From: a virus
IMG/VR virus record: IMGVR_UViG_3300032311_001250
Span: 14,443 to 78,442 of that record
Strand: one strand, 5' to 3'
Length of the DNA stretch: 64,000 nucleotides
Below are positions 1-64,000 of this stretch, piece by piece (within the stretch, counting starts at the first letter, position 1; each line of letters begins with the position of its first letter). The position numbers and the translations under genes were made by a program. The notes beneath the pieces were generated by a model. It saw only the letters and a list, made by a program, of their open reading frames with translations, was not told the DNA's origin and ran no database searches.

Positions 1-41
1 GTGCGTTTACTGTCAATCCGAAGATTCCAGAAGTCACCAGG

Positions 42-3000
42 ATGCAAGGCGGAATGCTTCGTGCGCTTCTTACTAGCGAATCGCTGAGCGCAGCTGAAAA
101 GGCACGACAGATCTCCCTTCTCAGCGGAAGCATTCCCGGCATGCGAGGGGTTCCAACGAGTATCCCAGAGGGCCAGTGGCAGAAGCTTGGGAGCGGGTCA
201 TATCGCGGACCAAAAGACCTCAAGCCAGTGTACGAGTCGCTCAAGCCGCTTATTGAGCAGTATGGTGCCGCTCGAACTATGGGCTACGTTGAACTTGCCA
301 GGGGCTCTTCGCAAGGTTACGGGTATTGGGATCCAAAGAATAAAGGCCTGAATCTTTCTGGGCTTGAGGGACGAAGCTCTGGTGCAATCATGCGAACGTT
401 GGTGCACGAGCTTGCGCATGGATCATTTGGCGAGGCAATGAGGACCGGCTACAAGCAGCCTGGTCAGGTTCAGATTTATGGCCCCAAGGGTGAAAGCATG
501 GGCATGGCGCCGCATGGCGCTGCCTCTGCGCTTCTTGCCGGAGAGCCAACGAGAGTCGGCCACCTTGATCCAAAGTTCTACGAGATGCAGGCAAGGATTC
601 TTAAGTCCGAGGGCGGGCTTTTCTCATCGTTGCTGTTCCATAACTTTGCGCAGGGTGGGTCGCTCCCAGGTGGGCTTGGGTTGCAGGGCACAGGCCCAGA
701 ATATGGTATTGGAAAGCTCGCCGCTCAACTGACTCCACAGCTAGAAAAACTTGCCTCGCCTCAGCAGCTTCTAGCCGCTCAGGCATTTACAAAGACTATG
801 AACACCTTGGTAGGTGGTATTGAAGGATTTGCTAAGGGCAGGGGCAACCTCGAGCAGACCAGCAACGGCATCGCAAAGGCGTTCAGAACGCTTGGAGAAT
901 CGTCCTCTGAATTCAAGCCAGAGTTTTTGCTCGGCGGTGCCGCCCGGCTATCCAACTTCATCCGGCAAAATGGCCAAGAAGGCCTGGCAAAGATGGCCCC
1001 AGAGCAGTTGCGTGCAGGAATCGTCAACTCCATCCTGTCTACCACGACCGGCGCACTCGGTCCGGGTCGGTTGCTGGGGCCAATGTCGCAGGTCAGTGGT
1101 GTTCATGGGCAGATCTCAGAGTTCCTCAAAAATGCCAGCGAAATGGAGAAGGGCTACCTGGCCATGGCGATCAACCCGCAGGCCTTTGTTAAGGAGCCCG
1201 GGGCAAAGCCATTCTACCAGCGTGGAGATGTAGATCATCTACAGAAGGCTCAGGAAATCCTCTCAAACGTTGCGCAGGAGGCAGAACGCGCTGCAAGCGT
1301 CATCCCAGCAGCAACAAATGTTGCCGTTACGCGACGTGCCGGAATGCAGCTTCCTGTTATCAATCGAGGACGCATGCTTCCGGCAGAACACTCGGTTGTT
1401 GTTTCCGGGCAGCGCTATGGGGCCGGTGGTGGTCAGTTTGTAGAAACAACTAATAGCGCCGGAGAGACTGTTCGGCAATTTGTTCCTGCTCAGCGCCTCC
1501 CAGAGGTAACCCCTGTACAGGGACCTATGTCTGGCTCCGGAGCCCTTGTCGTCTACGACCCCCGCGTTGCTGCTCAATACGAGCAGAATAATCCACGCTT
1601 TGCCGGAAGGCCATATGGCGGTCGAGCAGAGACTCAACGCTTTACTCCGAATGCTGCTCTTCTCAACGAGGCATACATGCGCACGCTCAGCTACGGAGGA
1701 CAGGGCTTCTTCGGTCGTGTAGGGTACGAGCGCCTGACAATGCCGGCACAAGAAATTGCAAGCCGGTACGCCGGATTCCGTGGCGCTGTTGGTCAGGCCG
1801 CATACAACAGCCCCCTCAGCCCAATTGGCGGCATGATGAGCCAGTTCCGACAGGCAACAGGAACATATGCCGAGGCCGAAATGGGAAAGCAGCAGCTTCG
1901 CGCGGCGGCCCGCCAGCAATATCAAGGTCAAGTTGCCCAGGCTGATGCATTTGCCAATGCCCAGACTCGATTGAATCGTGTTCTCGGTACTGGCACCGTA
2001 AACTTCCGAGAGCTTGGCAAGGTAATGAGCGAGGTCGGAAACGGCTTTACTTCTGGAGCTCTTTCTTCGCTGAGGTTCGCTGCAAACCTTGCCATTGGAC
2101 AGCAGGCAGTGTTTGCGTTCGTCGGAATGATCAACCACCTCCGTGGCGGTATTATCGAGTTCAACGCAAAACTTGAGGCCGCTGCCGTAGGGTTTAACAC
2201 ACTCTTCCGAAACGCTGGATATACCGTCGAAGATGCGAGCGAGAAGACCAAGGCATTCATTGGCGTTCTTCGTGACTTTGCCAACGTAACAAACTTCCGA
2301 TTCGGCGACCTTGAGACCGCAGCCCTCCGCATGAAGGCATTCGGTTTCGAGGTGGATAACGTTACCGCTGCCGCAAAGAACCAGATGCCAATCCTTGAGG
2401 AAATTCCTAATCCGTGGGCAAAACTGACCGGAGAGGCTAAGAGCTTCCGTGGCGCCCTCGTCAACATCGGCGATGCAGTTGCGGCACTCGGCGCAGAAGA
2501 CGATAAACTCCGCCGTGTCACGTACGCCCTTGGCCAGATGAACTCAGCTGGTCGTGTCTATCAAAACGACATGATGCAGCTGGCAAACGCTGGTATTGCC
2601 GGATATGACATTCTTGCTAAGGCAGTTAAGAAGCAACTCGAGAATGACCCAGAGCTCATGCGCGCAAATAAGGCCATCTATAACAAGTTGCTAAACCCAA
2701 GAACTGCCGTAGAGGAGATCCGCAAACTTGCCCGCGTTGGACGACTCGTTGGACCAGAGGCCGTGCAGGCCATTCTCCAGGGCCTTGGGCAGCAGTACGG
2801 CGGCGGCATGAAGGCGTTCTCCCGTACCTTCCAAGGAGCCATGACAACTCTTGCGGATACGTCGCAATCCCTTATTGCTACCGCGTTCAAGCCACTCTTC
2901 GATGTCACCCGAGATCTTGTCGTTCAGCTTGCCGACGCCTTCCAAACATCTGAGTGGACGGGCAAGGCGGATAATGCCGCCAAGGTCATTCAGAAGGTTG

Positions 3001-6000
3001 CGGAAGCGCTCAGGTCAATGATCCCTGGAACGGCAGACACGATTATGAAGGTCCTTGGTAGCTTCTTTGAAACCTTTGCAAAACTTGGAAGCTCCCTTGG
3101 CAGTACCACAAATGGCTTGGGTAGCTTTGTTAATAACTTTGCTGCAGGAGTAAAGACCATTGGAGATCTTCTTCAAAACAGCGTGATCCGCAACCTTTTG
3201 GTGGCCGGCGTTACCGCAAAACTCGTTATGGGAACAATTGCTTCCAACCCTCTCCTGGCAACCATTGGACTCATTGTGTCTTCCATTGGGGCAATCAGTA
3301 AGGCTATTGAGACAAACGCCTTTGGCTTTGGCGACCTTGCGGCAAAGGTGCAACCTGAATTTGACAAGATCCTTGCAAATATCAGCGGAAACTTCATCCC
3401 GGGAGTAACGAGCGGCCTCTCCGACGGCCTGGGCGCGTTCTTTGCCATCATGGGGGCCTTCATCCGCGCAGTCACTCCGCTATTGGTCGCAATCCTGGAC
3501 ATCATTAGTAACGTTGGGTCTGCTATCAAGCCATTTGCCAGCGTTCTTGGCGTTGCGCTTGCGGCATTTGTTGGCAAGAAAGTCCTGATCGACGGCATGG
3601 CTGCCGCCATGGGTAAGTTTGCCGCCGCAACTGGCGCTGCCGTCGGCAGGGTCACATCGCTTAAGGAAAAGATGGCGCTGTATCAGGCGTTTGGAACCAC
3701 CGGAAGGTACTACGGTGGCGACAAGCTAATGGCGATGCAAACTATGCAGCTGGCCAATGGTCAAAGTCGAGCAGTTCTTGCCCCTGCCGAGCAGGGTGGA
3801 ATTGGTATCGGCGGACCGACTGCCGTTCGCGCAGCCCTTGCCCTGGCGAATCAATTTGCCCTCCTGCAGACCGGAGCCCCACTCCAGACTGCCGGAGTCG
3901 TTCCGCCGCAAACGGTCCTTGACAAAAAGACCGGCCGCCAGGTCGCCAACCCAATGTATCAACAGTTCCTTAATACCGCCGCATTTAATCCGCAGACAAC
4001 TCTGGCCCAGTATCAAGCAATTCGCGGCGCACGAAAAGAAGAAATTATGCAGGAGTTGGCAATTCGAAGGAACAAGTCGCTGACCCCAGAACAGCGCCAG
4101 GCTGCTCTAGCAAATGTGTCAACTGCCGGACGCCAGGCATATCGACAATTCCGTGCAGATACCGGAGGAGCTGGTTCTTCAAGCATGAAGGCCCTTGAGG
4201 CGTCATTTGCCTCAATGAGCCAGGGGATGATTGCCCAGCTCGGTCAGTTTATGGCCAAGATTCGATCCACTGGCCTCAGCTTGGAAACACTAAAGACTAT
4301 TGCCAAGGCGGTTGGATCCCGACTTGCTGGCATGGCAACTGCTGCCATGGGCATGGGCATGCTCTTTAGCGCTATCGGCGGAGCTTTGAATGTTAAGGAG
4401 CTTCAAGCAGTTGGAGATACGCTCACAACGATTGGGTTTGCAACAACAGGTTTGACCATGATGTTTAACGCCTTGACTGTAGCTGTTGGCGCTGCCGCGC
4501 TGCCGCTTATGGCGCTTATGCTTGCAATTGGCGGCCTTATCGCGTTCATCAGTGCCAGCACAACTACCGAGCAGGATAAGAAAGGCGCAAAGCAAGTAAG
4601 CGAGATTATGGATCTCCGTGATCAGATGGTTGCAATGTACGGAGAGGAAGAGGCAAAGCGCAGGTTCCCGGACTACTTCCCAGAAAATCTTACGTTGCCG
4701 GAGAAAAAGTTGCGCATGGCCCTTCCCGGTGAAACCCCAGACTCTTATGATTGGATTAACAATATCGCATTGAAACTTGATTATGACCCAAAGGATCTTG
4801 CCGCTGTCCGAAGTCAGTTCGGATTTACCGATGAGGATTTTGCAAAGACAAAAGCCTATTTTGAGATGATGAATACCGATACCGGTCGAATTCTCTCCTT
4901 GTTCCAGGAAGGAAAAACGGCCGAGCAGATTGCTGAGATTACCGGTCTACCAATTGATCGAATCAAGTTGCAGCTAAAGGAATTCTACGAGACAACTGGT
5001 TCTGACAATAAGGACTTTATTGCCAAGGTGCTTAGCGATAGCCTTGATGCAACCGGCGCTGCCCTGAAAGAAGCGCAGGAGGCTTACGAAAAGGCAATGG
5101 AGCCGTTCCAGAAGAACCTTAGCCGCCTGACTTCTCGAACCCAGGAAGTCATGCAGGCGCTCTTTGAGAGCGAGAAGAAGGCCCTGGAAGATGAGAAGAA
5201 GGCTGCGCTAGAAAATACGTTGGTAATGTACAACGGCGAGCAGGTCCGACTTGGCGTGCTGCAGCAGCAATATGATGCCATGAAGCTTCAGCGCGAAGAA
5301 ATGGACCGCATGGCCGAACTTGAGAAACAGCGCACAGCTGCCGCAGAGGCCGCGCTCAATATCTTTGACGCCAGTGTTGATCCGCTTGAGCGAGCTCGAG
5401 CGGCTCGAGAGTCCGCTCGAGATCTTTTCAATCAAGTTGGAACGTCAAGGCTTGACGAGATGCAGCGGGCGATTACCGCCGGCCAGGGGAATGTCGCCTA
5501 TACAGAAACCGAGGCATTCTACAACGAGAAGATGGATGCCCTACAAAAGGATCAGGCCGAGCGAATGCGCACGGTCCAGGAGCAAATCGACGACTTGATG
5601 CAGAAGATCAAGGAAGGCAAGATTGGGACCGCCGCCGCACAGCAGCAGTTCAAGGATATCTTTGCGCAAGCCGGTCTTGACCTCGACGTTGCCCAGACAC
5701 AAGGGTACTCGTTTATGTCAGCCTTTGGCGATGGCTTCATGGATGCGATGAACACAAATATTAAGGGCGTATTCTCCAAGCTGCCTGGACTTATCATGAA
5801 GGCGTTGGAAATGGTCAAGCAGGACAAGCTGTATCAGCAGGCCCTTGACGCCTATAACGCCATCGTCACGATGGGTGACAAGATTACTGGCAAGGAATAC
5901 AAGTCTAAGTATCTGCAGCCGCGCCTTGCTGGTTTGAACACTCTCTACAAAGATGCCGTTAAGTACCTTACCAGTGGCGAGGGCGTAAAGGCTGCCGGTG

Positions 6001-7118
6001 GCCTTGATAAGGCGCAAGCCATGATGGCCACACTGCTCAAGAAGAAGATCGAACTGGAAAACATGATCTCGGCAACTAGCGATACGGCTGTTATTGACAA
6101 GTCACTTGCATTGGCTGGAGACTCCTCATATCGCAGTGACATTATGGGTATCCAGTTGCCCGGCATGGGAAATCGCTCGCTTGTCGACTACCTCAGGCTT
6201 TACATGGGCTACGCTTCTCGTGACCGCGATAATTACATGAACAATCCGTATCTTGCCGGTGGCGCGGCTGGCGGTACAATCACGACTGCCGGTCAGTTCA
6301 TGGTGGGCGAGCGCGGGCCGGAGATGATTGAAGTTGGGCCAAACGGCATTCGCGTCGTCCCAAACCACAAGCTTCCGTCCTGGCTGCGCTCGTCTGCCGG
6401 GGCTCTTGGCGCTGTCAATATGGGTCTGGGTGGCTATGCCTTTGGCACTGGTTCGGGCGACTCCGGAATGCGTGGACTGAAGTTTGACCCTAAACACATT
6501 AACCCGGAACACATTAGAAAATATGGCAACGTGTCAATGGCCGGAACCTGGCAGTCTGCCCTTGGCATGCTATTGATGCGTGCCGGGGCACCTATTGCCG
6601 CCCTTGCGTCAAGGGCCGGTAACGGACTTACTCGTGGAATGGAGTGGATGATTGGACCAGGACCACTTGGCAAGATGGCCGATAAGATTGTATCACTTGG
6701 CAGTAGCATCAATAATATTGATCCAGAAAATCTTGGACCAAAAATGAAGTTAATTAGCACGCTCATGAAACCGCAAATGGACATGATGGCATTTGCGCAA
6801 GACGTTGGGTATACCAAGTATATGTCTACTGATTTCTTGAAAACTATGGCAGCTGCTGGTGGCACAATCGGCCTCACCGGGTTAGAAGCACAAGGCTTGA
6901 TGGGTGCCCCTGGGTTCCTCATGAATCTTCTCAATGGTGGCCCACGATCAGTAACGCCACCAAACGTGCATGCACACCCATCTCGATCACCAATTAGTGG
7001 TACAGTGAACATTCACAACCCGCAACTCAACTCTGCGGCCGACATTGACCGACTCGCCGAGCGCGTTGCGGAGGCTCAAGTGCGAGCACTTCGAAACTCC
7101 GGCTATGTAAAGAGGTAA
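42..7118 (+). CDS. Tail tape measure protein (5'-truncated; frame is open from base 3)
   Basis: >2358 aa, Ala/Gly-rich and helical; tape-measure domain (EFNAKLEAAAVGFNTL...FANVTNFRFGDLETAALRMKAFGF); C-terminal GG...VGERGPE motif; HELAH motif near N-terminus; followed by tail genes. Confidence 0.93.
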   Translation: MQGGMLRALLTSESLSAAEKARQISLLSGSIPGMRGVPTSIPEGQWQKLGSGSYRGPKDLKPVYESLKPLIEQYGAARTMGYVELARGSSQGYGYWDPKNKGLNLSGLEGRSSGAIMRTLVHELAHGSFGEAMRTGYKQPGQVQIYGPKGESMGMAPHGAASALLAGEPTRVGHLDPKFYEMQARILKSEGGLFSSLLFHNFAQGGSLPGGLGLQGTGPEYGIGKLAAQLTPQLEKLASPQQLLAAQAFTKTMNTLVGGIEGFAKGRGNLEQTSNGIAKAFRTLGESSSEFKPEFLLGGAARLSNFIRQNGQEGLAKMAPEQLRAGIVNSILSTTTGALGPGRLLGPMSQVSGVHGQISEFLKNASEMEKGYLAMAINPQAFVKEPGAKPFYQRGDVDHLQKAQEILSNVAQEAERAASVIPAATNVAVTRRAGMQLPVINRGRMLPAEHSVVVSGQRYGAGGGQFVETTNSAGETVRQFVPAQRLPEVTPVQGPMSGSGALVVYDPRVAAQYEQNNPRFAGRPYGGRAETQRFTPNAALLNEAYMRTLSYGGQGFFGRVGYERLTMPAQEIASRYAGFRGAVGQAAYNSPLSPIGGMMSQFRQATGTYAEAEMGKQQLRAAARQQYQGQVAQADAFANAQTRLNRVLGTGTVNFRELGKVMSEVGNGFTSGALSSLRFAANLAIGQQAVFAFVGMINHLRGGIIEFNAKLEAAAVGFNTLFRNAGYTVEDASEKTKAFIGVLRDFANVTNFRFGDLETAALRMKAFGFEVDNVTAAAKNQMPILEEIPNPWAKLTGEAKSFRGALVNIGDAVAALGAEDDKLRRVTYALGQMNSAGRVYQNDMMQLANAGIAGYDILAKAVKKQLENDPELMRANKAIYNKLLNPRTAVEEIRKLARVGRLVGPEAVQAILQGLGQQYGGGMKAFSRTFQGAMTTLADTSQSLIATAFKPLFDVTRDLVVQLADAFQTSEWTGKADNAAKVIQKVAEALRSMIPGTADTIMKVLGSFFETFAKLGSSLGSTTNGLGSFVNNFAAGVKTIGDLLQNSVIRNLLVAGVTAKLVMGTIASNPLLATIGLIVSSIGAISKAIETNAFGFGDLAAKVQPEFDKILANISGNFIPGVTSGLSDGLGAFFAIMGAFIRAVTPLLVAILDIISNVGSAIKPFASVLGVALAAFVGKKVLIDGMAAAMGKFAAATGAAVGRVTSLKEKMALYQAFGTTGRYYGGDKLMAMQTMQLANGQSRAVLAPAEQGGIGIGGPTAVRAALALANQFALLQTGAPLQTAGVVPPQTVLDKKTGRQVANPMYQQFLNTAAFNPQTTLAQYQAIRGARKEEIMQELAIRRNKSLTPEQRQAALANVSTAGRQAYRQFRADTGGAGSSSMKALEASFASMSQGMIAQLGQFMAKIRSTGLSLETLKTIAKAVGSRLAGMATAAMGMGMLFSAIGGALNVKELQAVGDTLTTIGFATTGLTMMFNALTVAVGAAALPLMALMLAIGGLIAFISASTTTEQDKKGAKQVSEIMDLRDQMVAMYGEEEAKRRFPDYFPENLTLPEKKLRMALPGETPDSYDWINNIALKLDYDPKDLAAVRSQFGFTDEDFAKTKAYFEMMNTDTGRILSLFQEGKTAEQIAEITGLPIDRIKLQLKEFYETTGSDNKDFIAKVLSDSLDATGAALKEAQEAYEKAMEPFQKNLSRLTSRTQEVMQALFESEKKALEDEKKAALENTLVMYNGEQVRLGVLQQQYDAMKLQREEMDRMAELEKQRTAAAEAALNIFDASVDPLERARAARESARDLFNQVGTSRLDEMQRAITAGQGNVAYTETEAFYNEKMDALQKDQAERMRTVQEQIDDLMQKIKEGKIGTAAAQQQFKDIFAQAGLDLDVAQTQGYSFMSAFGDGFMDAMNTNIKGVFSKLPGLIMKALEMVKQDKLYQQALDAYNAIVTMGDKITGKEYKSKYLQPRLAGLNTLYKDAVKYLTSGEGVKAAGGLDKAQAMMATLLKKKIELENMISATSDTAVIDKSLALAGDSSYRSDIMGIQLPGMGNRSLVDYLRLYMGYASRDRDNYMNNPYLAGGAAGGTITTAGQFMVGERGPEMIEVGPNGIRVVPNHKLPSWLRSSAGALGAVNMGLGGYAFGTGSGDSGMRGLKFDPKHINPEHIRKYGNVSMAGTWQSALGMLLMRAGAPIAALASRAGNGLTRGMEWMIGPGPLGKMADKIVSLGSSINNIDPENLGPKMKLISTLMKPQMDMMAFAQDVGYTKYMSTDFLKTMAAAGGTIGLTGLEAQGLMGAPGFLMNLLNGGPRSVTPPNVHAHPSRSPISGTVNIHNPQLNSAADIDRLAERVAEAQVRALRNSGYVKR

Positions 7119-7121
7119 CTA

Positions 7122-10100
7122 ATGGCCAGCTATACTGGAACAATCACTGTCAAGATTCAACCAAAGCTGCTCGACTATACCTCGCTGTCCGATTTCGTTG
7201 ATATCACTAACCGCGTGATCTTTTCCGAGGGAGGAGATTCGTCGTTTACGTTCACGCAGAGCTCTGAGGGGTCACAGGCAGGTGCTTCGTTCTCCCTGTT
7301 CACCATGTTCCCCATCTCAACAACGAAGTGGTCATCGTATACCGGAGCAACAGACTTGATCAAGGCGCAAGCTGCGCTTAATGACCCTACCTTTGACTTC
7401 GAAGTGCCGGCTAGGTCTGAGGTGCAAATCTACGAGAACGGCAGCCTGATCTTCGGCGGCATCGTGACCGAAGTGTCTCGGGAGCGAACGGGTGGATCCA
7501 TCACCACGCGCATTACCTGCCAAGACTATACTGCGCTCCTTGACGAGGTGGTAATTGACCGGTACAAGGCCCCCTACGACGTAAAGGACTACCAGATCAT
7601 CAAGGGCGGCTACGCCACCGACCCCGAAAAGAACGGCCTGTCGGTCATCAAGCTCGTTGATGGTGGCTCCGGCAGCACCCGAGAAATCACCGTTTCCCTG
7701 GAAGATGCGCACGACATGATTGTTGGGCAGCAGTTCACCATTGACCGATCTAGCTCATACAACGGGACATGGACTGTTTCTTCAATTCTTTCTGAGGTGT
7801 CAATTAAGGCAACAAAGTCTGGAACCGCTCCATATACCGCAGGCGATGAGACATCCGCCCGGCTAACGCCATATACGGCATCGATTTTTTCAGACATCCG
7901 AACGACCGATGCCTACAGCGGCCTATCGTTTAGCCTTGGAATCAATGCAACTAGTAGCTATGTCGAAGAGAATCTTAACGATACGCGCTTTAGCCCCATT
8001 TCGTATTTGCCGGACTCATCGTACCCAGATAAACTCGGGGCAAAGTTGTATCTGCCATTTTCCGATTACAAAGTTAGCAACTATCGATTCTCTGCCGACC
8101 CCAAGGCGGCTGATCTTACCAATGAGCTGCGTCTCTTTGGTTTGCAAAGCACTATTAATGAGCGAAACCTTGTCACCTCTATCAGTTCCTATAACACGAC
8201 GAGCAATTATGTTGACGTCACAACTCTTGGTTCACACAACATTATCAGCGGCGAATACGTCAGCGTTGTCAACCCGCTTCTTGATTCTGGAAAGACTTCT
8301 TTTTCATCGAGCTTCCAGGCAGATCGACAAAGTTCATCGGTGGTTCGCATGGCATCACCTACTGATCCGGCGATTGACGTAAAGAAATACGCAATCACTG
8401 CGGCAAGTGGGGACGGAACATATATTACCTATACCTGCACAAATACATTTCTTCCTGGAGATGTGGTGGGAATCAGCGGGATTACGGAAACTAGCACCGC
8501 CGGATACGGCTCGCTTAACATTGTTTCCACCGTAGTGGAAGAAGCCACATCAACAACGTTCAAGATTAAAAACCCAGGAAATCAGACTGCCACCAGCTTT
8601 ACAGGGGCCTATGCCTACACGACCTATATCCAACTGGCCAAGGATCGAGTGCAAAACCTTTATTCCGACTCTAAGGTGTATCAAATCCTTGCGGCAAACC
8701 GAGAAGGAAACGTTTCGCAAATTTGGTACAATTCAACCACACCGCAGTATGCAGTAAATGAGTGCGTATTCATTGAGGGGCTTCCTGATTTTGACGCTCG
8801 CGTTATTGTTTCTGAGACGTCCGGTACCACCCCCGATGCTTTCACCGGAAGTCCATGGAGGATTTACAAATACGGTAGGTATAACAACGTCGGAGTAGTC
8901 GGCGTCGCTAAGAACAAAAGCCCCTATGTTCCTGGATACAAGAATGGAAATTACCTTTCCTCCGGGCACCCGTTTATTGTTGGGGCATCAATCGTTATCT
9001 CCGGACTAACCGGATCAGCTGCAACTGTCAACGGAACATTTACTATTACGAGGGTAAAAGGAAATTTGGTGTTCTTTAACAGTTCTGGAGGCAACACGGG
9101 GTCTTCCACAACCTATGTTAAAGATGTTTCCAGCAAGTCAGCCAGGCTTGCCAGCTCTATCGTTTACAGCACCGGTGGTGTTTCTTGGATTAAATTTACC
9201 GATAGCCGGGCTGACGCAGAAAAAACACCAGAATCTATGCCTAAAACAGCGGCAATCCGTCAGTTTAATTTTGCCTGGCCAGCGATCTCTGGTGGTCGCT
9301 CGGCCGGAACCCCTAGCGCTTCCTTTATCACGGCCCCAGAAGATACGCTTTCGTACATTGGCGGCAGGCAAGCTGTAAAGTTCACCTCATCGTCATACAG
9401 CGGCATTTCTTCAAGGATTAAGTCAGAAATTTCTTTTGTGGAAATTGCATCTAATGTGGTCACTATTACCACAAAAGCTGCTCATCGCTTCAGGGTTGGT
9501 CAGTTTGTTGTAGTGCAGGCGGCGACAAAAACTACCGTTCAGGGCGGCTATATCATTACCGATGTCCCAACCCCAACAACGTTTACATATAGCCTTACTA
9601 CTTCAAACTATTCAAAAACGGCGGATAGTGGTCCAACGTTTGTCATGGATACCGGTTTTGCCGCTCTATCAAAATCGTTCAGCGCAATCATTATGGTGCA
9701 GCCTAGCTCATTCCCGTCTTCTGGTAACTACAAGACCATTTGGCATCATGGCTCAATTGCGACGAGTCAGCGACGAGAGCTTATGATTGACTCTACCGGC
9801 CAGATTGTGTTTAGTACCGTTCATGGAACTTACTACAATACCGGCCTTACGCTTACCGCCGACGTTCCGGCATTGATCTACGTGTCCCTTGATTCCTCAA
9901 CCGGAACCACTAACTTGGTCATTTCCAAGAATGACGAAACCGTGTACACGGCAAGTGCAACAAACTATGGAGGAACAACAAACGTAGATGGTGAGCCAAG
10001 GGCAAATCTCACTGTTGGCTACGGCTGGACAGATTCCAGCGCTGCCACCAGGTTCTATGACGGCTTGATCGGCGACATGATTGTCATTGACCGTGTTCTT

Positions 10101-12242
10101 ACCTCAACAGAACGTTCTCAGCTAATTTCTTGGATGGCGCATACCTTTACCCTTGCTGGATCGCTTTTGTCTAGCACCTCTACGTATAAACTTCTTGCCG
10201 ACAATCCCGGGAAGGCCGAGGTTTCTAAGGTCAAAGAGCCATTTAACGGCATGACGCTACGCCAGGCAATGGACTATATCTCGAAGAAAACTGGATGCCA
10301 GTATTGGGTTGACGCCAATAAGTACCTGCACTATATCAAGCGAGAGGTCCAAAACTTGGTAGAGAACCCAACTTTTGAAGATCAATTCGGCAATGCAAGC
10401 CTGACCGACTGGGATTTTGACGCAGGGTTCACTGTCTCCTCGAGGACAGAGGGGCCATACGGCTATGGATATGCCGCAACGGCCTCTGGAACCGCAGAGC
10501 TAATTGCTCGCTCAAAGTTTTTTACTGTTACCTCAGGAGAGAAGTATTTCGCTTCGGCAATGATGAAGACAAGCAATAAGTCGAAGTCCCGACTGGAAGT
10601 TCGCTTCTATAACTCTAGCGATGTGCAGGTAGGGGGAGAAAAGGAGATTGGGTCGGCAGTATCCACTAACAATTCTTGGGAAAAGATGTGGGGCATGGTT
10701 GCCGTTCCGGGAACTCCTGGCATCGTAAAAGCTGCGTTGATTTACCATCATACTTCGCACAGCAGCACCTATACGGACTACTACGCTAATCCGCTTGTCG
10801 TGAAGCTTACCGGAGACTTTGGGTTTGCTGACTACGGCACCGCACCAGGTTCAACGGTAGAGATGCTGTTTGATACATCCCTAAACGCAATTATGCCACT
10901 CAAGACGTTTGAGGCGCCATCCAACATCTCTCAACACGGCAGCATGGCAAACCGTGTCTACATTTATGCTAAGCCGCTTGCAACGAATGCTACGGGTGAT
11001 CTGATCTCGGCAAATGTCGTTACCGGACAAGTGCTGAAGTACACGTTTGACTATGTCCAGGGCGTCTGGAATACACATGGAAAAATCATTGAATCTTCAA
11101 CCGTCAACAAGGATATTGAGACCGCTGAGGATGCGGCGTTGGCCGCAAGCGCAATCTTTAGCGATTCCGGCAAGACTATTGAATCTTACGACTTTGACCA
11201 TCCAAACTCTGCCTCCGATGGACGACTGACTGTTGGAACCGTTATTCCATACTTCTGGAGCGAAGTCGGCGTTATTGAGCCGCTTGTAGTCAAGTCACAA
11301 ACAACTAAATTCATTGGCGGAGAGGCCTACTACTCCGTGCAACTTGCCGGAGAGCCGGCACTGCAACGAAACGCAATTGTGCTTGTGCAGCGAGAAAACC
11401 TTACGGTCAATCTTGGCCCTGGCCAGCTTGCTTTGACTCGACCAACTAAGGTCAAAAATATTGTTGTCAACTCTATTGATGTTGACGGAAAATCTCAGAC
11501 AGTTGACTTGAACGCCAAGATTCAATGGAGCTTTGATACGACTGATCCAAGGAACAAGTTAGTAAAAAGGTTTGAAATTGAGCGACGTTCACAGGATTTG
11601 AACAAAAACATTCTTGGTAAAAAGGCACTTGCAAGTGGCACTGCTCTTTCTCGCGGGTCGGCTGTTGTTGGCGCAGAGTCTAGCTGCTATGTAAAGCTTG
11701 TTGGCTCTAACTCTATTAGCGCAGAGGACATCATCACTATTGCCAACTGGGTAAACCCAGCAAAAAAGAATTTGGCCGCCAATCCTACGCTTAACGGGAG
11801 CTGGGTTGTTGATCATGTGTCTTATAGCAAGACAAGTAAGGCAACAACCGTATACTTCAATATGTATGCATCGGAAACCTCGCCAATCGCAGCCTACAGC
11901 GCAGCAAAGGGTTCTGTCCCAACCAAATTTACTGTCAGCTGGTATGAGACTGTCAAGGCTGGTGTAACCGGGAACAAGTGGGCAGCGCTAGATACCGTTC
12001 TAATTGGGTCAACAAGCTACACGGATAGCAAGAGCGACTATAAGCACCGCTACCAGTATAGAATCCGTGCTGTTGCAGAAACTGAAGATGGTGGTAAACT
12101 GTATGGCGATTGGTCATACGTTCCGGCAACGGCCATCAGCAGCCTGGCAGATACAGCATGGCTGTATATCAATCGCAGCCTTGACCTTTCCTCTGATGGC
12201 GGAGCTGGGGCAGATGCGGTATTAACGGAGGCCACCACATGA
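7122..12242 (+). CDS. Large minor tail/baseplate hub protein with repeated beta modules, LamG-like and CBM-like segments
   Basis: 1706 aa directly after TMP; IFGGIV..V...ITCQDY hub-like motif; repeated H-x-x-x-x-G-x-x-V modules; LamG-like FYDGLIGDMIVIDRVLT; NLVENPTFE; Fn3-like YQYRIRAV end. Confidence 0.8.
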   Translation: MASYTGTITVKIQPKLLDYTSLSDFVDITNRVIFSEGGDSSFTFTQSSEGSQAGASFSLFTMFPISTTKWSSYTGATDLIKAQAALNDPTFDFEVPARSEVQIYENGSLIFGGIVTEVSRERTGGSITTRITCQDYTALLDEVVIDRYKAPYDVKDYQIIKGGYATDPEKNGLSVIKLVDGGSGSTREITVSLEDAHDMIVGQQFTIDRSSSYNGTWTVSSILSEVSIKATKSGTAPYTAGDETSARLTPYTASIFSDIRTTDAYSGLSFSLGINATSSYVEENLNDTRFSPISYLPDSSYPDKLGAKLYLPFSDYKVSNYRFSADPKAADLTNELRLFGLQSTINERNLVTSISSYNTTSNYVDVTTLGSHNIISGEYVSVVNPLLDSGKTSFSSSFQADRQSSSVVRMASPTDPAIDVKKYAITAASGDGTYITYTCTNTFLPGDVVGISGITETSTAGYGSLNIVSTVVEEATSTTFKIKNPGNQTATSFTGAYAYTTYIQLAKDRVQNLYSDSKVYQILAANREGNVSQIWYNSTTPQYAVNECVFIEGLPDFDARVIVSETSGTTPDAFTGSPWRIYKYGRYNNVGVVGVAKNKSPYVPGYKNGNYLSSGHPFIVGASIVISGLTGSAATVNGTFTITRVKGNLVFFNSSGGNTGSSTTYVKDVSSKSARLASSIVYSTGGVSWIKFTDSRADAEKTPESMPKTAAIRQFNFAWPAISGGRSAGTPSASFITAPEDTLSYIGGRQAVKFTSSSYSGISSRIKSEISFVEIASNVVTITTKAAHRFRVGQFVVVQAATKTTVQGGYIITDVPTPTTFTYSLTTSNYSKTADSGPTFVMDTGFAALSKSFSAIIMVQPSSFPSSGNYKTIWHHGSIATSQRRELMIDSTGQIVFSTVHGTYYNTGLTLTADVPALIYVSLDSSTGTTNLVISKNDETVYTASATNYGGTTNVDGEPRANLTVGYGWTDSSAATRFYDGLIGDMIVIDRVLTSTERSQLISWMAHTFTLAGSLLSSTSTYKLLADNPGKAEVSKVKEPFNGMTLRQAMDYISKKTGCQYWVDANKYLHYIKREVQNLVENPTFEDQFGNASLTDWDFDAGFTVSSRTEGPYGYGYAATASGTAELIARSKFFTVTSGEKYFASAMMKTSNKSKSRLEVRFYNSSDVQVGGEKEIGSAVSTNNSWEKMWGMVAVPGTPGIVKAALIYHHTSHSSTYTDYYANPLVVKLTGDFGFADYGTAPGSTVEMLFDTSLNAIMPLKTFEAPSNISQHGSMANRVYIYAKPLATNATGDLISANVVTGQVLKYTFDYVQGVWNTHGKIIESSTVNKDIETAEDAALAASAIFSDSGKTIESYDFDHPNSASDGRLTVGTVIPYFWSEVGVIEPLVVKSQTTKFIGGEAYYSVQLAGEPALQRNAIVLVQRENLTVNLGPGQLALTRPTKVKNIVVNSIDVDGKSQTVDLNAKIQWSFDTTDPRNKLVKRFEIERRSQDLNKNILGKKALASGTALSRGSAVVGAESSCYVKLVGSNSISAEDIITIANWVNPAKKNLAANPTLNGSWVVDHVSYSKTSKATTVYFNMYASETSPIAAYSAAKGSVPTKFTVSWYETVKAGVTGNKWAALDTVLIGSTSYTDSKSDYKHRYQYRIRAVAETEDGGKLYGDWSYVPATAISSLADTAWLYINRSLDLSSDGGAGADAVLTEATT

Positions 12243-13855
12243 GTGTTGAAAGCCTAAAAACTCCATCTATCACCACGCAGAGCGGCTCAACGTTTTCTCC
12301 TGTAGAAATCACCGCAGACGGGATTGCGCTGCTGAACGCCGCAGATGAGCGACGGTCAGATGGAGAGCTGATTCCGGCTGGATCTGAGGCAGTACTTTCC
12401 GTCAGCCGAGAGGGCGGCAGCAGCATCAATGCCAGCTATATTAAATCCGGCGTTATCGACGCAAACCTTATGCGGGCTGGCCTTATTCAGACGGTGCCAT
12501 CCTGGAACACTAAGTGGTACGGGGCGCCGGCAGACCATGCTGCGGTTCAAATGGGGTTCACCGGCGGTTCTATCGCCGCAACGGCCGTTTCAACCAGCAG
12601 CGGAACGGTTAGCCTCACGCTTCCAAGCGGGCACGGACTTATCACCGGCGACTACGTTCGAGTTTCTGGCTTGTACTTCACCACCGGGACGCTTCTTGGG
12701 GGAGTTGGCCTTAACCTCCCGACAAATGGACCGGTTGACTATGCCTCTGCTACCGTATCAACAAACACGCTGACCTATAGCAAGTCTGATATTACCAGCG
12801 GCCTTACGGCCTCTACTGCCTCAACAGTCTATGTTGGCAAAGCATTTTCGATTAGCAGCATTTCCCGTGTTTATGACGACCCAGATAACCCGGCGGAGCT
12901 CAGCACAGTCACCGTAACGACAAGTGTTGCTCATGGATTTTCTGCCGGAGATTACGTTGAAATCACTGGAACCATTGAAACTCTTGACGGTGTCGCGTAC
13001 ATTACCGATGCCCCAAGCAGTACAACTTTTGTCTTTAAGCAGCGGTTTGGTGAAAATATTGAGTTTGATGGAACCCTTGGTTTGACACTGCCAACTCTTG
13101 GCGCCCCAGCTGCAGTTAAGGTTCTTAAGGCATATACACAGAACTCCGACGGATCCATCCACATTACCTCCGGAACAGTTGACTCTACGCTCATCGTCGG
13201 CGAGATTGCAGCGACTGAAATCACGATTGGCTCCGGTGAGTCCGTAGTCCGAGTCGGCAGCTACCCAGATGCTATCTCCCCGGAGTTCCAGGGTATCTGG
13301 GGTGGGGCAAGCAATCCAGATAATGCTGAATTCAAAGCAAGCGTAGCTGGCGAGCTTTACGCAGCAAATGCCACGTTCCCCAACGCAGATATCGACGGCC
13401 TAGAAGTCACCTCGCTGAAGATGGCCGGGTCAATCTCGCTTGGCGCCGACCCTAACGGAAACATCGATGCGATCCGCGTGTATGACCGGACGTATGTTCC
13501 AGCTCGAGAGATTGCGCGGTGGGATACAAGTGGTATTCAAGTTTCCGACACTGGACTATCAACCTCTCGGCGGATTTCTATTAGTGGCTCACAAATCACC
13601 CTTATTGACGCAGACGGAAATAGCATTGTTGCCATGAGCCCAGATGGAGTTAATGCATCATCTATTACCAGCGGCGCGCTTCCTGGCGGATCAAACCTAA
13701 TCCCCAACTCGTCATTTGAGCTGTCTCCGTTCCCTTCATCTGGTCTGACCTATATCCAGGCCACTGCAACCGGTACGGCTGTTAACGGCGACACACCTAG
13801 CATCAACGGATCAACTCCGTTTAGTGCATCTATGTCTATGTATACGTATAGCTAG
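12239..13855 (+). CDS. Minor tail protein
   Basis: ATGA overlap with upstream gene; HGLITGDYV and HGFSAGDYV modules; NLIPNSSFE motif. Confidence 0.75.
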   Translation: MSVESLKTPSITTQSGSTFSPVEITADGIALLNAADERRSDGELIPAGSEAVLSVSREGGSSINASYIKSGVIDANLMRAGLIQTVPSWNTKWYGAPADHAAVQMGFTGGSIAATAVSTSSGTVSLTLPSGHGLITGDYVRVSGLYFTTGTLLGGVGLNLPTNGPVDYASATVSTNTLTYSKSDITSGLTASTASTVYVGKAFSISSISRVYDDPDNPAELSTVTVTTSVAHGFSAGDYVEITGTIETLDGVAYITDAPSSTTFVFKQRFGENIEFDGTLGLTLPTLGAPAAVKVLKAYTQNSDGSIHITSGTVDSTLIVGEIAATEITIGSGESVVRVGSYPDAISPEFQGIWGGASNPDNAEFKASVAGELYAANATFPNADIDGLEVTSLKMAGSISLGADPNGNIDAIRVYDRTYVPAREIARWDTSGIQVSDTGLSTSRRISISGSQITLIDADGNSIVAMSPDGVNASSITSGALPGGSNLIPNSSFELSPFPSSGLTYIQATATGTAVNGDTPSINGSTPFSASMSMYTYS

Positions 13856-13866
13856 GAGATAATCTG

Positions 13867-16800
13867 ATGGCAACAAAGCGCATTTACGTCACCAAAGATG
13901 CAAGCGTAGCTCTCCGCGATGGGACTGACTCTCTTGGCCAGGGGGCTGGAGACAACCTTGTTGTTGGGTATGGAACATGGCTCTATCGTAGCTTACTGTA
14001 TTTCCCTGTTGACTTTACCGACATGACGGCGATTAGCTCCGCCACAATTACGTTGTTTGCCTATAGCCGGTCTGGGCAGACCAATGCTAACTGGGAATAC
14101 GGCTCCGGTATGAGGATTAAGCGCCTGACCTCATCTTGGTCCGAGGGGACCAAGGGGGCAGACGGTATTTGGTGGAACAATAACGCAGTTGCTTGGGCCA
14201 ACCAACCAAGCGCAACAACGAGCAACCAGGTTACAGATACATCAACGGTTGGAAATTCTCGCCCATCGCATGGAAAGGCATACACCTTCACGATTACGGA
14301 TATCGTAAAGCAGTGGGCGCCATCTACAACAGTAACAGGCGGTGGAGATCAGACTAATCACGGCATTCGATTGGAGATGGTCAATGAGACCAGCACAAGC
14401 CCTGACAGCATCGAGTTCTGCTCCCGCGAGGATAACTCGATCAACGGCGGGACCTCCTATGACGCATATATTGACATTACCTACACGGCGGCGGTCTCTG
14501 TTACAAATCCCATCAATGCTGCGTCAGCGCCAACTTCCTCTAAAATTGCAACCATCGTCAATCTTGATGATGCGAACAACTGGACTGGTGCAACAAAGCT
14601 GGCAAGGCCGCAGCTTTCCTGGACATTTACCCCGTCAACGTCAACTCCTGCGGCTCAAGATGAATGGCGCGTTCGGATCTACAGCGCCTCGAGCGCTGGC
14701 AATACCATCTTTGACTCTGGCTGGGTAACCGATGGCTCGCATGCTGCGGATACATCTGTTGACATCCCTCTGAATATTTCTTCTTCTGGCGCCCCACATA
14801 TGCCTGGCGGTTTGACCGCTACCGTTAGCAACGTCACCTGGTCATCTAACACGGCGACCTATACCACCTCAGCGGCACACGGTCTTGATACCGGGATGTA
14901 CGTCAACGTTACTGGGCTTAATGAGTCGCAGTTGAACATCTCTAACGCTGAAATTACCGTCACTGGATCTACCACATTCACAGCGACAGCTAGCTACCCA
15001 GGAGCAATCACTGGGACAAGCGGAACGGTTTCAACAATCTGGGCATCCGGGTATAAAGGACTGGTTAATAACACAAACTATTGGTGGACCATTCAAACCC
15101 GAGATGTAAACGGCCTTGAGGCAAGCGAATCGAGCCGAACACAATTTAAAGTACTCTTTTCTAATCAGCAACTTCAGTACGCATACCCAGGCGGAACAGC
15201 CTCAACTTTTGTTCATAACATTGGGTCAACTCCGGCTGGAACTTCAGTTGAGCGCCTGTACGGAACAACAAACACGACCGGTGCGACTCCGTCAACGTGG
15301 TATTCCTCGCTTTCTGAGGCGCTGACAAATCGAGGCAGTAACGCATATATTGTCGTTGCGGTTCGCATGGGCGTGCTCAATAACAGCAATACAGCAATTT
15401 CTGACCCAACAGTCTCTGGCCTTTCACTGTCTTATGTGGCTGCTGTGGCCCGAACTCCAGACAAGTGGGCAACAAGTTCTGCAAATATTACTGCTGGGCT
15501 TTCTGACGAGATTCGTCGGTTTGGTACCCAAGCAGCCAAGATTACGGCAGTAACTGCCGCCACGCATTCAATTAAGGCCTATCGGGCTTCATCTGGCGAC
15601 GGCGTCGGGGTTGTTCCGAATACAAACTACACGTTCTCTTTCTATGTGTATGCGGGCAGTGTCTCTGGAACGATTACTGGAAAGGTATACGCTGGAAGCA
15701 CTCTTCTTGCTACATCTGATGTTCACACGGCTTTCGATACCGACAATGAGGGCTGGCGACGCATGTACGTCAGTTTCCATTCCGGAGGAAATACGTCAGT
15801 TGAGCCATATATTTATATTGATGCCACTGCGACCAACACGTCGTTCTATGTCGATGGCTCCATGCTTGAAGAGGGAACTGTTATCCGCTCGTACACTCCT
15901 GGCCTCGTCAACTCCCCCGCGCTAGTTGAAGGCGGAGGCATCCAGGTTGATGCAAGCAAGGGTGGAACGTTCCGACTACGTGGATCTGCTGGTTTACCAC
16001 GAGATGTAATTCAACTTGGTTCTAACGGCCTTGATTTTGGAACAACAAGCCCTGTTTCTATTTATCAAACTGCAGATGGCAGCAATTCTCTAACCGTTTC
16101 TGGCGCGCTTTCTGCTACTAGCACTGTGTCGGGCGCAACACTTTCTGCAACTGGGGCTGTTTCTGGCGCAACACTTTCTGCAACTGGGACATTGACACTT
16201 GGCTCCTCAATTATCCATCAAGCGACAGACAACGTTCAAGAGTTCATAATTGCTGAAGCAGTATCACTGGCTGGACGTACAGCAAGCTTAGCTACCATAA
16301 CCACTACATATGATCATCAGCTTCTTTCTGGTCAGCTTGTTACCGTAGCCTTAACGTCTGGACCAACCGGATATGCCGCGCTTAATGGGTCTTGGACTAT
16401 TGCGGTAACTGGTACAACAACGTTTACCTATACGACTGGCACGAGCGGCACGATCACCTCTGGCGCGGCAGTCGGGACCGTTACAACAGTTGCTGCTGGT
16501 GTACAGCCACATGGACTTTATATTCCGACTGCCAAAGCCGTTGTGTTTGAGGGAACAACAGATAATGTGCTGGAAACGTTCCTTGTTGCTGCTGAAGCAA
16601 CCACCACAGACAAAACTATTACGCTTCCAGATGCCACTGGAACAGTTCAATTAACTGGGCAAACAATCACTCTTGGAACTGACTTAACTGGTAGCGTAAC
16701 CCTGGCAAATGGCGCAATGACACTCAACGCTTCAGTTACCGACAATAGTCATAACCACACAAGTTCTACTATTTCTGGACTTGTACTTGGAACTGACGTT

Positions 16801-17424
16801 AGCGGAACGTATGTAGCCGGAATTACTGCCGGCACCGGAGTCTCTATTTCCGGAACTGCTGGTGCTGGATGGTCTCCAATTGTCTCTATTGGTCAGGCAG
16901 TCGCAACGACATCAAACGTCACGTTTGCCAACCTGTCAGCAACCGGAACAGTAACATTTACTACCCCAGGCACTGTGACGCTCGGAACGGTGGTGGGTGA
17001 TAACGTCCGAATTACAAACTTGTATCAGACAACAACCATTACTAACTCATTTAACCCACGCATGTATAACGGTTCTGGCGCATTCCCTTGGCGCTTCTTC
17101 TACGATACGTCGTCCGAGCGATTCAAAACCAACATTGTCTATATGGAAGACACCGACGCCATTCTTGACGTGAACCCGGTCTCCTACCACGACAAAGCCG
17201 ACTACGAAGCAAACGGCGAGGAATCACCGCGACAATATGGTTTCCTTGCGGAGGATATGGCCTCAAATCCAGAAGGTATTTCGTTCGTGGTGCATAACGG
17301 AGCGGATGCTGAAACAATTCAATATGAACGCCTTGTTGTGCCGTTGTTCTCGGCTATGCGCAAGCTTCGCTCGCGGATTGACGAGCTTGAAGCCAGGCTC
17401 GCAGAACTCGAAACCGGTGCCTAG
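13867..17424 (+). CDS. Tail fibre/receptor-binding protein with N-terminal DNRLRE-like domain and C-terminal S74 intramolecular chaperone
   Basis: RBS AGGAG; RSLLYF...SATITLF DNRLRE-like segment; SSERFKTNI...YGFLAED...IQYERLVVPL plus terminal coiled coil typical of peptidase S74. Confidence 0.88.
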   Translation: MATKRIYVTKDASVALRDGTDSLGQGAGDNLVVGYGTWLYRSLLYFPVDFTDMTAISSATITLFAYSRSGQTNANWEYGSGMRIKRLTSSWSEGTKGADGIWWNNNAVAWANQPSATTSNQVTDTSTVGNSRPSHGKAYTFTITDIVKQWAPSTTVTGGGDQTNHGIRLEMVNETSTSPDSIEFCSREDNSINGGTSYDAYIDITYTAAVSVTNPINAASAPTSSKIATIVNLDDANNWTGATKLARPQLSWTFTPSTSTPAAQDEWRVRIYSASSAGNTIFDSGWVTDGSHAADTSVDIPLNISSSGAPHMPGGLTATVSNVTWSSNTATYTTSAAHGLDTGMYVNVTGLNESQLNISNAEITVTGSTTFTATASYPGAITGTSGTVSTIWASGYKGLVNNTNYWWTIQTRDVNGLEASESSRTQFKVLFSNQQLQYAYPGGTASTFVHNIGSTPAGTSVERLYGTTNTTGATPSTWYSSLSEALTNRGSNAYIVVAVRMGVLNNSNTAISDPTVSGLSLSYVAAVARTPDKWATSSANITAGLSDEIRRFGTQAAKITAVTAATHSIKAYRASSGDGVGVVPNTNYTFSFYVYAGSVSGTITGKVYAGSTLLATSDVHTAFDTDNEGWRRMYVSFHSGGNTSVEPYIYIDATATNTSFYVDGSMLEEGTVIRSYTPGLVNSPALVEGGGIQVDASKGGTFRLRGSAGLPRDVIQLGSNGLDFGTTSPVSIYQTADGSNSLTVSGALSATSTVSGATLSATGAVSGATLSATGTLTLGSSIIHQATDNVQEFIIAEAVSLAGRTASLATITTTYDHQLLSGQLVTVALTSGPTGYAALNGSWTIAVTGTTTFTYTTGTSGTITSGAAVGTVTTVAAGVQPHGLYIPTAKAVVFEGTTDNVLETFLVAAEATTTDKTITLPDATGTVQLTGQTITLGTDLTGSVTLANGAMTLNASVTDNSHNHTSSTISGLVLGTDVSGTYVAGITAGTGVSISGTAGAGWSPIVSIGQAVATTSNVTFANLSATGTVTFTTPGTVTLGTVVGDNVRITNLYQTTTITNSFNPRMYNGSGAFPWRFFYDTSSERFKTNIVYMEDTDAILDVNPVSYHDKADYEANGEESPRQYGFLAEDMASNPEGISFVVHNGADAETIQYERLVVPLFSAMRKLRSRIDELEARLAELETGA

Positions 17425-17481
17425 ATCGAATGTTTACCGTATCCTTTCATTGCCGTAAAGGCATAACAAAGGGGGTATTCC

Positions 17482-18225
17482 ATGCGATACAAGGTAAAGT
17501 CCCAGCTCTATTCTGACGCTGAGGCAATTAAACAGGGAATCTTGGACGATTGTGGCCCGTCCTCTATGGCCGCAGCCGTGTCATGGGTGTTTCAGTACAC
17601 CCCAGGTCACGATTTCAGCGCTTCCGACGGGGTTGCCGCTAAGGCAAAGGCAACCGGAAAGGTTGAGAAGCAGGGTGTTTCCGATAACGGTTCGTCACTT
17701 GGTGACCTTATCAAGACTGCCCGAGTTCTTGGGGCCGAAGCTCGGTTTGCCAAGAGCTGGGAGGATGTTGTGGCTTCTGCAAAAGCCGGATCGGCACTTG
17801 GCGTCTGGGTTCAGCAGCCAGTGGGTTTCCCGCCTGAGGTAGAGATCAGCGCTTGGCATCGAAAGTGGGCCAAGTGGTGGGGCAAGGGTGGCGGCGGCTA
17901 CAAGAAGGACCCAAAGCACCTTGGTGAGGGGTACGGCCACATGACCTCTGCAGCTTGGTGTGAGGATCATGGATGGCAGTGGGCATGCCCAACCCGAGAG
18001 GGCAAGGGAGCTGAGGAGTTTGGTGTTCAGGTAACTGAGGCCCAGCTTAAGGCCATTGCCGACAGCAAGCGTGTAAGTGGTTCTCACAAGGCGCCACCGC
18101 ATGCGCATGTTATTATTATCTCAGCGCCAAAAGGCTGGGTTGCGCCTAAGCCTGCGGCAGCGCCGGTAGCCCCTGTGGCTCCTGCACCCGCTAAGCCGGC
18201 CAAGTGCCCAACTTGCGGTAAGTAA
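17482..18225 (+). CDS. Putative endolysin, C39-like cysteine peptidase
   Basis: DDCGPSSMA catalytic-Cys-like motif and YGHM His motif; directly before holin; Pro/Ala linker and terminal CPTCGK. Confidence 0.65.
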   Translation: MRYKVKSQLYSDAEAIKQGILDDCGPSSMAAAVSWVFQYTPGHDFSASDGVAAKAKATGKVEKQGVSDNGSSLGDLIKTARVLGAEARFAKSWEDVVASAKAGSALGVWVQQPVGFPPEVEISAWHRKWAKWWGKGGGGYKKDPKHLGEGYGHMTSAAWCEDHGWQWACPTREGKGAEEFGVQVTEAQLKAIADSKRVSGSHKAPPHAHVIIISAPKGWVAPKPAAAPVAPVAPAPAKPAKCPTCGK

Positions 18226-18239
18226 TAGAAGGAGAAAAC

Positions 18240-18653
18240 ATGAGCGCCATTAAGAACGCGGTTCTTTGGATCATGGCTAACACGGGTATCGATGAGATGC
18301 TCTTGGAGGCCGCACGCGCCTTTATCGCAACGTCAATCGCCGTTGCGCTCGGTCTCGGCATCCCGCTGCTTGATATTTCAGGCAACGACTTCCGAACCGT
18401 GATCTCCGCCGGACTGGCCGCCTGCTTGCAGGTAGTCGTCCGCGCCCTGAACCCTGAGGATGCCAAGTTCGGCGTCGGCAAGGCGAAGGTCGCTAAGGCT
18501 GAGGAGAAGGCAGCTGCCGAGAGCACGGCTCACATTACCGGCAGCGCAATCGACACGGATGGAGACGGAATTGCAGATGAGCTCGCTGGCAGCCTTGCCA
18601 ACGAGGGTCATGCTGAGTTCCAGGATCTTGAGGACGACGGCCACAAGGGCTGA
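18240..18653 (+). CDS. Holin
   Basis: Two hydrophobic helices (ARAFIATSIAVALG; VISAGLAACLQVVVRALNP.D..FG), acidic tail, RBS AAGGAG, next to endolysin. Confidence 0.75.
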   Translation: MSAIKNAVLWIMANTGIDEMLLEAARAFIATSIAVALGLGIPLLDISGNDFRTVISAGLAACLQVVVRALNPEDAKFGVGKAKVAKAEEKAAAESTAHITGSAIDTDGDGIADELAGSLANEGHAEFQDLEDDGHKG

Positions 18654-18670
18654 TCGTAATCGGGTACAAT

Positions 18671-18710
18671 AAAAAAGAGGAGGGGTCCCGCGAGGCCCCT
18701 CCTCTTTTTT
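18671..18710. terminator. Bidirectional intrinsic terminator
   Basis: A6-GAGGAGGGGTC/GGCCCCTCCTC-T6 between convergent operons. Confidence 0.9.
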
Positions 18711-18725
18711 ATGCCCTGCGGGCGA

Positions 18726-18902
18726 TTAGTCGTCTTCGCGCCAGCGAAGTGGTCCGGTAATAAGCCAGGCCCCAGTAAGAGCAAGCAGGATCGAGCCCAC
18801 CACGTCGCGGGTCTCACCCTCCGGAAGTACAGCCCAGGCGATGGCCAAACCAAAGATTGTCCATCCACCTGCAATAATGTCGTTTACAGCGTTTTTAATC
18901 AT
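18726..18902 (-). CDS. Small two-TM membrane protein (58 aa, below ORF-track cutoff)
   Basis: [58 protein letters not shown]; ATGA overlap with the PT-rich gene. Confidence 0.8.
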
Positions 18903-20383
18903 TTACGGATTCTCCTTGGCTTATCTCCACCGCCAGACGACGTTGGGCCGCCCCCACCGGTCGTTCGAGCAGTGCTTGCCGCGCTTGCAGCAGCTGCTGC
19001 AGCTTGGGCTACTTGTGTCACCACAACGGCTGCAACCACGACTGGAGCAGCTTTTTCCTTTTCCTCCGGCGAGAGGTCCTTGCCGAGATTGGTAATTGCA
19101 GTGACGGCTTTACCAACGTTTTCTACACTATCACCGAGTGTTTCGGCAATAGCTGCGGCAGCTTCTCCAATAGCCTCTGTCACAGCTCCCACAGCAGCGC
19201 CCGGATCAATTGGTCCAGGTGTGTCAGTAGGTACAGGGTTGGGATCAACAGAAGGGGTCGGAGATTCCGTAGGGGTGGCCGTTGGCTCGGGCGTCGGATC
19301 GGGTGTGGCAGACGGGGTCGGTTCATGTGTTACCTCCGGGCTAGGGCTGGGACGGGGCGTCGGAGACGGCGTCACAGAAGGCTCTGGCGTGGGGCTAGGA
19401 GCCACGCTAGGGCTTGGCGTTGGTGGTTCTGGTGTCGGAGTAGGGGTGGGGCTTGGCGTGGGCTCTGGGGTTGGCGTTGGAGTTGGCTCAGGTGTAGGGC
19501 TTGGGGTTGGCGGTGGCGGTGCTGGAACAAACACGGAAACGGCTACTGAGGCTGGTGAGTAAACGCTTAGGGTGTCATTGTCAGCCCTGACCCAGAACGT
19601 ATACGTCTGATCTAGGCCGCCAGTAATAATAAAAACGTCGTTGTTAATGCCCATGTTGGTTTCGCCGGAAGCAGCGCCCCAGCCCACGAGATCCCCAGTG
19701 GTCCAGAACACCCCGTACCGCTCAATGTCGGTTCCGCTTGCCTCTGGGGCATTCCACGTGAGGTAGACGTTCCCATTGCTATAAACAGTAACCATTAAAC
19801 CGGTTGGCGCGTTTAGGTATGGGTCAGGCACGGGCGTTGGGGTTGGCTCAGGAGTTGGCGTAGGCGTTGGCTCAGGAGTTGGTGTGGGAGTAGGCGTCGG
19901 AGTAGGCGGTGGCGTTGGTGTCCACGTAGCTGATGGCGTTCCTGGGGCAAGCTCGGCCGCAAAGTTGCTGATCAAATAGTAGTGATTGCCACCAAAGCGG
20001 TCAGCCGTTGGGTCACCGCAGCAGACGCCAGCTCGGACTCGATAATCGCCAGCGGGCAGGGAAATGCGAATCGTTGAAGCAAGTGAGTATCCGCCAGTGT
20101 GCTCCGTAAAGGAGTCGTCGTTGGCGGCAAGAAGCAACCCATTGCCATCATAGAGCCAAAGCATGGAGTCGACCGTTCCAGGGCACCAAGGAGATGTGGT
20201 GTTATCGCACAGGTCCGTCCAAAGGTGAAGTTCGCCCTGCTCCGGCAGATTAATCCAGAAATCCTGTGTGCGATTAACGTAATTGTTTTGGCTTCCAGAA
20301 ACCGGTCCGGCAACAACACCATATACAAGCGTTGCAAAAATAAGCCAAAGGGTTGCGGCAATAGTGGCAAGCTTAGTACTCAT
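18899..20383 (-). CDS. Exported Pro/Thr-rich protein (PPC-like and Fn3-like domains, C-terminal anchor)
   Basis: Signal peptide; DSMLWLYD...LAANDD; two long (PT)n linkers; APTGL...LTWNAP; hydrophobic C-terminus with basic tail. Confidence 0.85.
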
Positions 20384-20565
20384 TTGCCCTGCCCTGCCAT
20401 CCAGGCGACAAAACTACTGATGCCTGTAAGGCCAAGAATGCCAATAATGAATTTTGCAAGTCGGTAGGCACCACGAGTCTCTGCCATCTCAACACGCATG
20501 GCAGCAATTTCTCCCTCGATCTTGTCGAGGCGTTCAAGGATTTTGTCGACCTGGCTGGACGTCAC
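20380..20565 (-). CDS. Small coiled-coil plus C-terminal TM protein
   Basis: 61 aa, ATGA overlap, hydrophobic C-terminus. Confidence 0.75.
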
Positions 20566-20643
20566 ATCGGCACCCCATCATGCTATGCGCAAGTAAAATT
20601 GACAGGTGCAATATATGTGATGAAAGCTTAACGTTCAATAAAT

Positions 20644-20677
20644 AAAAAGTCTGCCGGCAAAAACCGACAGACTCTTT
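20644..20677 (-). terminator. Intrinsic terminator
   Basis: Minus strand AGTCTGTCGG/CCGGCAGACT followed by TTTTATT. Confidence 0.7.
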
Positions 20678-20697
20678 AATACAAAACGATGAACTAA

Positions 20698-20874
20698 TTA
20701 ATCGCTGATGCTTTTGAAGCTTACCGTTGTTGCTGGATAAACGTGCGCTTCCGGCTTTGTAAGCTCTGCAACTTGCTTTTGCAGCTGCTCAATCTGCGCG
20801 CGCAAGATATCGTTTTCAAGCGTAAGCGCGCCAATCTTGTAGATAAGCTGCTCAGTTGTTACTCGCTGTTCCAT
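20698..20874 (-). CDS. Small coiled-coil protein (58 aa, below cutoff)
   Basis: RBS AAAGGAG; MEQRVTTEQLIYKIGALTLENDILRAQIEQLQKQVAEL... Confidence 0.75.
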   Translation of the reverse strand: MEQRVTTEQLIYKIGALTLENDILRAQIEQLQKQVAELTKPEAHVYPATTVSFKSISD

Positions 20875-21050
20875 AATTACTCCTTTGGCCTTGCTGTGAC
20901 GTCTTCAATGACGTTCTGACACTGCCCGCAGTGTACCACAAAATCAATACCATCCTCTCGCTCGTATACGTTTGGAATGCCGCTTGCTGCGCACCCGTTC
21001 GTTTGGCAAATTGCAGTAATAATAAAAACAGTTTCGCTCATGGCTTCTCC

Positions 21051-21983
21051 TTATGTTAGCGGTACGGCGTTCAAACGGCCGTAATATGTGCTCACGGTAA
21101 CGTTTGTAGTCGTTTGGGTGCGAACGCCCACCTTGCACACAACGGCGCTTGTGCCAACAGATGTATAGACATCCATTCCGCTGACACTAGTTGAGTAGTT
21201 AATTCCGCTTTCAATGTTTACTGTTCGGACGTAAAAAAGGTTTGCGCCGTCAACGAATACTTGATAGATCATATATTGGTCAGTGTTTGTATTTGTTACG
21301 CATGCGGCGTTATAAGTGATTAGCCAGCGCTGGCCAACATAGTTTGGCGTAAAGGTTACTGTGTGCCCGGAAATATCAGAGTACCCCGTGCCAACCCCCG
21401 TGGTATCAACTACGCTTCCGCCGTTGCTATAGCGTTGAGCCGTCATGCCGCTTTTAATATAACCCGGGACGGTAAGGTCTCCGTCGTTATCAAGAGTGAA
21501 AAGATTTGTTGTGTAGGCGTTGTTGATAATCTCAATTGCCCCAGAGGAGTTGAGCCTAAAGAACTTCTTTGGATTCGTTGCAGATCCATAAGTATTCTTA
21601 ACATCAAGGAATCCGTGATAGCCAACACCGCCGCGCTGGTTATACCCAACGGCGTTAATGCTCGCGGTATCGGTGGCTGTGGTGGTGTCTCCGCCTGTGG
21701 CAGTAACCTGACTAAAAGATGGCGTGCTTGAAGTAGCGATAGACTGAGGCAAACTTAGTGTCACTGCGCCGGTGCTAGCGCTGGCTGTTACCTGATCTGT
21801 AGTTCCCGTGATTGATGCTACGCCTTGATGCGCATGGTCCGACGCAGAGGCGGTTGCTGCTGATCCGGACGTCGCCGTTGAAGAAACTGCAGCTGGGGTT
21901 GAGCCGCCAATAGACGCGTTGGTTCCGGTTCCAGTTGCCGGAACCCATGCAGAGCCATTCCAAACGTTTACTTGCTTACCCAT
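21051..21983 (-). CDS. Virion fibre/decoration protein
   Basis: VWNGSAW N-terminus, S/T-rich, ASDHAH motif, beta-sandwich-like C-terminus. Confidence 0.7.
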   Translation of the reverse strand: MGKQVNVWNGSAWVPATGTGTNASIGGSTPAAVSSTATSGSAATASASDHAHQGVASITGTTDQVTASASTGAVTLSLPQSIATSSTPSFSQVTATGGDTTTATDTASINAVGYNQRGGVGYHGFLDVKNTYGSATNPKKFFRLNSSGAIEIINNAYTTNLFTLDNDGDLTVPGYIKSGMTAQRYSNGGSVVDTTGVGTGYSDISGHTVTFTPNYVGQRWLITYNAACVTNTNTDQYMIYQVFVDGANLFYVRTVNIESGINYSTSVSGMDVYTSVGTSAVVCKVGVRTQTTTNVTVSTYYGRLNAVPLT

Positions 21984-21984
21984 G

Positions 21985-23577
21985 CTACCTCCCTACAACC
22001 ATCCAGGAAAACTGCGTGGCCGTAGTGTTTGAGCGAAGAATATAAATACTAAATCCAGTCAACGTAGTTCCTGAAAACGTTGGATCTTCGTAGGCCCACC
22101 AACTAATGTTGGAGCTTTTTGCTTCTGGGGTAACCAGAATGGAAAAGTCAGCAATTGTTGCCGTTGTCGCTTGCGAAGATTGCACGGAGAGACCCGTAAC
22201 TGCGTACGAGGTGACAGTGTTTGCTACGGGAGTAATGCTTACTCGTCCAGAAGCGATATTTGAAGAAGTAAGCATTCCGCGACTGCTAACTGACGCAAGA
22301 ACTGTTCCCGAGCTGTTCTGCCAATCTTGCAGGTTAGCCGTTTGACTTGCCGCCGCCTTGACAATCAATCCTTTATTGGACGCAGAATTAACAGTGACCT
22401 GTTGCGGCGCCACGGTGAACGTATTGGCTGCAGCTTTTAGCGCTGCTGCATCGTATGCTGTCTTAACGCTATTTGCCGTTGCGGCAGCAGTTGTGCTGCT
22501 TGAAGAAACTGAGTCGACAAGCGCAACGTCAGGAGTTGTTGTGGAGCTATCAATCCATACATCACCCGAATTTGGCGAGGTCGGTGCCGTTCCGGCATAC
22601 GTCACTTTTGCTTTTCCGGTAACAGCGCTTGGGACTGCTCCGGACAGTTTTGAAGCGTCGAGCGTGCTGGCGGTGGTAACAACATCAACACCCTCTACCG
22701 CAAGGGTTCCTGCTGCTGATCGAGAGAGGGTAGTATCGCTGGCATGACCAAGCTGAATCGTACCAACACCAATTACAGCAGATGTTGATACCACAAACAC
22801 GCCGAGGTTGTCAGATTTTAGCGGTACGGTTGCGGTGTCAATGGCAATGATAGGAGTTGAGGCATTACCAGTCCCGCCAGTTACCGTAACCCCTGTCCCT
22901 CCAGATACGGTTGCTGCGAAGTTTCCGCTGGTGATGTTTGCTGTTGAGTGGGAGTGGCCAGAAAGACTTACTGCTGTGCCACCCTGTGAGAGTGTTCCAG
23001 ATGTTACGTTAAGACCGGTTGTAGCAACAGTTGCTCTCTCTGTTCCTCCAATATCAAATGACAACGTGTCGTCAGAGGTAATGTAGTTTTTTCCTGCTTG
23101 CCCAACAAGTTCTAGCTCAGCAAATCCCGCCCCGCCAGCACTAACTCCAACTGTTACGCTCGCTGGACCAACTACTTCAAGTTGATGGGATGGTGCGTTG
23201 GTTCCAATACCAAACTTACCAGCGGGAGTAATACGCGCTCGTTCTGCACCACCTGTGCCAAACACAAGAGCACCGTTGGTCTCTGCGTTCCACAAATATC
23301 CGACATCGGTATCTGCCATAAGCAGGTACATACCGTCTTCGGCTCCAGACCCAGATGTGGTGTTCAAAAGTTGAACTTTGGAATTTGCCTTATTAATTTG
23401 GAGGTTATTTGTAAACGATCCAGTAGCCCCAGTCGCCGCAAGGTCTACCCAGGCGCCGTTGATGCGCGCATACACCTTGTTGTCGGTGGTGTCGTAATAA
23501 GCGTCACCGTTTACTGGCGACGACGGGGCCGTTGCCAGTGTTGGAAGGGTAATAGTATTGCCTACAAACTTTGTCAT
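21985..23577 (-). CDS. Virion fibre protein
   Basis: PSSPVNGDAYYDT...W N-terminus; ERARIT..G.FGIGT fibre repeat; AATANSVKTAYD tail-fibre repeat. Confidence 0.78.
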   Translation of the reverse strand: MTKFVGNTITLPTLATAPSSPVNGDAYYDTTDNKVYARINGAWVDLAATGATGSFTNNLQINKANSKVQLLNTTSGSGAEDGMYLLMADTDVGYLWNAETNGALVFGTGGAERARITPAGKFGIGTNAPSHQLEVVGPASVTVGVSAGGAGFAELELVGQAGKNYITSDDTLSFDIGGTERATVATTGLNVTSGTLSQGGTAVSLSGHSHSTANITSGNFAATVSGGTGVTVTGGTGNASTPIIAIDTATVPLKSDNLGVFVVSTSAVIGVGTIQLGHASDTTLSRSAAGTLAVEGVDVVTTASTLDASKLSGAVPSAVTGKAKVTYAGTAPTSPNSGDVWIDSSTTTPDVALVDSVSSSSTTAAATANSVKTAYDAAALKAAANTFTVAPQQVTVNSASNKGLIVKAAASQTANLQDWQNSSGTVLASVSSRGMLTSSNIASGRVSITPVANTVTSYAVTGLSVQSSQATTATIADFSILVTPEAKSSNISWWAYEDPTFSGTTLTGFSIYILRSNTTATQFSWMVVGR

Positions 23578-23586
23578 AGGCGTATC

Positions 23587-25554
23587 TTACCCGATAACGA
23601 CGACTCTGTACGTCCCCGCAAGGCTAATTGTGACCGTCAGGGTATTTGTCGTGGCCGTTACAATGTCACAGAAAACCTGGGCATCTGTTGAGTCATAAAC
23701 AGAAACGACAACTGCCTTTGTCCCAAGGAGGTGGGTGACCGTCTTGGCCTCACCGGCAGTCCAGGTGGCGCTGGTGTTGTAGCGAAGCGCGCCGCCGCGG
23801 GTCGAGTCAATTGCCGTACCCTGCCACGTACCAGCAGAGATCGTGCCAACGGTCGTGATGCTGTCGTCACCGCTGTATGTTCCGCCAGCCACTGCCGCTA
23901 GTGTCGCGTTGTATGCCTGCACGTTTGAGCCAATTGCAAGCCCAAGGTTAGTTCTTGCCGTCGCAGCATCACTTGCGCCCGTACCGCCATCGGCAACTGC
24001 AATATCGGTGCCATTCCAAACGCCAGCAACAATTGTTCCAACAGATGTTAGGCTTGATCCGATAACTCCGCTGCCAAGCGCGCTTCCGCTAAGAACCGTA
24101 GTGCCTGCAACCTTAAAGGTCTTGCCGGTAGCGAGATCAAGGTGCTCGGATGATGTCCACGAGTCAGTTGCGTCAACCCAGTTAAGTGTCTTGTCCGTTG
24201 TGCCCTTCAGGGTAATACCGCCGCCGTCAGCAGTTGTATCGGTTGGGCTTGCAACAGAGCCAAGCTCGATGTTCTTGTCGTCAACGGTAAGCGTCGTCGA
24301 ATTGAGCGTCGTGGTTGTTCCGTTAACCGTAAGGTCGCCAGAAAGCACAAGGCTTGTACCAGTTGCTGCGCCAATGTTTGGCGTGACCAGGGTTGGTGTA
24401 TTGGCAAAGACCAGCGCACCAGTGCCCGTCTCGTCAGAGATGACACCAGCAAGTTCGCTGGACGATGTTGCAGCAAACGCGCTAAGCTTGTTATTGGTAA
24501 GCGCAATCGTACCGCTTGCATCAGGTAGGGCAATGGTGCGATCCGCTGTTGGATCTGTTGCTTCAAGTCGTGTTTCGTAGGCGTCGTCTGTTGCTCCTTC
24601 AAACTCAATCCCATGAGTAACCGGAAGACGAATTCCGTGAATAACTGGCGTGCTGGCAGTAGCGGTAAGCGTTACTCCGTCAAGAGTTGCGCTTGTCCCA
24701 AATACCAATGCCCCAGTTCCGGTTTCTCCAGTAACCGCGCTTGCAAGGTTTGCCGACGTTGGCGTGGCAAGGAAGGTGGCAACGCCAGTGCCAAGTCCAG
24801 AAACACCTGTGCCAATTGGGAGGCCAGTGGCATTTGTGAGGACACCGCTTGCCGGAGTGCCAAGTGCAGGAGTAATGAGGGTTGGGCTATTTGCAAAAAC
24901 CAACGCGCCAGTGCCAGTTTCGTCAGAAATTACCCCGGCAAGCTCAGAAGAGGATGTTGCAGCAAATACGCTAAGCTTGTTTCCGGTCAGTGCAACCGTA
25001 CCAGTTGTGGCCGGAAGCGTAATGACGGTGCCGGTTCCGGCAATAGCGGTAGGGATAATTTGAGCGCTGCCAGAGGTAGATCCAGGAAGGGTGATGCTCG
25101 AAATGCCGGTAAGGGCAAGGTTTGCAGAGGCGCGATTAAGAGCAACGCTCGTCGTACCAATGTAATGCACATCTGACGGATTGGCCTTAGCAGCGGCTGT
25201 GTCGTAGGCAGTCTTTACGCTGTTTGGTGTAGCAGCGGTGCTTGTACTGGTGCTACTTGTTGAATCCGTGAGCTGAACGGCGCCCTTCTGGGTAGTCGAG
25301 GCATCCTGAATGCTGATGGTTGGCGTATTCCCGCCAGTAGATGCAAGCGGGCTAGAGGCGCTAACAGAAGTGACGGTGCCGCCGCCAGTTGCGAGTGTAA
25401 CCCAGGCAGCTCCGTCATAGACCTTGATAGCATCAGAAACGGTATTGTAATAAATCTGGCCCTGAACCGGAGAGGCAGGATCGGTGGCAAGGTTCTGGAT
25501 TGCCGCGTTTTGCAGCTCATTTTTCTGGAGGTCTAGGTTGGTTAGAAACTTCAC
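23587..25554 (-). CDS. Virion fibre protein with internal repeats
   Basis: PASPVQGQIYYNT N-terminus; KGAVQLTDS...AATPNSVKTAYD; duplicated SSELAGVISDETGTGALVFAN. Confidence 0.8.
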   Translation of the reverse strand: MKFLTNLDLQKNELQNAAIQNLATDPASPVQGQIYYNTVSDAIKVYDGAAWVTLATGGGTVTSVSASSPLASTGGNTPTISIQDASTTQKGAVQLTDSTSSTSTSTAATPNSVKTAYDTAAAKANPSDVHYIGTTSVALNRASANLALTGISSITLPGSTSGSAQIIPTAIAGTGTVITLPATTGTVALTGNKLSVFAATSSSELAGVISDETGTGALVFANSPTLITPALGTPASGVLTNATGLPIGTGVSGLGTGVATFLATPTSANLASAVTGETGTGALVFGTSATLDGVTLTATASTPVIHGIRLPVTHGIEFEGATDDAYETRLEATDPTADRTIALPDASGTIALTNNKLSAFAATSSSELAGVISDETGTGALVFANTPTLVTPNIGAATGTSLVLSGDLTVNGTTTTLNSTTLTVDDKNIELGSVASPTDTTADGGGITLKGTTDKTLNWVDATDSWTSSEHLDLATGKTFKVAGTTVLSGSALGSGVIGSSLTSVGTIVAGVWNGTDIAVADGGTGASDAATARTNLGLAIGSNVQAYNATLAAVAGGTYSGDDSITTVGTISAGTWQGTAIDSTRGGALRYNTSATWTAGEAKTVTHLLGTKAVVVSVYDSTDAQVFCDIVTATTNTLTVTISLAGTYRVVVIG

Positions 25555-25564
25555 GTTTTCCCCC

Positions 25565-26017
25565 TCAGTTCAGGTAGGCTTTTCCGCCGAAGGCGGCAAC
25601 AAACGTCAACCGCAGGCTATTATTGTCAAGATACTCAATGTTGCCGTAGACCACACTACCCGCAGAATCTACAACCATTACGGAGGGAAAACAGTTCAAG
25701 TTGTGCGTAATTGTCCAAGTGGCAGATGAGGTATTCTGATTATGCGTGTAGGTTGTATGAGATGCTCCAGTTCCCTGCGGGCCCTGCGGTCCGGTTGCGC
25801 CCTGTGGTCCTTGCGGGCCCTGCGGGCCGTTTGATCCGACAAAACCATCATCGCCTTTATCGCCTTTTGGTCCCTGCAGCCCAACAGAGGCCACGGTTAC
25901 GCTATTGGTGGTTTGGCTGGCTGTAATGGTGTTGGCGGATGGAGAGACGGTAACCGTGTTATCCGCCTCTTCGGTGACCGTTAGATTAATGTCGACAATA
26001 TTTACATCAGGGCTCAT
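25565..26017 (-). CDS. Collagen-like (G-X-Y) virion protein
   Basis: GPQ/GXY repeats followed by WTITHNL module. Confidence 0.8.
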   Translation of the reverse strand: MSPDVNIVDINLTVTEEADNTVTVSPSANTITASQTTNSVTVASVGLQGPKGDKGDDGFVGSNGPQGPQGPQGATGPQGPQGTGASHTTYTHNQNTSSATWTITHNLNCFPSVMVVDSAGSVVYGNIEYLDNNSLRLTFVAAFGGKAYLN

Positions 26018-26361
26018 CGGGTAACTTCTCCGGTGACAATGAAGTCTCCGGAGATCAGCTTCGTAACGACGCCAGCACCAGAGACGAGCTCAAGATCGTA
26101 AACATAATTTCCGGCAGCAACAACTGTCAAAGCTGCCGCAGGAATAGCAATGGCAACTGTCCCAGCTGCTCCGCCAAGCGTAATCCCGCTTGCACTGGTC
26201 AGGGTTATAACGGCATCTGCGGACCCGGCTGATCGTCGCACCTGCATCCGGGCTGAATATCCCGTAATATTAATAGCCGTTCCGGAGGAATTGGCGTATG
26301 TGAGCGTGGCGGTATAGTCTGTGCCCTGCTCAGCGGCGATATCATATGTCGATGCGGCCAT
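26014..26361 (-). CDS. Fibre-attachment/baseplate-type Ig-like protein
   Basis: EQGTDY...INITGYSARMQVR...YVYDLELV...G motif; first gene of the fibre block. Confidence 0.7.
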   Translation of the reverse strand: MAASTYDIAAEQGTDYTATLTYANSSGTAINITGYSARMQVRRSAGSADAVITLTSASGITLGGAAGTVAIAIPAAALTVVAAGNYVYDLELVSGAGVVTKLISGDFIVTGEVTR

Positions 26362-26450
26362 ATTGGGCTCCCTTGCTATCAGGCATCTAGGGGATGCTCT
26401 GTCCTGTGAATCCTATGGTTTCCCCATCTAGCCGACAAGATTGACCAGTT

Positions 26451-26792
26451 CTACCCGTTGAGATCGACTCTAAGCTTGCGGAGCGACGCCGCTGCGGCCT
26501 CAAAGGCCCTAACTTGCAAATCAATAGCCTCTGAAAGCTTTTTGGTTGCCACGGTAACGGTAACCATTGCCTCGGCCTCTTCTTGATCAATAGCCATGAG
26601 CCTAGACTTAATCTTGTTATACGCTCGACTTCGCATAGGAACTCCTGCGGCTGCATAGCAGCGCATAGTCTCCGGCGTAAGGCCAAAATCTGGCGAAGCG
26701 ACGCGACACGCCTCCGTTACGCTGCGATACTCTGGGTAGTCTTTGGCAAGGAGTCGCTGCAGATCTCCGCCGGTAATTCTTGTTCGGTTCAT
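26451..26792 (-). CDS. Putative HTH/coiled-coil protein
   Basis: RBS GAGGTG before MNRTRI; helical. Confidence 0.65.
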   Translation of the reverse strand: MNRTRITGGDLQRLLAKDYPEYRSVTEACRVASPDFGLTPETMRCYAAAGVPMRSRAYNKIKSRLMAIDQEEAEAMVTVTVATKKLSEAIDLQVRAFEAAAASLRKLRVDLNG

Positions 26793-26799
26793 CTGCACC

Positions 26800-27051
26800 T
26801 CAGTAGTAGTCTGAGCATGAGGCAAAGTAGCCACATGAGCATACAAGCTTGCACTTTTGATCAGAAAGTTCCTGCCCGCAATTCAGGCATGTCCTGACAA
26901 GAGCTTCTTGCTGGCCACAATTGTAGCAAGTTTCCCTGGAGAGTGCGTGCTTTTGGCACGACCATTGGGCCTGTTTGCACTTTGCACATGCCTGTGTCAA
27001 GAATAGATTTTCTGTTTGTGCGCAGAAGTAGCAACGGATGCTGTGTGGCAT
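26800..27051 (-). CDS. Cys-rich zinc-finger microprotein (leaderless)
   Basis: Multiple CxxC; C-terminal CLNCG...KCKLVCSCGYFASCSDYY; TATACT 7 nt before ATG. Confidence 0.65.
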   Translation of the reverse strand: MPHSIRCYFCAQTENLFLTQACAKCKQAQWSCQKHALSRETCYNCGQQEALVRTCLNCGQELSDQKCKLVCSCGYFASCSDYY

Positions 27052-27058
27052 GCGGGTC

Positions 27059-27066
27059 AGTATACT
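27059..27066. promoter_or_regulatory. Palindromic -10 (AGTATACT) serving two divergent leaderless genes
   Basis: TATACT on each strand lies 6-7 nt before the ATGs at 27073(+) and 27051(-). Confidence 0.6.
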
Positions 27067-27072
27067 ATCTTT

Positions 27073-27591
27073 ATGGCAAAGCGTGGGCGCGTAGGCGCCG
27101 AGCAGCTTACTGCTCTACGGGAAAAGATCAAGGGACTGCACCTTCAGGGCGTCCCTTTGCCGGAAATCGCCACGGCATTGCAGCTATCGCCGGAAACTGT
27201 CCGCAAGCATATTTACGTCATCCGTAAGCAGTGGTCGGAAGAAGGCCCTGACGCCGCCCAGTCCAGGATGGAGCTTCTTCAGCGTGTCAACCTAATTGGG
27301 AAGATGGCAGCTGCTGGCGCTGCACGAGCTCGTGGATCAAAAGAAGAGGCGACGTTTCTAAAACTCCAGCTTGAGGTGGTTGATCGCCTTGCCAAGTTAA
27401 CCGGCGCGTACATGGGCGAAGGAATCCAGAGCATTAAAAACACCACAAATATGGCCATTCAGATCAACCAGGCCACGCATGAAATTGATAATCTGCCTCC
27501 GGAAGAGCTGGCCAAGAGGTTGCAGATGTGGGCGGATGAGGTTACGGAGAATCTACGGGTGATTGATGGAACAGCAGAAGAGCGTAAATAG
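27073..27591 (+). CDS. terS: Terminase small subunit (HTH)
   Basis: N-terminal HTH (LPEIATALQLSPETVRKH), RLAKLTG motif, overlaps terL. Confidence 0.7.
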   Translation: MAKRGRVGAEQLTALREKIKGLHLQGVPLPEIATALQLSPETVRKHIYVIRKQWSEEGPDAAQSRMELLQRVNLIGKMAAAGAARARGSKEEATFLKLQLEVVDRLAKLTGAYMGEGIQSIKNTTNMAIQINQATHEIDNLPPEELAKRLQMWADEVTENLRVIDGTAEERK

Positions 27592-28993
27592 CAGCTACCG
27601 GGATTGGCTTCGGGTCAAGGCCCAGACATCCGATGCGGCATTTGCCGAATACGTTAGCGGCTTGGTGTTTCCGCGACATCTTCGTGAGATGGAGCAATTC
27701 TTGGACAAAAACGACCGTGGGCTTGTGCTCATGCCCCGTGGACACGCCAAGACAACGCAGTTGATCCATCGGGCCGCCCGAATGATTGGCCTGACCAAAG
27801 GGAAAGTAAGGATTGGCGTGCTAACTGCCGTTATGTCTGATGCCCTTGCGCGTTCTCGAGCCATCAAGGCCCTCATTGAGTCGCCCTTCTTTGCCGAGGT
27901 ATTTCCCTGGGCACAAGATGGCGTCATTGGCTCAAAGTGGACCGATGAGGTCTGGACGGTGAAGGGGGCCAACCTTGGAAAGGACTCCACTTGCTTTGCC
28001 GATGGTCTTGGTTCGATCAAACCTGGTGCCCGTCTTGACATTCTTTTTGCGGACGACATGGTTGGACTGAAGGAAAATGCCACGTCCGGGCAAAGGCAAA
28101 AGGCAAGCGAGACTTATTGGCAGGTTGTTGACCCAATGCTTGTCCCCAAGGCAAAACGCTGGTACATCGGCACGCGATGGCACGAGGATGACTTTTACGC
28201 AGAGCTGATTAATAAAGGTGTCCAACACTATCAGCGACGGGCCCTAGAAGATGACAAGGTGCTTTGGCCAGAAATGTATACGGTTGCCGATATGGAGCAG
28301 AAGAAACAGGAGCTCGGCACGCCGATCTTCATGCTGCAGTTTCAAAACGATGTGACCTCCATGGGCGGCAATATCTTCCGGTACGACTATTTCCAGCGTG
28401 TTGATCGTGTGCCGGAAGGCGCTCGTAGGATTGGCGTCGACCTTGCTTCTTCCTCGAGCGAAAGAAGCGACTACACCGCTGCCGTAGAGATTCTGGAAGA
28501 CTCTGAGCACAACCTATACATTGTGGGTGCTTGGAGGGCTCGACTCCAAGAGGGACACCGGGCCTGGCTTACCGGAATTAACAACGATGGCAGCATCAAT
28601 GAGGAGCGCGGACCCCGGATGCTTTGGCCCCAGCGACTCGTCGGCCTCAAGGGGCTAGACCCAGAGCTCGATGACGTGCGATTCTTCGAGTCTATGAACA
28701 TCGAGGCCGTTCAGCACCAAAGTACGTTTGTGCGAGAAATCCTGTCGACAACAAGCTTGCCTGCTCGCGCCGTTCGACCGGACAAAGACAAGGTGTCAAG
28801 AAGCCGGGCGCTGGCCGCCAGGTACGAGGCAGGAAAAGTGTTTCACGTGAATAATGCCCCAGGGATTTCCGACCTGGAGTCCGAGATGCTGGCATTTCCC
28901 AATGGTCAGCATGATGACATGGTAGATGCCTTGGTGTATGCCTCAGACCTTGGGGGATCTGGTTTTTACTTTACCTCAGCCAAGAGGTATTAG
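27563..28993 (+). CDS. terL: Terminase large subunit
   Basis: Walker A MPRGHAKTT; Walker B LFADD; IGTRWHEDD; GVDLA...SDYTA; FPNGQHDDMVDA nuclease motif. Confidence 0.96.
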   Translation: MMEQQKSVNSSYRDWLRVKAQTSDAAFAEYVSGLVFPRHLREMEQFLDKNDRGLVLMPRGHAKTTQLIHRAARMIGLTKGKVRIGVLTAVMSDALARSRAIKALIESPFFAEVFPWAQDGVIGSKWTDEVWTVKGANLGKDSTCFADGLGSIKPGARLDILFADDMVGLKENATSGQRQKASETYWQVVDPMLVPKAKRWYIGTRWHEDDFYAELINKGVQHYQRRALEDDKVLWPEMYTVADMEQKKQELGTPIFMLQFQNDVTSMGGNIFRYDYFQRVDRVPEGARRIGVDLASSSSERSDYTAAVEILEDSEHNLYIVGAWRARLQEGHRAWLTGINNDGSINEERGPRMLWPQRLVGLKGLDPELDDVRFFESMNIEAVQHQSTFVREILSTTSLPARAVRPDKDKVSRSRALAARYEAGKVFHVNNAPGISDLESEMLAFPNGQHDDMVDALVYASDLGGSGFYFTSAKRY

Positions 28994-29979
28994 TAGTCGG
29001 TGCACCAAATCCAATCGCAGAAATCAGGTGTCCCAAGGTCTTCACTCGTATAAAGCTGAAGTAGCGACGATGTCGTATTGGGCCTACGTGCGATGTCAAT
29101 GCTGTCTGAGGTATAGGACATCATCTCGTAAAATCCTTCCTCTGTAGTTCCCTCAATATGTTCTGCAAAGGCGATGATGGCCCCAGAAACAAAAGGCGCA
29201 GCAAAAGATGTTCCGCTTGAAATCTGCGGACCGGAAAAACCAAACGGTTCAACCTGGGCCCCCGGGGCGTAGAGCGCGACACACTCCCCAAAGTTTGAGC
29301 TGGTCCACGGCAAGTCATAGATTGTGCTTGCTGCGACGGTTACGGCAAGGTCTTCTGTGCAGCCGAGCCTGGCTGGCGAGTACCTGATTGAGTCTCGGCG
29401 GTCGTTTCCGGCAGCGATGACTACCGGAATCCCGAGATTTGTTAGCGCACGGACTGCGTTGTCAATTGCAGTTGAAATCTTTCCGCCAAAACTGAGGTTA
29501 ACAACGCTCCTGGCCGGATCTGCGTTCTGCGCAATCCAATTAAGTCCGGCAATGATTTTTGAGTTCACGCCCCGGCCGGTACAGGCAAGCACCCTCACGG
29601 AAACAACTGCTGCCTTTTGGGCAATCCCAACCCCGGCGCCGGCAACAAGCGAAGCAACTCGTGTTCCGTGGCCGCTTCCGCAGTCCTCAAATGTACCGCC
29701 GACAAATGACTTTCCGGTAACCCCGCCAGGAAACTCTTCGGTGTCCTCAACGCCAGTATCTACAACGTATACCGTATATCCAAAACCAACGTTTTCTCCG
29801 TCCCACGAGTATCCATCGGTAATCCTTCCGCCGATCCAGAAATCTTCTGGTTCGACAATGCGGTCCAATGCCCAATCGGTCGCCTCCATATACCCTTCTG
29901 CTGCTGTGCCAAACGATGGGAACAGAAAAGAGGCAGAGGCGATGATTGAAAGGATCAGGCGCACGAATTGCACCCGCAA
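28990..29979 (-). CDS. Secreted subtilisin-family (S8) serine protease
   Basis: Signal peptide; triad VYVVDTG / HGTRVAS / SGTSFAAP; oxyanion AAGN. Confidence 0.93.
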   Translation of the reverse strand: MRVQFVRLILSIIASASFLFPSFGTAAEGYMEATDWALDRIVEPEDFWIGGRITDGYSWDGENVGFGYTVYVVDTGVEDTEEFPGGVTGKSFVGGTFEDCGSGHGTRVASLVAGAGVGIAQKAAVVSVRVLACTGRGVNSKIIAGLNWIAQNADPARSVVNLSFGGKISTAIDNAVRALTNLGIPVVIAAGNDRRDSIRYSPARLGCTEDLAVTVAASTIYDLPWTSSNFGECVALYAPGAQVEPFGFSGPQISSGTSFAAPFVSGAIIAFAEHIEGTTEEGFYEMMSYTSDSIDIARRPNTTSSLLQLYTSEDLGTPDFCDWIWCTDY

Positions 29980-30293
29980 ATAGTTACCGGAGAAAAATTA
30001 ACGCGCTCATCAAAAGTTGCAAATACCGGCATACCGGGCTGCAGGTACGCGCCTTCTACATTGAAGGAGATGTACTCATCGGCCTCAAGGTATGGGTCAA
30101 ATCCATCCTCCTGATCCTGGTCGCGGCTTTGCTCCTGCTCAATAATTTCTTGCGCCATCTTTTTAACCATCTTGTCTCGGTCGTAAATTGCAACCACTTT
30201 TTGCCCATCAGATCCAAGAAAAATGTTGCCGTGACCAACCAGGCAGTCATCCCATCCGTCCGCATAGAGAACGTCGTCAATCTTTTCGATCAT
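29955..30293 (-). CDS. Phage hypothetical protein
   Basis: ADGWDDCLVG...VVAIYD...EADEYISFNVEGAY..PVF; coupled to neighbours. Confidence 0.75.
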   Translation of the reverse strand: MIEKIDDVLYADGWDDCLVGHGNIFLGSDGQKVVAIYDRDKMVKKMAQEIIEQEQSRDQDQEDGFDPYLEADEYISFNVEGAYLQPGMPVFATFDERVNFSPVTICGCNSCA

Positions 30294-30295
30294 GC

Positions 30296-30697
30296 TTAGC
30301 TACCTCGCAGTTCAAACAAACTCTTTTTACGGCACTGAACGCAGTAATTGTTCGAGTGCTTGGGCGAGAGGGTATTCGACTCCATCCTGCCCGACTCAAT
30401 TACGTTCTGACACTTTGTGCATACCCACCCGGTAAGAGTGGAGATCTTCACCGTGCTCAGCTTATATTCCACAAGCGGCGTTGCGTCATTGCTCATTCGC
30501 TGTGCAATGACATTTCCCTCGTTGCGCAGCTCGTTGATGAGTGCGGACCATCGAGGAAGTCCGAGCTGCGACGACAACAACTTTTGACTGACCCACGTAT
30601 CTGCGTGCTTCAGCAGGAATTCCTTCAGGCGCTTCTTATCTTGCGGGTCAGACACGCTTGCCTCCATATGCAATAACCATCTGATTGGCCCATGCAT
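30296..30697 (-). CDS. Winged-HTH plus Zn-ribbon protein
   Basis: SALINELRNEG HTH-like; CTKC/CVQC. Confidence 0.65.
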   Translation of the reverse strand: MHGPIRWLLHMEASVSDPQDKKRLKEFLLKHADTWVSQKLLSSQLGLPRWSALINELRNEGNVIAQRMSNDATPLVEYKLSTVKISTLTGWVCTKCQNVIESGRMESNTLSPKHSNNYCVQCRKKSLFELRGS

Positions 30698-30932
30698 AAG
30701 CCTGCATCTCGCACTCCTCGATGTTGGTGTGGCTTGTTGTAATTTGTTTCATATCTTCTCCGAGAATCATACCGGCATGCATCATGAGCTTTCCGGTCTT
30801 CTTGTTTTTTGCAATCACGCAAAATCCGCTGTGCTTTTCCTGGTTGCGCTTTGCCCCAATAACCTTGGCCATAAGGCCAACGAAGTCGTCAAGCTCATTA
30901 GTCGCCTGTTGGATGTCGCGCTGGCTAACCAT
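30648..30932 (-). CDS. Hypothetical protein
   Basis: RBS GAGG, operon context. Confidence 0.65.
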   Translation of the reverse strand: MVSQRDIQQATNELDDFVGLMAKVIGAKRNQEKHSGFCVIAKNKKTGKLMMHAGMILGEDMKQITTSHTNIEECEMQAYAWANQMVIAYGGKRV

Positions 30933-31110
30933 TATCTACCTCATCAATTGATTTACGGGCCGCTTCTACTGCGGAAAACCAATCCTCGTTGAATCCGCTG
31001 GAAACCATCTGACGCCTTTCTCGGTCAAACACCGACCAGATGTTTACGCCACTTTCGCGGTCGCGTTCAAGGACAAGAAAGAACCGATCCGGAAAACTCA
31101 GGTCGCTCAC
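30925..31110 (-). CDS. Hypothetical protein
   Basis: GTGA overlap, operon context. Confidence 0.6.
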   Translation of the reverse strand: MSDLSFPDRFFLVLERDRESGVNIWSVFDRERRQMVSSGFNEDWFSAVEAARKSIDEVDNG

Positions 31111-31544
31111 TTTTCACCCCTATTTCTTGGCGGATACTTGGAAAAAGGAGCAAGTGGGCATCCAGTGCTGTCCCAGCACGTTCCGCCCTCTTCAACCGTT
31201 TCCCCAGCACAACTGGCGCACATCTTATCGATAGATCGCTCGTACATCAAGAGGTCGCGCTTATACTCCTGGGCCACCTCACTTGTGGACTGCAAAATTG
31301 TTGATTGCGAAAGCTTGTATGCGCGTTCCGGATGACGTTCGTTGAGCATGACCAAAAAGTCGCTGCAAAACTTTGTGGCTGGTGGTCGCTCGCCCATGAT
31401 GTAGCCAACAATAGTTCGCGCGGTAATTGTCCCAAGATCCTGAGCACAGGCCTGTGCTCGATCTCGTGGAGTGAGCTCCGGATACAAGACTGCAAGTTCC
31501 TCGCTCAGCTCCTCCTTGGTGAGGATGACTTCCCTAATTGGCAT
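31107..31544 (-). CDS. Hypothetical HTH-like protein with Cys-rich end
   Basis: CASC...C...CPL C-terminus; RBS GGAGGAG. Confidence 0.65.
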   Translation of the reverse strand: MPIREVILTKEELSEELAVLYPELTPRDRAQACAQDLGTITARTIVGYIMGERPPATKFCSDFLVMLNERHPERAYKLSQSTILQSTSEVAQEYKRDLLMYERSIDKMCASCAGETVEEGGTCWDSTGCPLAPFSKYPPRNRGEK

Positions 31545-31890
31545 TAATCTCGAGCTCCTCCGTCAGTGGCTTTCCCCATACATTCCTTCGCAGTGCTACA
31601 GCAATCAGTGCGTAGTTTGCGATGTCGAGTAGCGTATCTTCCAGCGACTCGTCGCTCGCACCGTCGATTGGGTCAAGGATGACCTTGCCATCAACAACGC
31701 GGCCCTGCATGAACTTCAACGCGCGGGAAATCTTGTCGAATGAGATTCTGCTGATGACGCCATGCACGCCAAGGTTTTCGATGTTGCTGTTCCCGTACCG
31801 GCGCTGCTTTTGTACCAGCAGCTCAAATGCCTCGCTGTAAATTTTTTCAAACTCTGCTTCAAAGCTTCCTGCTGGAAAATTGTTCTTCAC
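31534..31890 (-). CDS. Nucleotide modification associated domain 1 (Nmad1/DUF1599-like) protein
   Basis: K..RYG...RISFDKISR...DESLEDTLLDIANYALIA. Confidence 0.82.
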   Translation of the reverse strand: MKNNFPAGSFEAEFEKIYSEAFELLVQKQRRYGNSNIENLGVHGVISRISFDKISRALKFMQGRVVDGKVILDPIDGASDESLEDTLLDIANYALIAVALRRNVWGKPLTEELEINAN

Positions 31891-31891
31891 C

Positions 31892-32767
31892 CTACCTCCT
31901 TGCGCTTAACGCGCGCTTCACTCCTGTCTCAAGATCAATCTTCGGCGTGTACACCTGCAGCATAGCAGAGATGTCCGCGACTCTCCAGTTGACGCCTTCG
32001 GGCTTATCAGTTAAAAATTGAAACTTAGGAAAATACCCCTCGGCCTTGGCAACCATCTCCCCAAGTTGCTGAAAGCTTGTGGCATGACCTGTGCCAATGT
32101 TGAGCGGCCCACGATAATCCTGCTTCACCGCCGCATCAACACAACCAACGACGTCACTGATGTGCACGAAGTCGCGGGTTTGCGTGCCGTCACCCCAGAT
32201 CACGAACGGATTTTCGCGGTTTCGTCCTCGCTCGATGAACGATGGGAACGGATAGTCCAGCGCCTGATCCTCGCCGTACCCAGAGAATGGGCGGAAGATA
32301 TGCGTCCGAACACCCTCGGCTTCGGCAAACTTGGCCAGATACTCACCGGTGAGCTTAGACCAGCCATAGGTGAGGTCTGGGTTGCGGATGTCGTCCAGGT
32401 TGATGTCGGCTTCGGTAAGCTTCTTGTGCGACTGCTTAGTTTGCAGGTGCACTGGGTAGGCCGCCGATGAGGAGAAATACACCACACGGGGCTGCTTGGT
32501 CCTAATCGCCCACTGCCACATTTCTGCGTCAATAGACAAGTCTACGGCGACGGAGAGCGGGTTGCCTTCGATCTTTGCTCGACCACCCACCACAGCGGCG
32601 AGATGAATCACCAGGTCAAACTGGGTGTGATTGGCCATCTGGAAGAACTTGCGAACATCCATACTATCGACGATATCTACGCCAAGAATCTGATGCCCCT
32701 GCTGTTCATAGAACTTATGAAAGTGCCGCCCCACAAACCCCTTGTGGCCGGTGATCAAGATGTTCAC
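31892..32767 (-). CDS. NAD-dependent sugar epimerase/dehydratase
   Basis: ILITGHKGFVG, HLAA, SSSAAY, YGWSK (YxxxK), GDGTQTRDFVH. Confidence 0.95.
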   Translation of the reverse strand: MNILITGHKGFVGRHFHKFYEQQGHQILGVDIVDSMDVRKFFQMANHTQFDLVIHLAAVVGGRAKIEGNPLSVAVDLSIDAEMWQWAIRTKQPRVVYFSSSAAYPVHLQTKQSHKKLTEADINLDDIRNPDLTYGWSKLTGEYLAKFAEAEGVRTHIFRPFSGYGEDQALDYPFPSFIERGRNRENPFVIWGDGTQTRDFVHISDVVGCVDAAVKQDYRGPLNIGTGHATSFQQLGEMVAKAEGYFPKFQFLTDKPEGVNWRVADISAMLQVYTPKIDLETGVKRALSARR

Positions 32768-33510
32768 TAGTACTCCTCCAACAAATCAAGGTCGTATTCA
32801 AAACGACCGCTTCCACCATTCAGCACCGAAAGGCCTTCGTCTGTTGGGTACCGAAAGAAATCATTTTCGTCCAGCGCCGCTCCGACATGATTGGCAGGGT
32901 TCCTGAGTTTTGTCGGAAACCGCTTTCTAACGCTTGGACGTTTCAGTTCGGTTTCAAAGTAGCTATCATGCATCATGCAGCTTCGCAGAATCTTTTCCGC
33001 CAATTTGTCTTGAACAAACAGTTCGTCTGCACCGTATGCTGGTTGCTCTCCGCGCTCCTGAATAAACATGCCCATCAGCGTCGACATGTTGCGCACCTTA
33101 TCTGCCCATCCGCTCCACATGCCGGCAGGAACGAGCTGCTTGTGATTTGGGTGATCTTTCATAACGTGAAAGTCAAGCTCGCTCTCCATCCACTCATCAT
33201 GCGCCTGGCGCTCCCGCACGGTCAGTCGAGCATCTACATCCCGGACCAGCACGATATCGACCTCTGGGTCGGCGAAAGCCAGAAAACGCCAGGCCGAAGA
33301 GAACCACCGGTTGTTTTGCGGGGACTTCTTAATCTCTACGTTTTGGTGCAGCTCAAGCGTATCGACAAGCCACTGCGGCACGTCCTCGGAAACGTAGAAT
33401 CGCACGGTGTACTCAGGGTAGATCTTCTCGGCCAGAGCGACATTCTTGAGCGCTCCGACCAGGTACTTCTGGTCTGATCCATACAGGCTGTACGAGATGA
33501 CTTGTTTCAT
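32767..33510 (-). CDS. Putative glycosyltransferase (GT-A-like)
   Basis: VISYSLYG...WRFL...VRDVDAR (DxD)...FHVMKDHPNH. Confidence 0.7.
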   Translation of the reverse strand: MKQVISYSLYGSDQKYLVGALKNVALAEKIYPEYTVRFYVSEDVPQWLVDTLELHQNVEIKKSPQNNRWFSSAWRFLAFADPEVDIVLVRDVDARLTVRERQAHDEWMESELDFHVMKDHPNHKQLVPAGMWSGWADKVRNMSTLMGMFIQERGEQPAYGADELFVQDKLAEKILRSCMMHDSYFETELKRPSVRKRFPTKLRNPANHVGAALDENDFFRYPTDEGLSVLNGGSGRFEYDLDLLEEY

Positions 33511-34178
33511 CCTTCGAGGTCGACGTTCTGAATCTTTCCGAGATCTGAGAAGAGCCTCTCCGTCAGATATTTGTGGTAGGCCTCGGAATCCTTCATGAAA
33601 ACCTCTGGCGCATTCACCTCGATGTAGCCGGCGTCGCGCTCCGCCTTGCCGTTGATGAAGTGCATATGCTCAATGATGCAGTCGGCATCATAAAAGGCGT
33701 TGCCGAGCCCTTTGCCAATCGTCAGCCAGAAATTGTCCATGTACATGTGTACAAGCTCGGGCGGAGCCATATAGCCGATTGCGCGGACAATTGACGACGA
33801 GAGCAGCACCGCAGTTGGGAGGCGCTCGCCCTGCAAAAGATCGTTCCCCCAGGCCACGCCTGGGTTTGAACCAATGCCAAGCATCAACCTGGTATCCCAC
33901 CCCTTGGTGCGCGGCCGGTGATCATCGCCCATAAACGAAAGGAACTCGTACTTGTCGGCATATTGATTTGCGATCAGGTTGAGCGTGCCGCACATGCGCA
34001 GACGTGGGTTGACTACCGACTTTGCTCGCACTTCAGCGGAATAGTCGCTGGTATCGTCATCGTCCAGCCCAAAGATAATGTCGGAGTCTTCTGCTGTGCT
34101 GTTGAACTCATGCAAAAGCTCCAGGGCCTTTTCCGGCCGGTTTCTCGTAGGAACGATAAGCAGATTCTTTTTAGTCAT
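33507..34178 (-). CDS. Family 2-like glycosyltransferase
   Basis: IVPTRNRP, FMGDDH, YMDN, IEHMH. Confidence 0.85.
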   Translation of the reverse strand: MTKKNLLIVPTRNRPEKALELLHEFNSTAEDSDIIFGLDDDDTSDYSAEVRAKSVVNPRLRMCGTLNLIANQYADKYEFLSFMGDDHRPRTKGWDTRLMLGIGSNPGVAWGNDLLQGERLPTAVLLSSSIVRAIGYMAPPELVHMYMDNFWLTIGKGLGNAFYDADCIIEHMHFINGKAERDAGYIEVNAPEVFMKDSEAYHKYLTERLFSDLGKIQNVDLEG

Positions 34179-34392
34179 GCTGAACCTTCACTTTCTGGTC
34201 AATCAACCATTGCGCTTCTCGCTCATCCAGGCGAACAAACTCGCCGGTGTCGTAGGTCTTGGGGAACTGCACCGCATACGGCTCAACGTCGCCTGGCCAC
34301 CGTGGGGCATAGACAAGAGACACGGCAAAGGAGGATGACCATAGGTACCAAATTGCCGCAGCTCGAGGGCTAGGCGGTACGTTCATTTCCAT
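34171..34392 (-). CDS. Hypothetical protein, leaderless first gene of the glycosylation operon
   Basis: TATAGT 7 nt before ATG; overlaps the GT2 gene. Confidence 0.6.
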   Translation of the reverse strand: MEMNVPPSPRAAAIWYLWSSSFAVSLVYAPRWPGDVEPYAVQFPKTYDTGEFVRLDEREAQWLIDQKVKVQHD

Positions 34393-34468
34393 GGGTAGGA
34401 CTATACCACACAGTTTGTAGATTTGTGTGAGATTGACCTTGCCGGTAACAATCTAATACTTTAGTCAT

Positions 34469-34609
34469 GCGTCACCTTCCGAACGTGGCGCGGCGCGCTG
34501 TGGCGTTACACCGCAGCTGAGGCGGGGGGTTAAGACCCGTCGGAGGGTTACGCCGGGTGGCCAAGGCACGTCGACGGACGAGCTGCCGGGCCAGCGGTGG
34601 CCCCCCGCC
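34469..34609 (+). ncRNA. Candidate pseudoknotted structured RNA or 5' leader
   Basis: Promoter TTGACC-N18-TACTTT; helix 34469-82/34540-53; hairpin 34497-517; 12-bp pseudoknot 34521-32/34598-609; hairpin 34558-93; G-U pairs favour plus strand. Confidence 0.55.
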
Positions 34610-34624
34610 AACATTGGAGGGAAC

Positions 34625-34816
34625 ATGGCACCTAAAGGAAAAACTGCGGTTAGCAAGGAGAAAAAGGCTCCGGTTATGACTGCGCGAAAGTGCACTGCAT
34701 GCGGCCAAACGATGCGTTCTGATCAAATTTCTACTGTGCTGACGGTTTCCATTGCCGACAGTGGCGCGGCAGCAAAGCGATTTTCTCACCGCCACAAGAC
34801 TTGCCCGGTGAAATGA
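34625..34816 (+). CDS. Small basic Zn-binding protein
   Basis: RBS GGAGGG; CTAC...HKTC. Confidence 0.7.
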   Translation: MAPKGKTAVSKEKKAPVMTARKCTACGQTMRSDQISTVLTVSIADSGAAAKRFSHRHKTCPVK

Positions 34817-34980
34817 TGGGCGATTATCCTCTGGAGTTTTTGGACTGGGAACAGCCACAAGGCTGTACAGAGGAGTGTTCGTTTAGCCTTGTCGAAACTG
34901 TATGCACCAGTTGCTCTACCTTGTTCATGATCTGTGAAATCCATGAATCTAGCGTAGAGGAGTGCTCGGACTGTGCCTAA
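34816..34980 (+). CDS. Acidic Cys-rich microprotein (54 aa, below cutoff)
   Basis: MGDYPLEFLDWEQPQGCTEEC...CTSC...CEIH...CSDCA; overlaps both neighbours. Confidence 0.65.
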   Translation: MGDYPLEFLDWEQPQGCTEECSFSLVETVCTSCSTLFMICEIHESSVEECSDCA

Positions 34981-35419
34981 TGTCAAACATCAAAGGAACC
35001 AGGAAATCGGCGAGCTGTTTCTCGATGGCTACACGGCAAACGAAATCGGCCGGATGTTCGGTATCAGCAAGCAGCGCGTCTCGTTCATCCTGCACAACCT
35101 GGGTATCCGGGCTGAAGAGGAGTTCACAACTGTCATCCTTCCTGAGCCATACGTGGTTGTCCTTGACTTTGGCGACCCGGCGTCTCACACGCTCCAGGGC
35201 CTGATTGAGCTGGGCTTTATTCCAAAGCCTGACGAAGTAGTTGCGTGCACAAAAGAAACTGCGCACAACACCCTGAGGTCATTTTCAAAGCTTGAACACG
35301 TTCTGGCGTACGTGCCGGTTGTTGAGGACGAAAATCTCCCCGGACGAGAGATCAGGTCAAACTGGCTGGTATATGCCTACCCGCTAAAAGAGGCTAGGCT
35401 TTCTTCTTTGCAGATTTAG
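34973..35419 (+). CDS. HTH DNA-binding protein (sigma4-like HTH)
   Basis: RNQEI...GYTANEIGRMFGISKQRVSFIL. Confidence 0.8.
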   Translation: MPNVKHQRNQEIGELFLDGYTANEIGRMFGISKQRVSFILHNLGIRAEEEFTTVILPEPYVVVLDFGDPASHTLQGLIELGFIPKPDEVVACTKETAHNTLRSFSKLEHVLAYVPVVEDENLPGREIRSNWLVYAYPLKEARLSSLQI

Positions 35420-36158
35420 ACGCCTTGTTGGCGACACTGGCATTGAAGACGAAATTTACAAATCCGGTGTGCAGGGTTGCTGCGTCAACTTTCATGCGCA
35501 GTGGAACGCCACATGCTCGTGCCAGCTGGCAGAACGATACATCTTCACCGGAGTATCCGTTTTCCTGGTCGTCCCACTCGTACTTAAAGAACTCGGTGAC
35601 CTTCCTGCCGGCTGTGCAGTAGTACTTTCGCACATCGGTCTTGTTAATGGTGTCAAGTGCCCCACGGGATACCAGCATCATGCCGGTGCCAATCCAGTCA
35701 ACCTTCACCAGGCCGTTGTCATCCGGTCGGACAATATCGCTTGTGATTGAAAAGTTTGCATCTCCAAGAAGCGCCACGATAGATTCTGCCGGAGCGTCTG
35801 GATAGTCGCGCATGAACTGAACGGCACGATCCCACTTCGGAAACTTTTTTGAGCAGGGGAAGCCAATAATTCCGTCGCCAAGCTGTGGAAGTGCGTTCAC
35901 TACATCCTCTGGTCGGAACGAGATGTCAGAGTCAACCAGCAAAGCCACATCGGCATCACTTTTGAGGAAGTCGTCCATAAGCTGGTTCCTGGCGTTAAAC
36001 AAGATTGAGTTGCCGGTCATAAAAGTGCTTCGAAGATGGACGCGCTGCATGTACAACGCATTCTTGAGCGCCATTAGTGACTGAACAAACTCAACGCTGA
36101 CCTTTCCGTCAAGCGAAGGTGTCAGCAGCATAACTGCCGGATGTTTGACGCCCGACAT
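35394..36158 (-). CDS. Glycosyltransferase-like protein (GT-A), paralog 1
   Basis: ARNQL, LVDSDI, GTGMMLV, GEDVSFC, H. Confidence 0.85.
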   Translation of the reverse strand: MSGVKHPAVMLLTPSLDGKVSVEFVQSLMALKNALYMQRVHLRSTFMTGNSILFNARNQLMDDFLKSDADVALLVDSDISFRPEDVVNALPQLGDGIIGFPCSKKFPKWDRAVQFMRDYPDAPAESIVALLGDANFSITSDIVRPDDNGLVKVDWIGTGMMLVSRGALDTINKTDVRKYYCTAGRKVTEFFKYEWDDQENGYSGEDVSFCQLARACGVPLRMKVDAATLHTGFVNFVFNASVANKASKSAKKKA

Positions 36159-36364
36159 TAGTTGACCTTCTTTCCAAAGATCGGTGCCTTTTCTACGTCA
36201 ATCTTTTCCTGCTCTTGCTTTAGGACTGACAGCAGTTGCGCAAAGTCATTCATGCCATTCTGCCAACCCTCGTGCTTGGCATCCGAAATTTTTCCGGACA
36301 TCAATGATCCGCCAACTCCAACGCCAAGAAGCAACCCAATTGCAAACGCGATGATGATTTCCAT
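36158..36364 (-). CDS. Small membrane-anchored protein
   Basis: N-terminal TM, TAATG overlaps. Confidence 0.7.
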   Translation of the reverse strand: MEIIIAFAIGLLLGVGVGGSLMSGKISDAKHEGWQNGMNDFAQLLSVLKQEQEKIDVEKAPIFGKKVN

Positions 36365-37179
36365 TACTCCTCCGATGCAAGCGCTTTGAGCGCAGCAAGA
36401 TCATACCGCAAGTTCACTTGCCCTGCGTGTGTTGAGCGACCATCGACCTTGACGTGGATCTTTCCGCCCATAGCGCGGATGTCGTCGCAGAACGTGTAGT
36501 CCTCTCCGATGAAATGATTGTCCCGACGGCCGTATCGGAAATACTCAACGGTTCGATGCGTCACGCCGCGAACATCCTCCATGTACCAGCGGTCCGGATA
36601 GGCCTTCTGATATTTCTCGAATGTTCGCCGAGCAATAATCATGGCGCCGGTTCCAGCGTGCGTTGCCTCCATGATACCGAACTCCTCGTCTTCTTTGCTG
36701 GGGGCCGGAGCATTTTTGTCCAGAATAAAGTTTGGCATGCCAATGACCGACTCGATTGCATGCGCCGGAACCTCCGGGTGTTTGCGCATCATCCCGACGC
36801 TTCGATCCCAGTCGATAGCTCGCTTCAAGCATGGAATGGCAACCACATCCTTGTTGGCAACCAGGGCCACCATTACGTCCTCCCAACGCACCGAAATATC
36901 AGCGTCCAGAAACAGCATGTGCGTCGCCTTAGTGCTGGTCATGAACTGGGCTACGCAGCGGTTCCTGGCCGCCACTAACATTGAGTTTCCCACCACAAAC
37001 GACCAGGAAAACGGGATGCCAACCGACAGGCAGGCCTGCTGAATCCCCAAAAGTGAGTGCACGTATCCATGATTTACGTTGCCGTCAATGATGGGCGTGA
37101 TCGCAAAAAGGGAGATCGGCGACTCTTGGGGGGCAAGCTTCACCTGGGGTTGCTGCTGACGGAACTTCTTCTTGGCCAT
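36364..37179 (-). CDS. Glycosyltransferase-like protein (GT-A), paralog 2 (leaderless)
   Basis: ARNRC, FLDADI, GTGAMII, GEDYTFC, H; TATGAT 6 nt before ATG. Confidence 0.85.
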   Translation of the reverse strand: MAKKKFRQQQPQVKLAPQESPISLFAITPIIDGNVNHGYVHSLLGIQQACLSVGIPFSWSFVVGNSMLVAARNRCVAQFMTSTKATHMLFLDADISVRWEDVMVALVANKDVVAIPCLKRAIDWDRSVGMMRKHPEVPAHAIESVIGMPNFILDKNAPAPSKEDEEFGIMEATHAGTGAMIIARRTFEKYQKAYPDRWYMEDVRGVTHRTVEYFRYGRRDNHFIGEDYTFCDDIRAMGGKIHVKVDGRSTHAGQVNLRYDLAALKALASEE

Positions 37180-37194
37180 GCCGGGATCATACAC

Positions 37195-37485
37195 GAAAAT
37201 TTTCGGCGTGCCAACCCGATTTTGGGGGAAGGGGGGGAGAACCTTTAAGGAGAGGGGGGGATGGGGGGAATCAGGGCTCCGGGCGGCGAGGGTTCCGGGG
37301 TATGAGTATGTTGTTAATACTTCTGTTTAGAAAATTGGGGCGATTTCGTGCTTAAAATTGGGGCGCTGCGCAGAAACACAAAGCAGTTGGCACTCCAGAT
37401 TTTGGTGTGCTAGGATGCGCAGTCCAGACCTGGGGGGGGATGGATGGGGATGACGGGCGACGGGGGCAGGGTATACGGGGTAGGA
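37195..37485. other. G-run/A-tract-rich divergent intergenic region
   Basis: Many G runs up to G9; AAAATTGGGGCG twice; no credible ORF. Confidence 0.5.
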
Positions 37486-37490
37486 GTTTG

Positions 37491-37847
37491 ATGGACTCAA
37501 AAGAGCTGAAACTGGTGAGCCAAAAGGCCGAGTGTCTCCACTCATCGGCACTCATCCAAACACCAGACGGGTTGAAGTCGTATGGTCTTCCGGTTGACAC
37601 CGATGATTGCATGCAATGCGCATGGCGAGATTTTGAGCAGTCGGTCGGCAAGCGGGTTGAGCTCCCTTCGATGCAGATCTTCTGGTGGAATTACAGCGAC
37701 GACAAGGAACCACATTGGGTTGCCGAAATCATGCCGCTCGACTTGCTCCCGGATGTTGCGTCAATTGTTGGACGCGGGGAAACGCCCGGTAAAGCCATCC
37801 GAGATATGTCTCGTCAGCTCAGGACTTTTTTGAGTCAGCACCAATAA
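37491..37847 (+). CDS. Hypothetical protein (possible HicB-like C-terminus)
   Basis: RBS AGGAG; WVAE...GRGETPGKAI. Confidence 0.65.
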   Translation: MDSKELKLVSQKAECLHSSALIQTPDGLKSYGLPVDTDDCMQCAWRDFEQSVGKRVELPSMQIFWWNYSDDKEPHWVAEIMPLDLLPDVASIVGRGETPGKAIRDMSRQLRTFLSQHQ

Positions 37848-38040
37848 CGACGTGCGTCTCCTGAGGAATCTTCTCCTGGAATGCCCAGCCTGATCCTTTG
37901 TAGGTAATCTTTGGTGCGTTGAAGACAACGCGCATCTCGCCGTTGCATACCAGGCACAACTCCTTCGAGTCGTCGCTCATCTTGCGAACGGTCTCACGAA
38001 CGATGTCGCATTTTTCACACTTGTAGTCGTACGTTGGCAT
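37819..38040 (-). CDS. FmdB-family zinc-ribbon protein
   Basis: MPTYDYKCEKC...CLVC..EMRVVF...KGSGW. Confidence 0.88.
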   Translation of the reverse strand: MPTYDYKCEKCDIVRETVRKMSDDSKELCLVCNGEMRVVFNAPKITYKGSGWAFQEKIPQETHVVIGADSKKS

Positions 38041-38050
38041 GATTCTCCTT

Positions 38051-38122
38051 TGGTGGAGCCGGGCGGGAGTTTCACCCGCCGTTACCCTTGGGCATGATGA
38101 CCCTTGGCGTGTACGCGGCCCC
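38051..38122 (-). ncRNA. 72-nt tRNA-Ala/tmRNA tRNA-like-domain RNA
   Basis: GGGGCCG/CGGCTCC acceptor with G3-U70, A73 and encoded CCA; T arm GGCGGG-TGAAACT-CCCGCC; no D stem or canonical anticodon arm; TATAAT 14 nt upstream. Confidence 0.72.
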
Positions 38123-38138
38123 GGCAGACTATATCAGA

Positions 38139-38498
38139 TTATAGGCCGAGAGTTACCTCTCCGGGTACTGCGTTATCCCTTCGCGCCTGGTCTTCCTGGA
38201 CCTTCCATCGCTTGGCAATCTTTCGAACCGCCCACGACGAGCGGAGAAGGCTCCTAGCGCGTTCTCGCTGCATGTTGGCCCACGATTCCAGCTCTTCTGA
38301 GCTTGTGGCGATATACACGCCGGCAGGGCTGTCAGAGGCAGAGCAGATCGGCTGCTCCCAGACGTTTCGGAGCTCTTCGACGGCAAGCTGAATTGCCCTG
38401 CTATTCCATCGGGTAGTCTTGGCCAGCTCTTTGTAGGTAATAGCGTTTTCTCGACCAACACGAATCTGCGAAAGTAAATAAATTAACTCTGGACCCAT
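38139..38498 (-). CDS. HTH DNA-binding protein
   Basis: GRENAIT.KELA...R.IQ..VEELR...ICS...GVY. Confidence 0.78.
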   Translation of the reverse strand: MGPELIYLLSQIRVGRENAITYKELAKTTRWNSRAIQLAVEELRNVWEQPICSASDSPAGVYIATSSEELESWANMQRERARSLLRSSWAVRKIAKRWKVQEDQARRDNAVPGEVTLGL

Positions 38499-38506
38499 AA
38501 TTCCTC

Positions 38507-39268
38507 CTACGGCAAAAACCGCACTTCAATAGTATTCTTCCAGCCCTTAACATTCTGACCATTACGGCCGTTTTTATAGGCCCCCAGGGCTGCCCATACC
38601 TGTGGTGACAAGTCTACCAGAGACCAGGCAGAGGCCGGTCCATCCGGGTGGCGCTGACGGCAGTCGCAGTAGTCAACGACCCACACCTCAACCGATTTAT
38701 GAGTGACGAGTGAGGTGATTAGCAACTTGTGGGTTGGGATTTGATGCCAAAGAGGCATCTGTTCGGCAATCCTCTTGCGAAGGGCCGGGCCAATGGCGGC
38801 GTACATGTTGTCAACGTACTCAAGGCCATTCCACGGCCGGACCAGCTTGCTCCAACTGCCCATGTCGCGGTAGTAGCAGCCCCACTCGGGATGACTCTTG
38901 CACTTACTCTTGCTGAGGTACTTGTTTTCCGGGTCAACTGATACCCACGTCTTCGGGTGGTCATACCACGACTTGGCGTGGTTATAAGCGTCGTAGGTTG
39001 TGCCAAAGCCAATCATTTTGTGAGCAGGGGCCCAATAGGCGCGGTCAAACGTCACGTCAACATTGGGGGTTTTTGGGTAATCATAGGACTGGATACCCGG
39101 AGCAGTAGCCGTCTCTACGCAAGGCGCGGGGGCGACGAGGAGTGCTCCCGCTACGGCCAGCGCAACGAGCACTGTCCACAATCGTCGGTGAGCTCTGCGT
39201 GCCGGTAGCTTCATGCGAGCCTCCTCCGGGTACGGTAGCAGCGCGCTAGACACGTGTCCACTAGACAT
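38507..39268 (-). CDS. Exported RlpA/expansin-like double-psi beta-barrel protein
   Basis: N-terminal TM/signal; KSVEVWVVDYCDC...LVDLSPQVWAALG. Confidence 0.72.
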   Translation of the reverse strand: MSSGHVSSALLPYPEEARMKLPARRAHRRLWTVLVALAVAGALLVAPAPCVETATAPGIQSYDYPKTPNVDVTFDRAYWAPAHKMIGFGTTYDAYNHAKSWYDHPKTWVSVDPENKYLSKSKCKSHPEWGCYYRDMGSWSKLVRPWNGLEYVDNMYAAIGPALRKRIAEQMPLWHQIPTHKLLITSLVTHKSVEVWVVDYCDCRQRHPDGPASAWSLVDLSPQVWAALGAYKNGRNGQNVKGWKNTIEVRFLP

Positions 39269-39377
39269 TTAACTACCTCCTCGCCAGCATTGCCGGCGCT
39301 TGTTTCCAAGACGAGTATACGCTATCCTCACTAGTGAGGCCATTGCCTACCACGAGCATATCATATCAGGGGGAACC

Positions 39378-39836
39378 ATGCCAGAAATCAGCACAGAAAA
39401 TATCGACGATCTGATCCTTCACCCGGATAATCCTCGTGAGGGGGATATTGGTGCGATTGTTACAAGCATCAAGAAGAACGGGTGGTTTGGCACGGTCGTA
39501 GCTCAGAAATCAACCGGCTATATTCTTGCAGGGAACCATCGCGTGCAGGCCGCTCGAATCTGCGGCATCAAAGAGGTCCCGGTATTCTGGGTGGACTGCG
39601 ACGATGAGCGTGCAAAGGCAATCCTTCTTGCGGATAACAAGACAGCGGAGCTGGCAAGCTGGAACGATGATACCTTGCTTGCGCTACTTCAGGAGGCAGA
39701 TGCCGGGAACTACCTTCTCGACACAGCATTCGATCAGGACGATATTCAGAAGCTTCTAGCCAAGCTTAATAGCGCAGATGGCGACGACGGGGACGTGTGC
39801 CCAACATGCGGCTCGAAGCGAAAGAAGGGCCGATGA
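39378..39836 (+). CDS. ParB/Srx-like domain protein
   Basis: HPDNPR...SIKKNGW...ILAGNHRVQAA...LADNKT. Confidence 0.88.
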   Translation: MPEISTENIDDLILHPDNPREGDIGAIVTSIKKNGWFGTVVAQKSTGYILAGNHRVQAARICGIKEVPVFWVDCDDERAKAILLADNKTAELASWNDDTLLALLQEADAGNYLLDTAFDQDDIQKLLAKLNSADGDDGDVCPTCGSKRKKGR

Positions 39837-39837
39837 G

Positions 39838-40275
39838 GTGGCATGGTATGAGGATCTTCCATTCGAGCTGGTCATTCCTGTCCAGATGCCTAAGCGTGAC
39901 CTTACCCGCTGGCGCAAATCGCTGACGGTTGTTGCGGCAATTGCAGAATCGCGGAAGATTGACCTGACGGTTGTCCGGCTGCACTACCACAACCCACCGA
40001 AGAGCCGATCAAGCTATGGCGATCATCATCCCATGGGTGAGGCAGAGACGGATTTTGGCGAAATTACCCTTTGCGCCAACGATGTAGATACTGCGGTGCA
40101 CGAGCTTGCGCACATCATCACTAAGGAAAACCACACAAGAAAGTGGGCGGAGACATATATCAAGCTTGCAACGGAGTATATGCCGATTGGCGTTGCAAAG
40201 CGCGCGCTTCGGCACGCATCAAAATTTTATAAGACGGTGCAGAAGCAGTCAATCAGCCTTGGGTTGATCGACTGA
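39838..40275 (+). CDS. Putative HExxH metallopeptidase
   Basis: AVHELAHI...H...W. Confidence 0.7.
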   Translation: MAWYEDLPFELVIPVQMPKRDLTRWRKSLTVVAAIAESRKIDLTVVRLHYHNPPKSRSSYGDHHPMGEAETDFGEITLCANDVDTAVHELAHIITKENHTRKWAETYIKLATEYMPIGVAKRALRHASKFYKTVQKQSISLGLID

Positions 40276-40470
40276 CGAGTTGCCCCAGTCCCCATACCGC
40301 CTCTTACGGTCTTTCTTAGGCGGACTTGGTTGATCAACAACGGCGCCAATGCATTCGTGGCAGATGTACTTCTGCCGGCCAGGTTCGTCCGGCCCATACT
40401 CCCAAATGCGGCCAATGCGACCACAGTGGTTGCAAACGCCAAGCGGCCTGATCGGGCGGCCGTACTTCAC
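40249..40470 (-). CDS. Zn-finger microprotein
   Basis: CNHC...ICHEC; GTG start after upstream stop. Confidence 0.55.
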   Translation of the reverse strand: MKYGRPIRPLGVCNHCGRIGRIWEYGPDEPGRQKYICHECIGAVVDQPSPPKKDRKRRYGDWGNSSVDQPKAD

Positions 40471-40471
40471 G

Positions 40472-40927
40472 CTAGGCAGGATCGTCCTCCGTATGGCCTT
40501 CCCACAGTACGTCCCATCGCCACATATTGTGACCAATGCGATAGAGGCCGCAGCAGCTGCTTGCGTCCACTCGGACGACAGCAGTCTCCGGGTTTTTGTC
40601 ACTTGGGTCGATGAGGTAGACCGCAGGGAGAAGTACATCAAACGAGATAATTGGCGAGTTTGGCCAGGCGCTCTTCAGTCGTCCATCCAGGAAAAGCTTG
40701 AGCCGTTCTACCTCGGAAATTGGAAAGGCCGGATTGACGTATTCCTCCTTGCCGAGCTCGTCAACGATGTGCCGTCCAATCATAGGAATCCAGTCGCCAT
40801 CCGGGATGGTGAAAAGCGCCTCTTCGCTGCGCTCCGGGTCACACAGACCACAACGCAAAAAATCCATTCCCTGCTCAGTAACACGCCTCTCCTGCTCGTC
40901 TACGTAAAATGTGGTGATGCTAGACAT
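40472..40927 (-). CDS. Hypothetical protein
   Basis: RBS AGGAGG. Confidence 0.7.
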   Translation of the reverse strand: MSSITTFYVDEQERRVTEQGMDFLRCGLCDPERSEEALFTIPDGDWIPMIGRHIVDELGKEEYVNPAFPISEVERLKLFLDGRLKSAWPNSPIISFDVLLPAVYLIDPSDKNPETAVVRVDASSCCGLYRIGHNMWRWDVLWEGHTEDDPA

Positions 40928-41228
40928 GGGTACCTCCTGTCTTATCCGTGCCGTTATCAAGGCCGGCAATATACGCCCAAACTAGGTTATAAAACTCCCG
41001 CTTGCTTTTAGCCGAGAGCTTCAGAACCGTACGATGACCGCCACGGTCGTTGACGGTCTGGACAAGCTGCAGGCCGCTACCGTTGTTCCATGTGTGGTAG
41101 TAGCCGACCTGCGAAACTTGCTTTCCGTCAATAGTGCTCCACAACTTGGACCCAGGCTCAAACCCACAGCGCCGATTTAGCGCGTCGACCCCGTCCTGGA
41201 TGTCCTTCTTTGTGTAGGTGTAGCTCAC
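40920..41228 (-). CDS. Phage hypothetical protein
   Basis: QLVQTVNDRGG...SKREFYN...YIAGL; GTGA overlap. Confidence 0.72.
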   Translation of the reverse strand: MSYTYTKKDIQDGVDALNRRCGFEPGSKLWSTIDGKQVSQVGYYHTWNNGSGLQLVQTVNDRGGHRTVLKLSAKSKREFYNLVWAYIAGLDNGTDKTGGTHV

Positions 41229-41347
41229 TTCTTCTTCCCGGTCTTTGCGTAGCGAGTCGCAGCGTTGCTGCGAAGATGCCGGCGATACTCGGTAATGCCG
41301 GTGACCAAGATGGCGAGGAACGCGATCCCAAAGAAAATTGTACCCAT
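41225..41347 (-). CDS. Single-TM micropeptide (40 aa)
   Basis: RBS AAGGAG; MGTIFFGIAFLAILVTGITEYRRH... Confidence 0.65.
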   Translation of the reverse strand: MGTIFFGIAFLAILVTGITEYRRHLRSNAATRYAKTGKKK

Positions 41348-41358
41348 GATTACTCCTT

Positions 41359-41448
41359 CTACAATACGCCGACCGCGCTGGCCAGCAACCAGATTAACCC
41401 ACCGACCAATGCGGTGATAATCAGATCATACACCCTACCAGTCCTCAT
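41359..41448 (-). CDS. Hydrophobic micropeptide (29 aa)
   Basis: RBS GGAGGG; MRTGRVYDLIITALVGGLIWLLASAVGVL. Confidence 0.55.
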   Translation of the reverse strand: MRTGRVYDLIITALVGGLIWLLASAVGVL

Positions 41449-41647
41449 CGCACCCTCCGGCGCACCAGTCGCTGCCGCACCCGGGGCAAAGACCCTGCTC
41501 TTGGGCGGATTGCTGCAGCTCATACACATTAGATTTAACCTCGTCAAGGAACCCGTTGCAGCATTCGCAAGCAGAATATTGCGTCGCCTGGGCGCTGTCT
41601 TCGCAGTCAACGTGAATATGCCCGTCAATATGGCCGCTATGCGCCAT
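41435..41647 (-). CDS. Cys/His-rich microprotein
   Basis: CECC, CPGC, WCAGGC; RBS GGCGGA. Confidence 0.6.
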   Translation of the reverse strand: MAHSGHIDGHIHVDCEDSAQATQYSACECCNGFLDEVKSNVYELQQSAQEQGLCPGCGSDWCAGGCDEDW

Positions 41648-41975
41648 GGATTTCCGCCGTGAATGTCTTTGGCTTCAGCTTGGCCGCCCGGCAAACTACG
41701 TACCCGGTGGGCTCCATTGCGCTTTCATGAAGTTCAAGGATGCCCTGATCGAGGAGGGCCTGAACAAACGGCTCATTTTCGCTCCAATGCTTGAGCCAGA
41801 ACCAGCCACGCGGCGGCTGCGTATCAAGATCGACGCTTAGCCGACAGTACGGTTCATGCGTCACTGCAACCTCGCCGATGCACTTGCTTCCAACCTGATG
41901 CAAGACGATACGGTCTCCGTTGAACTCCACGGTTCGAAATGCCTCCGGTGGCAGCTCAGAAATCTTTTCCATCAT
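41637..41975 (-). CDS. Hypothetical protein (DUF4313-like)
   Basis: EPYCRLSV...KHWSENE...L...GI...GYV. Confidence 0.65.
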   Translation of the reverse strand: MMEKISELPPEAFRTVEFNGDRIVLHQVGSKCIGEVAVTHEPYCRLSVDLDTQPPRGWFWLKHWSENEPFVQALLDQGILELHESAMEPTGYVVCRAAKLKPKTFTAEIHGA

Positions 41976-41985
41976 ACCCCACATA

Positions 41986-42276
41986 TCAGATGCCCTCATG
42001 CTCACAGCAATTCCCCGCAGAGCATCCAACGCACGCGCACACATCGCACGCATCGAATACCGGGGGCTCAACCGGGTGCGGCTCCTCCACAAAGGCCAAG
42101 CTCATCACCCTTCTCCATTCGTGATGATCCGAGTTAAAGCAACTAAAGCCATCAGAGTTGCCGCACTCGCACGGAGCATTTGAGGAAAACCATAACGCGC
42201 TGCTCGGGCTTAACAGCCCAAGACGATACCGCTGCCAGGCCTGCTCGAGCGACCAGCGCATGTCGTCTCCGATCAT
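41986..42276 (-). CDS. Cys-rich protein
   Basis: DACDVCACVGCSAGNCCEH; ATGA overlap. Confidence 0.62.
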   Translation of the reverse strand: MIGDDMRWSLEQAWQRYRLGLLSPSSALWFSSNAPCECGNSDGFSCFNSDHHEWRRVMSLAFVEEPHPVEPPVFDACDVCACVGCSAGNCCEHEGI

Positions 42277-42437
42277 TGAATATTCCTCCCGACATCTACG
42301 TACAAAGCGACAAGACCAAAGAGTAGGAACAAGCCAGATAGCACGATGTTAAGGGGGTCCTTGGCGACAACGCCAGCCCACATCAAAAACGCTCCGCCTC
42401 CGATAATGACGAGATCCTCCGCAAACTCAAGCTTCAT
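42273..42437 (-). CDS. Small two-TM protein
   Basis: RBS AGGAGG. Confidence 0.68.
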   Translation of the reverse strand: MKLEFAEDLVIIGGGAFLMWAGVVAKDPLNIVLSGLFLLFGLVALYVDVGRNIQ

Positions 42438-42753
42438 GTAACGCCTCCTGAATGTAATGCTTGGCAATCTCGTGCCATTCTACCTTAGGTAGATAGCTGC
42501 TGTAAATGGCATCAGCAGCCGGACCGCGCAAGTCGTCCTGGTTTAAATGGCCCAGATACATTTCTTCGCAATACGTCTGTAGCCATTCTGCCAGCGAGCA
42601 GGTAGCTCCGGCGATGTCCATTTCCGTTTCGCCCGTAAAATCTTCAAGCTCTCGGTTTGCCTGACTCAAAATGCTCTCGTCATTGCTTTCTCCAATCCAG
42701 AGCGCCATGTTCCAAGTTTCCCAGTTTACCCAGCCGTTGTATTCACTGCACAT
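42427..42753 (-). CDS. Phage hypothetical protein
   Basis: YNGWVNWETWNMALWI...VEWHEIA. Confidence 0.8.
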   Translation of the reverse strand: MCSEYNGWVNWETWNMALWIGESNDESILSQANRELEDFTGETEMDIAGATCSLAEWLQTYCEEMYLGHLNQDDLRGPAADAIYSSYLPKVEWHEIAKHYIQEALHEA

Positions 42754-42768
42754 GGTTATCCTTCCCGC

Positions 42769-43326
42769 CTAGAACGGCAGATCTGTCCAGCTGCTGACCT
42801 TGTGGCCGCAGCACTCCGGAACCTTTGCAAAGTCGCCAATGCTTCGCTTATTCTTGAGCTCGACCATCATGCGCTCGCAGCAGAGGCTGCACTTGCATGA
42901 CCTGCACAGGTAATCGTCGTTAGCAATCAGGCGATCCCAGTGCGCGACCTCCATTGACGCCGCAGCTCCAAGCACCTCAATAAATGCCTTGTCTTCCGGG
43001 AGTACGCCGACATGGTCACGCCGCAGGAATACGGTGCATGACTGGCTAATGGCCTGTAGGCGCTGCTCAAGTGCTTTGATGATTTTATTGCGATATTCGA
43101 TCTCGTTGCGCAGATCATCGATCTGGTAGCGTGCAGGCTTGCCGTGCGCACTGTTCCAGTATTCAAGATGCTCGCAGCACTTGTCTGACAAGCATCCGGC
43201 ACACGCGCACAGCTGGCACGCATCCAGGGAAATCTTTGGAACCTTGGCAAGGTACTCATCTCCCACTTCTTCGTCGTACCGAACGACCTCAATGTACTCA
43301 ACTTTTGACTTCTTCTTGACCATCAT
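42769..43326 (-). CDS. Cys-rich coiled-coil protein
   Basis: RBS AAGGAG; two Cys clusters. Confidence 0.7.
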   Translation of the reverse strand: MMVKKKSKVEYIEVVRYDEEVGDEYLAKVPKISLDACQLCACAGCLSDKCCEHLEYWNSAHGKPARYQIDDLRNEIEYRNKIIKALEQRLQAISQSCTVFLRRDHVGVLPEDKAFIEVLGAAASMEVAHWDRLIANDDYLCRSCKCSLCCERMMVELKNKRSIGDFAKVPECCGHKVSSWTDLPF

Positions 43327-43336
43327 TACTCCTTCT

Positions 43337-43750
43337 TTATCCTTCAAGCGGCAGCGTTGCCGTGAACTGCGGATCGTCGCCAAGCTCTGGCATATCTTCA
43401 ACCCATGTCCAGTTCATTGAGCCAATATCATAGCGCCCACAGCACGGGGTTGCGGGAATCTCCACAAGATCATCGTCAAACGAACGACCACCGCCACTCA
43501 TGACAAACACATCATCACGGGCGTTATATGAGGCGAACTCCACTGCGTCGCCCTTGTCGTTGTGCTCGGCTGCGAGCAGGTGCGTATCCGCCGCAACGCG
43601 CAGGGCGGTCTGGAAATCAAAGGCCGGGCAGACCCAGCCGTTCCAGCGGTAATCGGTGCGGATGCGTGCGGTATACACGCCCATTGTGCCCTCGCCGAGG
43701 GTCACCTTAATCTCCGTGCTCGTTGCCGGATCGCAATGCTTGCAGCTCAT
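43337..43750 (-). CDS. Phage hypothetical protein
   Basis: RWNGWVCPAF...YDIGSMNWTW; promoter TTGACA-N18-TAAGAT upstream. Confidence 0.75.
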   Translation of the reverse strand: MSCKHCDPATSTEIKVTLGEGTMGVYTARIRTDYRWNGWVCPAFDFQTALRVAADTHLLAAEHNDKGDAVEFASYNARDDVFVMSGGGRSFDDDLVEIPATPCCGRYDIGSMNWTWVEDMPELGDDPQFTATLPLEG

Positions 43751-43818
43751 TTACTGCCTCCTACTACTAGGCGGGACATCCCCGCTAACTGCATCTTAAG
43801 GTATGGGGTATTAGGTTG

Positions 43819-44058
43819 TCAAATCTTCCGCTTAAGCTCTTTGGCCATTTCGGTCACCGGATCGGGGTTGATCGGCCGAAGGAACTTAAACCGGGCAGCT
43901 TGCTCTAGCCGGTCGTCCAGAATCTCATCCAGGGAACGGCGCTCAGTGGCGGCTGCCGCCTGTTCGCACTCTGGGCTGCAGCACTTGCTTTCTGGCTGCT
44001 CATCCATGGTCTTACCGCAATAGAAACACCACGGGCGAAAGCATTCAGTCACGTTCAT
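43819..44058 (-). CDS. Zn-finger microprotein
   Basis: CFYCG...CCSPEC. Confidence 0.65.
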   Translation of the reverse strand: MNVTECFRPWCFYCGKTMDEQPESKCCSPECEQAAAATERRSLDEILDDRLEQAARFKFLRPINPDPVTEMAKELKRKI

Positions 44059-44286
44059 CTATCGGATTCTCCTAATTTTCCAGCTGCGCGTGCCGTACGG
44101 ACGGCGCATAATCCACCCATCATGCTCGAGCTTATTGACAGCACGCTGCACCGTACTCCGGCCGCAGTTCAGGATTTCGGTCATTTCCTGGAACGTCGGG
44201 GATCGATTCCAGGTATCCATGTATTCCCGCATGGCAATAAGCACCTCATCCGGGGTTGGGGCGCCCTCGGGTCGATTAGCCTTCAT
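44059..44286 (-). CDS. LexA-type DNA-binding domain-only protein
   Basis: SPTFQEM...STVQRAVNKLEHDGWIMR...RS; no S24 peptidase domain. Confidence 0.8.
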   Translation of the reverse strand: MKANRPEGAPTPDEVLIAMREYMDTWNRSPTFQEMTEILNCGRSTVQRAVNKLEHDGWIMRRPYGTRSWKIRRIR

Positions 44287-44684
44287 CCTGCCACCGAATA
44301 CGCGCGCATCTTGCGCATCCTGCTTGGGTGCCGGAGTGTCGTCAGGGCGGCGTTTTCGATCTGGCGCACACGCTCTCGGCTCAGGTTGTACTTTTGTCCA
44401 ACCTCTTCCATCGTCATTGGGCGGTTCAGGCCAATCCCGTAGCGCATAGAGAGGATGTCCCGGTCGCGTTCAGGCAGACTTTCGAGCATTTCGTGGATTA
44501 ACCTTACCATATCGGATGTCAAACTCAGCTCTTCCGGAGATGGCTCCGGTGACTCAATGAGATCCCCCAAGGTTGCTTCGTTGTCTTCCCCATAGGTTTT
44601 ATCCAAGGACGACAGCGTGACCATATCGAGCATCGCTCTCATTTCCCGCACATCGTCGGCGGTAATGACCTTCTTTTTTGTCAT
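44283..44684 (-). CDS. Truncated sigma70-like protein (regions 3.2-4 only)
   Basis: SLDK..GED..ATLGDLIE; LPERDRDILSMRYG; TMEEVG..YNLSRERVRQIE..AL..LRHPSR. Confidence 0.88.
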   Translation of the reverse strand: MTKKKVITADDVREMRAMLDMVTLSSLDKTYGEDNEATLGDLIESPEPSPEELSLTSDMVRLIHEMLESLPERDRDILSMRYGIGLNRPMTMEEVGQKYNLSRERVRQIENAALTTLRHPSRMRKMRAYSVAG

Positions 44685-44884
44685 CGTCGCTTCTCCTTTC
44701 CTACTGTGTGCCACCGCTCTCGCTGGTAGGCTTTTCGCCGCTCAATTGCCTCCGAACTTCGGAGCTTTTTCCAATAGGGCTTTTCTTTTTCGCAGGCAAT
44801 ACACCGATCAGCCTCCGGAGTCTCATAAAACTCCGTATCCGGCGGCCACTGCTCGTTGCACCCCTTGCAGGTTTTTAGATTCAT
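44681..44884 (-). CDS. Zn-binding microprotein
   Basis: KTCKGC...EFY...CIAC; overlaps on both sides. Confidence 0.65.
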   Translation of the reverse strand: MNLKTCKGCNEQWPPDTEFYETPEADRCIACEKEKPYWKKLRSSEAIERRKAYQRERWHTVGKEKRR

Positions 44885-45282
44885 CAGAACTCCCCACACG
44901 TCAGAGGCAGCTTGTCCAGTGTTTCTTTCCAGCGCCGCTCGACTCCCGCAATGTCGGCGGGGTTGGTGGCGAGCCACGGCCAGTCGGAGATCACGATAGC
45001 ACGAGCTTTATTGGCACAGGGACTATCGGGGGCTCGGTCAAGCTCCGTCTGAAACTTCTCGATCTTCCCCTGCAAGTCCATGTACCAGTGCCAGTCGGGC
45101 TTCCACTCAATGGCCGGCCCCATGATGTACATACTCTCGTGCCAGTAGAAGACCTCGGAGTAAAGCTCCGTCAACTGGCTAGAGAATCGGGATGAGTCCG
45201 TCCCCTTGGCGGGGGTGTTGATCAGGATGGCTGCGGTGACTCCAAACCAGAGGCCCAAAAAAGCGGCAATCTTTAAAGCCAT
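44884..45282 (-). CDS. Exported hypothetical protein
   Basis: N-terminal hydrophobic signal. Confidence 0.68.
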   Translation of the reverse strand: MALKIAAFLGLWFGVTAAILINTPAKGTDSSRFSSQLTELYSEVFYWHESMYIMGPAIEWKPDWHWYMDLQGKIEKFQTELDRAPDSPCANKARAIVISDWPWLATNPADIAGVERRWKETLDKLPLTCGEF

Positions 45283-45284
45283 AC

Positions 45285-45503
45285 TTATAACCCCTCTGGG
45301 GATGCCTTCCGACTTTCCCCTACTTTCTTGCCGGTCTGAGTTTCATACTTACCCTTGGCTTTTTGCATGCACTCCTTGCAGAGTCGGCTCCACCATCGAT
45401 GTTCATTGATGTAATACCCAACGGAGTTTCCTCGGCACTCGTTACACGCATAGTACTTCAGGCTAGGCCGCCACATGATATAGGGCTCAATAGGCGCGCT
45501 CAT
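45285..45503 (-). CDS. Zn-finger microprotein
   Basis: CNEC...LCKEC; ATGA overlap. Confidence 0.6.
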   Translation of the reverse strand: MSAPIEPYIMWRPSLKYYACNECRGNSVGYYINEHRWWSRLCKECMQKAKGKYETQTGKKVGESRKASPEGL

Positions 45504-45679
45504 CCGGGCATCCCGGCATACTTGCGGCGGTATACCTTTCGTCGCGCCTCTACGCACGGATCGCATAGTGGCACCGCACCGCCATCATCAAGCCAGACGG
45601 CGCGAGCCTTATCGTCGCAGTCGCGGCACTTCAGATCTGTCGTTGGGGTTTCGTCCTTGCGGATCACCATCGGCTCCAT
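45500..45679 (-). CDS. Zn-finger microprotein
   Basis: CRDC...LCDPC; TAATG overlap. Confidence 0.62.
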   Translation of the reverse strand: MEPMVIRKDETPTTDLKCRDCDDKARAVWLDDGGAVPLCDPCVEARRKVYRRKYAGMPG

Positions 45680-45891
45680 TAGCGGCACCCGACGGCTACG
45701 GCCTCACCGGCAATGTCAATGCCATTTGGGGCAGGGTCGGGATAGACGGCAACATCAACGCCGCACTTGGTGCAGATCGCAACGCTATGGGCGTTCCACC
45801 CGGTGCCGATGAGATGGGTGAACTTTCCGAGCTGGTGGCCGCGCATCTTGGCGGCCTTGCGTGCCTGCTTCCTAAGGTTTCGTGTTTTCAT
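45679..45891 (-). CDS. Small basic Zn-binding protein
   Basis: RBS AGGAGG; RGH...CTKCG. Confidence 0.72.
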   Translation of the reverse strand: MKTRNLRKQARKAAKMRGHQLGKFTHLIGTGWNAHSVAICTKCGVDVAVYPDPAPNGIDIAGEAVAVGCR

Positions 45892-45906
45892 CTTAACCTC
45901 CTACTA

Positions 45907-46059
45907 TGGTGCCGGGAGGCGGGGTAGGAGTCCCACCTCAACCGGCATAGATGACACCACCGGGTTATGGCGAACCGTCCTACTTCCGAAAGCAGAAGAA
46001 CCACACAAGCTTTCGCTTACTCTTCTTTTCCCGGTTGATAGGTGTTCCCCGGTGATGCC
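45907..46059 (-). ncRNA. Candidate structured leader/riboswitch-like RNA
   Basis: TTGACA-N18-TAGGCT puts +1 at 46059; 12-bp closing stem 46059-48/45964-53; two internal hairpins; second hairpin with anti-SD loop. Confidence 0.55.
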
Positions 46060-46103
46060 AAGAGGAGCCTAGCAGGCCTGATATTTGTCTGTCAAATTTC
46101 AGG

Positions 46104-46223
46104 TCAACGCCGTTTATTCTTGCGGCTTTCCTTGATCTCATACCGTGCTTGTTCAATGATGATGAGCACCCCAATAGCAATCGCCACCGCCCATGCCCAA
46201 TCTCCATAGCTCATGTGATTCAT
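46104..46223 (-). CDS. Single-TM micropeptide (39 aa)
   Basis: RBS GGAGGGAG; MNHMSYGDWAWAVAIAIGVLIIIEQARYEIKESRKNKRR. Confidence 0.6.
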   Translation of the reverse strand: MNHMSYGDWAWAVAIAIGVLIIIEQARYEIKESRKNKRR

Positions 46224-46696
46224 TGTTCATCTCCCTCCGGTCGATTACTGTATCACGTGGTTATTACATTTTGGCACTAAGGACTTCTACGCCAGTGAGC
46301 CTCGGGCTCGGCCCGAAAACGCCGAAGGCGGTTGAGCCGTGAGGCGAGGGTCACGGTGCCGTGAGGCAGGCGCCGTACAAGCTCCATAGGGATAGAGAAC
46401 GACTAAGAGAACGTAGTAGGGAACAACGCCTTCATTCATGGCTAATTCTTCCTGTGCTGGGGACTACTTGCTCCTGCCTGTGCTATGACCAGTTATTCCC
46501 TGCGCTGGTACTTTGTTTGAGGTTGTGGCGTGTGGGTGGTGGTTTGGTGTCTGAAACGGGAAGATGATATTTGGCTGGTGGATTTGGGTGGTTGCCACGG
46601 CGGGGGGTTATTCCAGGCCGTTTATGCCCCTCTTCACAACCATCATATCTAAGGTTATTCCAGCCCTTTTCCGCACGAGTTATTCCCCCAGCTCCA

Positions 46697-46762
46697 GTTA
46701 TTCCGGGGTTATTCCAGGGTTATTCCGGAGTTATTACGGAGTTATTCAGGAATAATTACGGC
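46697..46762 (+). repeat. Six tandem 11-bp repeats (GTTATTCCRGR-like), with dispersed copies at 46492, 46607, 46654, 46679
   Basis: Units start at 46697, 46708, 46719, 46730, 46741, 46752 (last degenerate). Confidence 0.85.
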
Positions 46763-46897
46763 TTCTTAACCAAATCGACCCACAGGCAACGCGCTGGGCA
46801 GATTAAGGCTTCTTAACCTTCGCTGGGTTTGACAGCTGGCTCTCTATCCCCTATGGTGGTACTGCCCTCTTTGGGGTATGTAGTAGGAGGTACCGGT

Positions 46898-47149
46898 ATG
46901 GCAACAGGCCAGAAGTACGAGAACGGAATGCTCGAGGGGTTCTTGGCCGCTCGGGGTGCCTATGCGTTTATGCAGGCACAGCAGACCCAGAATCCAGAGG
47001 CGATGCGGAGCTACCTTGATGCGTGCATTGCCTATGGGGATGCGCTCAGGATTTATCAGGCAGAAGGCGATGGCCCCGAGGTGCAGCGGCTTACCGGTGT
47101 CGGTATGGACGCGACCGACAAGGCGCACGAGCTTGAGAAGGCCTCATGA
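46898..47149 (+). CDS. Hypothetical protein
   Basis: Promoter TTGACA-N17-TATGGT; RBS AGGAGG. Confidence 0.75.
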   Translation: MATGQKYENGMLEGFLAARGAYAFMQAQQTQNPEAMRSYLDACIAYGDALRIYQAEGDGPEVQRLTGVGMDATDKAHELEKAS

Positions 47150-47466
47150 GCAACTTTAAGACCTATCTCCATAAGGGGTGCTCGGGGAAGTCCCGGGCGT
47201 CGAATGAATGGTGGGATGGCATCTACTTCTATGGGCTGCTTGAGGTCGTCTGCTCGATTATGGGCGAAGGCGACAAGACGCAGATTGGCGTCGTCCAGAA
47301 CCCGGAGGAGTACGCCTATCCGGAGATTACCGAGATTCGCTGCCACGACTGCGGTGAGAGCGTCCGGAAGGTCAGTATGCCGGCCTTGAAGCTTGAGACC
47401 CGCATCGGCCACGACCCAGAGTCGTATGGTCTGGTATACTGCGAATCTACCATTCAGCAGCCGTAG
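47146..47466 (+). CDS. Hypothetical protein
   Basis: ATGA overlap; CHDC. Confidence 0.7.
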   Translation: MSNFKTYLHKGCSGKSRASNEWWDGIYFYGLLEVVCSIMGEGDKTQIGVVQNPEEYAYPEITEIRCHDCGESVRKVSMPALKLETRIGHDPESYGLVYCESTIQQP

Positions 47467-47481
47467 TAGTTAGGAGGGTTT

Positions 47482-47538
47482 ATGGATAGCTTGTGGTTTT
47501 GGGTTATTTTCTTCCTCGTTTGCGGAGCCATCTTTTAA
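47482..47538 (+). CDS. 18-aa hydrophobic micropeptide
   Basis: RBS AGGAGGG; MDSLWFWVIFFLVCGAIF; TAATG-coupled to next gene. Confidence 0.55.
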   Translation: MDSLWFWVIFFLVCGAIF

Positions 47539-47807
47539 TGAAGGCGTGGGCAGTTCAGGCGTATCAGTACGATGCGGCCGTTCACTGCGTTGGATGCGCC
47601 AAGTCCCGGTTCGGCGAGGAGCTTGATTCATCGGCCGTGGATTCGGAGGGTAATCCCCCGTTCCCCATCTTTGCGTCAGATGACTTCTGCCCCTGCGGGG
47701 AGTGGTGCCTTTCTTGTGGCGCGGTTATTAGCGAGCCGTACAAGCATGAGCCGGGGATGTGCTCTCGTGGCTTCGACAACTGCCGTCTGGTGGTTGTGAA
47801 TGAGTGA
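47538..47807 (+). CDS. Cys-rich hypothetical protein
   Basis: AYQYDAAVHCVGC...DSEGN..PIF...CLSCG. Confidence 0.72.
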   Translation: MKAWAVQAYQYDAAVHCVGCAKSRFGEELDSSAVDSEGNPPFPIFASDDFCPCGEWCLSCGAVISEPYKHEPGMCSRGFDNCRLVVVNE

Positions 47808-48030
47808 GATGAGCGAACAGGAGATCCGGGAGAACTTTCAGATTATTTCGATTACGGTCAAGTGGACGGCGGAGGATATCCGTCGGCGCAGGCCGAACTG
47901 GTCAATCGAGGAGTGCGAACACTTCATCGACAGCTCCTATCCGGAGATTGCCGCTGAAGCGCAGGAGGCCGGCGACCGGATGATCGATTCAGTATTGGAG
48001 GCAATGGGAGATGAGCCGGAAACGAACTAG
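47800..48030 (+). CDS. Hypothetical protein
   Basis: WTAEDI...RP.WS.EEC..F. Confidence 0.7.
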   Translation: MSEMSEQEIRENFQIISITVKWTAEDIRRRRPNWSIEECEHFIDSSYPEIAAEAQEAGDRMIDSVLEAMGDEPETN

Positions 48031-48211
48031 CTCGTGGGAGTCAGGCAAGTGGCCAACCTGCCCGAATAACATCAGGCACACACTTGTACCAGATCCGAAC
48101 GGCGCGTGGGTATGCGAGGAGTGTAAGGCCGCCCACAAGCCCAGGAGCAAGACACCATTCCGGTTCGCCTTTGCGCTTGACAAGATGACATCAGAAGGAG
48201 ATACTCAGTAG
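48011..48211 (+). CDS. Zn-binding microprotein
   Basis: CP...H...CEEC; RBS GGGAG. Confidence 0.55.
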   Translation: MSRKRTSSWESGKWPTCPNNIRHTLVPDPNGAWVCEECKAAHKPRSKTPFRFAFALDKMTSEGDTQ

Positions 48212-48244
48212 TACGGCAGTTGCCGTGTAGTGTAGGAGGAAATT

Positions 48245-48514
48245 ATGGCAGTCGATCATGACGCACTGGTGAAGGAGCGCGAGAAGCTTCTGCCAGAGGA
48301 TCGGGAAGTTCATTACATCATCAGTGAGATGCTTGAGCCGCTGCGCGGCGCGCGGATTATTGGTGGCCGGGTTGAGGAAAGCGACGATTATTTCCCACCA
48401 TTCCCGGTTCTTATTATTGAGGACATTCACGGCGACAAGTTCGAGGTGATTGTCTCGGCGGACGACGAGATGAACGGCGGCGGTCGTCTTATCTTTCAGG
48501 TCGCCGATAGGTGA
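48245..48514 (+). CDS. Hypothetical protein
   Basis: Own promoter (48177-48205); RBS AGGAGG; DDEMNGGG. Confidence 0.78.
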   Translation: MAVDHDALVKEREKLLPEDREVHYIISEMLEPLRGARIIGGRVEESDDYFPPFPVLIIEDIHGDKFEVIVSADDEMNGGGRLIFQVADR

Positions 48515-48582
48515 TTGACAAGTTGCGACCGACCATTTAGTATCGTTAGCACGGCAGTTGCCGTATTGTTGTAGGAGGCAGT

Positions 48583-49149
48583 ATGGATAAGTTCAGGACA
48601 CGAATCGAGCAGGACACAGCCGACGGCTACGATGTCCTTGGCGACCGCGCAGGTCAGTTCTATACCGGAGAGAAGGCCGCAAACTACGGCTTCCCGTGGG
48701 ATGTCAAGCTTCCGGTCAATGACGAGAATGTCGCCACTTTCGCGCCACCGGCAGACGCGGTGTATGTCAGCAAGGTCTACGGATTCTCACACTCTGGCAT
48801 GAGCATCAGTCTTACGCCGTTCACGGATAAGTGGGATTCCGCGCAGATTGGGTTCTATGTGATTGAGAAGGATCAGGCGAAGTTCTGGCTCGGTGATTCG
48901 TATACCGAGGAGGAGCTTGCGGCGAAGGCCGAGGCCGAGATTAGCGTCGTAGACTCCGTGCTTCGTGGCGAGGTCTATTGCGTCATCTTGGAGAAGTCCG
49001 TCGATTGCGGCACAGCAGGACACGAGAACACTTGGGAGGTAGAGGAGTCGTTGGGCGGCATCATTGGCTACGACCAAGCAGAAGCCGAGGCCGACGCAAT
49101 GATTCGCTACAAGAAGGGCATCGTGGACTATGAGGGGGAGCGAGTATGA
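48583..49149 (+). CDS. Phage hypothetical protein
   Basis: Own promoter (48515-48543); Y..SHSG.SIS...WDSAQIGF...GEVY. Confidence 0.8.
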   Translation: MDKFRTRIEQDTADGYDVLGDRAGQFYTGEKAANYGFPWDVKLPVNDENVATFAPPADAVYVSKVYGFSHSGMSISLTPFTDKWDSAQIGFYVIEKDQAKFWLGDSYTEEELAAKAEAEISVVDSVLRGEVYCVILEKSVDCGTAGHENTWEVEESLGGIIGYDQAEAEADAMIRYKKGIVDYEGERV

Positions 49150-49397
49150 GCGGTCAGATGGATAAGTGTATTGCGTGTGGCGCAGTGGTGTTCTACGACG
49201 ACGAGAAGCTCGTCGGTACTTGGAACGGCATGCCATTCGACCGGTTTGATGTGCTTGAGCCGGAGCATTATGCCGAGGGTGTACCAGAAGGGTATCTGGT
49301 GTATTGCTTGGACTGCGCTCCGTGCGAGTGTGGCGACCACGAGCGGTTCGCCCCCCACCGAGCTTCGGAGATTGACAAGGGGAACGCAGGGGTATAG
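49146..49397 (+). CDS. Zn-binding hypothetical protein
   Basis: CIACG...YCLDC; ATGA overlap. Confidence 0.68.
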   Translation: MSGQMDKCIACGAVVFYDDEKLVGTWNGMPFDRFDVLEPEHYAEGVPEGYLVYCLDCAPCECGDHERFAPHRASEIDKGNAGV

Positions 49398-49440
49398 TAT
49401 TGTCGTGCTCCACTTGGAGTGAGGAAGTGTAGGAGGAAGT

Positions 49441-50238
49441 ATGCCAAACTGGTGTGTGAATCAGGTAGACATTAGCGGTGATGAGGCGGAGATTGTCCGG
49501 CTCATTGCGTTGGTGAAGGGTAGCGATAGCGACTTCGACTTCGCCAAGATTGTGCCGCCACCGGATAGCCCTATCTATGCTGCGGCAGAGACGCAGAATG
49601 ACTTCCAGTGCGGCTGTCAGAAGGTTTGGGTTGAGACGAAGCCGCAGGTCGGCGAGTGGGGCGAGGACGGCTTTGAGAAGGCTGAAGGCCATTGGGAAGT
49701 GAACGGCTTACTCATTGAGAAGGAAGTGCTCGACAACGGCACGATTAAGGACTTTGTTGCTGTCGGATTTGGCGGCTCATGGGTCTGCCCGACGCACAAG
49801 CTCGGCGAGATTTCGTCGCACCCAGACTGGTGGTACAACTGGAATGTTGCCAACTGGGGGACGAAGTGGAACTGCGGTGAGGTGTGGAATGACCGCGCCG
49901 ACGACCTTGCTACTGATGGTCGCACCTCGTATAACTTTGAGACGGCGTGGAGTCCTGCGGAGCCTGTGGTTCACGCGCTCTCTGGGCTGTTCCCAACGCT
50001 GACCATTTCGCACCGCTATTGCGAGGGTGGGATGGGGTACGCGGGTGAGGTGATGTATCACTCGGGCAACGAAATCTCACGGCAGGAATACAGCAGCGAG
50101 CACGACTCCCTCCCAGACGAGGCATGGTACAAGGAGGAGGATGGCTCGCGTGGCTATGAACGCAACTATGATACGATTCCAATGACCGCCTTTGAGTCGT
50201 TCTGTGATGAACACTTCGGCGGCGTAGTAGGAGGTTGA
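49441..50238 (+). CDS. DUF1281/YubB ferredoxin-like protein
   Basis: MPNWCVN...FDFAKIVP...WYNWNVANWGTKWN...FETAWSP. Confidence 0.85.
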   Translation: MPNWCVNQVDISGDEAEIVRLIALVKGSDSDFDFAKIVPPPDSPIYAAAETQNDFQCGCQKVWVETKPQVGEWGEDGFEKAEGHWEVNGLLIEKEVLDNGTIKDFVAVGFGGSWVCPTHKLGEISSHPDWWYNWNVANWGTKWNCGEVWNDRADDLATDGRTSYNFETAWSPAEPVVHALSGLFPTLTISHRYCEGGMGYAGEVMYHSGNEISRQEYSSEHDSLPDEAWYKEEDGSRGYERNYDTIPMTAFESFCDEHFGGVVGG

Positions 50239-50591
50239 GTATGAAGCCGGTATACAGCGCATACATTGACGGCAATACGATTGACGAAATCGTGGAGTCG
50301 GGAGAGGGCTTTGTCTACTCCGACATCTATCCGCAGGTTGAGGGGGTCTTCGGTAGGACGGCCTTGTATGAGGCTCTTGCCGGAGCTTCGGACAACCTCG
50401 CCGACGACACGCTCTACATCACCCTTCAGGGCGACCCGTTCGTCAGCCACGAGCGGCACGGACAAATCGTTCTCGGGTGGATTGAGGGAATGCGCGGCGC
50501 GAATGTCAGCATCTTTAGCTACGACGAGCCGGCGAAGGAATACATGGACTATCTTCGCCAGAGCGCGAAAGAAGAAGGAATCTCGGCGTGA
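50235..50591 (+). CDS. Hypothetical protein
   Basis: RBS AGGAGG; operon context. Confidence 0.7.
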   Translation: MSMKPVYSAYIDGNTIDEIVESGEGFVYSDIYPQVEGVFGRTALYEALAGASDNLADDTLYITLQGDPFVSHERHGQIVLGWIEGMRGANVSIFSYDEPAKEYMDYLRQSAKEEGISA

Positions 50592-50639
50592 TTGCCGCTA
50601 TCTATGCGATAGCCCTTGCCGGATGGATTCTGAAGTTTA

Positions 50640-50894
50640 TTAGTTTGGTAGCTCCGAAGGTGCCACCACATCCACCGAAAGATCATCCTCGCCGGGTGCG
50701 ACGAATCCCTCCGGGGTGTTGATCCACCGGACGGCAAACTCGATATCGTCGCTACCCGGCTGACTCTTTTCGGCGTCTAGTCCAATCATCCGTAGGGCCT
50801 CGTTCGGCGTTGTGGCGACATCGTAGAAACCGGCACTCGAGGTGATATGCCAAGTGTCAGGTTTTCCGGGTTTATACACGACGAAATATGTCAT
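50640..50894 (-). CDS. Hypothetical protein, counter-oriented and leaderless
   Basis: GACAAT 6 nt before ATG; no competing long plus-strand ORF. Confidence 0.6.
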   Translation of the reverse strand: MTYFVVYKPGKPDTWHITSSAGFYDVATTPNEALRMIGLDAEKSQPGSDDIEFAVRWINTPEGFVAPGEDDLSVDVVAPSELPN

Positions 50895-51022
50895 GCGAGG
50901 ATTGTCCAACCCCGCACCCCAAGAGGGAATAGCAGCAGATTCTACCGATTGACATGGTACGCCTGTCAGTAGAGTCCTCGTACGAGCTGGGCGTCTCCCA
51001 GTATGGTTCACAGGAGAGAGCA

Positions 51023-51475
51023 ATGGAACGAAACAATCTCATTGCCACCGATTACCTTGGTGGTATGACGCTCCAGTCCGTCGCGGAAAAGTACGGCATT
51101 ACTCGGCAGCGAGTTCAGCAGATCGTCGCAAAGATGGGCGTTAGCCGTCCACCGATTCTGAATAGCACGCGGCTTCGCAAGTACGACTACGACGAGATCG
51201 TGTCTTACTATCGTGAACATTCGCCGACACTTACCGAGATCACGAAGCAGTTCAACTGCTCGACCAGTACGGTCAGGAACGCGCTCTTTAAGGCCGGCCT
51301 TACGACCAACAAGCGCGCGAAGTTCACCACGGATGCCGTACAGGATGTCATCACCCGGTATCGCGCCGGTGAGCGTCTCGTGTTGATTGGTAAGAGCTAC
51401 GATGTCAGCGCGCAGTACATCAACACTGTGCTTCGTCGCGCCGGCGTTCAGCCGGTACGGAGGTCAGTGAAGTGA
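51023..51475 (+). CDS. Triple-HTH DNA-binding protein
   Basis: Three HTH units (TLQSVAEKYGITRQRV; TLTEITKQFNCSTSTV; RLVLIGKSYDVSAQYI). Confidence 0.82.
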   Translation: MERNNLIATDYLGGMTLQSVAEKYGITRQRVQQIVAKMGVSRPPILNSTRLRKYDYDEIVSYYREHSPTLTEITKQFNCSTSTVRNALFKAGLTTNKRAKFTTDAVQDVITRYRAGERLVLIGKSYDVSAQYINTVLRRAGVQPVRRSVK

Positions 51476-51729
51476 GTGATCAGCTGTATACCGAGGACGA
51501 TTACCGGGCGTATGTCCGGTTCCGCAAGGCATTAGAGCGTCATACGGCATACGGCAAGCGCATCCGTCGGTACATCAGGGAGAACCGCGATTTAGTGGAG
51601 CTTTCAGGATGGATTGACTGGGCGTACGAGGAATCACGCAAGCCGCTCGATTATCAGGTTCCGCCCTGGTCAGACGAACAGAAGCTTGCGATGTCCACCC
51701 GGTACGAGGCCAGCAAGGGGCGCGCGTAG
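51472..51729 (+). CDS. Hypothetical protein
   Basis: GTGA overlap. Confidence 0.68.
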   Translation: MSDQLYTEDDYRAYVRFRKALERHTAYGKRIRRYIRENRDLVELSGWIDWAYEESRKPLDYQVPPWSDEQKLAMSTRYEASKGRA

Positions 51730-51805
51730 GGTCTTGACGACTCCGGTAGGGCGGGTGTATGCTCGCTCTGCCGGAGCTTTCCGGTAGGAAGTTGTAGGAG
51801 GAAGT

Positions 51806-52237
51806 ATGGGCTACGACATCTACTCGATGCGCGAGGACAGGGAGAAGTCGCACGCATTTGCGAAGAAGGCGACTCCGTGGGTCTTGGAGGAGAACGGCGA
51901 ACTGCCGGACTATTGGCGCAACACGGCCTATTACCGGATGAACATCTGGGGGATGGGTGTCTTGCGTCAGCTCAATGAGAAGCTTGGCGTAGGTTTTCTC
52001 AATGAGGCCTTGTACGACAACTCCGGTACGGTCATCCGCGACTGGGAGTGCGAGGATGCGTTTGAGGCTTTGTCCAAGAAGGATGACTTGGAGATTCGTG
52101 CTGCCGTGATCGAGGTCGTCAAGGATGAGCCAGAGCTGAACAACGACGAGCAGGTCGGCCTGTGGGTTCAGGAGGTTCGCCATTGGCAGGAATACCTTCG
52201 CATCTGCTCCGAGCTGAAGGGTTGCGAGGTTTTGTGA
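51806..52237 (+). CDS. Hypothetical protein
   Basis: Own promoter TTGACG-N18-TATGCT; MGYDIY...YYRMNIWG. Confidence 0.8.
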   Translation: MGYDIYSMREDREKSHAFAKKATPWVLEENGELPDYWRNTAYYRMNIWGMGVLRQLNEKLGVGFLNEALYDNSGTVIRDWECEDAFEALSKKDDLEIRAAVIEVVKDEPELNNDEQVGLWVQEVRHWQEYLRICSELKGCEVL

Positions 52238-52310
52238 TTCTGGTATTCTGGTGCTTGGTCGGGCTTCTGACCTTGTATGTATTGCGGCTTACGAGCCGGT
52301 AGGAGGCTGT

Positions 52311-52580
52311 ATGGAGGACTTGGTTATCACTTATCACCACGACCCATCGCACGGGTGGCTTGAAGTGAAGCGCGAGCTTGTAGAGATGCTTGGTATTCAG
52401 GGGCTTATCACCTCATACTCGTATCAGAAGGGCGACCGCTTATTCTTGGAGGAGGATGCCGACGCATCATTGCTCGTGCGCTCTCTTGGGGAGCTTGGCA
52501 TCAAGTACACGCTCATTGACCGGCACACCAACGCCGACCATTGGATTCGGGTACTTGACCGCTACAACGCACTAGATTAG
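52311..52580 (+). CDS. Phage hypothetical protein
   Basis: DPSHGWLEV...SYSY...FLEEDADA; RBS AGGAGG. Confidence 0.8.
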   Translation: MEDLVITYHHDPSHGWLEVKRELVEMLGIQGLITSYSYQKGDRLFLEEDADASLLVRSLGELGIKYTLIDRHTNADHWIRVLDRYNALD

Positions 52581-52626
52581 TATTGCTCTGCGGCGCTTGC
52601 CGTGAGGAAGTAGGAAGGAGTACGCA

Positions 52627-53130
52627 ATGGGATACTATGTAAATGGCAATGGTCATCTGGTCATCAAGAAGGAGAATCTTGCTGCGGCCTATGAAGCGTT
52701 GATGGCACTCAACGACGCACCGGACAGCGCGAAGCGCGGCGGGTCGTACAGCGGCGGCAAGCAGCACTCATCGTGGTTCTCGTGGATGCCAGCCGACCTT
52801 CGTGAACTCGCAGACACGAAGGCCGTGTTTGAGGCGTTGGGCTTTGAGACGATGGATGCCAACGGCGACCTCGTGATTACCTGCTACGACAACAAGATCG
52901 GGCAAGAGGAAGTATTCTTTGCCGCTGCTGCTCCGTTCATTGAGAACGGCTCGTATGAGTGGACAGGCGAGGACAGCGCGTTCTGGGAGTGGGAGTTCAT
53001 TGACGGCAAGATGTATCAGCGCGATGGGATTCGTGAGTACGGCGAGGCCGTTGAGGTGAGCGTGCCGGGGCTTCATCGTGAGCAGGTTGAGATGATGGAG
53101 CGCATTGAGGCCTCGTTCGGCAAGAAGTAG
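52627..53130 (+). CDS. Phage hypothetical protein
   Basis: RBS AAGGAG; FSW...YDNK.G.E...APF...W.GED. Confidence 0.8.
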   Translation: MGYYVNGNGHLVIKKENLAAAYEALMALNDAPDSAKRGGSYSGGKQHSSWFSWMPADLRELADTKAVFEALGFETMDANGDLVITCYDNKIGQEEVFFAAAAPFIENGSYEWTGEDSAFWEWEFIDGKMYQRDGIREYGEAVEVSVPGLHREQVEMMERIEASFGKK

Positions 53131-53210
53131 TGCTTGACCCGGCTGCGTCTATCGTTTAGTCTTAGGCGTAGCCGGGTTCGGCTATCTAGCTAGTAGGAGA
53201 GGAGAGGACA

Positions 53211-53411
53211 ATGGAAACGCAATGCGACACCTGTAAGCAGGTCGTAGAGAACGGCTATTGGGCTGATAACAACGCTTCCGGTATCGTTCAGTGGTACTGC
53301 GAGCCGTGCGAGGAACACCGCTCCGAGAAGTATGGCTGCGCGATGCTGCTTTCGGAAGGGGCAACCTGCTACGAGGGCGAGTGTGGCTGCGGCGGAGAGG
53401 GAACTTACTGA
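53211..53411 (+). CDS. Cys-rich microprotein
   Basis: Own promoter; CDTC, YCEPC, CGC. Confidence 0.7.
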   Translation: METQCDTCKQVVENGYWADNNASGIVQWYCEPCEEHRSEKYGCAMLLSEGATCYEGECGCGGEGTY

Positions 53412-53755
53412 TGAGGCCGTACATTGACTTCTGGGATTCGTTAGACGACCTTCTGATGACGATGTTCCGCGACACCGAGGCTTATGTGTATGGGCCAGAA
53501 AAGATTGGTCGGTGGTGCTGTAATACCTGTACCGCAGCGGAGCTTAGTCTGATGGCTGATGCGGACAACATTAGCGATCCGGTATTCTTTTACTATCACG
53601 ACCAGAACCGCGATACCGACTCAGATGAGTGCTATCTGGGGTGGTCTGGTGGGCAGCGTGCACTCGACCTCATCAAGCAGTATTGCGACTACTACGGATT
53701 GGTGGTAGAGTTGCCAGAGAACGAGGACAAAAAGATTCTCGTCAAGGATAACTAG
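53411..53755 (+). CDS. Hypothetical protein (DUF6891-like)
   Basis: WCCNTC...FFYYHDQ...YLGW; TGATG coupling. Confidence 0.72.
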   Translation: MRPYIDFWDSLDDLLMTMFRDTEAYVYGPEKIGRWCCNTCTAAELSLMADADNISDPVFFYYHDQNRDTDSDECYLGWSGGQRALDLIKQYCDYYGLVVELPENEDKKILVKDN

Positions 53756-53763
53756 GAGGACTT

Positions 53764-54258
53764 ATGGCAAAGAGGAAGGCTAATAGCATTGCCGAAACCG
53801 GTATGTGGAACGCCTATGAGTATTCGGTGAAGCGCACCGCACGCAGCAACAAGTCGGCGGTCATCACGAGTCCACGCGACCTTGCGGCTCTGTTCCGCGA
53901 GTTCGCTGACGCGGAGATGAGTGAGGCCTTGTTCGTCGTGTCGTTCGGTGGGCGCAACAACCTGCTTGGGATTCATCGTATCTACTCTGGTACGGCGACC
54001 GGAACTTCGGTGCGGATTGGCGAACTGCTCCGCTCTGCGCTGATGATGGGCGCGGTCGGTATGGCGTTGGTTCACAACCACCCTTCGGGCGACCATCAGC
54101 CGTCTGATGAGGACATTAGGCTCACGGCTGATGTGGCGAAGGCCGCCACGCTGCTTGATGTTCAGTTCCTTGACCATCTGGTCGTCGGAGCGAACGGAGC
54201 GTTCACGAGTATCCGCTCACAGAAGCCGAGTATGTTTGAGGACAGCACCCTGAACTAG
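53764..54258 (+). CDS. radC: RadC-like JAB/MPN domain protein
   Basis: ITSPRD...E.L...VHNHPSGD..PSDEDIRLT...LDHLVVG. Confidence 0.92.
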   Translation: MAKRKANSIAETGMWNAYEYSVKRTARSNKSAVITSPRDLAALFREFADAEMSEALFVVSFGGRNNLLGIHRIYSGTATGTSVRIGELLRSALMMGAVGMALVHNHPSGDHQPSDEDIRLTADVAKAATLLDVQFLDHLVVGANGAFTSIRSQKPSMFEDSTLN

Positions 54259-54263
54259 CTACG

Positions 54264-54338
54264 ACTCGTCGGGGGGTGTCCTCCCCCCCACGAGTCCTAT
54301 CCCCCCGGCGGAGTCCTCCCGCCGGGGGATTTTCTTTG
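54264..54338 (+). terminator. Tandem hairpins ending in an intrinsic terminator
   Basis: GACTCGT-G6/C7-ACGAGTC, then CCCCCGGCGG/CCGCCGGGGG-ATTTTCTTT. Confidence 0.8.
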
Positions 54339-54499
54339 TAGCTCGACTTATTCATTATCCAGGCCGTATACCCCCGCACCCCCATACCCCCAGACCCCCA
54401 TACCGGCTGTTGCCCGGACTTCGAATAGTTAAGATACCTTACACATCTCTTATCCTGAACTTAGTTGACGAGATGATACCGGTGTGAGAAACTCCGTAT

Positions 54500-54931
54500 G
54501 TCGGAGCAATCCTAGGAGAAGCTACCGACTAGGTGAGAGTGTTGGGAACGAAGCACGCAGCCGAAAAATGCGAAGTGGTTCAGGCGAGTGATGGCCTCTA
54601 ATTGCTGCTGTAAATGCGGGAGAGGAAGCTTGGGAAGCGGAAGCCGGGGCAATGATCAAAACCGGTGAAAGCGACCAACCTACCGGAATCTCTGGGAGCG
54701 ACGGCTCTCAGGGGTTCCGGGACATAATGAATCCGTTCCGGGTAGAGGCCGGATAGTTGGTAGATAGACGAACTACCCGCGACGATAAGGATACCGGGCA
54801 TTTGGACTAACCATCAGGGTGGCTGGTATCAGGGGGCAACCGGAAGGCGAAGCTCCTCTCCGCAAGGGGATAAGCGTCAGTAGCGCGATAGCTGGGGGGT
54901 TGAGTCAGATGTGGTGTCTGGCCGACCCCCC
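54500..54931 (+). ncRNA. Candidate large (~430 nt) structured non-coding RNA
   Basis: TTGACG-N17-GAAACT; 5' GUCGG/CCGAC stem; many helices with G-U pairs and GNRA loops; terminal G6/C6 hairpin; no sense ORF. Confidence 0.7.
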
Positions 54932-55011
54932 TTCATACTTGACGACAGGAATCGTTGGGTGTAGTGTTCGTAGTGCCGGTGCTTGCCGGTATGAAAGGAA
55001 GGAGAGGACAG

Positions 55012-55317
55012 ATGGACTTGTTTGAGATTCCGGTTGGCGACCCGCAGGAGAGCACCTGCTCGTGCCGTTGCGGTTGTGAGGTTCCGTTGTCCGGTGGTAC
55101 TTGCGTTGATTGCGGCGAGGGTACGCACCAGAACAACAACGGCCTTGATGAGTTCCGCACTTGCGAGAACGCGAACCGGTGGCCTGAGATGGAACACAAG
55201 GCGGTAGAGCCTCGGCCTTTCCGCTACGGGTGGAACGGCTATGAGAACGCCTATGAGGAGTCGGTGGACTTGTGCGCGGAGTGCTATGAGGCGTGGCAGC
55301 AGGTCGGGTGGAACTAA
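55012..55317 (+). CDS. Cys-rich hypothetical protein
   Basis: Own promoter TTGACG-N17-TAGTGT; CSCRCGC, CVDC, LCAEC. Confidence 0.72.
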   Translation: MDLFEIPVGDPQESTCSCRCGCEVPLSGGTCVDCGEGTHQNNNGLDEFRTCENANRWPEMEHKAVEPRPFRYGWNGYENAYEESVDLCAECYEAWQQVGWN

Positions 55318-55676
55318 TGAGCAGGAACGACGCGGCCTTCTTTACGCCGTATCACGATTGCGACCCGGTGTGGTTCTCCGACGATAAGAGCGTGGTCATT
55401 TACCGCAACGGCGAGATGAGGATTCACTTTACCGAGCCAGACGGCAGCACGAGCGTTCTCCGGTATACGAACGACCTTGACGCGAAGGGGCTTGATACTG
55501 ACGAGAAGCTCGCTGACGCTGAGAAGTCCGGCGCGATTGAGTTCCACAATAATCCGTGGTTCGAGGTCGTCTATCACGACAACGAGGAAGGCGAGGTCTT
55601 TATTGGCCTTGATGAGGCCAAGAGGTACGCCGAAAGGATTGTCGCCAAGTATTCTGAGTGGCAGGAGAAGGTATGA
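55317..55676 (+). CDS. Hypothetical protein
   Basis: TAATG coupling; GEMRI...NNPWFEV. Confidence 0.78.
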   Translation: MSRNDAAFFTPYHDCDPVWFSDDKSVVIYRNGEMRIHFTEPDGSTSVLRYTNDLDAKGLDTDEKLADAEKSGAIEFHNNPWFEVVYHDNEEGEVFIGLDEAKRYAERIVAKYSEWQEKV

Positions 55677-55972
55677 TCGTCTACCGGAGCTTCCCCTCTG
55701 GGGCGTGGGTGGTCAGCGACATCGTAGGTGGGTACTTGACGACCCAGACCTACTATGGGTACACTCGTTCAGAAGCCGTACGGAAGTTCCGTGCGGAAGT
55801 AGGAAGGGAAGGTACAGAGATGAGCCGGAACGCTTGCGCGTGGTGCGGCACCGAGGTTGATGACGAGCGGCAGTACGAGTCGCGCATTTGCGAGGAGTGC
55901 TATCGTGAGGCGTATGAGGCCTCGCAAGAGGAAATCGGAGTAGAGGAGATGAGGAACAATGCGACTCTTTGA
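55673..55972 (+). CDS. Hypothetical protein, possible fusion with internal start at 55820
   Basis: ATGA overlap; YYGYT..EA; C-terminal CAWC/CEEC. Confidence 0.68.
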   Translation: MIVYRSFPSGAWVVSDIVGGYLTTQTYYGYTRSEAVRKFRAEVGREGTEMSRNACAWCGTEVDDERQYESRICEECYREAYEASQEEIGVEEMRNNATL

Positions 55973-56180
55973 TTGGCCGTACAGCGAAACTGATGTGTTG
56001 GACTTCGCGCACGCTCTCGTTCGTGGCGGGTTCAGGTGGCAAGACGATAGCGAGGACAGGCTTCACGCTATCCTTGATGTCGTTGATGAGGCGTACAAGT
56101 GGCGCGTTGAGCTTGACGCTTGGGTGGCTGCCGGTCGCCCAGAATCGTTTGACCTGAACGAGGTCTTGACTCAGGCCTAG
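55959..56180 (+). CDS. Hypothetical protein
   Basis: RBS GAGGA; operon context. Confidence 0.68.
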   Translation: MRLFDWPYSETDVLDFAHALVRGGFRWQDDSEDRLHAILDVVDEAYKWRVELDAWVAAGRPESFDLNEVLTQA

Positions 56181-56237
56181 CGTCGGGTGTAGTCTGGCGT
56201 AGCCGGCACTTGCCGGTATGGAAGGAAGGAGTATCTG

Positions 56238-56480
56238 ATGAGCCGTGATGTGAACGAGATGATGGAGCTTCCCTTTGAGAAGTTCATTGAGGCCGTATCG
56301 CGCAAGGTTGAGGTGAAGGTTGGCCTCTCGGCTGATGACCTGCCCGACATTGCGTTTGACGACTTCTACCCCGGAGAGCGCGCTACCTTCGGCGACTATA
56401 AGAGCGCGATTGCGGAGTGCGCGGTCTACCTCTTGGAGTCAGCAGGGTATCCGCTTGATGAGGAGAACGATAATGCGTAG
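56238..56480 (+). CDS. Hypothetical protein
   Basis: Own promoter TTGACT-N18-TAGTCT; GLSADDLPD. Confidence 0.78.
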   Translation: MSRDVNEMMELPFEKFIEAVSRKVEVKVGLSADDLPDIAFDDFYPGERATFGDYKSAIAECAVYLLESAGYPLDEENDNA

Positions 56481-56646
56481 TTTGATTACGAAGGCCGAAT
56501 ACCTGCGCGAAACTGAGGCGTGGGTTCGGCAGCAGCGACGCGAGCAACTGCTCCGTCGCGCATTGTATCTTGCGGCACTTGCGGCATTGGTCGCGGTTCT
56601 GCTAGGCTGGCCTTGTACCGACGCGATGTGCGCGCCGGCAGGTTGA
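56473..56646 (+). CDS. Small membrane protein
   Basis: RBS GAGGAG; TM segment. Confidence 0.62.
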   Translation: MRSLITKAEYLRETEAWVRQQRREQLLRRALYLAALAALVAVLLGWPCTDAMCAPAG

Positions 56647-56661
56647 GAGAGGAGAGGACAA

Positions 56662-56943
56662 ATGGCACTTACAGGAACAGAGCAGTACGAGATTCAGGAA
56701 GCCGGATACCTTCGGATTGACCTTGACTCTGAGTCGTGGGTCGCGCTGATGAGTGAGGACAATGTGAACTTCGGCGGTACGCTGTGGAAGCTTGACCTTG
56801 ACGGCTACCACTACTCGCAGGGTTGTACCGCCGGCTATCCGGTACTCGGTCGTGATGATGACGCTGAGGCTATCGCGCGCCATCTTGCCGACTTCATCTT
56901 GATGGAGAACGGAGAGGAAGGCCGTTTCGTGCGCCCCGAATAA
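56662..56943 (+). CDS. Hypothetical protein
   Basis: RBS GAGGAGAGG; followed by terminator. Confidence 0.75.
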   Translation: MALTGTEQYEIQEAGYLRIDLDSESWVALMSEDNVNFGGTLWKLDLDGYHYSQGCTAGYPVLGRDDDAEAIARHLADFILMENGEEGRFVRPE

Positions 56944-57182
56944 TACGCCGGCGATCCTTTCCGCCGGTCTAACACCCCCTCGCAGCCGGGCATCTGTGAG
57001 GGGGTCTTTCTTTGGGTCATTTATCAGGCCGTACCTGTACCAGACCCCCAACCCCCCACGCCCCCAGCTACACGCTCGACTTGGACAGGCCGGCCTTAGG
57101 GGGGGTGTTGACTTCCGGCGTGGGTCGTGTATTCTCTCTGGTGTCGGGGCTTCCCGATGTAGCACAGGAAAGGAAGGAACCA

Positions 57183-57578
57183 ATGGGTAAGGCGGTACTG
57201 ATTAGCGTGGACGTTGCCGGTCGCGGCAAGGTCGAGGTCGTGGATTGGCAGGACAAGCCCGGCCTCTCGGAGCATTACGCGGCGATTGAGTGCGACCTCG
57301 TGGAGATTGCCGGCGTTGGTAAGTTCGGCGGCGTTCCGGTGGTGGTGTTCGTTGATGAGGAAGGGCTGCTCCGCAATGAGGTGCTGCTCAACCTGACGGC
57401 GTGCGACTTTCTCGCTGAGGCCACCAAGAGCGCGCCGGCGTACCTGATGGGTGGCGGCCTTGTTGGTCGTGCGCTTGTCCTGTTTGATGGGGGCAGCGAT
57501 TCGCGCGGCTTCTCTGACGCGGAAATGGTCAAGGTGAGCGCGCAGCTCGCAGCGGGGGGCTATCCCGTCGCGCATTGA
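57183..57578 (+). CDS. DUF3846-like protein (cassette)
   Basis: IECDLVE...VDEEGLL...N..A...LVG. Confidence 0.8.
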   Translation: MGKAVLISVDVAGRGKVEVVDWQDKPGLSEHYAAIECDLVEIAGVGKFGGVPVVVFVDEEGLLRNEVLLNLTACDFLAEATKSAPAYLMGGGLVGRALVLFDGGSDSRGFSDAEMVKVSAQLAAGGYPVAH

Positions 57579-57839
57579 CCTCTCCGGTTTTTCTCTGAGG
57601 CCGTCGGTGATCTGTGCCACCGGCGGCCTCTCCTTTTGTCGCTGTTTTTATCCGGTCATTATTAGTTCATTATTCAGGCCGTACCTGTACCGGCAACCCC
57701 TTACCCCACACCCCACGAGCGACATCTCACCCGCTACCGGTTGCGCTCTCCGCAACGGCGTTTGACTTCTGGCGCGGTAGGCCTTACCTTGTATCTGTTG
57801 CCACTTGGCAACGGCACAGGCACAGGAAGGAAGGAACAA

Positions 57840-58307
57840 ATGGACAACGCAACCGACTTGACCACTCCGGCGCAGAAGTGGGTTCAGAAGTACCTCGGCA
57901 ACCAGTCGCAGGGTGTCTGCCCCGCTTGCCGCCAGACGCTTCCGGCTGACGCGGCCTATCGCGTCTATGTTCGCTACGGCGACGGCGACGACCTTATCGC
58001 TTATGTGCCAACCTACGGCACCGCTCTTGCGGTTCTGATTGGTTGGGCTGACGACGAGCGCGGCGGCTCCTTCTGGGCGTACTATGAGGGTAGCGACTGG
58101 AAGACTATGACTCCGGCACAGGCGGCTACCTTTGCTGATAGTCCGGTCGAGTTCTCCAACTTCGTAGACGCTATGGGCGGCGAAACTTCGGCTATCGGTG
58201 CCGAGGTCTTTGAGGCCGTTGAGTCTGCGCTTTTGGATACGCCGCTGATTGGTGCGGTGTGGATTGACTCACTCCACAATCCGGTGATGCCGAGCGATTA
58301 CCGCTAG
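57840..58307 (+). CDS. Hypothetical protein (cassette)
   Basis: Own promoter, RBS and terminator; CPAC. Confidence 0.78.
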   Translation: MDNATDLTTPAQKWVQKYLGNQSQGVCPACRQTLPADAAYRVYVRYGDGDDLIAYVPTYGTALAVLIGWADDERGGSFWAYYEGSDWKTMTPAQAATFADSPVEFSNFVDAMGGETSAIGAEVFEAVESALLDTPLIGAVWIDSLHNPVMPSDYR

Positions 58308-58578
58308 GCCTCTCCGGTTCGGCTCCGAGGCCGTCGCCCCCATCTGTGCGGGGGTGGCGGCCTCTCCCTTTGTCCGGTAGAGCTCGCCACGGGCAACATT
58401 TCAGGCGGCCTATTACTGCGCGTTTATACCGCCCCCATACCCCACACCCCACACCCCACACCCCAGACTCGCCTACCGGCTGCGTTGCGTCTGGCGCGTC
58501 GCGGTTGCGTTCTGTCGTAGGGTCGGCTACTATCTACTCGTCGGCACTTGCCGATGAAGTAGTAGGGAGAAGGAACCT

Positions 58579-59070
58579 ATGACGGAACCAAAGGGGATGT
58601 CGTACGAGAAGGCCGTAGAAGCGGCGAGGAAGTCCGGCGGCAAGGTCGTCGTGCTGATGGCGTGGAGCGCGCCGACCACCAAGAAGCAGTTTGAGGAGCG
58701 CGCCAAGAAGGCCGCTGCTCGTGCTGCCACCCACCGCGCACTTGGTCGCGTTCAGACCACGGGCGAGCAGGTGGTTGATGAGAAGGGGCGCGTGTCGTTC
58801 CTGTTCCGCGTGGCCGGTCAGGTGAATCGTGATGTCCACCCTCTCGGTGTGTACCTCACCAAGAAGGGTGAGCCGTGCGTCAATCTGGTGCTGTCGGCTC
58901 CGACCGAGTACGGCTGGACTACGGCGTGCGAGTACGCCGGAGTTCCGGGTAGCGCGTGCGAGCGTCGCGCTGCGTTCCACGGCCACCGCGAGGTGAACCT
59001 CACCCGCCTTGTGTCGTGGATGATTGGCGGCGAGGAGCAGGTTGAGGAGCGGCCTCTCGGCGGCTGCTAG
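58579..59070 (+). CDS. Hypothetical protein (cassette), paralog of 62595-63059
   Basis: Collinear similarity over the whole length. Confidence 0.85.
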   Translation: MTEPKGMSYEKAVEAARKSGGKVVVLMAWSAPTTKKQFEERAKKAAARAATHRALGRVQTTGEQVVDEKGRVSFLFRVAGQVNRDVHPLGVYLTKKGEPCVNLVLSAPTEYGWTTACEYAGVPGSACERRAAFHGHREVNLTRLVSWMIGGEEQVEERPLGGC

Positions 59071-59395
59071 TCGCTCGCTCCGGCTCCGAGGCCGTCATCC
59101 CGTCGGGGGTGGCGGCCTCATCATTTCGTCAGAGCTTTTCACGGGCAACATTTCACCCCCCACACCCCCACACCCCCACACCCCCACCAATAGTTCAGGC
59201 CTCATTCATCATTCACTCATTACTCATTCACTCCTCACTCATTCCCCCCGCACCCCCACGAACTAACTAACTAACTAACTGACTGGCCGCTCGGTCGTCG
59301 TTCGGTTGGTGGCCTGTTGCGCTGTTGCCTACGCCCCGGTAAACTTGGGGTGTTCGGTGGCAATGCTCCACCGACGAGCACAGAGGAGACCAACA

Positions 59396-59779
59396 ATGGC
59401 CAAGAGTAATGAGAAGGCTACCCTCTCGGTAGTTCTCGGAGATGAGCAGGAAGGCGAGCGCAGCGGTTCGCTTTGGCAGCGGTCGGTGGTCGTTCGCCGG
59501 GATTCGGGCAATGGCGAGGTGATCCGCTATGAGGCCATCCTCTACGGTATGGCTGCGCCTGTGAACGAGGTTCATCTCTGGCAGGGTGGCGACGCCGCCC
59601 CGCTCCTCGGCGTTCTCCCTCTCGACTTCTGGGAGTGGACGACTGATGCCGAACTGATGGAGTGGGTGGCCTCGTGCTATCAGCAGAGCAGCGCGCGCTA
59701 TGAGCGCACTATCCGCAAGATGCGGACGATGGCGCGCAAGGCGTACACCGAGCAGAACGAGGAAGCCGCTCCCTTCTGA
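59396..59779 (+). CDS. Hypothetical protein (cassette)
   Basis: Promoter TTGCGC-N17-TAAACT; RBS GAGGAG. Confidence 0.78.
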   Translation: MAKSNEKATLSVVLGDEQEGERSGSLWQRSVVVRRDSGNGEVIRYEAILYGMAAPVNEVHLWQGGDAAPLLGVLPLDFWEWTTDAELMEWVASCYQQSSARYERTIRKMRTMARKAYTEQNEEAAPF

Positions 59780-59802
59780 ACGCTACCGGCGAACGGGCAA
59801 CA

Positions 59803-59836
59803 AGGCCTCACCCCTTCGGGGGTGGGGTCTTTTTGT
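59803..59836 (+). terminator. cUUCGg intrinsic terminator (similar ones near 60517, 61205, 62120, 63082)
   Basis: GC stem with CTTCGG loop and T tract after each cassette gene. Confidence 0.85.
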
Positions 59837-60180
59837 TGGTGCTATTCATCAGGCTATTATTCACCCCGTACCCCAGACCCCACACCCCAGACCCCAAGAA
59901 CTAGGCCACTCCGTCCGTCGTTCCATTCGGTCGCAGCTCGACGCTCGCCGGGATTCGGTCAGCGTCATTCATCATTCACCAGTTCATCATTCACTCATTC
60001 ATCATTCATTCATCATTACCCCTTACCCCACACCCCACGAACTACTTCTCTCTACTCTCTCTTCTCTCTCTCTTCTCTCTCCCTTCTCTCTCCTCTATGG
60101 TTCGGACTTGCGCTGACCGCGACCGGCCGCGTATACTTCGGGTGCCGGCAGTTGCCGGTGGCACAGAGAGGAGAAGACAG

Positions 60181-60492
60181 ATGACGGACACGGAGAAGAC
60201 GCTCTGGCTGGTCGAGGTGGTCTGGGAGAACGAGACGCACCGCTCGTGGCACGCTGGCCGGTCAGAGGCAACGGCAGCCCTGATTGCGCTGGCTTCGGAG
60301 TTGGCGGCGTACAACGCCGACACCGCCGACGATGCGCGGGAGTTCCTGCTCGATGACGAGCGTTCAGCCTGGGTTGATTGCACCGAGACGACGACCTCGG
60401 GCGTTTGCCCTAAGTGCGACGCGATGGCTGGCTGGACTGGCTCCTATTGCGAGCCGTGCGGCTACGAGTTCGGGGAGAGCCTCGACGACTAG
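60181..60492 (+). CDS. Hypothetical protein with C-terminal Zn ribbon (cassette)
   Basis: Promoter TTGCGC-N18-TATACT; CPKC...CEPCG. Confidence 0.78.
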   Translation: MTDTEKTLWLVEVVWENETHRSWHAGRSEATAALIALASELAAYNADTADDAREFLLDDERSAWVDCTETTTSGVCPKCDAMAGWTGSYCEPCGYEFGESLDD

Positions 60493-60821
60493 CCGCTGAC
60501 CGCTACCGGCCGCAATGAAGCCCTGCCCCTTCGGGGGTGGGGCTTCTTGTTGCCCGTAAACCGGCTCAGGGGCAATGGTTCGCGTCGCGCTGCGCGCTCT
60601 TGGTTGTGGCCGGTCGCGGTCATCATTCATTAGTCCAACATCATCAGTCATCATTCATCATTCATTACCCCACACCCCATTACCCCTAGCCCCAAGAGCT
60701 AACAAACTAAAGAATAGATTCCTGGACTCGGTCAGCATTCGCTTGCGCTGTTGCCCACTACCGGCTACACTCAACTCCTCGGACGCTATGCTCGGCCGAG
60801 TAGCACAGAAAGGGGAACGCT

Positions 60822-61178
60822 ATGTGGCGTTTCTTGGTCTTCGTACCTAAGCCCGACACCGGTAGCGGTCAGCGGGTCAATCTGGCGAGTGGGTGGTCGT
60901 ATGACGAAACCGAGGCCGACACCTTTGGTGATGTGATGCCCACCCTGCGCGGAATGATTCAGGCGGTCTACGCCGTCATTGAGATTGACTCGGTTCGTGA
61001 GTTCGGCCCTGAGTCCGACTCCGAGGAACCCGCTCCTGCTTGGGCTGTTGAGGTGATGACCGAGGCCGGGGTTGCTGGCCTGAACGGCTCGTGGGTTGAG
61101 TTGGACGGAAAGCCGTTGGCCTTCGTCGTAGCCGTAGAGGAGCCACGGAAGGTCTGGCCGACACACTTTGAGAGGTAG
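60822..61178 (+). CDS. Hypothetical protein (cassette)
   Basis: Promoter TTGCGC-N17-TACACT; RBS AAGGGG. Confidence 0.75.
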   Translation: MWRFLVFVPKPDTGSGQRVNLASGWSYDETEADTFGDVMPTLRGMIQAVYAVIEIDSVREFGPESDSEEPAPAWAVEVMTEAGVAGLNGSWVELDGKPLAFVVAVEEPRKVWPTHFER

Positions 61179-61610
61179 TCCTCTCCGGCTGAGGGCAACT
61201 GAGGCCACCCTCACCCTTCGGGGTGGGGGTGGTTTCTTTATGGCCTCACTCATCACCCCTTACCCCTTACCCCTCAGGCCTTACCCCGTACCCCTTACCC
61301 CACAAACTTCTAGGTGTTCTGGTATAGGCCTACTCGTTTCCGTGCCTCTCCGTCGTTCCTACGGGGTCGTTTCTCATGTAGCTTTGAGAATCTCAGCACC
61401 GGTAGCGGTCATCATTCATCAGTTCTCATTCATCAGGTCATCATTATCAGGCCATTACTTCGGGCGTACCCCTAGCCCCACGGACTACGACTTCATATGT
61501 GGTTCGGTCGTTGCGTCTGGTGCGTCGGGCTTGACGCTGCCCATGTCTCGATGTACTCTCTCGGTGTTGGGGTTGTCGGCACAGACCCGCCCTGACGAAA
61601 GGAGCGCCCT

Positions 61611-62096
61611 ATGGATAGGGAGAAGAACCAGCAGCGGCTCGTCGAGGTACGGGCAGCAATCGCAGCGGTCAATGAGTCGCTGACCGCTGAGGAGTTCGGT
61701 GATGCGGCACAGATGAACAGCGAGATGGGCGGCAATGCTCACCTCGTCGTGGTGCCAGCGGCGTTCTGGAATGACCATGTGTATCGCGACTGCGATTTGG
61801 ACTCGGTCGAGGTGCGGTCATCGGCTGCCGATTGGAGCAACGACGACGGCTCCTATGTCGTCTTGGTGATGACCGACGACTTCCTGATGGAGTTGGTCTC
61901 TGACGCTGCCCACTACTCGAACGGCTGGGGTGAGGACTACGAGCCCCTGATGGAGTCGGCACGCCGCGCCATCGTGGCGCTCTGGGAGCAGAAGCCCGCC
62001 ATCATGAAGGCTGACGCTGACGCTCGGGCGAGCCGCGACAATCTCCGCTGGTCGCTCGGCATTCAGCGCGATGATGTGGCGGTGATCACGGGCTAA
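61611..62096 (+). CDS. Hypothetical protein (cassette)
   Basis: Promoter TTGACG-N17-TACTCT; FWNDH..RD...ELVSDA.HY. Confidence 0.8.
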   Translation: MDREKNQQRLVEVRAAIAAVNESLTAEEFGDAAQMNSEMGGNAHLVVVPAAFWNDHVYRDCDLDSVEVRSSAADWSNDDGSYVVLVMTDDFLMELVSDAAHYSNGWGEDYEPLMESARRAIVALWEQKPAIMKADADARASRDNLRWSLGIQRDDVAVITG

Positions 62097-62594
62097 CCTT
62101 CGTCGAGCCTCGGGCAACAGGAACCCGCTCCCCTTCGGGGGGGCGGGTTTCTTGTTGGGTTGTGTCTGGTCATCGTGAAGGCCTTCACCCCTGACCCCGA
62201 ACGCTGACCGTTCATCGACATCATCACTATTGGTTCACTCATCATTCATCATCTACCCCTTACCCCTTACCCCTCACCCCACCATTTACCCCTTACCCCA
62301 CGAACTAGGACTCGTTCTCCGGCAAGAGTCAACCTTCGGGCTGCTCTGTCGAGACTCGGTCAATGAGCGCGGAGCTTCTTTTTCAGCCCTCATTCATCAT
62401 TCATCATCATTCATCATTCATCATCATCATTACCCCTCACCCCACGAACAAAGGGCCAAAGGCGGGCAATGTCGATGCGCGGGCAGCGTTGCGTCTGGCG
62501 GTTCGGGCTTGCGCTCTGGCTTCGGTGGGTGTATCTTTCTGGTGTCGGGAGCACAGAGGAAGCCACTAGGCGACCGCCCGACAGGGAGAACCAA

Positions 62595-63059
62595 ATGGGT
62601 ATGACCTACGAGGAAGCTCTGGAAGCCGCCAAGAAGTCCGCAGGGAAGGTGGTTGTCCTGACCTACTGGACTAAGCCGGCTACTGAGGCGGAGCGCACGC
62701 GCCGCATTGCCTCTGCCTCGATGCGACAGGCGGAGCACAAGGCTCTCGGTCGCGTCAAGACCGAGGCGGTCGCTGAGTCGGGTTCGGTACTGGTTCGCGT
62801 GGCTGGGCAGATCAACCGCGACGAGCACGCTCTCGGTGTCTGGGTCAATAAGAAGGGCGAGCCTTCGCTCTCGCTCGTCATCTCCGCGCCGACGGAGTAC
62901 GGCTACACGACCGCTTGCGCCTACGCTGGGAAGGCTGGGAGTGCGTGCGAGAATCGTCGTCCGTTCCACGCTCATCGTGGCGTGAACCTGACGCGGCTCG
63001 TGTCGTGGCTCATCGCAGGAGAGGAGCAGGTCAAGGCGGAGCCGCAGCTCGGCTGCTAG
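62595..63059 (+). CDS. Hypothetical protein (cassette), paralog of 58579-59070
   Basis: Promoter TTGCGC-N17-TATCTT; shared SAPTEYG.TTAC.YAG..GSACE.R..FH.HR.VNLTRLVSW. Confidence 0.85.
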   Translation: MGMTYEEALEAAKKSAGKVVVLTYWTKPATEAERTRRIASASMRQAEHKALGRVKTEAVAESGSVLVRVAGQINRDEHALGVWVNKKGEPSLSLVISAPTEYGYTTACAYAGKAGSACENRRPFHAHRGVNLTRLVSWLIAGEEQVKAEPQLGC

Positions 63060-63395
63060 TCGGTAGCCTTCGGGCGCAAGAATCCCGCTCCCCTTCGGGG
63101 GGCGGGTTTTTTGTTGGTTGCCTTTGTCTCGATTTTTCTGATTCACCCCTTCACCCCTTCACCCCTTACCCCACGGATTCACTCACTCATCACTCATTCA
63201 TCATTCACCTATTCACTCATTCATCATTCACTCGCTACCCCTGACCCCACGAACTAATGGGTAGGTAGGCACCGGTTGTGGGCAGCGTTCGGGGTCGGCC
63301 TCGCCTGAGCTTCCCTCTTGACTCCTGCCGTGGTTGCGGTATTCTCTATGTGTCGGGGGCAGGCACAGACCCGAACCGACGAAGGGAGAAACAAG

Positions 63396-63617
63396 ATGAA
63401 CAAGGCAGCAAAGGCTCTGATGGTGGCAATCATCGCCCTCGGTGCGCTGATCCTCGGCGCAGCGTTCGGCTATGACGGCGGGTTCGGCGTAGTGGTCGGC
63501 GGCACCGGATTTTGGGTGAGCCCAGGTATGGCGATCATCGGCGGGTTCGCGGGCTTCGGGCTCTTCGTGGCGGCGTGGATCGTAGGCGAGGAGATCGGGC
63601 TCTACCTGAGCAAGTAA
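63396..63617 (+). CDS. Small two-TM membrane protein (cassette)
   Basis: Promoter TTGACT-N16-TATTCT; hydrophobic. Confidence 0.75.
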   Translation: MNKAAKALMVAIIALGALILGAAFGYDGGFGVVVGGTGFWVSPGMAIIGGFAGFGLFVAAWIVGEEIGLYLSK

Positions 63618-63928
63618 ACCACAAGCCGCCCCGCCGTAGGGGCTGCCCCGCCTGAGCTAGTCGGCTCGGGCGGGGCTTCTCTTTGCCCCAACCCTGCTGC
63701 CCGTTCATCGACATGGCCGGGCGGGGTCAGCGCTGCGCAAACTTCAACATTTCACCAGATCCCCTCAACCCCTCTTCCTGTAAACAACAGCGAAGGGCAA
63801 TGCCTGGCCTGGATTTTTTTAAAAATACCCAAATCTTTCCATCACTCTCTTATTCAATACTTCCTTCACTCTATCCCTCTATCACTCCCGGGCGTGACTC
63901 CGGAGGTGACTCGGGATCACGCACAACG

Positions 63929-64000
63929 TGGCTCCGGAGGTAGGGCTCGAACCTACGACCAGGCGATTAACAGTCGCCCGCTCTACCACTGAGCTACTCC
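63929..64000 (-). tRNA. trnN: tRNA-Asn(GTT), about 3 nt of the 5' end lie beyond the window
   Basis: GGAGTAGCTCAGTGGTAGAGC-GGGCGA-CTGTTAA-TCGCC-TGGTC-GTAGG-TTCGAGC-CCTAC-CTCCGGAGCCA. Confidence 0.95.

Follow-up and report, generated by a model that had tools for sequence, protein, structure and literature searches.

tRNA-like RNAs without a message

Genes for tRNAs can be co-transcribed with mRNAs located downstream, as found in E. coli for metY-nusA-infB and thrU-tufB. The alanine minihelix, composed of acceptor and T arm, is a substrate of alanyl-tRNA synthetase (AlaRS). In tmRNA, whose tRNA-like domain has established conserved features, the G3-U70 pair is the AlaRS determinant and the D-loop region contacts SmpB extensively (PMC3985003). 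Mycobacteriophage DS6A codes for a tmRNA that has the tRNA-like domain only and lacks a coding sequence (PMC4131195, PMC11915505; tmRNA Website tmID 11587). Such a tRNA-like-domain-only RNA inhibits tmRNA in E. coli (PMC4131195, PMC11915505). The general T-loop consensus (YGNRA)NY is found also in the terminal loops of FMN and cobalamin riboswitches (bioRxiv 10.1101/2022.12.26.521914).

The 72-nt element described here resembles the DS6A RNA and other ~80-nt phage mini-tmRNAs in being phage-encoded and message-less, in its size (70-80 nt), in its identical acceptor (G3-U70, A73), in the hairpin placed between the acceptor 5' strand and the T arm, and in the Shine-Dalgarno sequence (SD) and ORF that often lie close downstream of these RNAs. 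It differs from them by the absence of the GG...CGAC motif, by a T stem of 6 bp and by a UGNAA instead of a UUCRA loop; it also lies outside a tRNA array and has its own promoter, apparently placed for initiation at G1. The acceptor, discriminator and five acceptor-proximal T-stem pairs are identical to those of phage tRNA-Ala genes found by the same pattern, which share also the CCA, and to those of mini-tmRNAs including DS6A. In the element, acceptor and T stem are stacked directly, a feature of tRNA-Ala and the alanine minihelix as well, while D arm, anticodon arm and anticodon of tRNA-Ala are missing, the helix has 13 bp and T-loop positions 55 and 56 are changed. The order of promoter, tRNA-shaped RNA, SD and ORF in one putative transcript recalls metY-nusA-infB and thrU-tufB, where, in contrast, the tRNA is canonical and a processed spacer precedes the ORF. 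The likeness to the FMN and cobalamin riboswitches is confined to the loop motif (a 7-nt terminal loop with UGNRA followed by NY), with no sequence or Rfam match.

The element and its predicted fold

The window, i.e. the whole stretch of 64,000 nucleotides analysed, corresponds to the final 64 kb of an IMG/VR virus record of 78.4 kb with ~90% completeness. The source virus is a tailed phage that encodes a tape-measure protein, a large terminase subunit and a protease. The public runs containing this DNA are exclusively freshwater and lake DNA metagenomes, with no RNA run among them. The sequence quoted in the preliminary description is present letter for letter on the minus strand (38122-38051, 72 nt). 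Its minimum free energy (MFE) and centroid folds agree and have the following parts:

38116-38122, minus strand: acceptor stem 5' strand (G1-G7), pairing with 38061-38055, invariant in eight variants; G1 is the probable transcription start
38109-38115, minus strand: single-stranded linker of 7 nt at the D-arm position; positions 8, 10 and 12 vary (the most variable part of the element), G9, A11 and A13 are invariant
38084-38108, minus strand: irregular middle hairpin with an invariant loop, based on the predicted fold and pair changes
38081-38083, minus strand: AAC junction ahead of the T-like arm; its final AC is invariant across the wider family and aligns to mini-tmRNA GGAC in the covariance model
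38062-38080, minus strand: T-like arm with a 6-bp stem and a 7-nt UGNAA-type loop, paired in every member; 4 of 6 pairs have compensatory changes (13 family members)
38055-38061, minus strand: acceptor stem 3' strand, including U70, which directly abuts the T stem and contains CUCC, complementary to the downstream SD
38051-38054, minus strand: discriminator A73 and encoded CCA, invariant in all relatives

The folds recover the architecture that had been read from the letters, namely the 7-bp acceptor with G3-U70, A73 and encoded CCA ending in a single-stranded ACCA tail, the 6-bp T stem with its 7-nt loop, the short irregular middle hairpin, and a single-stranded linker where a D stem would stand. 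The T loop had been called non-canonical. The tRNA-type UUCRA is indeed absent, yet the loop fits the general T-loop consensus: in the clade variants it is UGAAACU or UGUAACU, the first five bases conforming to UGNRA and the final two to NY, as judged from sequence. The stacked helix from the CCA end to the loop has 13 bp, and the middle hairpin loop has 6 or 8 nt in the predicted folds.

The fold energy is ordinary for the composition (z = -1.55; 16 of 200 shuffles are equally stable). The window contains a single tRNA-Ala-type end pattern where 0.02 are expected, an excess that is unconvincing if many windows are scanned. Since both indications are weak alone, the reality of the element rests on its conservation. 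An 8-mer complementary to the invariant middle-hairpin loop, as an antisense target would carry, is found only at chance frequency. A small ORF in the hairpin (AUG at position 28) was rejected, its stop codon being lost in most relatives and an SD being absent.

Putative promoter and transcription unit

The neighbourhood of the element includes these features:

38151-38156, minus strand: weak -35-like hexamer, putatively functional, that falls in the final codons of the upstream ORF; 17 nt separate it from the -10 in all relatives
38128-38136, minus strand: extended -10-like element TGnTATAGT (TGn + TATAGT); T, G and hexamer are invariant in all relatives, n being any of the four bases
38139-38498, minus strand: upstream ORF of 119 aa (phrog_2113) with an invariant C-terminal peptide
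38045-38049, minus strand: SD of the zinc-ribbon gene, single-stranded in the predicted fold when the transcript starts at G1
37819-38040, minus strand: zinc-ribbon gene of 73 aa (FmdB-like, Zn_ribbon_8; Pfam PF09723 at 1.8e-10), the sole gene downstream in the unit
37491-37847, plus strand: convergent ORF closing the transcription unit, with codon periodicity 0.25/0.18/0.45

A TATAAT had been noted 14 nt upstream of the element. The distance is actually 15 nt (38143-38138), and this sequence overlaps the stop codon of the upstream ORF; it was rejected as promoter because it is not conserved in relatives. The extended -10 motif ends 5-6 nt ahead of G1 (5 nt here), which is thus the sixth or seventh base after it. 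At sequence level, the locus has the attributes of a sigma-70 extended -10 promoter (TGn and a TATAAT-like hexamer, with the start 6-8 nt downstream), a position that fits initiation at or beside G1. The motif at 38136-38128 was not picked up by a simple -35/-10 scan of the window. The -35-like hexamer overlaps the coding sequence for the invariant C-terminal peptide of the upstream protein, which has other homologues at 66-71% identity. The same extended -10 motif is found on the minus strand at 34408-34400, 7 nt before an ATG at 34392, and suggests a leaderless mRNA for the 73-aa ORF 34392-34171.

The SD was correctly reported to follow directly: it starts 2 nt past the CCA, an arrangement found in every relative with no terminator between. 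The zinc-ribbon gene varies by 0.08/0.04/0.33 at the three codon positions. Codon periodicity supports that the convergent ORF, which overlaps the zinc-ribbon 3' end by 29 nt and has no Pfam match, is a real gene. Because this plus-strand gene closes the unit, the latter is limited to the element and the zinc-ribbon gene. A role as leader of the downstream sugar-modification operon was rejected, as the convergent gene and a separate promoter intervene. This minus-strand cassette (31892-37194, with its own sigma-70-like promoter at 37214-37186) codes for two phrog_1574 proteins, a glycosyltransferase-like protein and an NAD-dependent epimerase/dehydratase.

The location 5' of an mRNA makes a cis role a serious rival that was absent from the first reading. 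The element could be a 5' leader only, whose tRNA-like fold is never released or charged and which protects or regulates the zinc-ribbon mRNA; this is a possible reading, held clearly below even likelihood. At the same level of belief, the leader is modelled as a switch in which the formed acceptor would lock CUCC and leave the SD free, while in read-through or unfolded RNA CUCC would pair with the SD and block translation; the balance between the two states could be moved by a protein, by RNase P or by a small ligand. Such a role agrees with the fixed SD distance and missing terminator, and with the two-part unit shut by the convergent gene. It agrees also with folding predictions, in which the transcript started at G1 has a free SD and the read-through transcript pairs CUCC with it. 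However, the MFE prediction that shows this alternative fold has a low frequency in the ensemble (0.0065), and complementarity between CUCC and GGAG is automatic in any tRNA-Ala-type acceptor. The three-way junction, riboswitch-type T loop and invariant loops resemble a small aptamer, but no cis-regulatory RNA or riboswitch family of Rfam 15 matches the element. A leader function is further favoured by the presence of the same promoter type directly ahead of another ORF in this phage. It leaves unexplained, however, the exact match to tRNA-Ala in acceptor, discriminator and CCA.

The preliminary description had also considered the RNA as alanine donor for envelope modification. This idea finds no partner enzyme among the 59 ORFs of the window, which encode no SmpB, CCA enzyme, Fem-type transferase or RNA ligase.

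Two other features of the window are recorded here. A tRNA-Asn gene (63929-64000, minus strand) is cut by the record end and GC rises to ~0.60 over the last 8 kb; they may represent a phage tRNA or a provirus border. The 13-nt motif CATTCATCATTCA is present in 18 copies (at most 2 mismatches) on the plus strand at 59200-63230, where 1.6 are expected; the copies are concentrated in spacers that separate small genes, and a 9-mer of the invariant middle-hairpin loop is found in two of them.

Conservation in a clade of freshwater phages

Protein-guided and pattern searches identified the same element in ~20 IMG/VR and metagenome contigs of one freshwater phage clade, in which contigs with a readable element have flanking proteins at least 83% identical. 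Among 11 haplotypes of a 692-nt stretch, the mean pairwise difference within the element is 0.055, compared to 0.39 and 0.34 at the third codon positions of the two flanking genes and 0.04 at second positions. The element is thus 6-7 times more conserved than synonymous sites of the same genomes and evolves about as slowly as second codon positions, a sequence pattern that indicates strong purifying selection at the nucleotide level.

Eight different 72-nt variants occur, and 93.8% of the proposed pairs are kept in them. Two compensatory pair changes and several G-C to G-U replacements among them are consistent with an RNA of the minus strand only, every wobble substitution being G-U in that sense. 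In the middle hairpin, G20-C33 is A-U in two variants, one contig (L016) gains a G-C at 18/35, and wobble pairs occur at 17/36 and 21/32. The acceptor stem is constant in all eight variants, and provides therefore no covariation information on its pairing or on G3-U70. Linker position 12 and T-loop position 3 are U/A in three variants, A/U in two, C/A in one and A/A in two, which is suggestive of a tertiary pair without being significant. G3-U70 and CCA, whose conservation in homologues had been set as a check, are unchanged throughout the clade, and ACCA is invariant even in two contigs (L269, L270) in which the 3'-adjacent base differs.

Beyond the clade, no comparable element was found upstream of distant zinc-ribbon homologues in ~50 other phage contigs, which speaks against a leader role. 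In one contig (L275) with a 31%-identical homologue of the upstream ORF, the next gene directly adjoins and the element is absent. A metagenome scan contributed nothing beyond close relatives and a single distant locus, which lacks the element. A 721-nt region used as query found no similar DNA in 50,697 records of cultured phages. In cellular genomes the middle-hairpin pattern had no match, and the T-loop-plus-acceptor pattern gave only chance coding matches among the 120 matches listed (of at least 120).

A full tRNA or tmRNA at this site in relatives would have identified the element as a decayed copy. All relatives carry the same 72-nt form, distant relatives have nothing there, and the element is therefore not such a copy. 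In a wider version of this idea, it would be a functionless tRNA-Ala or mini-tmRNA remnant, or a DNA-level site (an attachment or recombination scar bordering an acquired gene), that persists in a young clade. Confinement to one clade of closely related phages and absence from distant relatives are compatible with this scenario, and 3' ends of tRNA and tmRNA genes are common integration sites (PMC11915505). Yet neither low divergence relative to synonymous sites nor compensatory and wobble changes in one strand sense is expected from it, both acceptor strands are present though an att core does not need them, and the promoter motif is co-conserved at a fixed spacing. The remnant or DNA-site reading is already disfavoured and is considered very improbable. 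The comparisons support a clade-specific, selected and strand-specific RNA that would carry an alanine-type acceptor arm and no message.

Relation to tmRNA and tRNA

A partial tmRNA or pseudo-tRNA match had been expected at the element. Searches with ARAGORN and Rfam gave nothing there: the tmRNA, mt-tmRNA and tRNA families (RF00023, RF02544, RF00005) have no match in 401 nt at gathering score or E <= 10, and ARAGORN reports in the window only the tRNA-Asn at its end. RNAs of ~80 nt with the same acceptor in IMG/VR contigs do match RF00023 end to end, above the gathering score.

The element has the tmRNA acceptor (7 bp, G3-U70, discriminator A, 3' CCA). It lacks the tRNA-type T arm, with a 5-bp stem and UUCRANY loop, its own stem of 6 bp being supported by covariation. 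The D-loop analogue (GG...CGAC, ~12-14 nt) is also absent, the corresponding 7-nt linker being variable and without the motif. There is no canonical cloverleaf, as D arm, anticodon arm and 7-nt anticodon loop are missing. The hairpin occupies the position of helix 2a, between D analogue and T arm, and is poorly aligned by R1, a covariance model built from seven ~80-nt phage mini-tmRNAs. R1 scores are the following:

DS6A RNA: 58.8 bits
other mini-tmRNA-like RNAs: 44-60 bits
97-nt RNA of the L282 type: 34.6 bits, above all controls
76-nt RNA of the L137 type: 29.7 bits
clade elements: 23-28 bits
window element: 24.9 bits
34 chance coding matches with identical acceptor halves: 15-27.7 bits

Because the score of the window element falls inside the range of the chance controls, no tmRNA signal is detectable beyond the acceptor. 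From the initial proposal of a message-less tmRNA-like RNA, the lack of a message and the alanine-type acceptor stand, and a phage class of this kind exists; identity with the tRNA-like domain of tmRNA is unsupported, in view of the 24.9 bits and of the missing Rfam match. The proposal of a decoy for SmpB and trans-translation is left without its defining element, the deformed D-loop gripped by SmpB.

The element might still be an extreme but genuine tmRNA reduced to its tRNA-like domain, able to bind SmpB and to block or bypass trans-translation in the manner suggested for DS6A. In its acceptor arm it does not differ from DS6A and other phage mini-tmRNAs, the hairpin is at the helix 2a exit, 'AC' precedes the T stem as in tmRNA, intermediates at 30-35 bits exist, and the inhibition of tmRNA in E. 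coli by a tRNA-like-domain-only RNA gives this activity a precedent. These points are opposed by the replacement of the D-loop analogue by seven variable nucleotides, by the absence of U55 and C56 from the T loop and the 6-bp T stem, and by the covariance and Rfam results, making this identity improbable.

Related RNAs in other phages

Pattern scans reveal RNAs of 46-97 nt in unrelated phage contigs that share with the element the T stem and the acceptor (the acceptor identity of non-clade members is imposed by the search patterns) and differ in the middle. These sister RNAs have 97 nt (L282, L286, L296, L302), 89 nt (L162), 76 nt (L137, L147) or 46 nt, the last (L073) being a bare minihelix. 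The 6-bp T stem is paired in all 13 family sequences, with compensatory changes at four pairs, while the middle hairpin of the sister RNAs is different and longer. The L282-type and L073 RNAs stand alone and are followed by terminator-like hairpins, which gives them the look of discrete RNA genes; why stand-alone RNAs should be headed by this acceptor and T stem is left unexplained by a leader role only. With its score of 34.6 bits on R1, L282 appears to bridge the family of the element to the mini-tmRNA class.

Several mini-tmRNA-like RNAs elsewhere in phages have an SD and a small ORF within 0-10 nt downstream. Very small K/R-rich ORFs of two recurring types directly follow the RNAs at L137 4831-4906, L129 558-633, L090 10494-10574 and L099 187-266, and this RNA-protein pairing may be conserved. 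Contig L098 has tandem mini-tmRNA-like genes (2973-3053 and 3055-3119; 44.1 and 51.6 bits on R1). Contigs with mini-tmRNA-like RNAs hold also a group I intron, a type II hammerhead, a sub-threshold manA RNA and an array of ~20 tRNAs (loci L162 5914-6130; L182 2716-2781; L069 7004-7179 and 2558-6426).

Dozens of unrelated IMG/VR contigs (L303-L341) also contain this 19-nt T-arm hairpin in identical form, its 6-bp GC stem closing a loop of UGCAACU or UGAAACU, a recurrence counted without a baseline for the same GC stems under other loops. Examples are L306 1286-1304, L316 9164-9182, L303 1330-1348, L317 1701-1719 and L319 2394-2412. Copies are often enclosed by another outer stem of 5-7 bp, with 8-18 nt of linker on the 5' side and no CCA; others are plain intergenic hairpins, and none of the copies in these contigs is in Rfam. 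Because the same hairpin exists under unrelated outer stems without CCA, the fold of the element need not imply a tRNA function.

A candidate tRNA-Ala-derived minihelix

The best explanation is that the element specifies a minihelix derived from tRNA-Ala, a predicted RNA species released as a non-decoding mimic of an alanine acceptor; this is proposed tentatively, at a little under even likelihood from the sequence data. The sigma-70-type extended -10 promoter would direct transcription from G1 or a neighbouring base. The acceptor carries the full alanine identity set (G1-C72, G2-C71, G3-U70, G4-C69, A73 and CCA) and would stack coaxially on the 6-bp T-like arm with its T-loop motif, D and anticodon arms being replaced by the 7-nt linker and the hairpin. 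The RNA would be unable to decode, as it has neither anticodon nor message, and could present the tRNA parts read by RNase P, AlaRS, the CCA enzyme and EF-Tu. It would be made as the 5' part of the zinc-ribbon transcript, of which a fraction is most likely cut at the CCA end, like tRNAs co-transcribed with mRNAs. The freed RNA may then act as a non-decoding alanine-acceptor mimic, comparable to what was proposed for phage mini-tmRNAs, and would be a member of a loosely defined group of phage RNAs (46-97 nt), alike in acceptor and T stem, that grades into tRNA-like-domain-only tmRNAs.

The invariant ACCA, compensatory changes in the minus-strand sense only, the fixed promoter spacing and the sister RNA genes count for the minihelix reading, as does, by analogy, the parallel arrangement of mini-tmRNA-like RNAs closely followed by SD and ORF. 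The ordinary fold energy, the missing matches to tmRNA and tRNA models and the constant acceptor count against it. RNase P and other tRNA 'rulers' expect a 12-bp helix, and the 13 bp of the element weigh on the same side. Trimming to the CCA would moreover compete with use of the mRNA, because there is no terminator and the SD is 2 nt past the CCA.

A broader version of the minihelix proposal, regarded as unlikely, unites the element and its 46-97-nt sisters in an SmpB-independent family of phage 'alanine minihelix' RNAs that would combine a tRNA-Ala acceptor with a 6-bp T arm and a riboswitch-type T loop, be charged by the host AlaRS, and interfere with host translation quality control or, in this phage, work as a tRNA mimic in cis. 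In the cis variant, folding, processing or charging would decide whether the adjacent SD is usable.

Significance

Phage RNAs reduced to the alanine-accepting end of tmRNA, with one published case, are proving common, and the element widens their range: it retains the full alanine identity set and CCA while the SmpB-binding region and a tRNA-type T loop are missing. In addition, it has its own promoter and is joined to an mRNA. Present tRNA and tmRNA finders overlook such derived forms, as this element shows. If the RNA is charged and released, SmpB titration would not be the sole mode of action for RNAs of this kind; if it acts in cis, it would provide a case from a bacterial virus of a tRNA mimic serving as mRNA leader.

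What the first reader, a model, noticed from the sequence alone, without database searches (positions are those of the whole stretch)
54340..63690. Array of self-contained single-gene cassettes joined by a conserved multi-part spacer: candidate gene-shuffling or insulation system
Seen: from 57 kb on, every gene has the same grammar. It runs promoter, 5' hairpin, GCACAG, SD, ORF, GC-rich terminator (mostly cUUCGg), then a 250-500 bp spacer with G-poor (TCAT/TCAC)n, (NNACCCC)n and an ACGAACTA-like end (clean copies near 59258, 60037, 62300, 63249; variants near 57715, 59896, 60694, 61480, 62444). Several spacers carry the module twice. One gene is present as two diverged copies. A large share of this region is non-coding, whereas the rest of the genome is tightly packed. 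Established: promoter/stem-loop repeats (PeSLs) mediate modular shuffling in T4-type phages, and integron cassettes use attC sites, but neither uses this low-complexity module. Inference: the spacers are recombination or protein-binding sites for acquiring and rearranging early genes, or transcriptional insulators.
Basis: partly seen in the sequence, partly recalled or inferred. Interest (0 to 1): 0.85.

Follow-up and report, generated by a model that had tools for sequence, protein, structure and literature searches.

The report
Shuffled phage gene cassettes, G-free linkers
An uncultured long-tailed phage keeps nine small unknown genes as self-contained promoter-to-terminator units, and related phages have reordered, copied, lost and swapped them; the odd G-free repeats between units are under selection and probably keep transcription of one unit out of the next.

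Summary
Window 56.9-63.7 kb holds nine single-gene units. Each has a sigma-70-like promoter, a hairpin at the RNA 5' end, a GCACAG box (8 of 9), a strong ribosome site, an orphan ORF and a terminator. The units are 239-498 nt apart, and 46% of the array is non-coding. The spacers carry (TCATTCA)n then (NNACCCC)n tracts on the coding strand only: 189 modules to 0 across 25 related loci.

The shuffling idea is supported as an evolutionary pattern. Related lineages carry the same cassettes in different orders and copy numbers. Homology of moved cassettes stops at the -35 box and at the terminator end. Unrelated ORFs also occupy the same promoter-terminator frame.

The linkers are not neutral. Changes towards G are about half as frequent as in other spacer DNA (p = 2e-4), while other changes run at the normal rate.

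By composition every linker is a top-ranked C>G bubble, is little structured and cannot start translation. My best reading (about 0.4) is a Rho-loading backstop and insulator. Recombination would then be a by-product of the repeated regulatory ends, as with T4 PeSLs. No integrase or attC-like site was found.

This scan has already noted this phage family on other DNA, and several other PeSL-like arrays. I class it as a new variant of a known kind.

The parts
54259..54410 (+). radC terminator followed by the first C-tract module (54371-54399)
56944..57182 (+). Spacer op2>U1: terminator 56974-57010, module about 57012-57075, promoter 57108-57135, leader hairpin and GCACAG
57183..57578 (+). U1 ORF (131 aa; weak DUF3846, below the Pfam cut-off). 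The G001 allele is only 56% identical, inside flanks that are about 95-100% identical
57579..57839 (+). Spacer U1>U2: terminator, module 57655-57725, promoter 57762, hairpin, two GCACAG boxes
57840..58307 (+). U2 ORF (155 aa, orphan)
58308..58578 (+). Spacer U2>U3: terminator, module 58432-58464, TTGCGT-N16-TTGCGT promoter region, hairpin; no GCACAG
58579..59070 (+). U3 ORF (163 aa), P family, paralogue of U8
59071..59395 (+). Spacer U3>U4: terminator, C-tract 59156-59185, TCAT tract 59200-59249, CCCCACGAACTA + (AACT)n, promoter 59317
59396..59779 (+). U4 ORF (127 aa). This cassette is absent in the G005/G006/G007 lineages and sits elsewhere in L230/L235/G009
59780..60180 (+). Spacer U4>U5: terminator, module 1 (59864-59895), linker, module 2 (59965-60038), 55-nt (TC)n tract, promoter 60108. 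It holds the strongest C>G bubble of the genome
60181..60492 (+). U5 ORF (103 aa, C-terminal zinc-ribbon-like)
60493..60821 (+). Spacer U5>U6: terminator, module 60619-60694, promoter 60743
60822..61178 (+). U6 ORF (118 aa, orphan)
61179..61610 (+). Spacer U6>U7: terminator, modules 61244-61305 and 61405-61490 joined by a conserved linker with a vestigial-looking hairpin (61348-61366), promoter 61531
61611..62096 (+). U7 ORF (161 aa). The G001 allele is 62% identical (dS 0.72), inside flanks that are 82-100% identical
62097..62594 (+). Spacer U7>U8: terminator, modules 62225-62310 and 62385-62455, promoter 62509
62595..63059 (+). U8 ORF (154 aa), second P-family copy
63060..63395 (+). Spacer U8>U9: terminator, C-tract 63146-63172, TCAT tract 63177-63233, second C-tract with CCCCACGAACTA, promoter 63318
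63396..63617 (+). U9 ORF (73 aa, hydrophobic, Gly-rich)
63618..63928 (+). U9 terminator (63645-63676), a weak module and a 77-nt G-free tract (63813-63889) facing the convergent tRNA gene
63929..64000 (-). tRNA-Asn, cut by the end of the record. It is phage-borne: in the complete relative G001 more phage DNA and a second tRNA-like sequence (read by eye) follow it

Best explanation
This is the hyperplastic accessory or early-gene region of a family of uncultured siphophages. The host is unproven, possibly Chloroflexota.

Each gene is an autonomous cassette that runs from the -35 box to the end of its intrinsic terminator. It comprises a host-type promoter, a hairpin at the RNA 5' end, a GCACAG box, a strong ribosome site and an orphan ORF. 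Over evolutionary time whole cassettes have been reordered, duplicated, lost and replaced. ORFs alone have also been exchanged inside shared promoter/terminator frames.

Between cassettes lie strand-specific, G-avoiding, weakly structured C/T-rich linkers. They grew by slippage from a conserved core (T-run, CAGGC, YTATTA, C4-5-ATA-C4-5).

Inferred mechanism: the terminators have broken U-tracts and leak. A read-through RNA then exposes an untranslatable, unstructured, YC-rich stretch of 60-130 nt on which termination factor Rho loads, stopping RNA polymerase before the next promoter. This insulation makes each cassette work wherever it lands.

The shuffling itself is most simply explained by general homologous or microhomology recombination between the similar promoters, terminators and repeat linkers, as with T4 PeSLs. 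A dedicated recombinase is not needed.

What is shown: the anatomy, the strand bias, the selection against G and the cassette rearrangements with their boundaries (about 0.9 for this part). What is inferred: the role of Rho (about 0.4) and the recombination pathway.
For: Cassette behaviour.
- Orders differ among lineages. This phage has U1 U2 P U4 U5 U6 U7 P U9. L230/L231 have U1 U2 P U6 U5 U7 U4 P. L234/L235 have U1 P U2 U7 P U6 U5 U4 P U9. G006 has P U1 U2 P U5 U6 U7 x14 P.
- Homology of moved cassettes ends at the -35 box and at the terminator end. U4 is 92% identical, from 79 nt upstream (the -35 box is at 79) to +59 (the terminator ends at +66). U5 gives 77 vs 73 and +63 vs +65. U7 gives 80 vs 80.
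- The U4 indel against G006 has both breakpoints inside the linkers.
- ORF-only swaps occur. U1 and U7 are 56-62% identical (dS 0.7-1.4) inside flanks of 82-100% (about 95-100% for U1). The unrelated ORFs x14 and U4 sit in one frame in L233 vs L235.

Linkers.
- 189 modules lie on the coding strand and 0 on the other, across 25 loci.
- In this genome they occur only inside the array, each following a terminator.
- Every spacer is a + strand C>G bubble of 112-295 nt with area 1800-7200. The published bar at which all tested templates terminated is 78 nt or 700 (PMC6144790).
- The cores fold less than random genome pieces in 8 of 9 cases.
- Changes towards G are 25 of 136 in modules against 206 of 594 in other spacer DNA (odds ratio 0.42, p = 2e-4), while non-G rates are equal.
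- Sequence is not conserved between lineages, but composition and order are.

Context. The two MAGs that carry the closest TerL relatives both encode Rho. Rho is known to reinforce weak intrinsic terminators (PMC12360218).
Against: - No transcript data, no Rho assay and no known host. The C>G criteria come from E. coli and Salmonella.
- A strongly predicted terminator-like hairpin outside the array (about 10.2 kb before the window start, roughly 50 nt after the capsid ORF) has no such module, so this is not a general terminator accessory.
- In the L233 lineage the module is a fairly defined composite motif that contains Gs. That looks more like a specific binding site.
- The fixed 5'-to-3' order (TCAT-rich, then C-tracts) is not predicted by Rho biology.
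- An unrelated phage (L118) carries similar heptamer arrays with the G-rich strand as the coding strand.
- The sharp loss of homology exactly at the cassette edges could also mean that the linkers themselves are the exchange sites.
Confidence: 0.45

Rival explanations
1. The modules are arrays of binding sites for a specific protein that reads single-stranded RNA or DNA, or double-stranded DNA. Candidates are a phage repressor acting like the one-way 'stoperators' of Cluster A mycobacteriophages, or the multi-copy P-family protein of the array itself.
For: The L233 lineage has a defined unit: T6-7, CAGGC, CTATTA, TCCCCC(C)ATACCCCC. ATA is the commonest spacer between C-runs across the family (84 cases; the next is 40). 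The order of the two sub-modules is fixed, and the orientation is strictly one-way. A 7-8 nt period suits proteins that bind single strands. The P-family model is a small Sm-like barrel, with Hfq, WYL and YaeO as nearest structural neighbours.
Against: Aligned on the first C-run, no position upstream carries much information. Sequences differ freely between lineages and only G is avoided. No repressor or integrase was recognised. The structural matches (Z 7.3 or less) lie within the tool's stated noise range, and there is no sequence link.
Confidence: 0.2
2. The linkers have no function. They are microsatellites that grew by replication slippage in tolerant non-coding DNA, and recombination at repeated promoters and terminators explains the shuffling.
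For: Differences between the close relatives G000 and G001 are mostly gains and losses of whole repeat units: 7, 9, 11, 14 and 59 nt. Repeat units differ between lineages.
Against: Slippage does not predict a 189:0 strand bias. It does not predict a module after every terminator of the array in every lineage. It does not predict the selective deficit of changes towards G at normal overall rates. Nor does it predict that 46% non-coding DNA is kept in an otherwise compact phage.
Confidence: 0.12
3. The modules act as non-B DNA. The G-runs on the template strand form G-quadruplexes (with i-motifs on the other strand), which block RNA polymerase or absorb supercoils between strongly transcribed units.
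For: Many modules are G4-N3-G4 repeats on the template strand. One spacer has a 55-nt polypyrimidine mirror tract.
Against: Only 72 of 202 modules have the four or more runs that an intramolecular quadruplex needs. The TCAT half is also G-free but cannot take part.
Confidence: 0.1
4. The modules are dedicated sites of a site-specific, integron-like cassette capture and excision system.
For: Cassette boundaries are sharp and lie at the module edges. Cassettes are gained, lost and moved.
Against: No integrase or recombinase was recognised in the ORFs scanned. The modules have no inverted repeat and, being G-free, cannot fold like attC. Every cassette has its own promoter. Crossovers also occur at the ATG and the stop codon. 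The longest exact matches between spacers are only 16-23 nt.
Confidence: 0.07

Closest known systems
PeSLs (promoter-early stem-loop cassettes) in hyperplastic regions of T4-type phages (PMC2839356, PMC4122927)
   Same: [quoted passage not shown] Insertions, deletions and replacements between relatives are bounded by these regulatory motifs. Transcriptional isolation makes the units portable, and no dedicated recombinase is known.
   Different: The host phage is a siphovirus with a 3534-aa tape measure, not a T4-like myovirus. The promoter and terminator are 100-350 nt apart rather than fused in one compact motif. The gap is filled by strand-specific G-free heptamer linkers that PeSLs lack. 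Mini-circles were not tested.
Rho-utilisation (rut) sites / C>G bubbles (PMC6144790; review PMC12360218)
   Same: Long uninterrupted C>G skew on the non-template strand, many YC dimers, little structure, no translation, and a position after a leaky terminator.
   Different: Natural rut sites are not tandem heptamer repeats and have no fixed two-part order. Rho dependence was not tested here, and the host is unknown.
Morons of temperate phages (own knowledge: Juhala et al. 2000; discussed in PMC2839356)
   Same: Single genes carrying their own promoter and terminator.
   Different: Morons are scattered single insertions without conserved flanks. Here nine or more units form one array with a common grammar. 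No sign of lysogeny was found.
SPO1 host-takeover module (PMC10531801; own knowledge: Stewart et al. 1998)
   Same: A block of about two dozen small early genes of unknown ancestry, organised in many short transcription units.
   Different: No low-complexity linkers are described there. The timing and function of the present genes are unknown.
Stoperators of Cluster A mycobacteriophages (own knowledge)
   Same: Many asymmetric intergenic sites, all oriented with transcription.
   Different: Stoperators are one conserved 13-bp sequence bound by the immunity repressor. Here the sequence drifts and no repressor was found.

Membership tests
PeSL-type shuffling cassettes | Repeated sigma-70-like early promoter plus stem-loop terminator flanking orphan genes in a variable region | tested here: met
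   Promoter and leader are kept in five lineages. Terminators number 19 against 8.5 in shuffles. The ORFs have no match above a curated cut-off in Pfam; PHROGs gave U1 one unannotated family and nothing of known function.
PeSL-type shuffling cassettes | Insertions, deletions and replacements between relatives bounded by the regulatory motifs | tested here: met
PeSL-type shuffling cassettes | Circular excision products (mini-circles) | not testable with these tools
   This needs reads or inverse PCR.
PeSL-type shuffling cassettes | T4-type myovirus background and a compact fused promoter/stem-loop motif | tested here: not met
   The giant ORF matches tape-measure families, not T4 proteins. The terminator and the next promoter are separated by 97-348 nt linkers.
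Integron | attC-type imperfect inverted repeat at each cassette end | tested here: not met
   The modules are G-free direct repeats that fold weakly.
Integron | Promoterless cassettes behind one common promoter, plus an IntI integrase | tested here: not met
   Every cassette has its own promoter. No integrase was seen in the ORFs scanned; about 10% of this genome is missing from the record.
Rho-utilisation site | Uninterrupted C>G bubble of about 78 nt or more on the non-template strand | tested here: met
   All array spacers: 112-295 nt, peaks of 27-50%, among the highest of the genome.
Rho-utilisation site | Unstructured, untranslated, YC-rich RNA | tested here: met
   MFE per nt is -0.13 to -0.26, against -0.29 to -0.33 for random pieces, in 8 of 9 cores. 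There are 21-80 YC dimers per core. G-free tracts cannot hold ATG, GTG or TTG.
Rho-utilisation site | The host has Rho, and termination depends on it | not testable with these tools
   Rho is present in the two MAGs with the closest TerL.
Stoperator-like repressor sites | One conserved asymmetric sequence bound by a phage repressor | tested here: inconclusive
   One-way orientation is met. A defined motif appears only in the L233 lineage, and information content across the family is low. No repressor was identified.

The most novel reading that the evidence does not exclude
The linkers and the array's own multi-copy P-family protein form one control circuit. Rho loads on every linker and keeps the cassettes monocistronic. 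The P protein is a small Sm-like barrel whose nearest structural neighbour is YaeO/Rof, a Rho inhibitor. It would then bind Rho, or the C-rich linker RNA, and switch the array to read-through expression. That would be a phage-encoded, cis-plus-trans Rho switch of a kind not described so far.
Probability: 0.06. Interest if true: 0.8.

Novelty: new variant of a known kind. Interest (0 to 1): 0.5.

Why it matters
It extends PeSL-style modular shuffling from T4-type phages to an unrelated family of uncultured siphophages. The unit of exchange is unusually clear: it runs from the -35 box to the terminator end.

It also shows that the DNA between cassettes is under a simple, measurable constraint, no G on the sense strand. 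If these linkers are Rho-loading insulators, they would be compact natural insulator parts. They would also explain how phages can drop new genes into an array without disturbing the neighbours.

Tried and rejected
- N4-like hairpin promoters for a virion RNA polymerase. The 3534-aa ORF matches tape-measure families instead.
- Prophage end at a tRNA. The complete relative G001 continues past the tRNA and closes on itself with a 123-bp repeat.
- Cyanobacterial STRR/HIP1 repeats. There are no HIP1 sites.
- A host-wide repeat. (ACCCCNN)3 is absent from the two MAGs with the closest TerL.
- Known RNA families. Nothing apart from the tRNA reached a gathering score. The weak C/D-box hits on the minus strand of the TCAT tracts are low-complexity look-alikes.
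- Sequestration of the next ribosome site by the module in read-through RNA. Seen in only 3 of 9 units.
- Trans pairing of the upstream 430-nt structured RNA with leaders or modules. z was between -1.4 and +1.6 for 15 of 16 targets.
- Quadruplex as the general property. Only 72 of 202 modules qualify.
- Function of the cassette proteins. Pfam and PHROGs give nothing above cut-off. For the P family, Foldseek gives nothing, a PDB profile search gives nothing, and the VIA matches are Z 7.3 or less.
- Host. The P family was not found in 301 genomes of the class of the Anaerolinea MAG. One P homologue sits in a MAG labelled Proteobacteria. There was no match in the phage GenBank set.
- My own terminator scan was too noisy to use beyond a few strong sites.
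It was redone from references.

Full report
**What the record is.** The window is the last 64 kb of a 78,442-bp IMG/VR virus record. A 3534-aa ORF matches tape-measure families. A prohead protease, an SU10-type capsid protein, a terminase and tail-fibre repeats are also present. It is therefore a long-tailed siphophage, not an N4-like phage as the giant ORF first suggested.

A complete relative, G001, is 85,707 bp long with a 123-bp end repeat. It is 86-89% identical and collinear here, and it continues past the tRNA-Asn that ends our record. The tRNA is therefore phage-borne, and about 9 kb is missing from our record.

The closest terminase relatives (58% and 50%) lie in MAGs of Anaerolinea sp. 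and Candidatus Limnocylindrales. That is the only host clue. The P-family gene of the array was not found in 301 genomes of that class.

**Anatomy.** From 56.9 to 63.7 kb there are nine single-gene units. Each has these parts:
- TTGxxx-N16-18-TAxxxT, 73-86 nt before the ATG;
- a leader of 43-57 nt that starts with a hairpin;
- GCACAG (8 of 9 units) and a purine-rich ribosome site;
- an ORF of 73-163 aa with no match above a curated Pfam cut-off and no PHROG family of known function;
- a GC-rich terminator with a broken U-tract.

Two base pairs of the U2 hairpin and two of the U5 hairpin change in a compensatory way across lineages.

The promoter-plus-hairpin grammar also runs through the denser upstream early region (46.8-56.7 kb). 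There it appears without GCACAG, terminators or long spacers. The array proper is thus a distinct class of unit.

Spacers are 239-498 nt, and 46% of the array is non-coding. Each spacer is compositionally segmented:
- an A-free terminator;
- a G-free (TCATTCA)n tract, then (NNACCCC)n;
- in this lineage, ACGAACTA;
- an A-free stretch that holds the -35 box, preceded in three units by a second TTGCGT 22 nt upstream;
- a T-free leader.

**Is it more than chance?** Yes.
- Of the 15 G-free runs of 28 nt or more on the + strand of the whole genome, 12 lie in 58.4-63.9 kb.
- (ACCCCNN)3 occurs 11 times forward and never in reverse, always in the array.
- In five related genomes, 67 C-tract modules lie on the coding strand and none on the other.
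- In 25 partly overlapping loci the count is 189 to 0.

**Relatives and shuffling.** Motif scans and a search with a P-family alignment brought in more than 20 related IMG/VR contigs. The P family has 50 clusters at 90% identity in metagenomes.

The upstream region stays largely collinear. The order of the array cassettes differs:

| Lineage | Cassette order |
|---|---|
| this phage and G001 | U1 U2 P U4 U5 U6 U7 P U9 |
| L230/L231 | U1 U2 P U6 U5 U7 U4 P |
| L234/L235 | U1 P U2 U7 P U6 U5 U4 P U9 |
| G006 | P U1 U2 P U5 U6 U7 x14 P |
| G009 | U1 P U2 U5 x P . U7 U4 |

The P gene is present in two or three diverged copies.

Where a cassette has moved, homology to ours begins at the -35 box and ends at the terminator:
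- U4 is 92% identical from 79 nt upstream (the -35 box is at 79) to +59 (the terminator ends at +66).
- U5 gives 77 vs 73 upstream and +63 vs +65 downstream.
- U7 gives 80 vs 80 upstream.

The U4 indel against G006 has both breakpoints inside the low-complexity linkers.

A second kind of exchange affects the ORF alone. Between this phage and G001, U1 and U7 are only 56-62% identical, with dS of 0.7-1.4. Their flanks are 82-100% identical (about 95-100% for U1), and the change is sharp at the ATG and after the stop. Between L233 and L235, two unrelated ORFs (x14 and U4) sit in the same promoter/leader and terminator frame. Overall, spacers are 92-94% identical between the two close relatives and coding DNA is 84%.

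Exchange is not confined to the low-complexity module.

**What constrains the linkers.** Their sequence is not conserved between lineages. G006 uses CCCCTTT/CCCCTAT units. G009 has GGTCATYATCAC and GCTATTA before the C-runs. L233 has a defined unit: T6-7, CAGGC, CTATTA, TCCCCC(C)ATACCCCC. ATA is the commonest spacer between C-runs.

What is kept is the order (T/A-rich, then C-runs), the strand and the lack of G. In three close genome pairs, changes towards G make up 25 of 136 substitutions in modules. In other spacer DNA they make up 206 of 594 (odds ratio 0.42, p = 2e-4). Per site, the rate towards G is 0.017 against 0.037, while the non-G rate is 0.076 against 0.069. Against all other DNA the contrast is stronger (p = 1e-14). 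Differences between close relatives are mostly gains or losses of whole repeat units. The tracts thus grow by slippage but are filtered against G.

**Mechanism.** The features point to a reader of single-stranded nucleic acid, most simply RNA:
- one strand only;
- always after a terminator and before the next promoter;
- a constraint on composition rather than sequence;
- a 7-8 nt period that would not keep sites on one face of a duplex.

By the published criteria for Rho-dependent terminators, every spacer is a C>G bubble of 112-295 nt with area 1800-7200 and peaks of 27-50%, among the highest values in the genome. All tested templates with bubbles over 78 nt or area over 700 terminated (PMC6144790). 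The cores fold less than random genome pieces in 8 of 9 cases and hold 21-80 YC dimers. G-free RNA can hold neither a start codon nor a ribosome site.

[quoted passage not shown] Both MAGs with the closest terminase encode Rho.

I put this reading at about 0.4. Several points count against it:
- no expression data exist;
- a strongly predicted terminator-like hairpin just after the capsid ORF, outside the array, has no module;
- the L233 unit looks like a specific site;
- the two-part order is unexplained.

Rivals and their weights are given in the Rival explanations section.

**How it compares.** It works like the PeSL cassettes of T4-type phages. It is not a member of that group: the phage type is different, and promoter and terminator are separated by long linkers that PeSLs lack. 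It fails the integron tests: no attC-like fold, every cassette has its own promoter, and no integrase was seen.

Notes from this scan show that the same phage family was already seen on other DNA, where it was read as TGA/TGAA linkers on the opposite strand. They also list several other PeSL-like arrays in unrelated phages.

**Leads that failed.** These are listed under Tried and rejected. They include the idea, borrowed from another finding of the scan, that the structured RNA just upstream (54.5-54.9 kb) pairs with the leaders or linkers.

The P-family model (pLDDT 77.8) is a small Sm-like barrel. Its nearest neighbours are YaeO/Rof (Z 7.3, rmsd 2.5, 69 residues) and Hfq (Z 6.5-7.0). Such scores lie within the tool's stated background. 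This is a lead only.

Noticed in passing
window 54420-54935: A stretch of about 430 nt with its own promoter and no ORF lies between radC and the first operon. It is 72-100% identical to G001 in 40-nt windows (most at or above 90%). It has no Rfam match and contains one ACGAACTA. It shows no special complementarity to the array leaders or linkers.
   Followed up: partly
window 44283-44714 (-) and 51023-51475 (+): Two phage proteins carry sigma-70 region-4-type helix-turn-helix domains: one a region 3/4 fragment, the other with two Sigma70_r4-matching stretches. Three array promoters have a second TTGCGT 22 nt upstream of the -35 TTGCGY/TTGACG. These proteins may bind -35-like boxes.
   Followed up: partly
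window 58579-59070 and 62595-63059; alignment A2: The P family is present in two or three diverged copies per array and has 50 clusters in metagenomes. Two Cys and two His are invariant or nearly so (C117, C127, H134, H136). The predicted fold is a small Sm-like barrel whose weak nearest neighbours are YaeO/Rof and Hfq.
   Followed up: partly
L118 6800-8420; L146/L148/L190; L120; L182: Unrelated viral contigs, mostly high-GC (one, L182, is 42% GC), carry (ACCCCTG)n or (ACCCCTA)n heptamer arrays in intergenic DNA. In L118 they are paired with (GAATGCT)n. L118 has the G-rich strand as the coding strand. In the L146 phage they sit directly between a stop codon and the next start, and TGA falls in all three frames.
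   Followed up: no
window 46829-56700: The upstream early genes use the same promoter and 5' hairpin grammar, but with GTAGGAGG-type leaders, no GCACAG, no terminators and almost no spacers. This is a second class of unit.
   Followed up: partly
window 61305-61405 (also G006 7350-7440): The piece that joins the two modules of a double spacer is conserved between lineages and holds a terminator-like hairpin (61348-61366). It may be the remnant of a lost cassette.
   Followed up: no
window 57183-57578: U1 weakly matches DUF3846 (E = 5e-5, below the cut-off) and one PHROG family of unknown function.
   Followed up: no
L012 / G001 1-5186: Beyond the tRNA-Asn the complete relative appears, from reading the sequence by eye (no tRNA or ORF tool was run on it), to carry a second tRNA-like sequence and further genes on the minus strand. 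These would be transcribed towards the array.
   Followed up: no

Follow-up and report, generated by a model that had tools for sequence, protein, structure and literature searches.

What is made from the 432 nucleotides (54500–54931) that lie behind a promoter of their own between protein genes of an uncultured phage? A preliminary description had proposed a single ornate RNA of about 430 nt, i.e., a compact member of a class such as GOLLD or ROOL, or a new one. We analyzed the element within its window, by which we mean the whole stretch of 64,000 nucleotides under study (positions 14,443 to 78,442 of IMG/VR record IMGVR_UViG_3300032311_001250) and to which all positions refer unless another locus is named. 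The source contig is linear and viral with a length of 78,442 bp and an estimated completeness of about 90%. It is that of a tailed phage, with a terminase, tail-fibre repeats and two giant ORFs. The terminase has a best identity below 30% (about 29%) to cultured phages. The giant ORFs (2358 and 1706 codons) lie side by side on the + strand at 42–12242, and the first of them may begin upstream of the window.

The element was described as lying downstream of radC, and indeed it sits between a RadC-like gene and an operon of small proteins. The features that frame it are as follows.

53764–54258, RadC-like gene (Pfam RadC, E = 1e-29)
54302–54328, the RadC-like gene's own terminator, from the terminator scan
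54465–54493, + strand, RNA promoter: −35 TTGACG at 54465–54470, 17-nt spacer, TG at 54485–54486, −10 GAAACT at 54488–54493
54939–54967, + strand, promoter of the downstream small-protein operon (TTGACG, 17 nt, TAGTGT), outside the RNA

The operon promoter is kept in close homologues. A family search with the other neighbouring proteins, including those of the downstream operon, found no informative family match, hence the neighbourhood gave no functional lead. The only tRNA of the window is 9 kb off at 63929–64003, i.e., there is no adjacent tRNA island.

The DNA upstream of the RNA promoter has particularities of its own. At the 3' end of the RadC-like gene (54262–54336), there are two tandem G/C-rich hairpins, the second of which is the gene's terminator. 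Both have UCCUCC loops, which are complementary to the Shine-Dalgarno sequence and kept in homologues. Against Rfam, this segment gave sub-threshold scores for ar14 (23 bits, gathering score 59) and sX13 (21 bits, gathering score 50). Between the terminator and the RNA promoter, a C5-N3 array with four C5 runs is found at 54371–54399; its C-runs are kept in homologues, where their number and spacing vary and some deletions occur.

Transcription had been proposed to start at G54500 from TTGACG-N17-GAAACT, and the sequence agrees with this assignment. The TG at 54485–54486 makes the promoter one of the extended −10 type, and the putative start G54500, the first base of GUCGG, lies 7 nt past the −10 box. 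The promoter is kept in all close homologues, being conserved as TTGAC-N17-(TG)AGAAACT across 12 unique sequences. A strict promoter scan did not list 54465–54493 because its −10 box matches at only three of six positions; the equivalent promoters of the stand-alone genes described below score 10/12 in a consensus scan. Folding of the + strand gave −175.8 kcal/mol (z = −4.10), and none of 100 shuffles was as good. The − strand fold (z = −1.22) did not stand out from shuffles to such a degree. Sense frames in the element have at most 35 codons and none of them is conserved among homologues, in agreement with the initial statement that there is no sense ORF.

Homologues were reached via the RadC gene, which led to 18 related viral loci. 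The entire region is kept at 73–87% identity in 17 of these, and it is conserved in about 20 related viral contigs. Twelve unique homologue sequences were aligned; with two metagenome copies added, the close-clade set on which the consensus fold was tested comprised 13 sequences. Pairing holds for 98.9% of cells in this set, and changes on both sides were counted for 12 pairs, compared with 6.2 ± 1.4 in column shuffles (0/500). When partners were slid along the close-clade alignment, only 0–3 such pairs were obtained. The check that had been suggested, i.e., collecting homologues and searching them for covariation, hence turned out positive, with compensatory changes exceeding those in shuffles. 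We conclude that 54500–54931 is a real folded non-coding RNA on the + strand, and promoter, fold z-score and covariation all support the earlier view that it is separately transcribed and highly structured. As read from the sequence, the transcript would be 432 nt long with its ends at these positions, and would include read-through from its first to its second half.

The helices that had been drawn initially fared differently. Among the best supported are the 17-bp hairpin at 54683–54720, with four pairs that change on both sides and six more on one side, and the GAUACCGG/CUGGUAUC stem (54790/54823), in which all eight pairs co-vary. The GUCGG/CCGAC stem opening at G54500 was also seen to pair, and the final G6/C6 hairpin, said to lie just before the next promoter, is real (54894–54931, followed by the promoter at 54939–54967). 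Two long-range helices lose pairs in homologues without compensation, AUUGCU/GGCAAU (54601/54648) and ACCAAC/GUUGGU (54674/54756), the latter being doubtful also because it would link two modules that are transcribed separately elsewhere. Of the GCAA-capped hairpins, the one at 54858–54869 was retained, whereas the segment near 54835 is a helix strand followed by a CC-GGAA-GG hairpin.

The two modules are denoted A and B in the following. Module A comprises the first half of the element and has these parts.

54500–54720, + strand, module A, about 221 nt; a stand-alone gene in other phages, with homologues in three clades
54500–54529, + strand, hairpin P1; GUCGG (54500–54504) pairs with CCGAC (54525–54529)
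54510–54517, + strand, loop 1 palindrome, the 8-nt UCCUAGGA in the P1 apical loop
54530–54594, + strand, A core, the most conserved part, with UAGGUGAG, a GGAACGA loop and the hairpin CGCA/UGCG (54556–54572)
54595–54599 with 54621–54625, + strand, helix CCUCU/AGAGG
54626–54682, + strand, long hairpin of A; upper stem GCCGG (54643–54647) with CCGGU (54662–54666)
54653–54658, + strand, loop 2 palindrome, UGAUCA in the apical loop of the long hairpin
54683–54720, + strand, 17-bp hairpin with GACG loop, homologue of A's intrinsic terminator, here with no U-tract
54721–54731, + strand, A–B junction, site of an insert of about 83 nt in 8/13 close variants

The three clades are the window's own, the L019/L046 clade and the clade of stand-alone genes; covariation of A was read from MAFFT alignments. 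The core hardly varies within the close clade and can still be recognised in the two distant ones; for want of variation, its pairing cannot be judged by covariation. In the neighbouring CCUCU/AGAGG helix, C-G is swapped for G-C among members of the close clade, and the aligned place in the distant clade reads CCGCU/AGCGG. The stem of the long hairpin co-varies, and the 17-bp hairpin co-varies heavily between clades. A cross-clade RNAalifold of A retains the terminator hairpin and the stem of the second hairpin; of its 33 pairs, 19 are altered on both sides in one sequence or more. At seven loci (L091, L093, L094, L095, L087, L107, L108) a U-rich tail follows the GACG-loop hairpin, with the next promoter behind it. 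From this tail in the stand-alone genes, we conclude that the hairpin is A's terminator.

Both apical loops of A contain palindromes. For loop 1, the window's clade has UCCUAGGA, the stand-alone clade AUCCUAGGAU or UCUAGA and the L019 clade GCGUACGC, i.e., this loop remains palindromic under three different sequences. Loop 2 occurs as UGAUCA, UGGCCA, GGCC, AUUGGCCAAU and UGAUUA, the last being self-complementary only with G-U, and in two clades it is just a 4-nt or G-U-dependent palindrome. For these palindromes, which were noticed post hoc, shuffles gave p values of about 0.006–0.01 for loop 1 in two clades and of 0.07–0.6 for several variants of loop 2. There is no overall palindrome excess (4 vs 6.1 ± 2.4 in shuffles), only the placement in apical loops stands out. 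Loop 1 has a competing fold, a GGA-GNRA-UCC mini-hairpin (GCAA in the window, GAGA in L003), and part of it may alternatively pair with the adjacent UAGG.

Large ornate RNAs of phages and bacteria, namely GOLLD, ROOL and OLE, form RNA-only homo-oligomers (PMC12286853). Kretsch et al. described a loop tetranucleotide in OLE and GOLLD that switches between the palindromes GGCC, GAUC and AGCU (PMC12286853). As neighbouring bases of a loop are unable to pair with each other in the same molecule, they took these switches as support for symmetric kissing loops, such as L9.3 of OLE and L21a of GOLLD (PMC12286853). Module A resembles them in that its second loop shows a GGCC to GAUC switch and in the persistent palindrome of its first loop. 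We therefore put forward tentatively, as a testable guess that is plausible without being favoured, that module A might self-associate via its two self-complementary apical loops.

Module B follows the junction and extends to the end of the element.

54732–54931, + strand, module B, about 200 nt; a wider family of 27 distinct sequences
54732–54879, + strand, B core, with hairpins 54737–54753 and 54759–54777 and a four-way junction
54781–54784 with 54875–54878, + strand, closing helix of the junction, GACG/CGUC
54790–54830, + strand, junction arm 1, a variable stem
54833–54856, + strand, junction arm 2, GGGGC/GCUCC enclosing CC-GGAA-GG
54858–54869, + strand, junction arm 3, CUCC-GCAA-GGGG
54882–54893, + strand, small linker hairpin AGC-GCGAUA-GCU, joining the B core to the terminal hairpin
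54894–54931, + strand, terminal G6...C6 hairpin, likely the 3' end of the transcript

A covariance model (R1) was built from nine B cores with 147 positions and 36 pairs, and it scored 163.9 bits on the window's stretch. It yielded 59 matches, 27 of them distinct, including weak ones to reduced copies in the L019 clade; one further variant was found later. In the B alignment 97.0% of cells pair compared with 76.9% in shuffles, a percentage inflated by fitting the alignment to the model. Among the 27 distinct sequences, two-sided changes were found in 26 of the 36 pairs. The covariation score was 0.539 vs 0.182 in shuffles (0/500) and at most 0.06 with slid partners, and the compensation can be seen directly in the raw sequences. 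The joining strands of the four-way junction are invariant. Its closing helix GACG/CGUC becomes CACG/CGUG in the L019 clade, a swap that favours this local helix over the long-range helix obtained by single-sequence folding. In other B copies, we read by eye a GCGAUA or GCGAAA linker loop on differing stems. The tail of the terminal hairpin, UUCAUACUU, is narrowly under the threshold of the terminator scan; clear U-tracts are present on the corresponding hairpins in other copies of B. In one locus (L083:9380–9480, − strand), about ten degenerate TTATG-containing repeats were seen directly after B's terminator.

Database searches matched the element to no known family. With Rfam 15, the whole window gave nothing except a tRNA at the gathering score, and inside 54500–54931 there was no match at E ≤ 10. 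Eight related loci likewise had no Rfam match, and stand-alone A plus B gave only hairpin-level chance matches far below threshold. The Rfam check that had been recommended was thus run and no family matched, and the earlier failure to see RNase P, group I, group II or tmRNA was borne out by the Rfam models and ARAGORN, which find none. Membership in GOLLD, ROOL, OLE, raiA or HEARO was rejected, as none reaches the Rfam gathering threshold. A CsrB/RsmZ-type protein sponge was rejected, too: the 15 GGA motifs are no excess over dinucleotide shuffles (15.3 ± 2.7). DNA searches of GenBank phages with the region and two other B copies found nothing, i.e., no cultured phage in these searches carries A or B. 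Pattern scans of cellular genomes gave chance matches in coding regions only, and most of the extra matches in viral and metagenome pattern scans were chance as well. The window holds no paralogues of the element; copies of ACGAACTA elsewhere in it are unrelated. Modules A and B are new relative to Rfam 15. A catalogue of 10,006 candidate structured RNAs, many of them terminator-linked, was predicted from IMG/VR and other viral sequences (PMC10690425). Like the present analysis, it draws on uncultured viral contigs and uses covariation as criterion, and it may or may not include A and B.

The arrangement of both modules differs between phages. Four settings were found for B: some copies have a promoter to themselves, others come immediately behind the stop codons of unrelated genes, two complete genomes contain B where the tested A motif is missing, and in the window it is fused to A. 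It has its own promoter and terminator at L091, L093, L096 and L087, and A has its own promoter and U-tract terminator at seven loci. In L091, A and B each received a promoter in the consensus scan (10/12 and 9/12, respectively, that of B with TG), and a terminator was called downstream of B; three promoters were found in this locus vs 0.3 expected. Scanning for the B-half motif revealed a lone copy right after an ORF stop on a 57-kb contig from another phage lineage, and many more copies appeared with a looser motif. ORFs upstream of B copies are unrelated to each other. Profile searches gave loci with the 3' half alone and loci with the halves in either order, 0.8–2 kb apart. Two 100%-complete phage genomes (43 and 46 kb) have B, with the conserved A motif absent, and every contig that carries A has B within about 2 kb.

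Small RNAs derived from 3'-UTRs of enterobacteria are short, Hfq-dependent and act by base-pairing. B is like them in standing behind its own promoter or forming the last 200 nt of an mRNA, always ending at a terminator. B differs from them in its compact multi-junction fold, in which the junction strands do not vary, and in the lack of an evident seed. A small RNA that binds a protein or a ligand would be the most likely role of B, although our confidence in this assignment stays slightly below even.

We consider it unlikely that B instead acts in cis on transcription, either by riboswitch-like control of its own terminator or as a put/EAR-like read-through element. Such a role would fit its constant position directly upstream of an intrinsic terminator, the aptamer-like invariance of its junction nucleotides and the terminator-rich surroundings, which consist of promoter-gene-terminator cassettes. 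Several phages, however, have a strong own promoter, then B, a terminator and a new promoter, so that B leads no gene there; moreover, the flanking genes are unrelated. A riboswitch proper would be an aptamer with an expression platform in the leader of a consistent set of regulated genes; B does not fit this definition, as unrelated ORFs or a promoter of its own precede it, and the terminator behind it is in turn followed by another promoter.

How A and B come to be joined in the window is suggested by the junction at 54721–54731. Eight of 13 close variants carry the insert there. In L004 it forms a 12-bp UUCG hairpin that is called by the terminator scan. The 3' arm of the insert hairpin contains TTGACT, 17 nt and TACTCT or TAGTCT, a promoter-like motif that is below the promoter scan threshold and resembles the downstream operon promoter. 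The window and four other variants (5/13) lack the insert. As there is neither an insert nor a U-tract on A's hairpin, a fused 432-nt A–B product would be expected, and we infer that this transcript is a lineage-specific fusion.

Two observations on joints may be added. The junction 54721–54735 shares the same 11 bases, UAAUGAAUCCG, with the ORF-to-B junction of an unrelated phage (L082:8400–8420), where they include the ORF's stop codons; the shared bases may be a recombination joint. Stand-alone A genes have AAUCCG just before their terminator.

The single unit of about 430 nt thus had to be given up, since A and B are separate genes with their own promoters and terminators in related phages, and in place of one large ornate RNA, a compact GOLLD/ROOL-like member, the element holds two modules that are autonomous, about 220 and 200 nt in length. 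We regard it as probable that 54500–54931 is one transcription unit of two independent structured ncRNA genes of uncultured phages. Module A would extend from the promoter start to the GACG-capped hairpin, which is its intrinsic terminator in other phages. Module B would consist of a two-hairpin domain, the four-way junction with invariant joining strands and the terminator hairpin. RNA polymerase would pass A's U-less hairpin and yield the 432-nt A–B RNA. Both modules would presumably act in trans as folded RNAs early in infection, with B as a portable 3'-terminal RNA domain that is transcribed from a promoter of its own or else forms the tail of an upstream transcript.

That both halves nevertheless fold together into a single RNA of about 430 nt, i.e., a compact relative of GOLLD or ROOL, appears very unlikely. 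The minimum free energy fold and the close-clade RNAalifold do draw inter-half pairs (UGAUG/CGUCA and GCG/CGC), and no A-carrying contig has more than about 2 kb between A and B. These pairs never vary in the close clade, however, and sequences of the L019 clade are unable to form them; there, the local GACG/CGUC helix has changed with compensation to CACG/CGUG. Moreover, other phages have A and B as separate genes, B folds alone and none of the Rfam models for large ornate RNAs matches. Taken as two genes, A and B are like GOLLD and ROOL in being phage-encoded orphan structured RNAs that were recognised by covariation. Unlike GOLLD, ROOL and OLE, they match none of the respective Rfam models in sequence or structure. 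They also differ in size and setting: GOLLD and ROOL have 500–800 nt or more and often lie beside tRNA genes, whereas A and B have about 200–220 nt and no tRNA island. A further reading, which we find rather unlikely, would join a self-assembling A of about 220 nt (a dimer or larger, held by two kissing loops) and the portable 3' domain B in an RNA-only device for early infection, a small cousin of ROOL and GOLLD.

The promoter/stem-loop (PeSL) cassettes of T4-type phages, in which strong sigma-70-like promoters are joined to GGGG...CCCC stem-loops, offer a comparison for the borders of the modules (PMC2839356). Their stem-loops terminate upstream transcription, flank small genes and mediate modular shuffling (PMC2839356). 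Similarly, terminal hairpins here abut or contain the next −35 box, as found at 54894–54931 with the promoter from 54939 and likewise in the L019 clade and the A/B insert, where the next −35 is part of the hairpin's 3' arm. The insert of the 8/13 variants is such a unit, and A and B are shuffled between sites. Promoters joined to G-run/C-run stem-loops at shuffled borders were found here, which characterises the edges of A and B rather than the RNAs as such. PeSLs are short regulatory junctions, whereas A and B are multi-helix RNAs of about 200 nt that are carried as cassette cargo, and the phages here are unrelated to T4. PeSL-like module borders account for the varied A/B arrangements and for the fusion. 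In the stand-alone clade (L091:5820–5870 and 6140–6190; L093:262–310; L095:190–230), we observed a strict, repeated cassette junction: behind each terminator come a second hairpin, near-perfectly palindromic and centred on CGG/GCC, the bases TAGAAC and the next TTGAC promoter, in this order.

The same borders could be taken to mean that the region is conserved as DNA, i.e., as a replication origin or primer transcript, or as a recombination-prone pile of cassettes with no RNA function. Terminal hairpins with a −35 in or beside the stem do resemble PeSL cassettes (PMC2839356), and the modules have clearly moved between sites. Pairing is kept, however, via G-U pairs and compensation that work on the + strand only, a feature that would not be under selection in a DNA site. 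Phages with unrelated flanks share the internal multi-helix junctions, and the GC skew near 54500–54931 shows no switch; we hence regard conservation at the DNA level as highly improbable. To the proposal that the region encodes one or more small proteins we give next to no credence: GTG, TTG or ATG frames of 20–50 codons occur in most copies and one of them recurs within a distant A clade, but frames, starts and stops differ between clades so that no ORF is conserved across them, close variants differ by indels that are no multiple of three, the recurring frame is invariant at the nucleotide level with no third-position variation, and substitutions are concentrated in compensating pairs.

To our knowledge, few phage structured RNA families of the GOLLD/ROOL kind are known. 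A and B, as two independent RNA genes, add two further families, each well supported by covariation. With about 220 nt, A is small enough for quick biochemical and structural tests. The fold of B occurs as a free-standing gene, as a tail of unrelated mRNAs and in an RNA fusion, which is unusual for an RNA domain. Moreover, the promoter/stem-loop cassettes of these phages shuffle RNA genes and not protein genes alone. The main value of the finding lies in the palindromic loops of A and in the portability of B.
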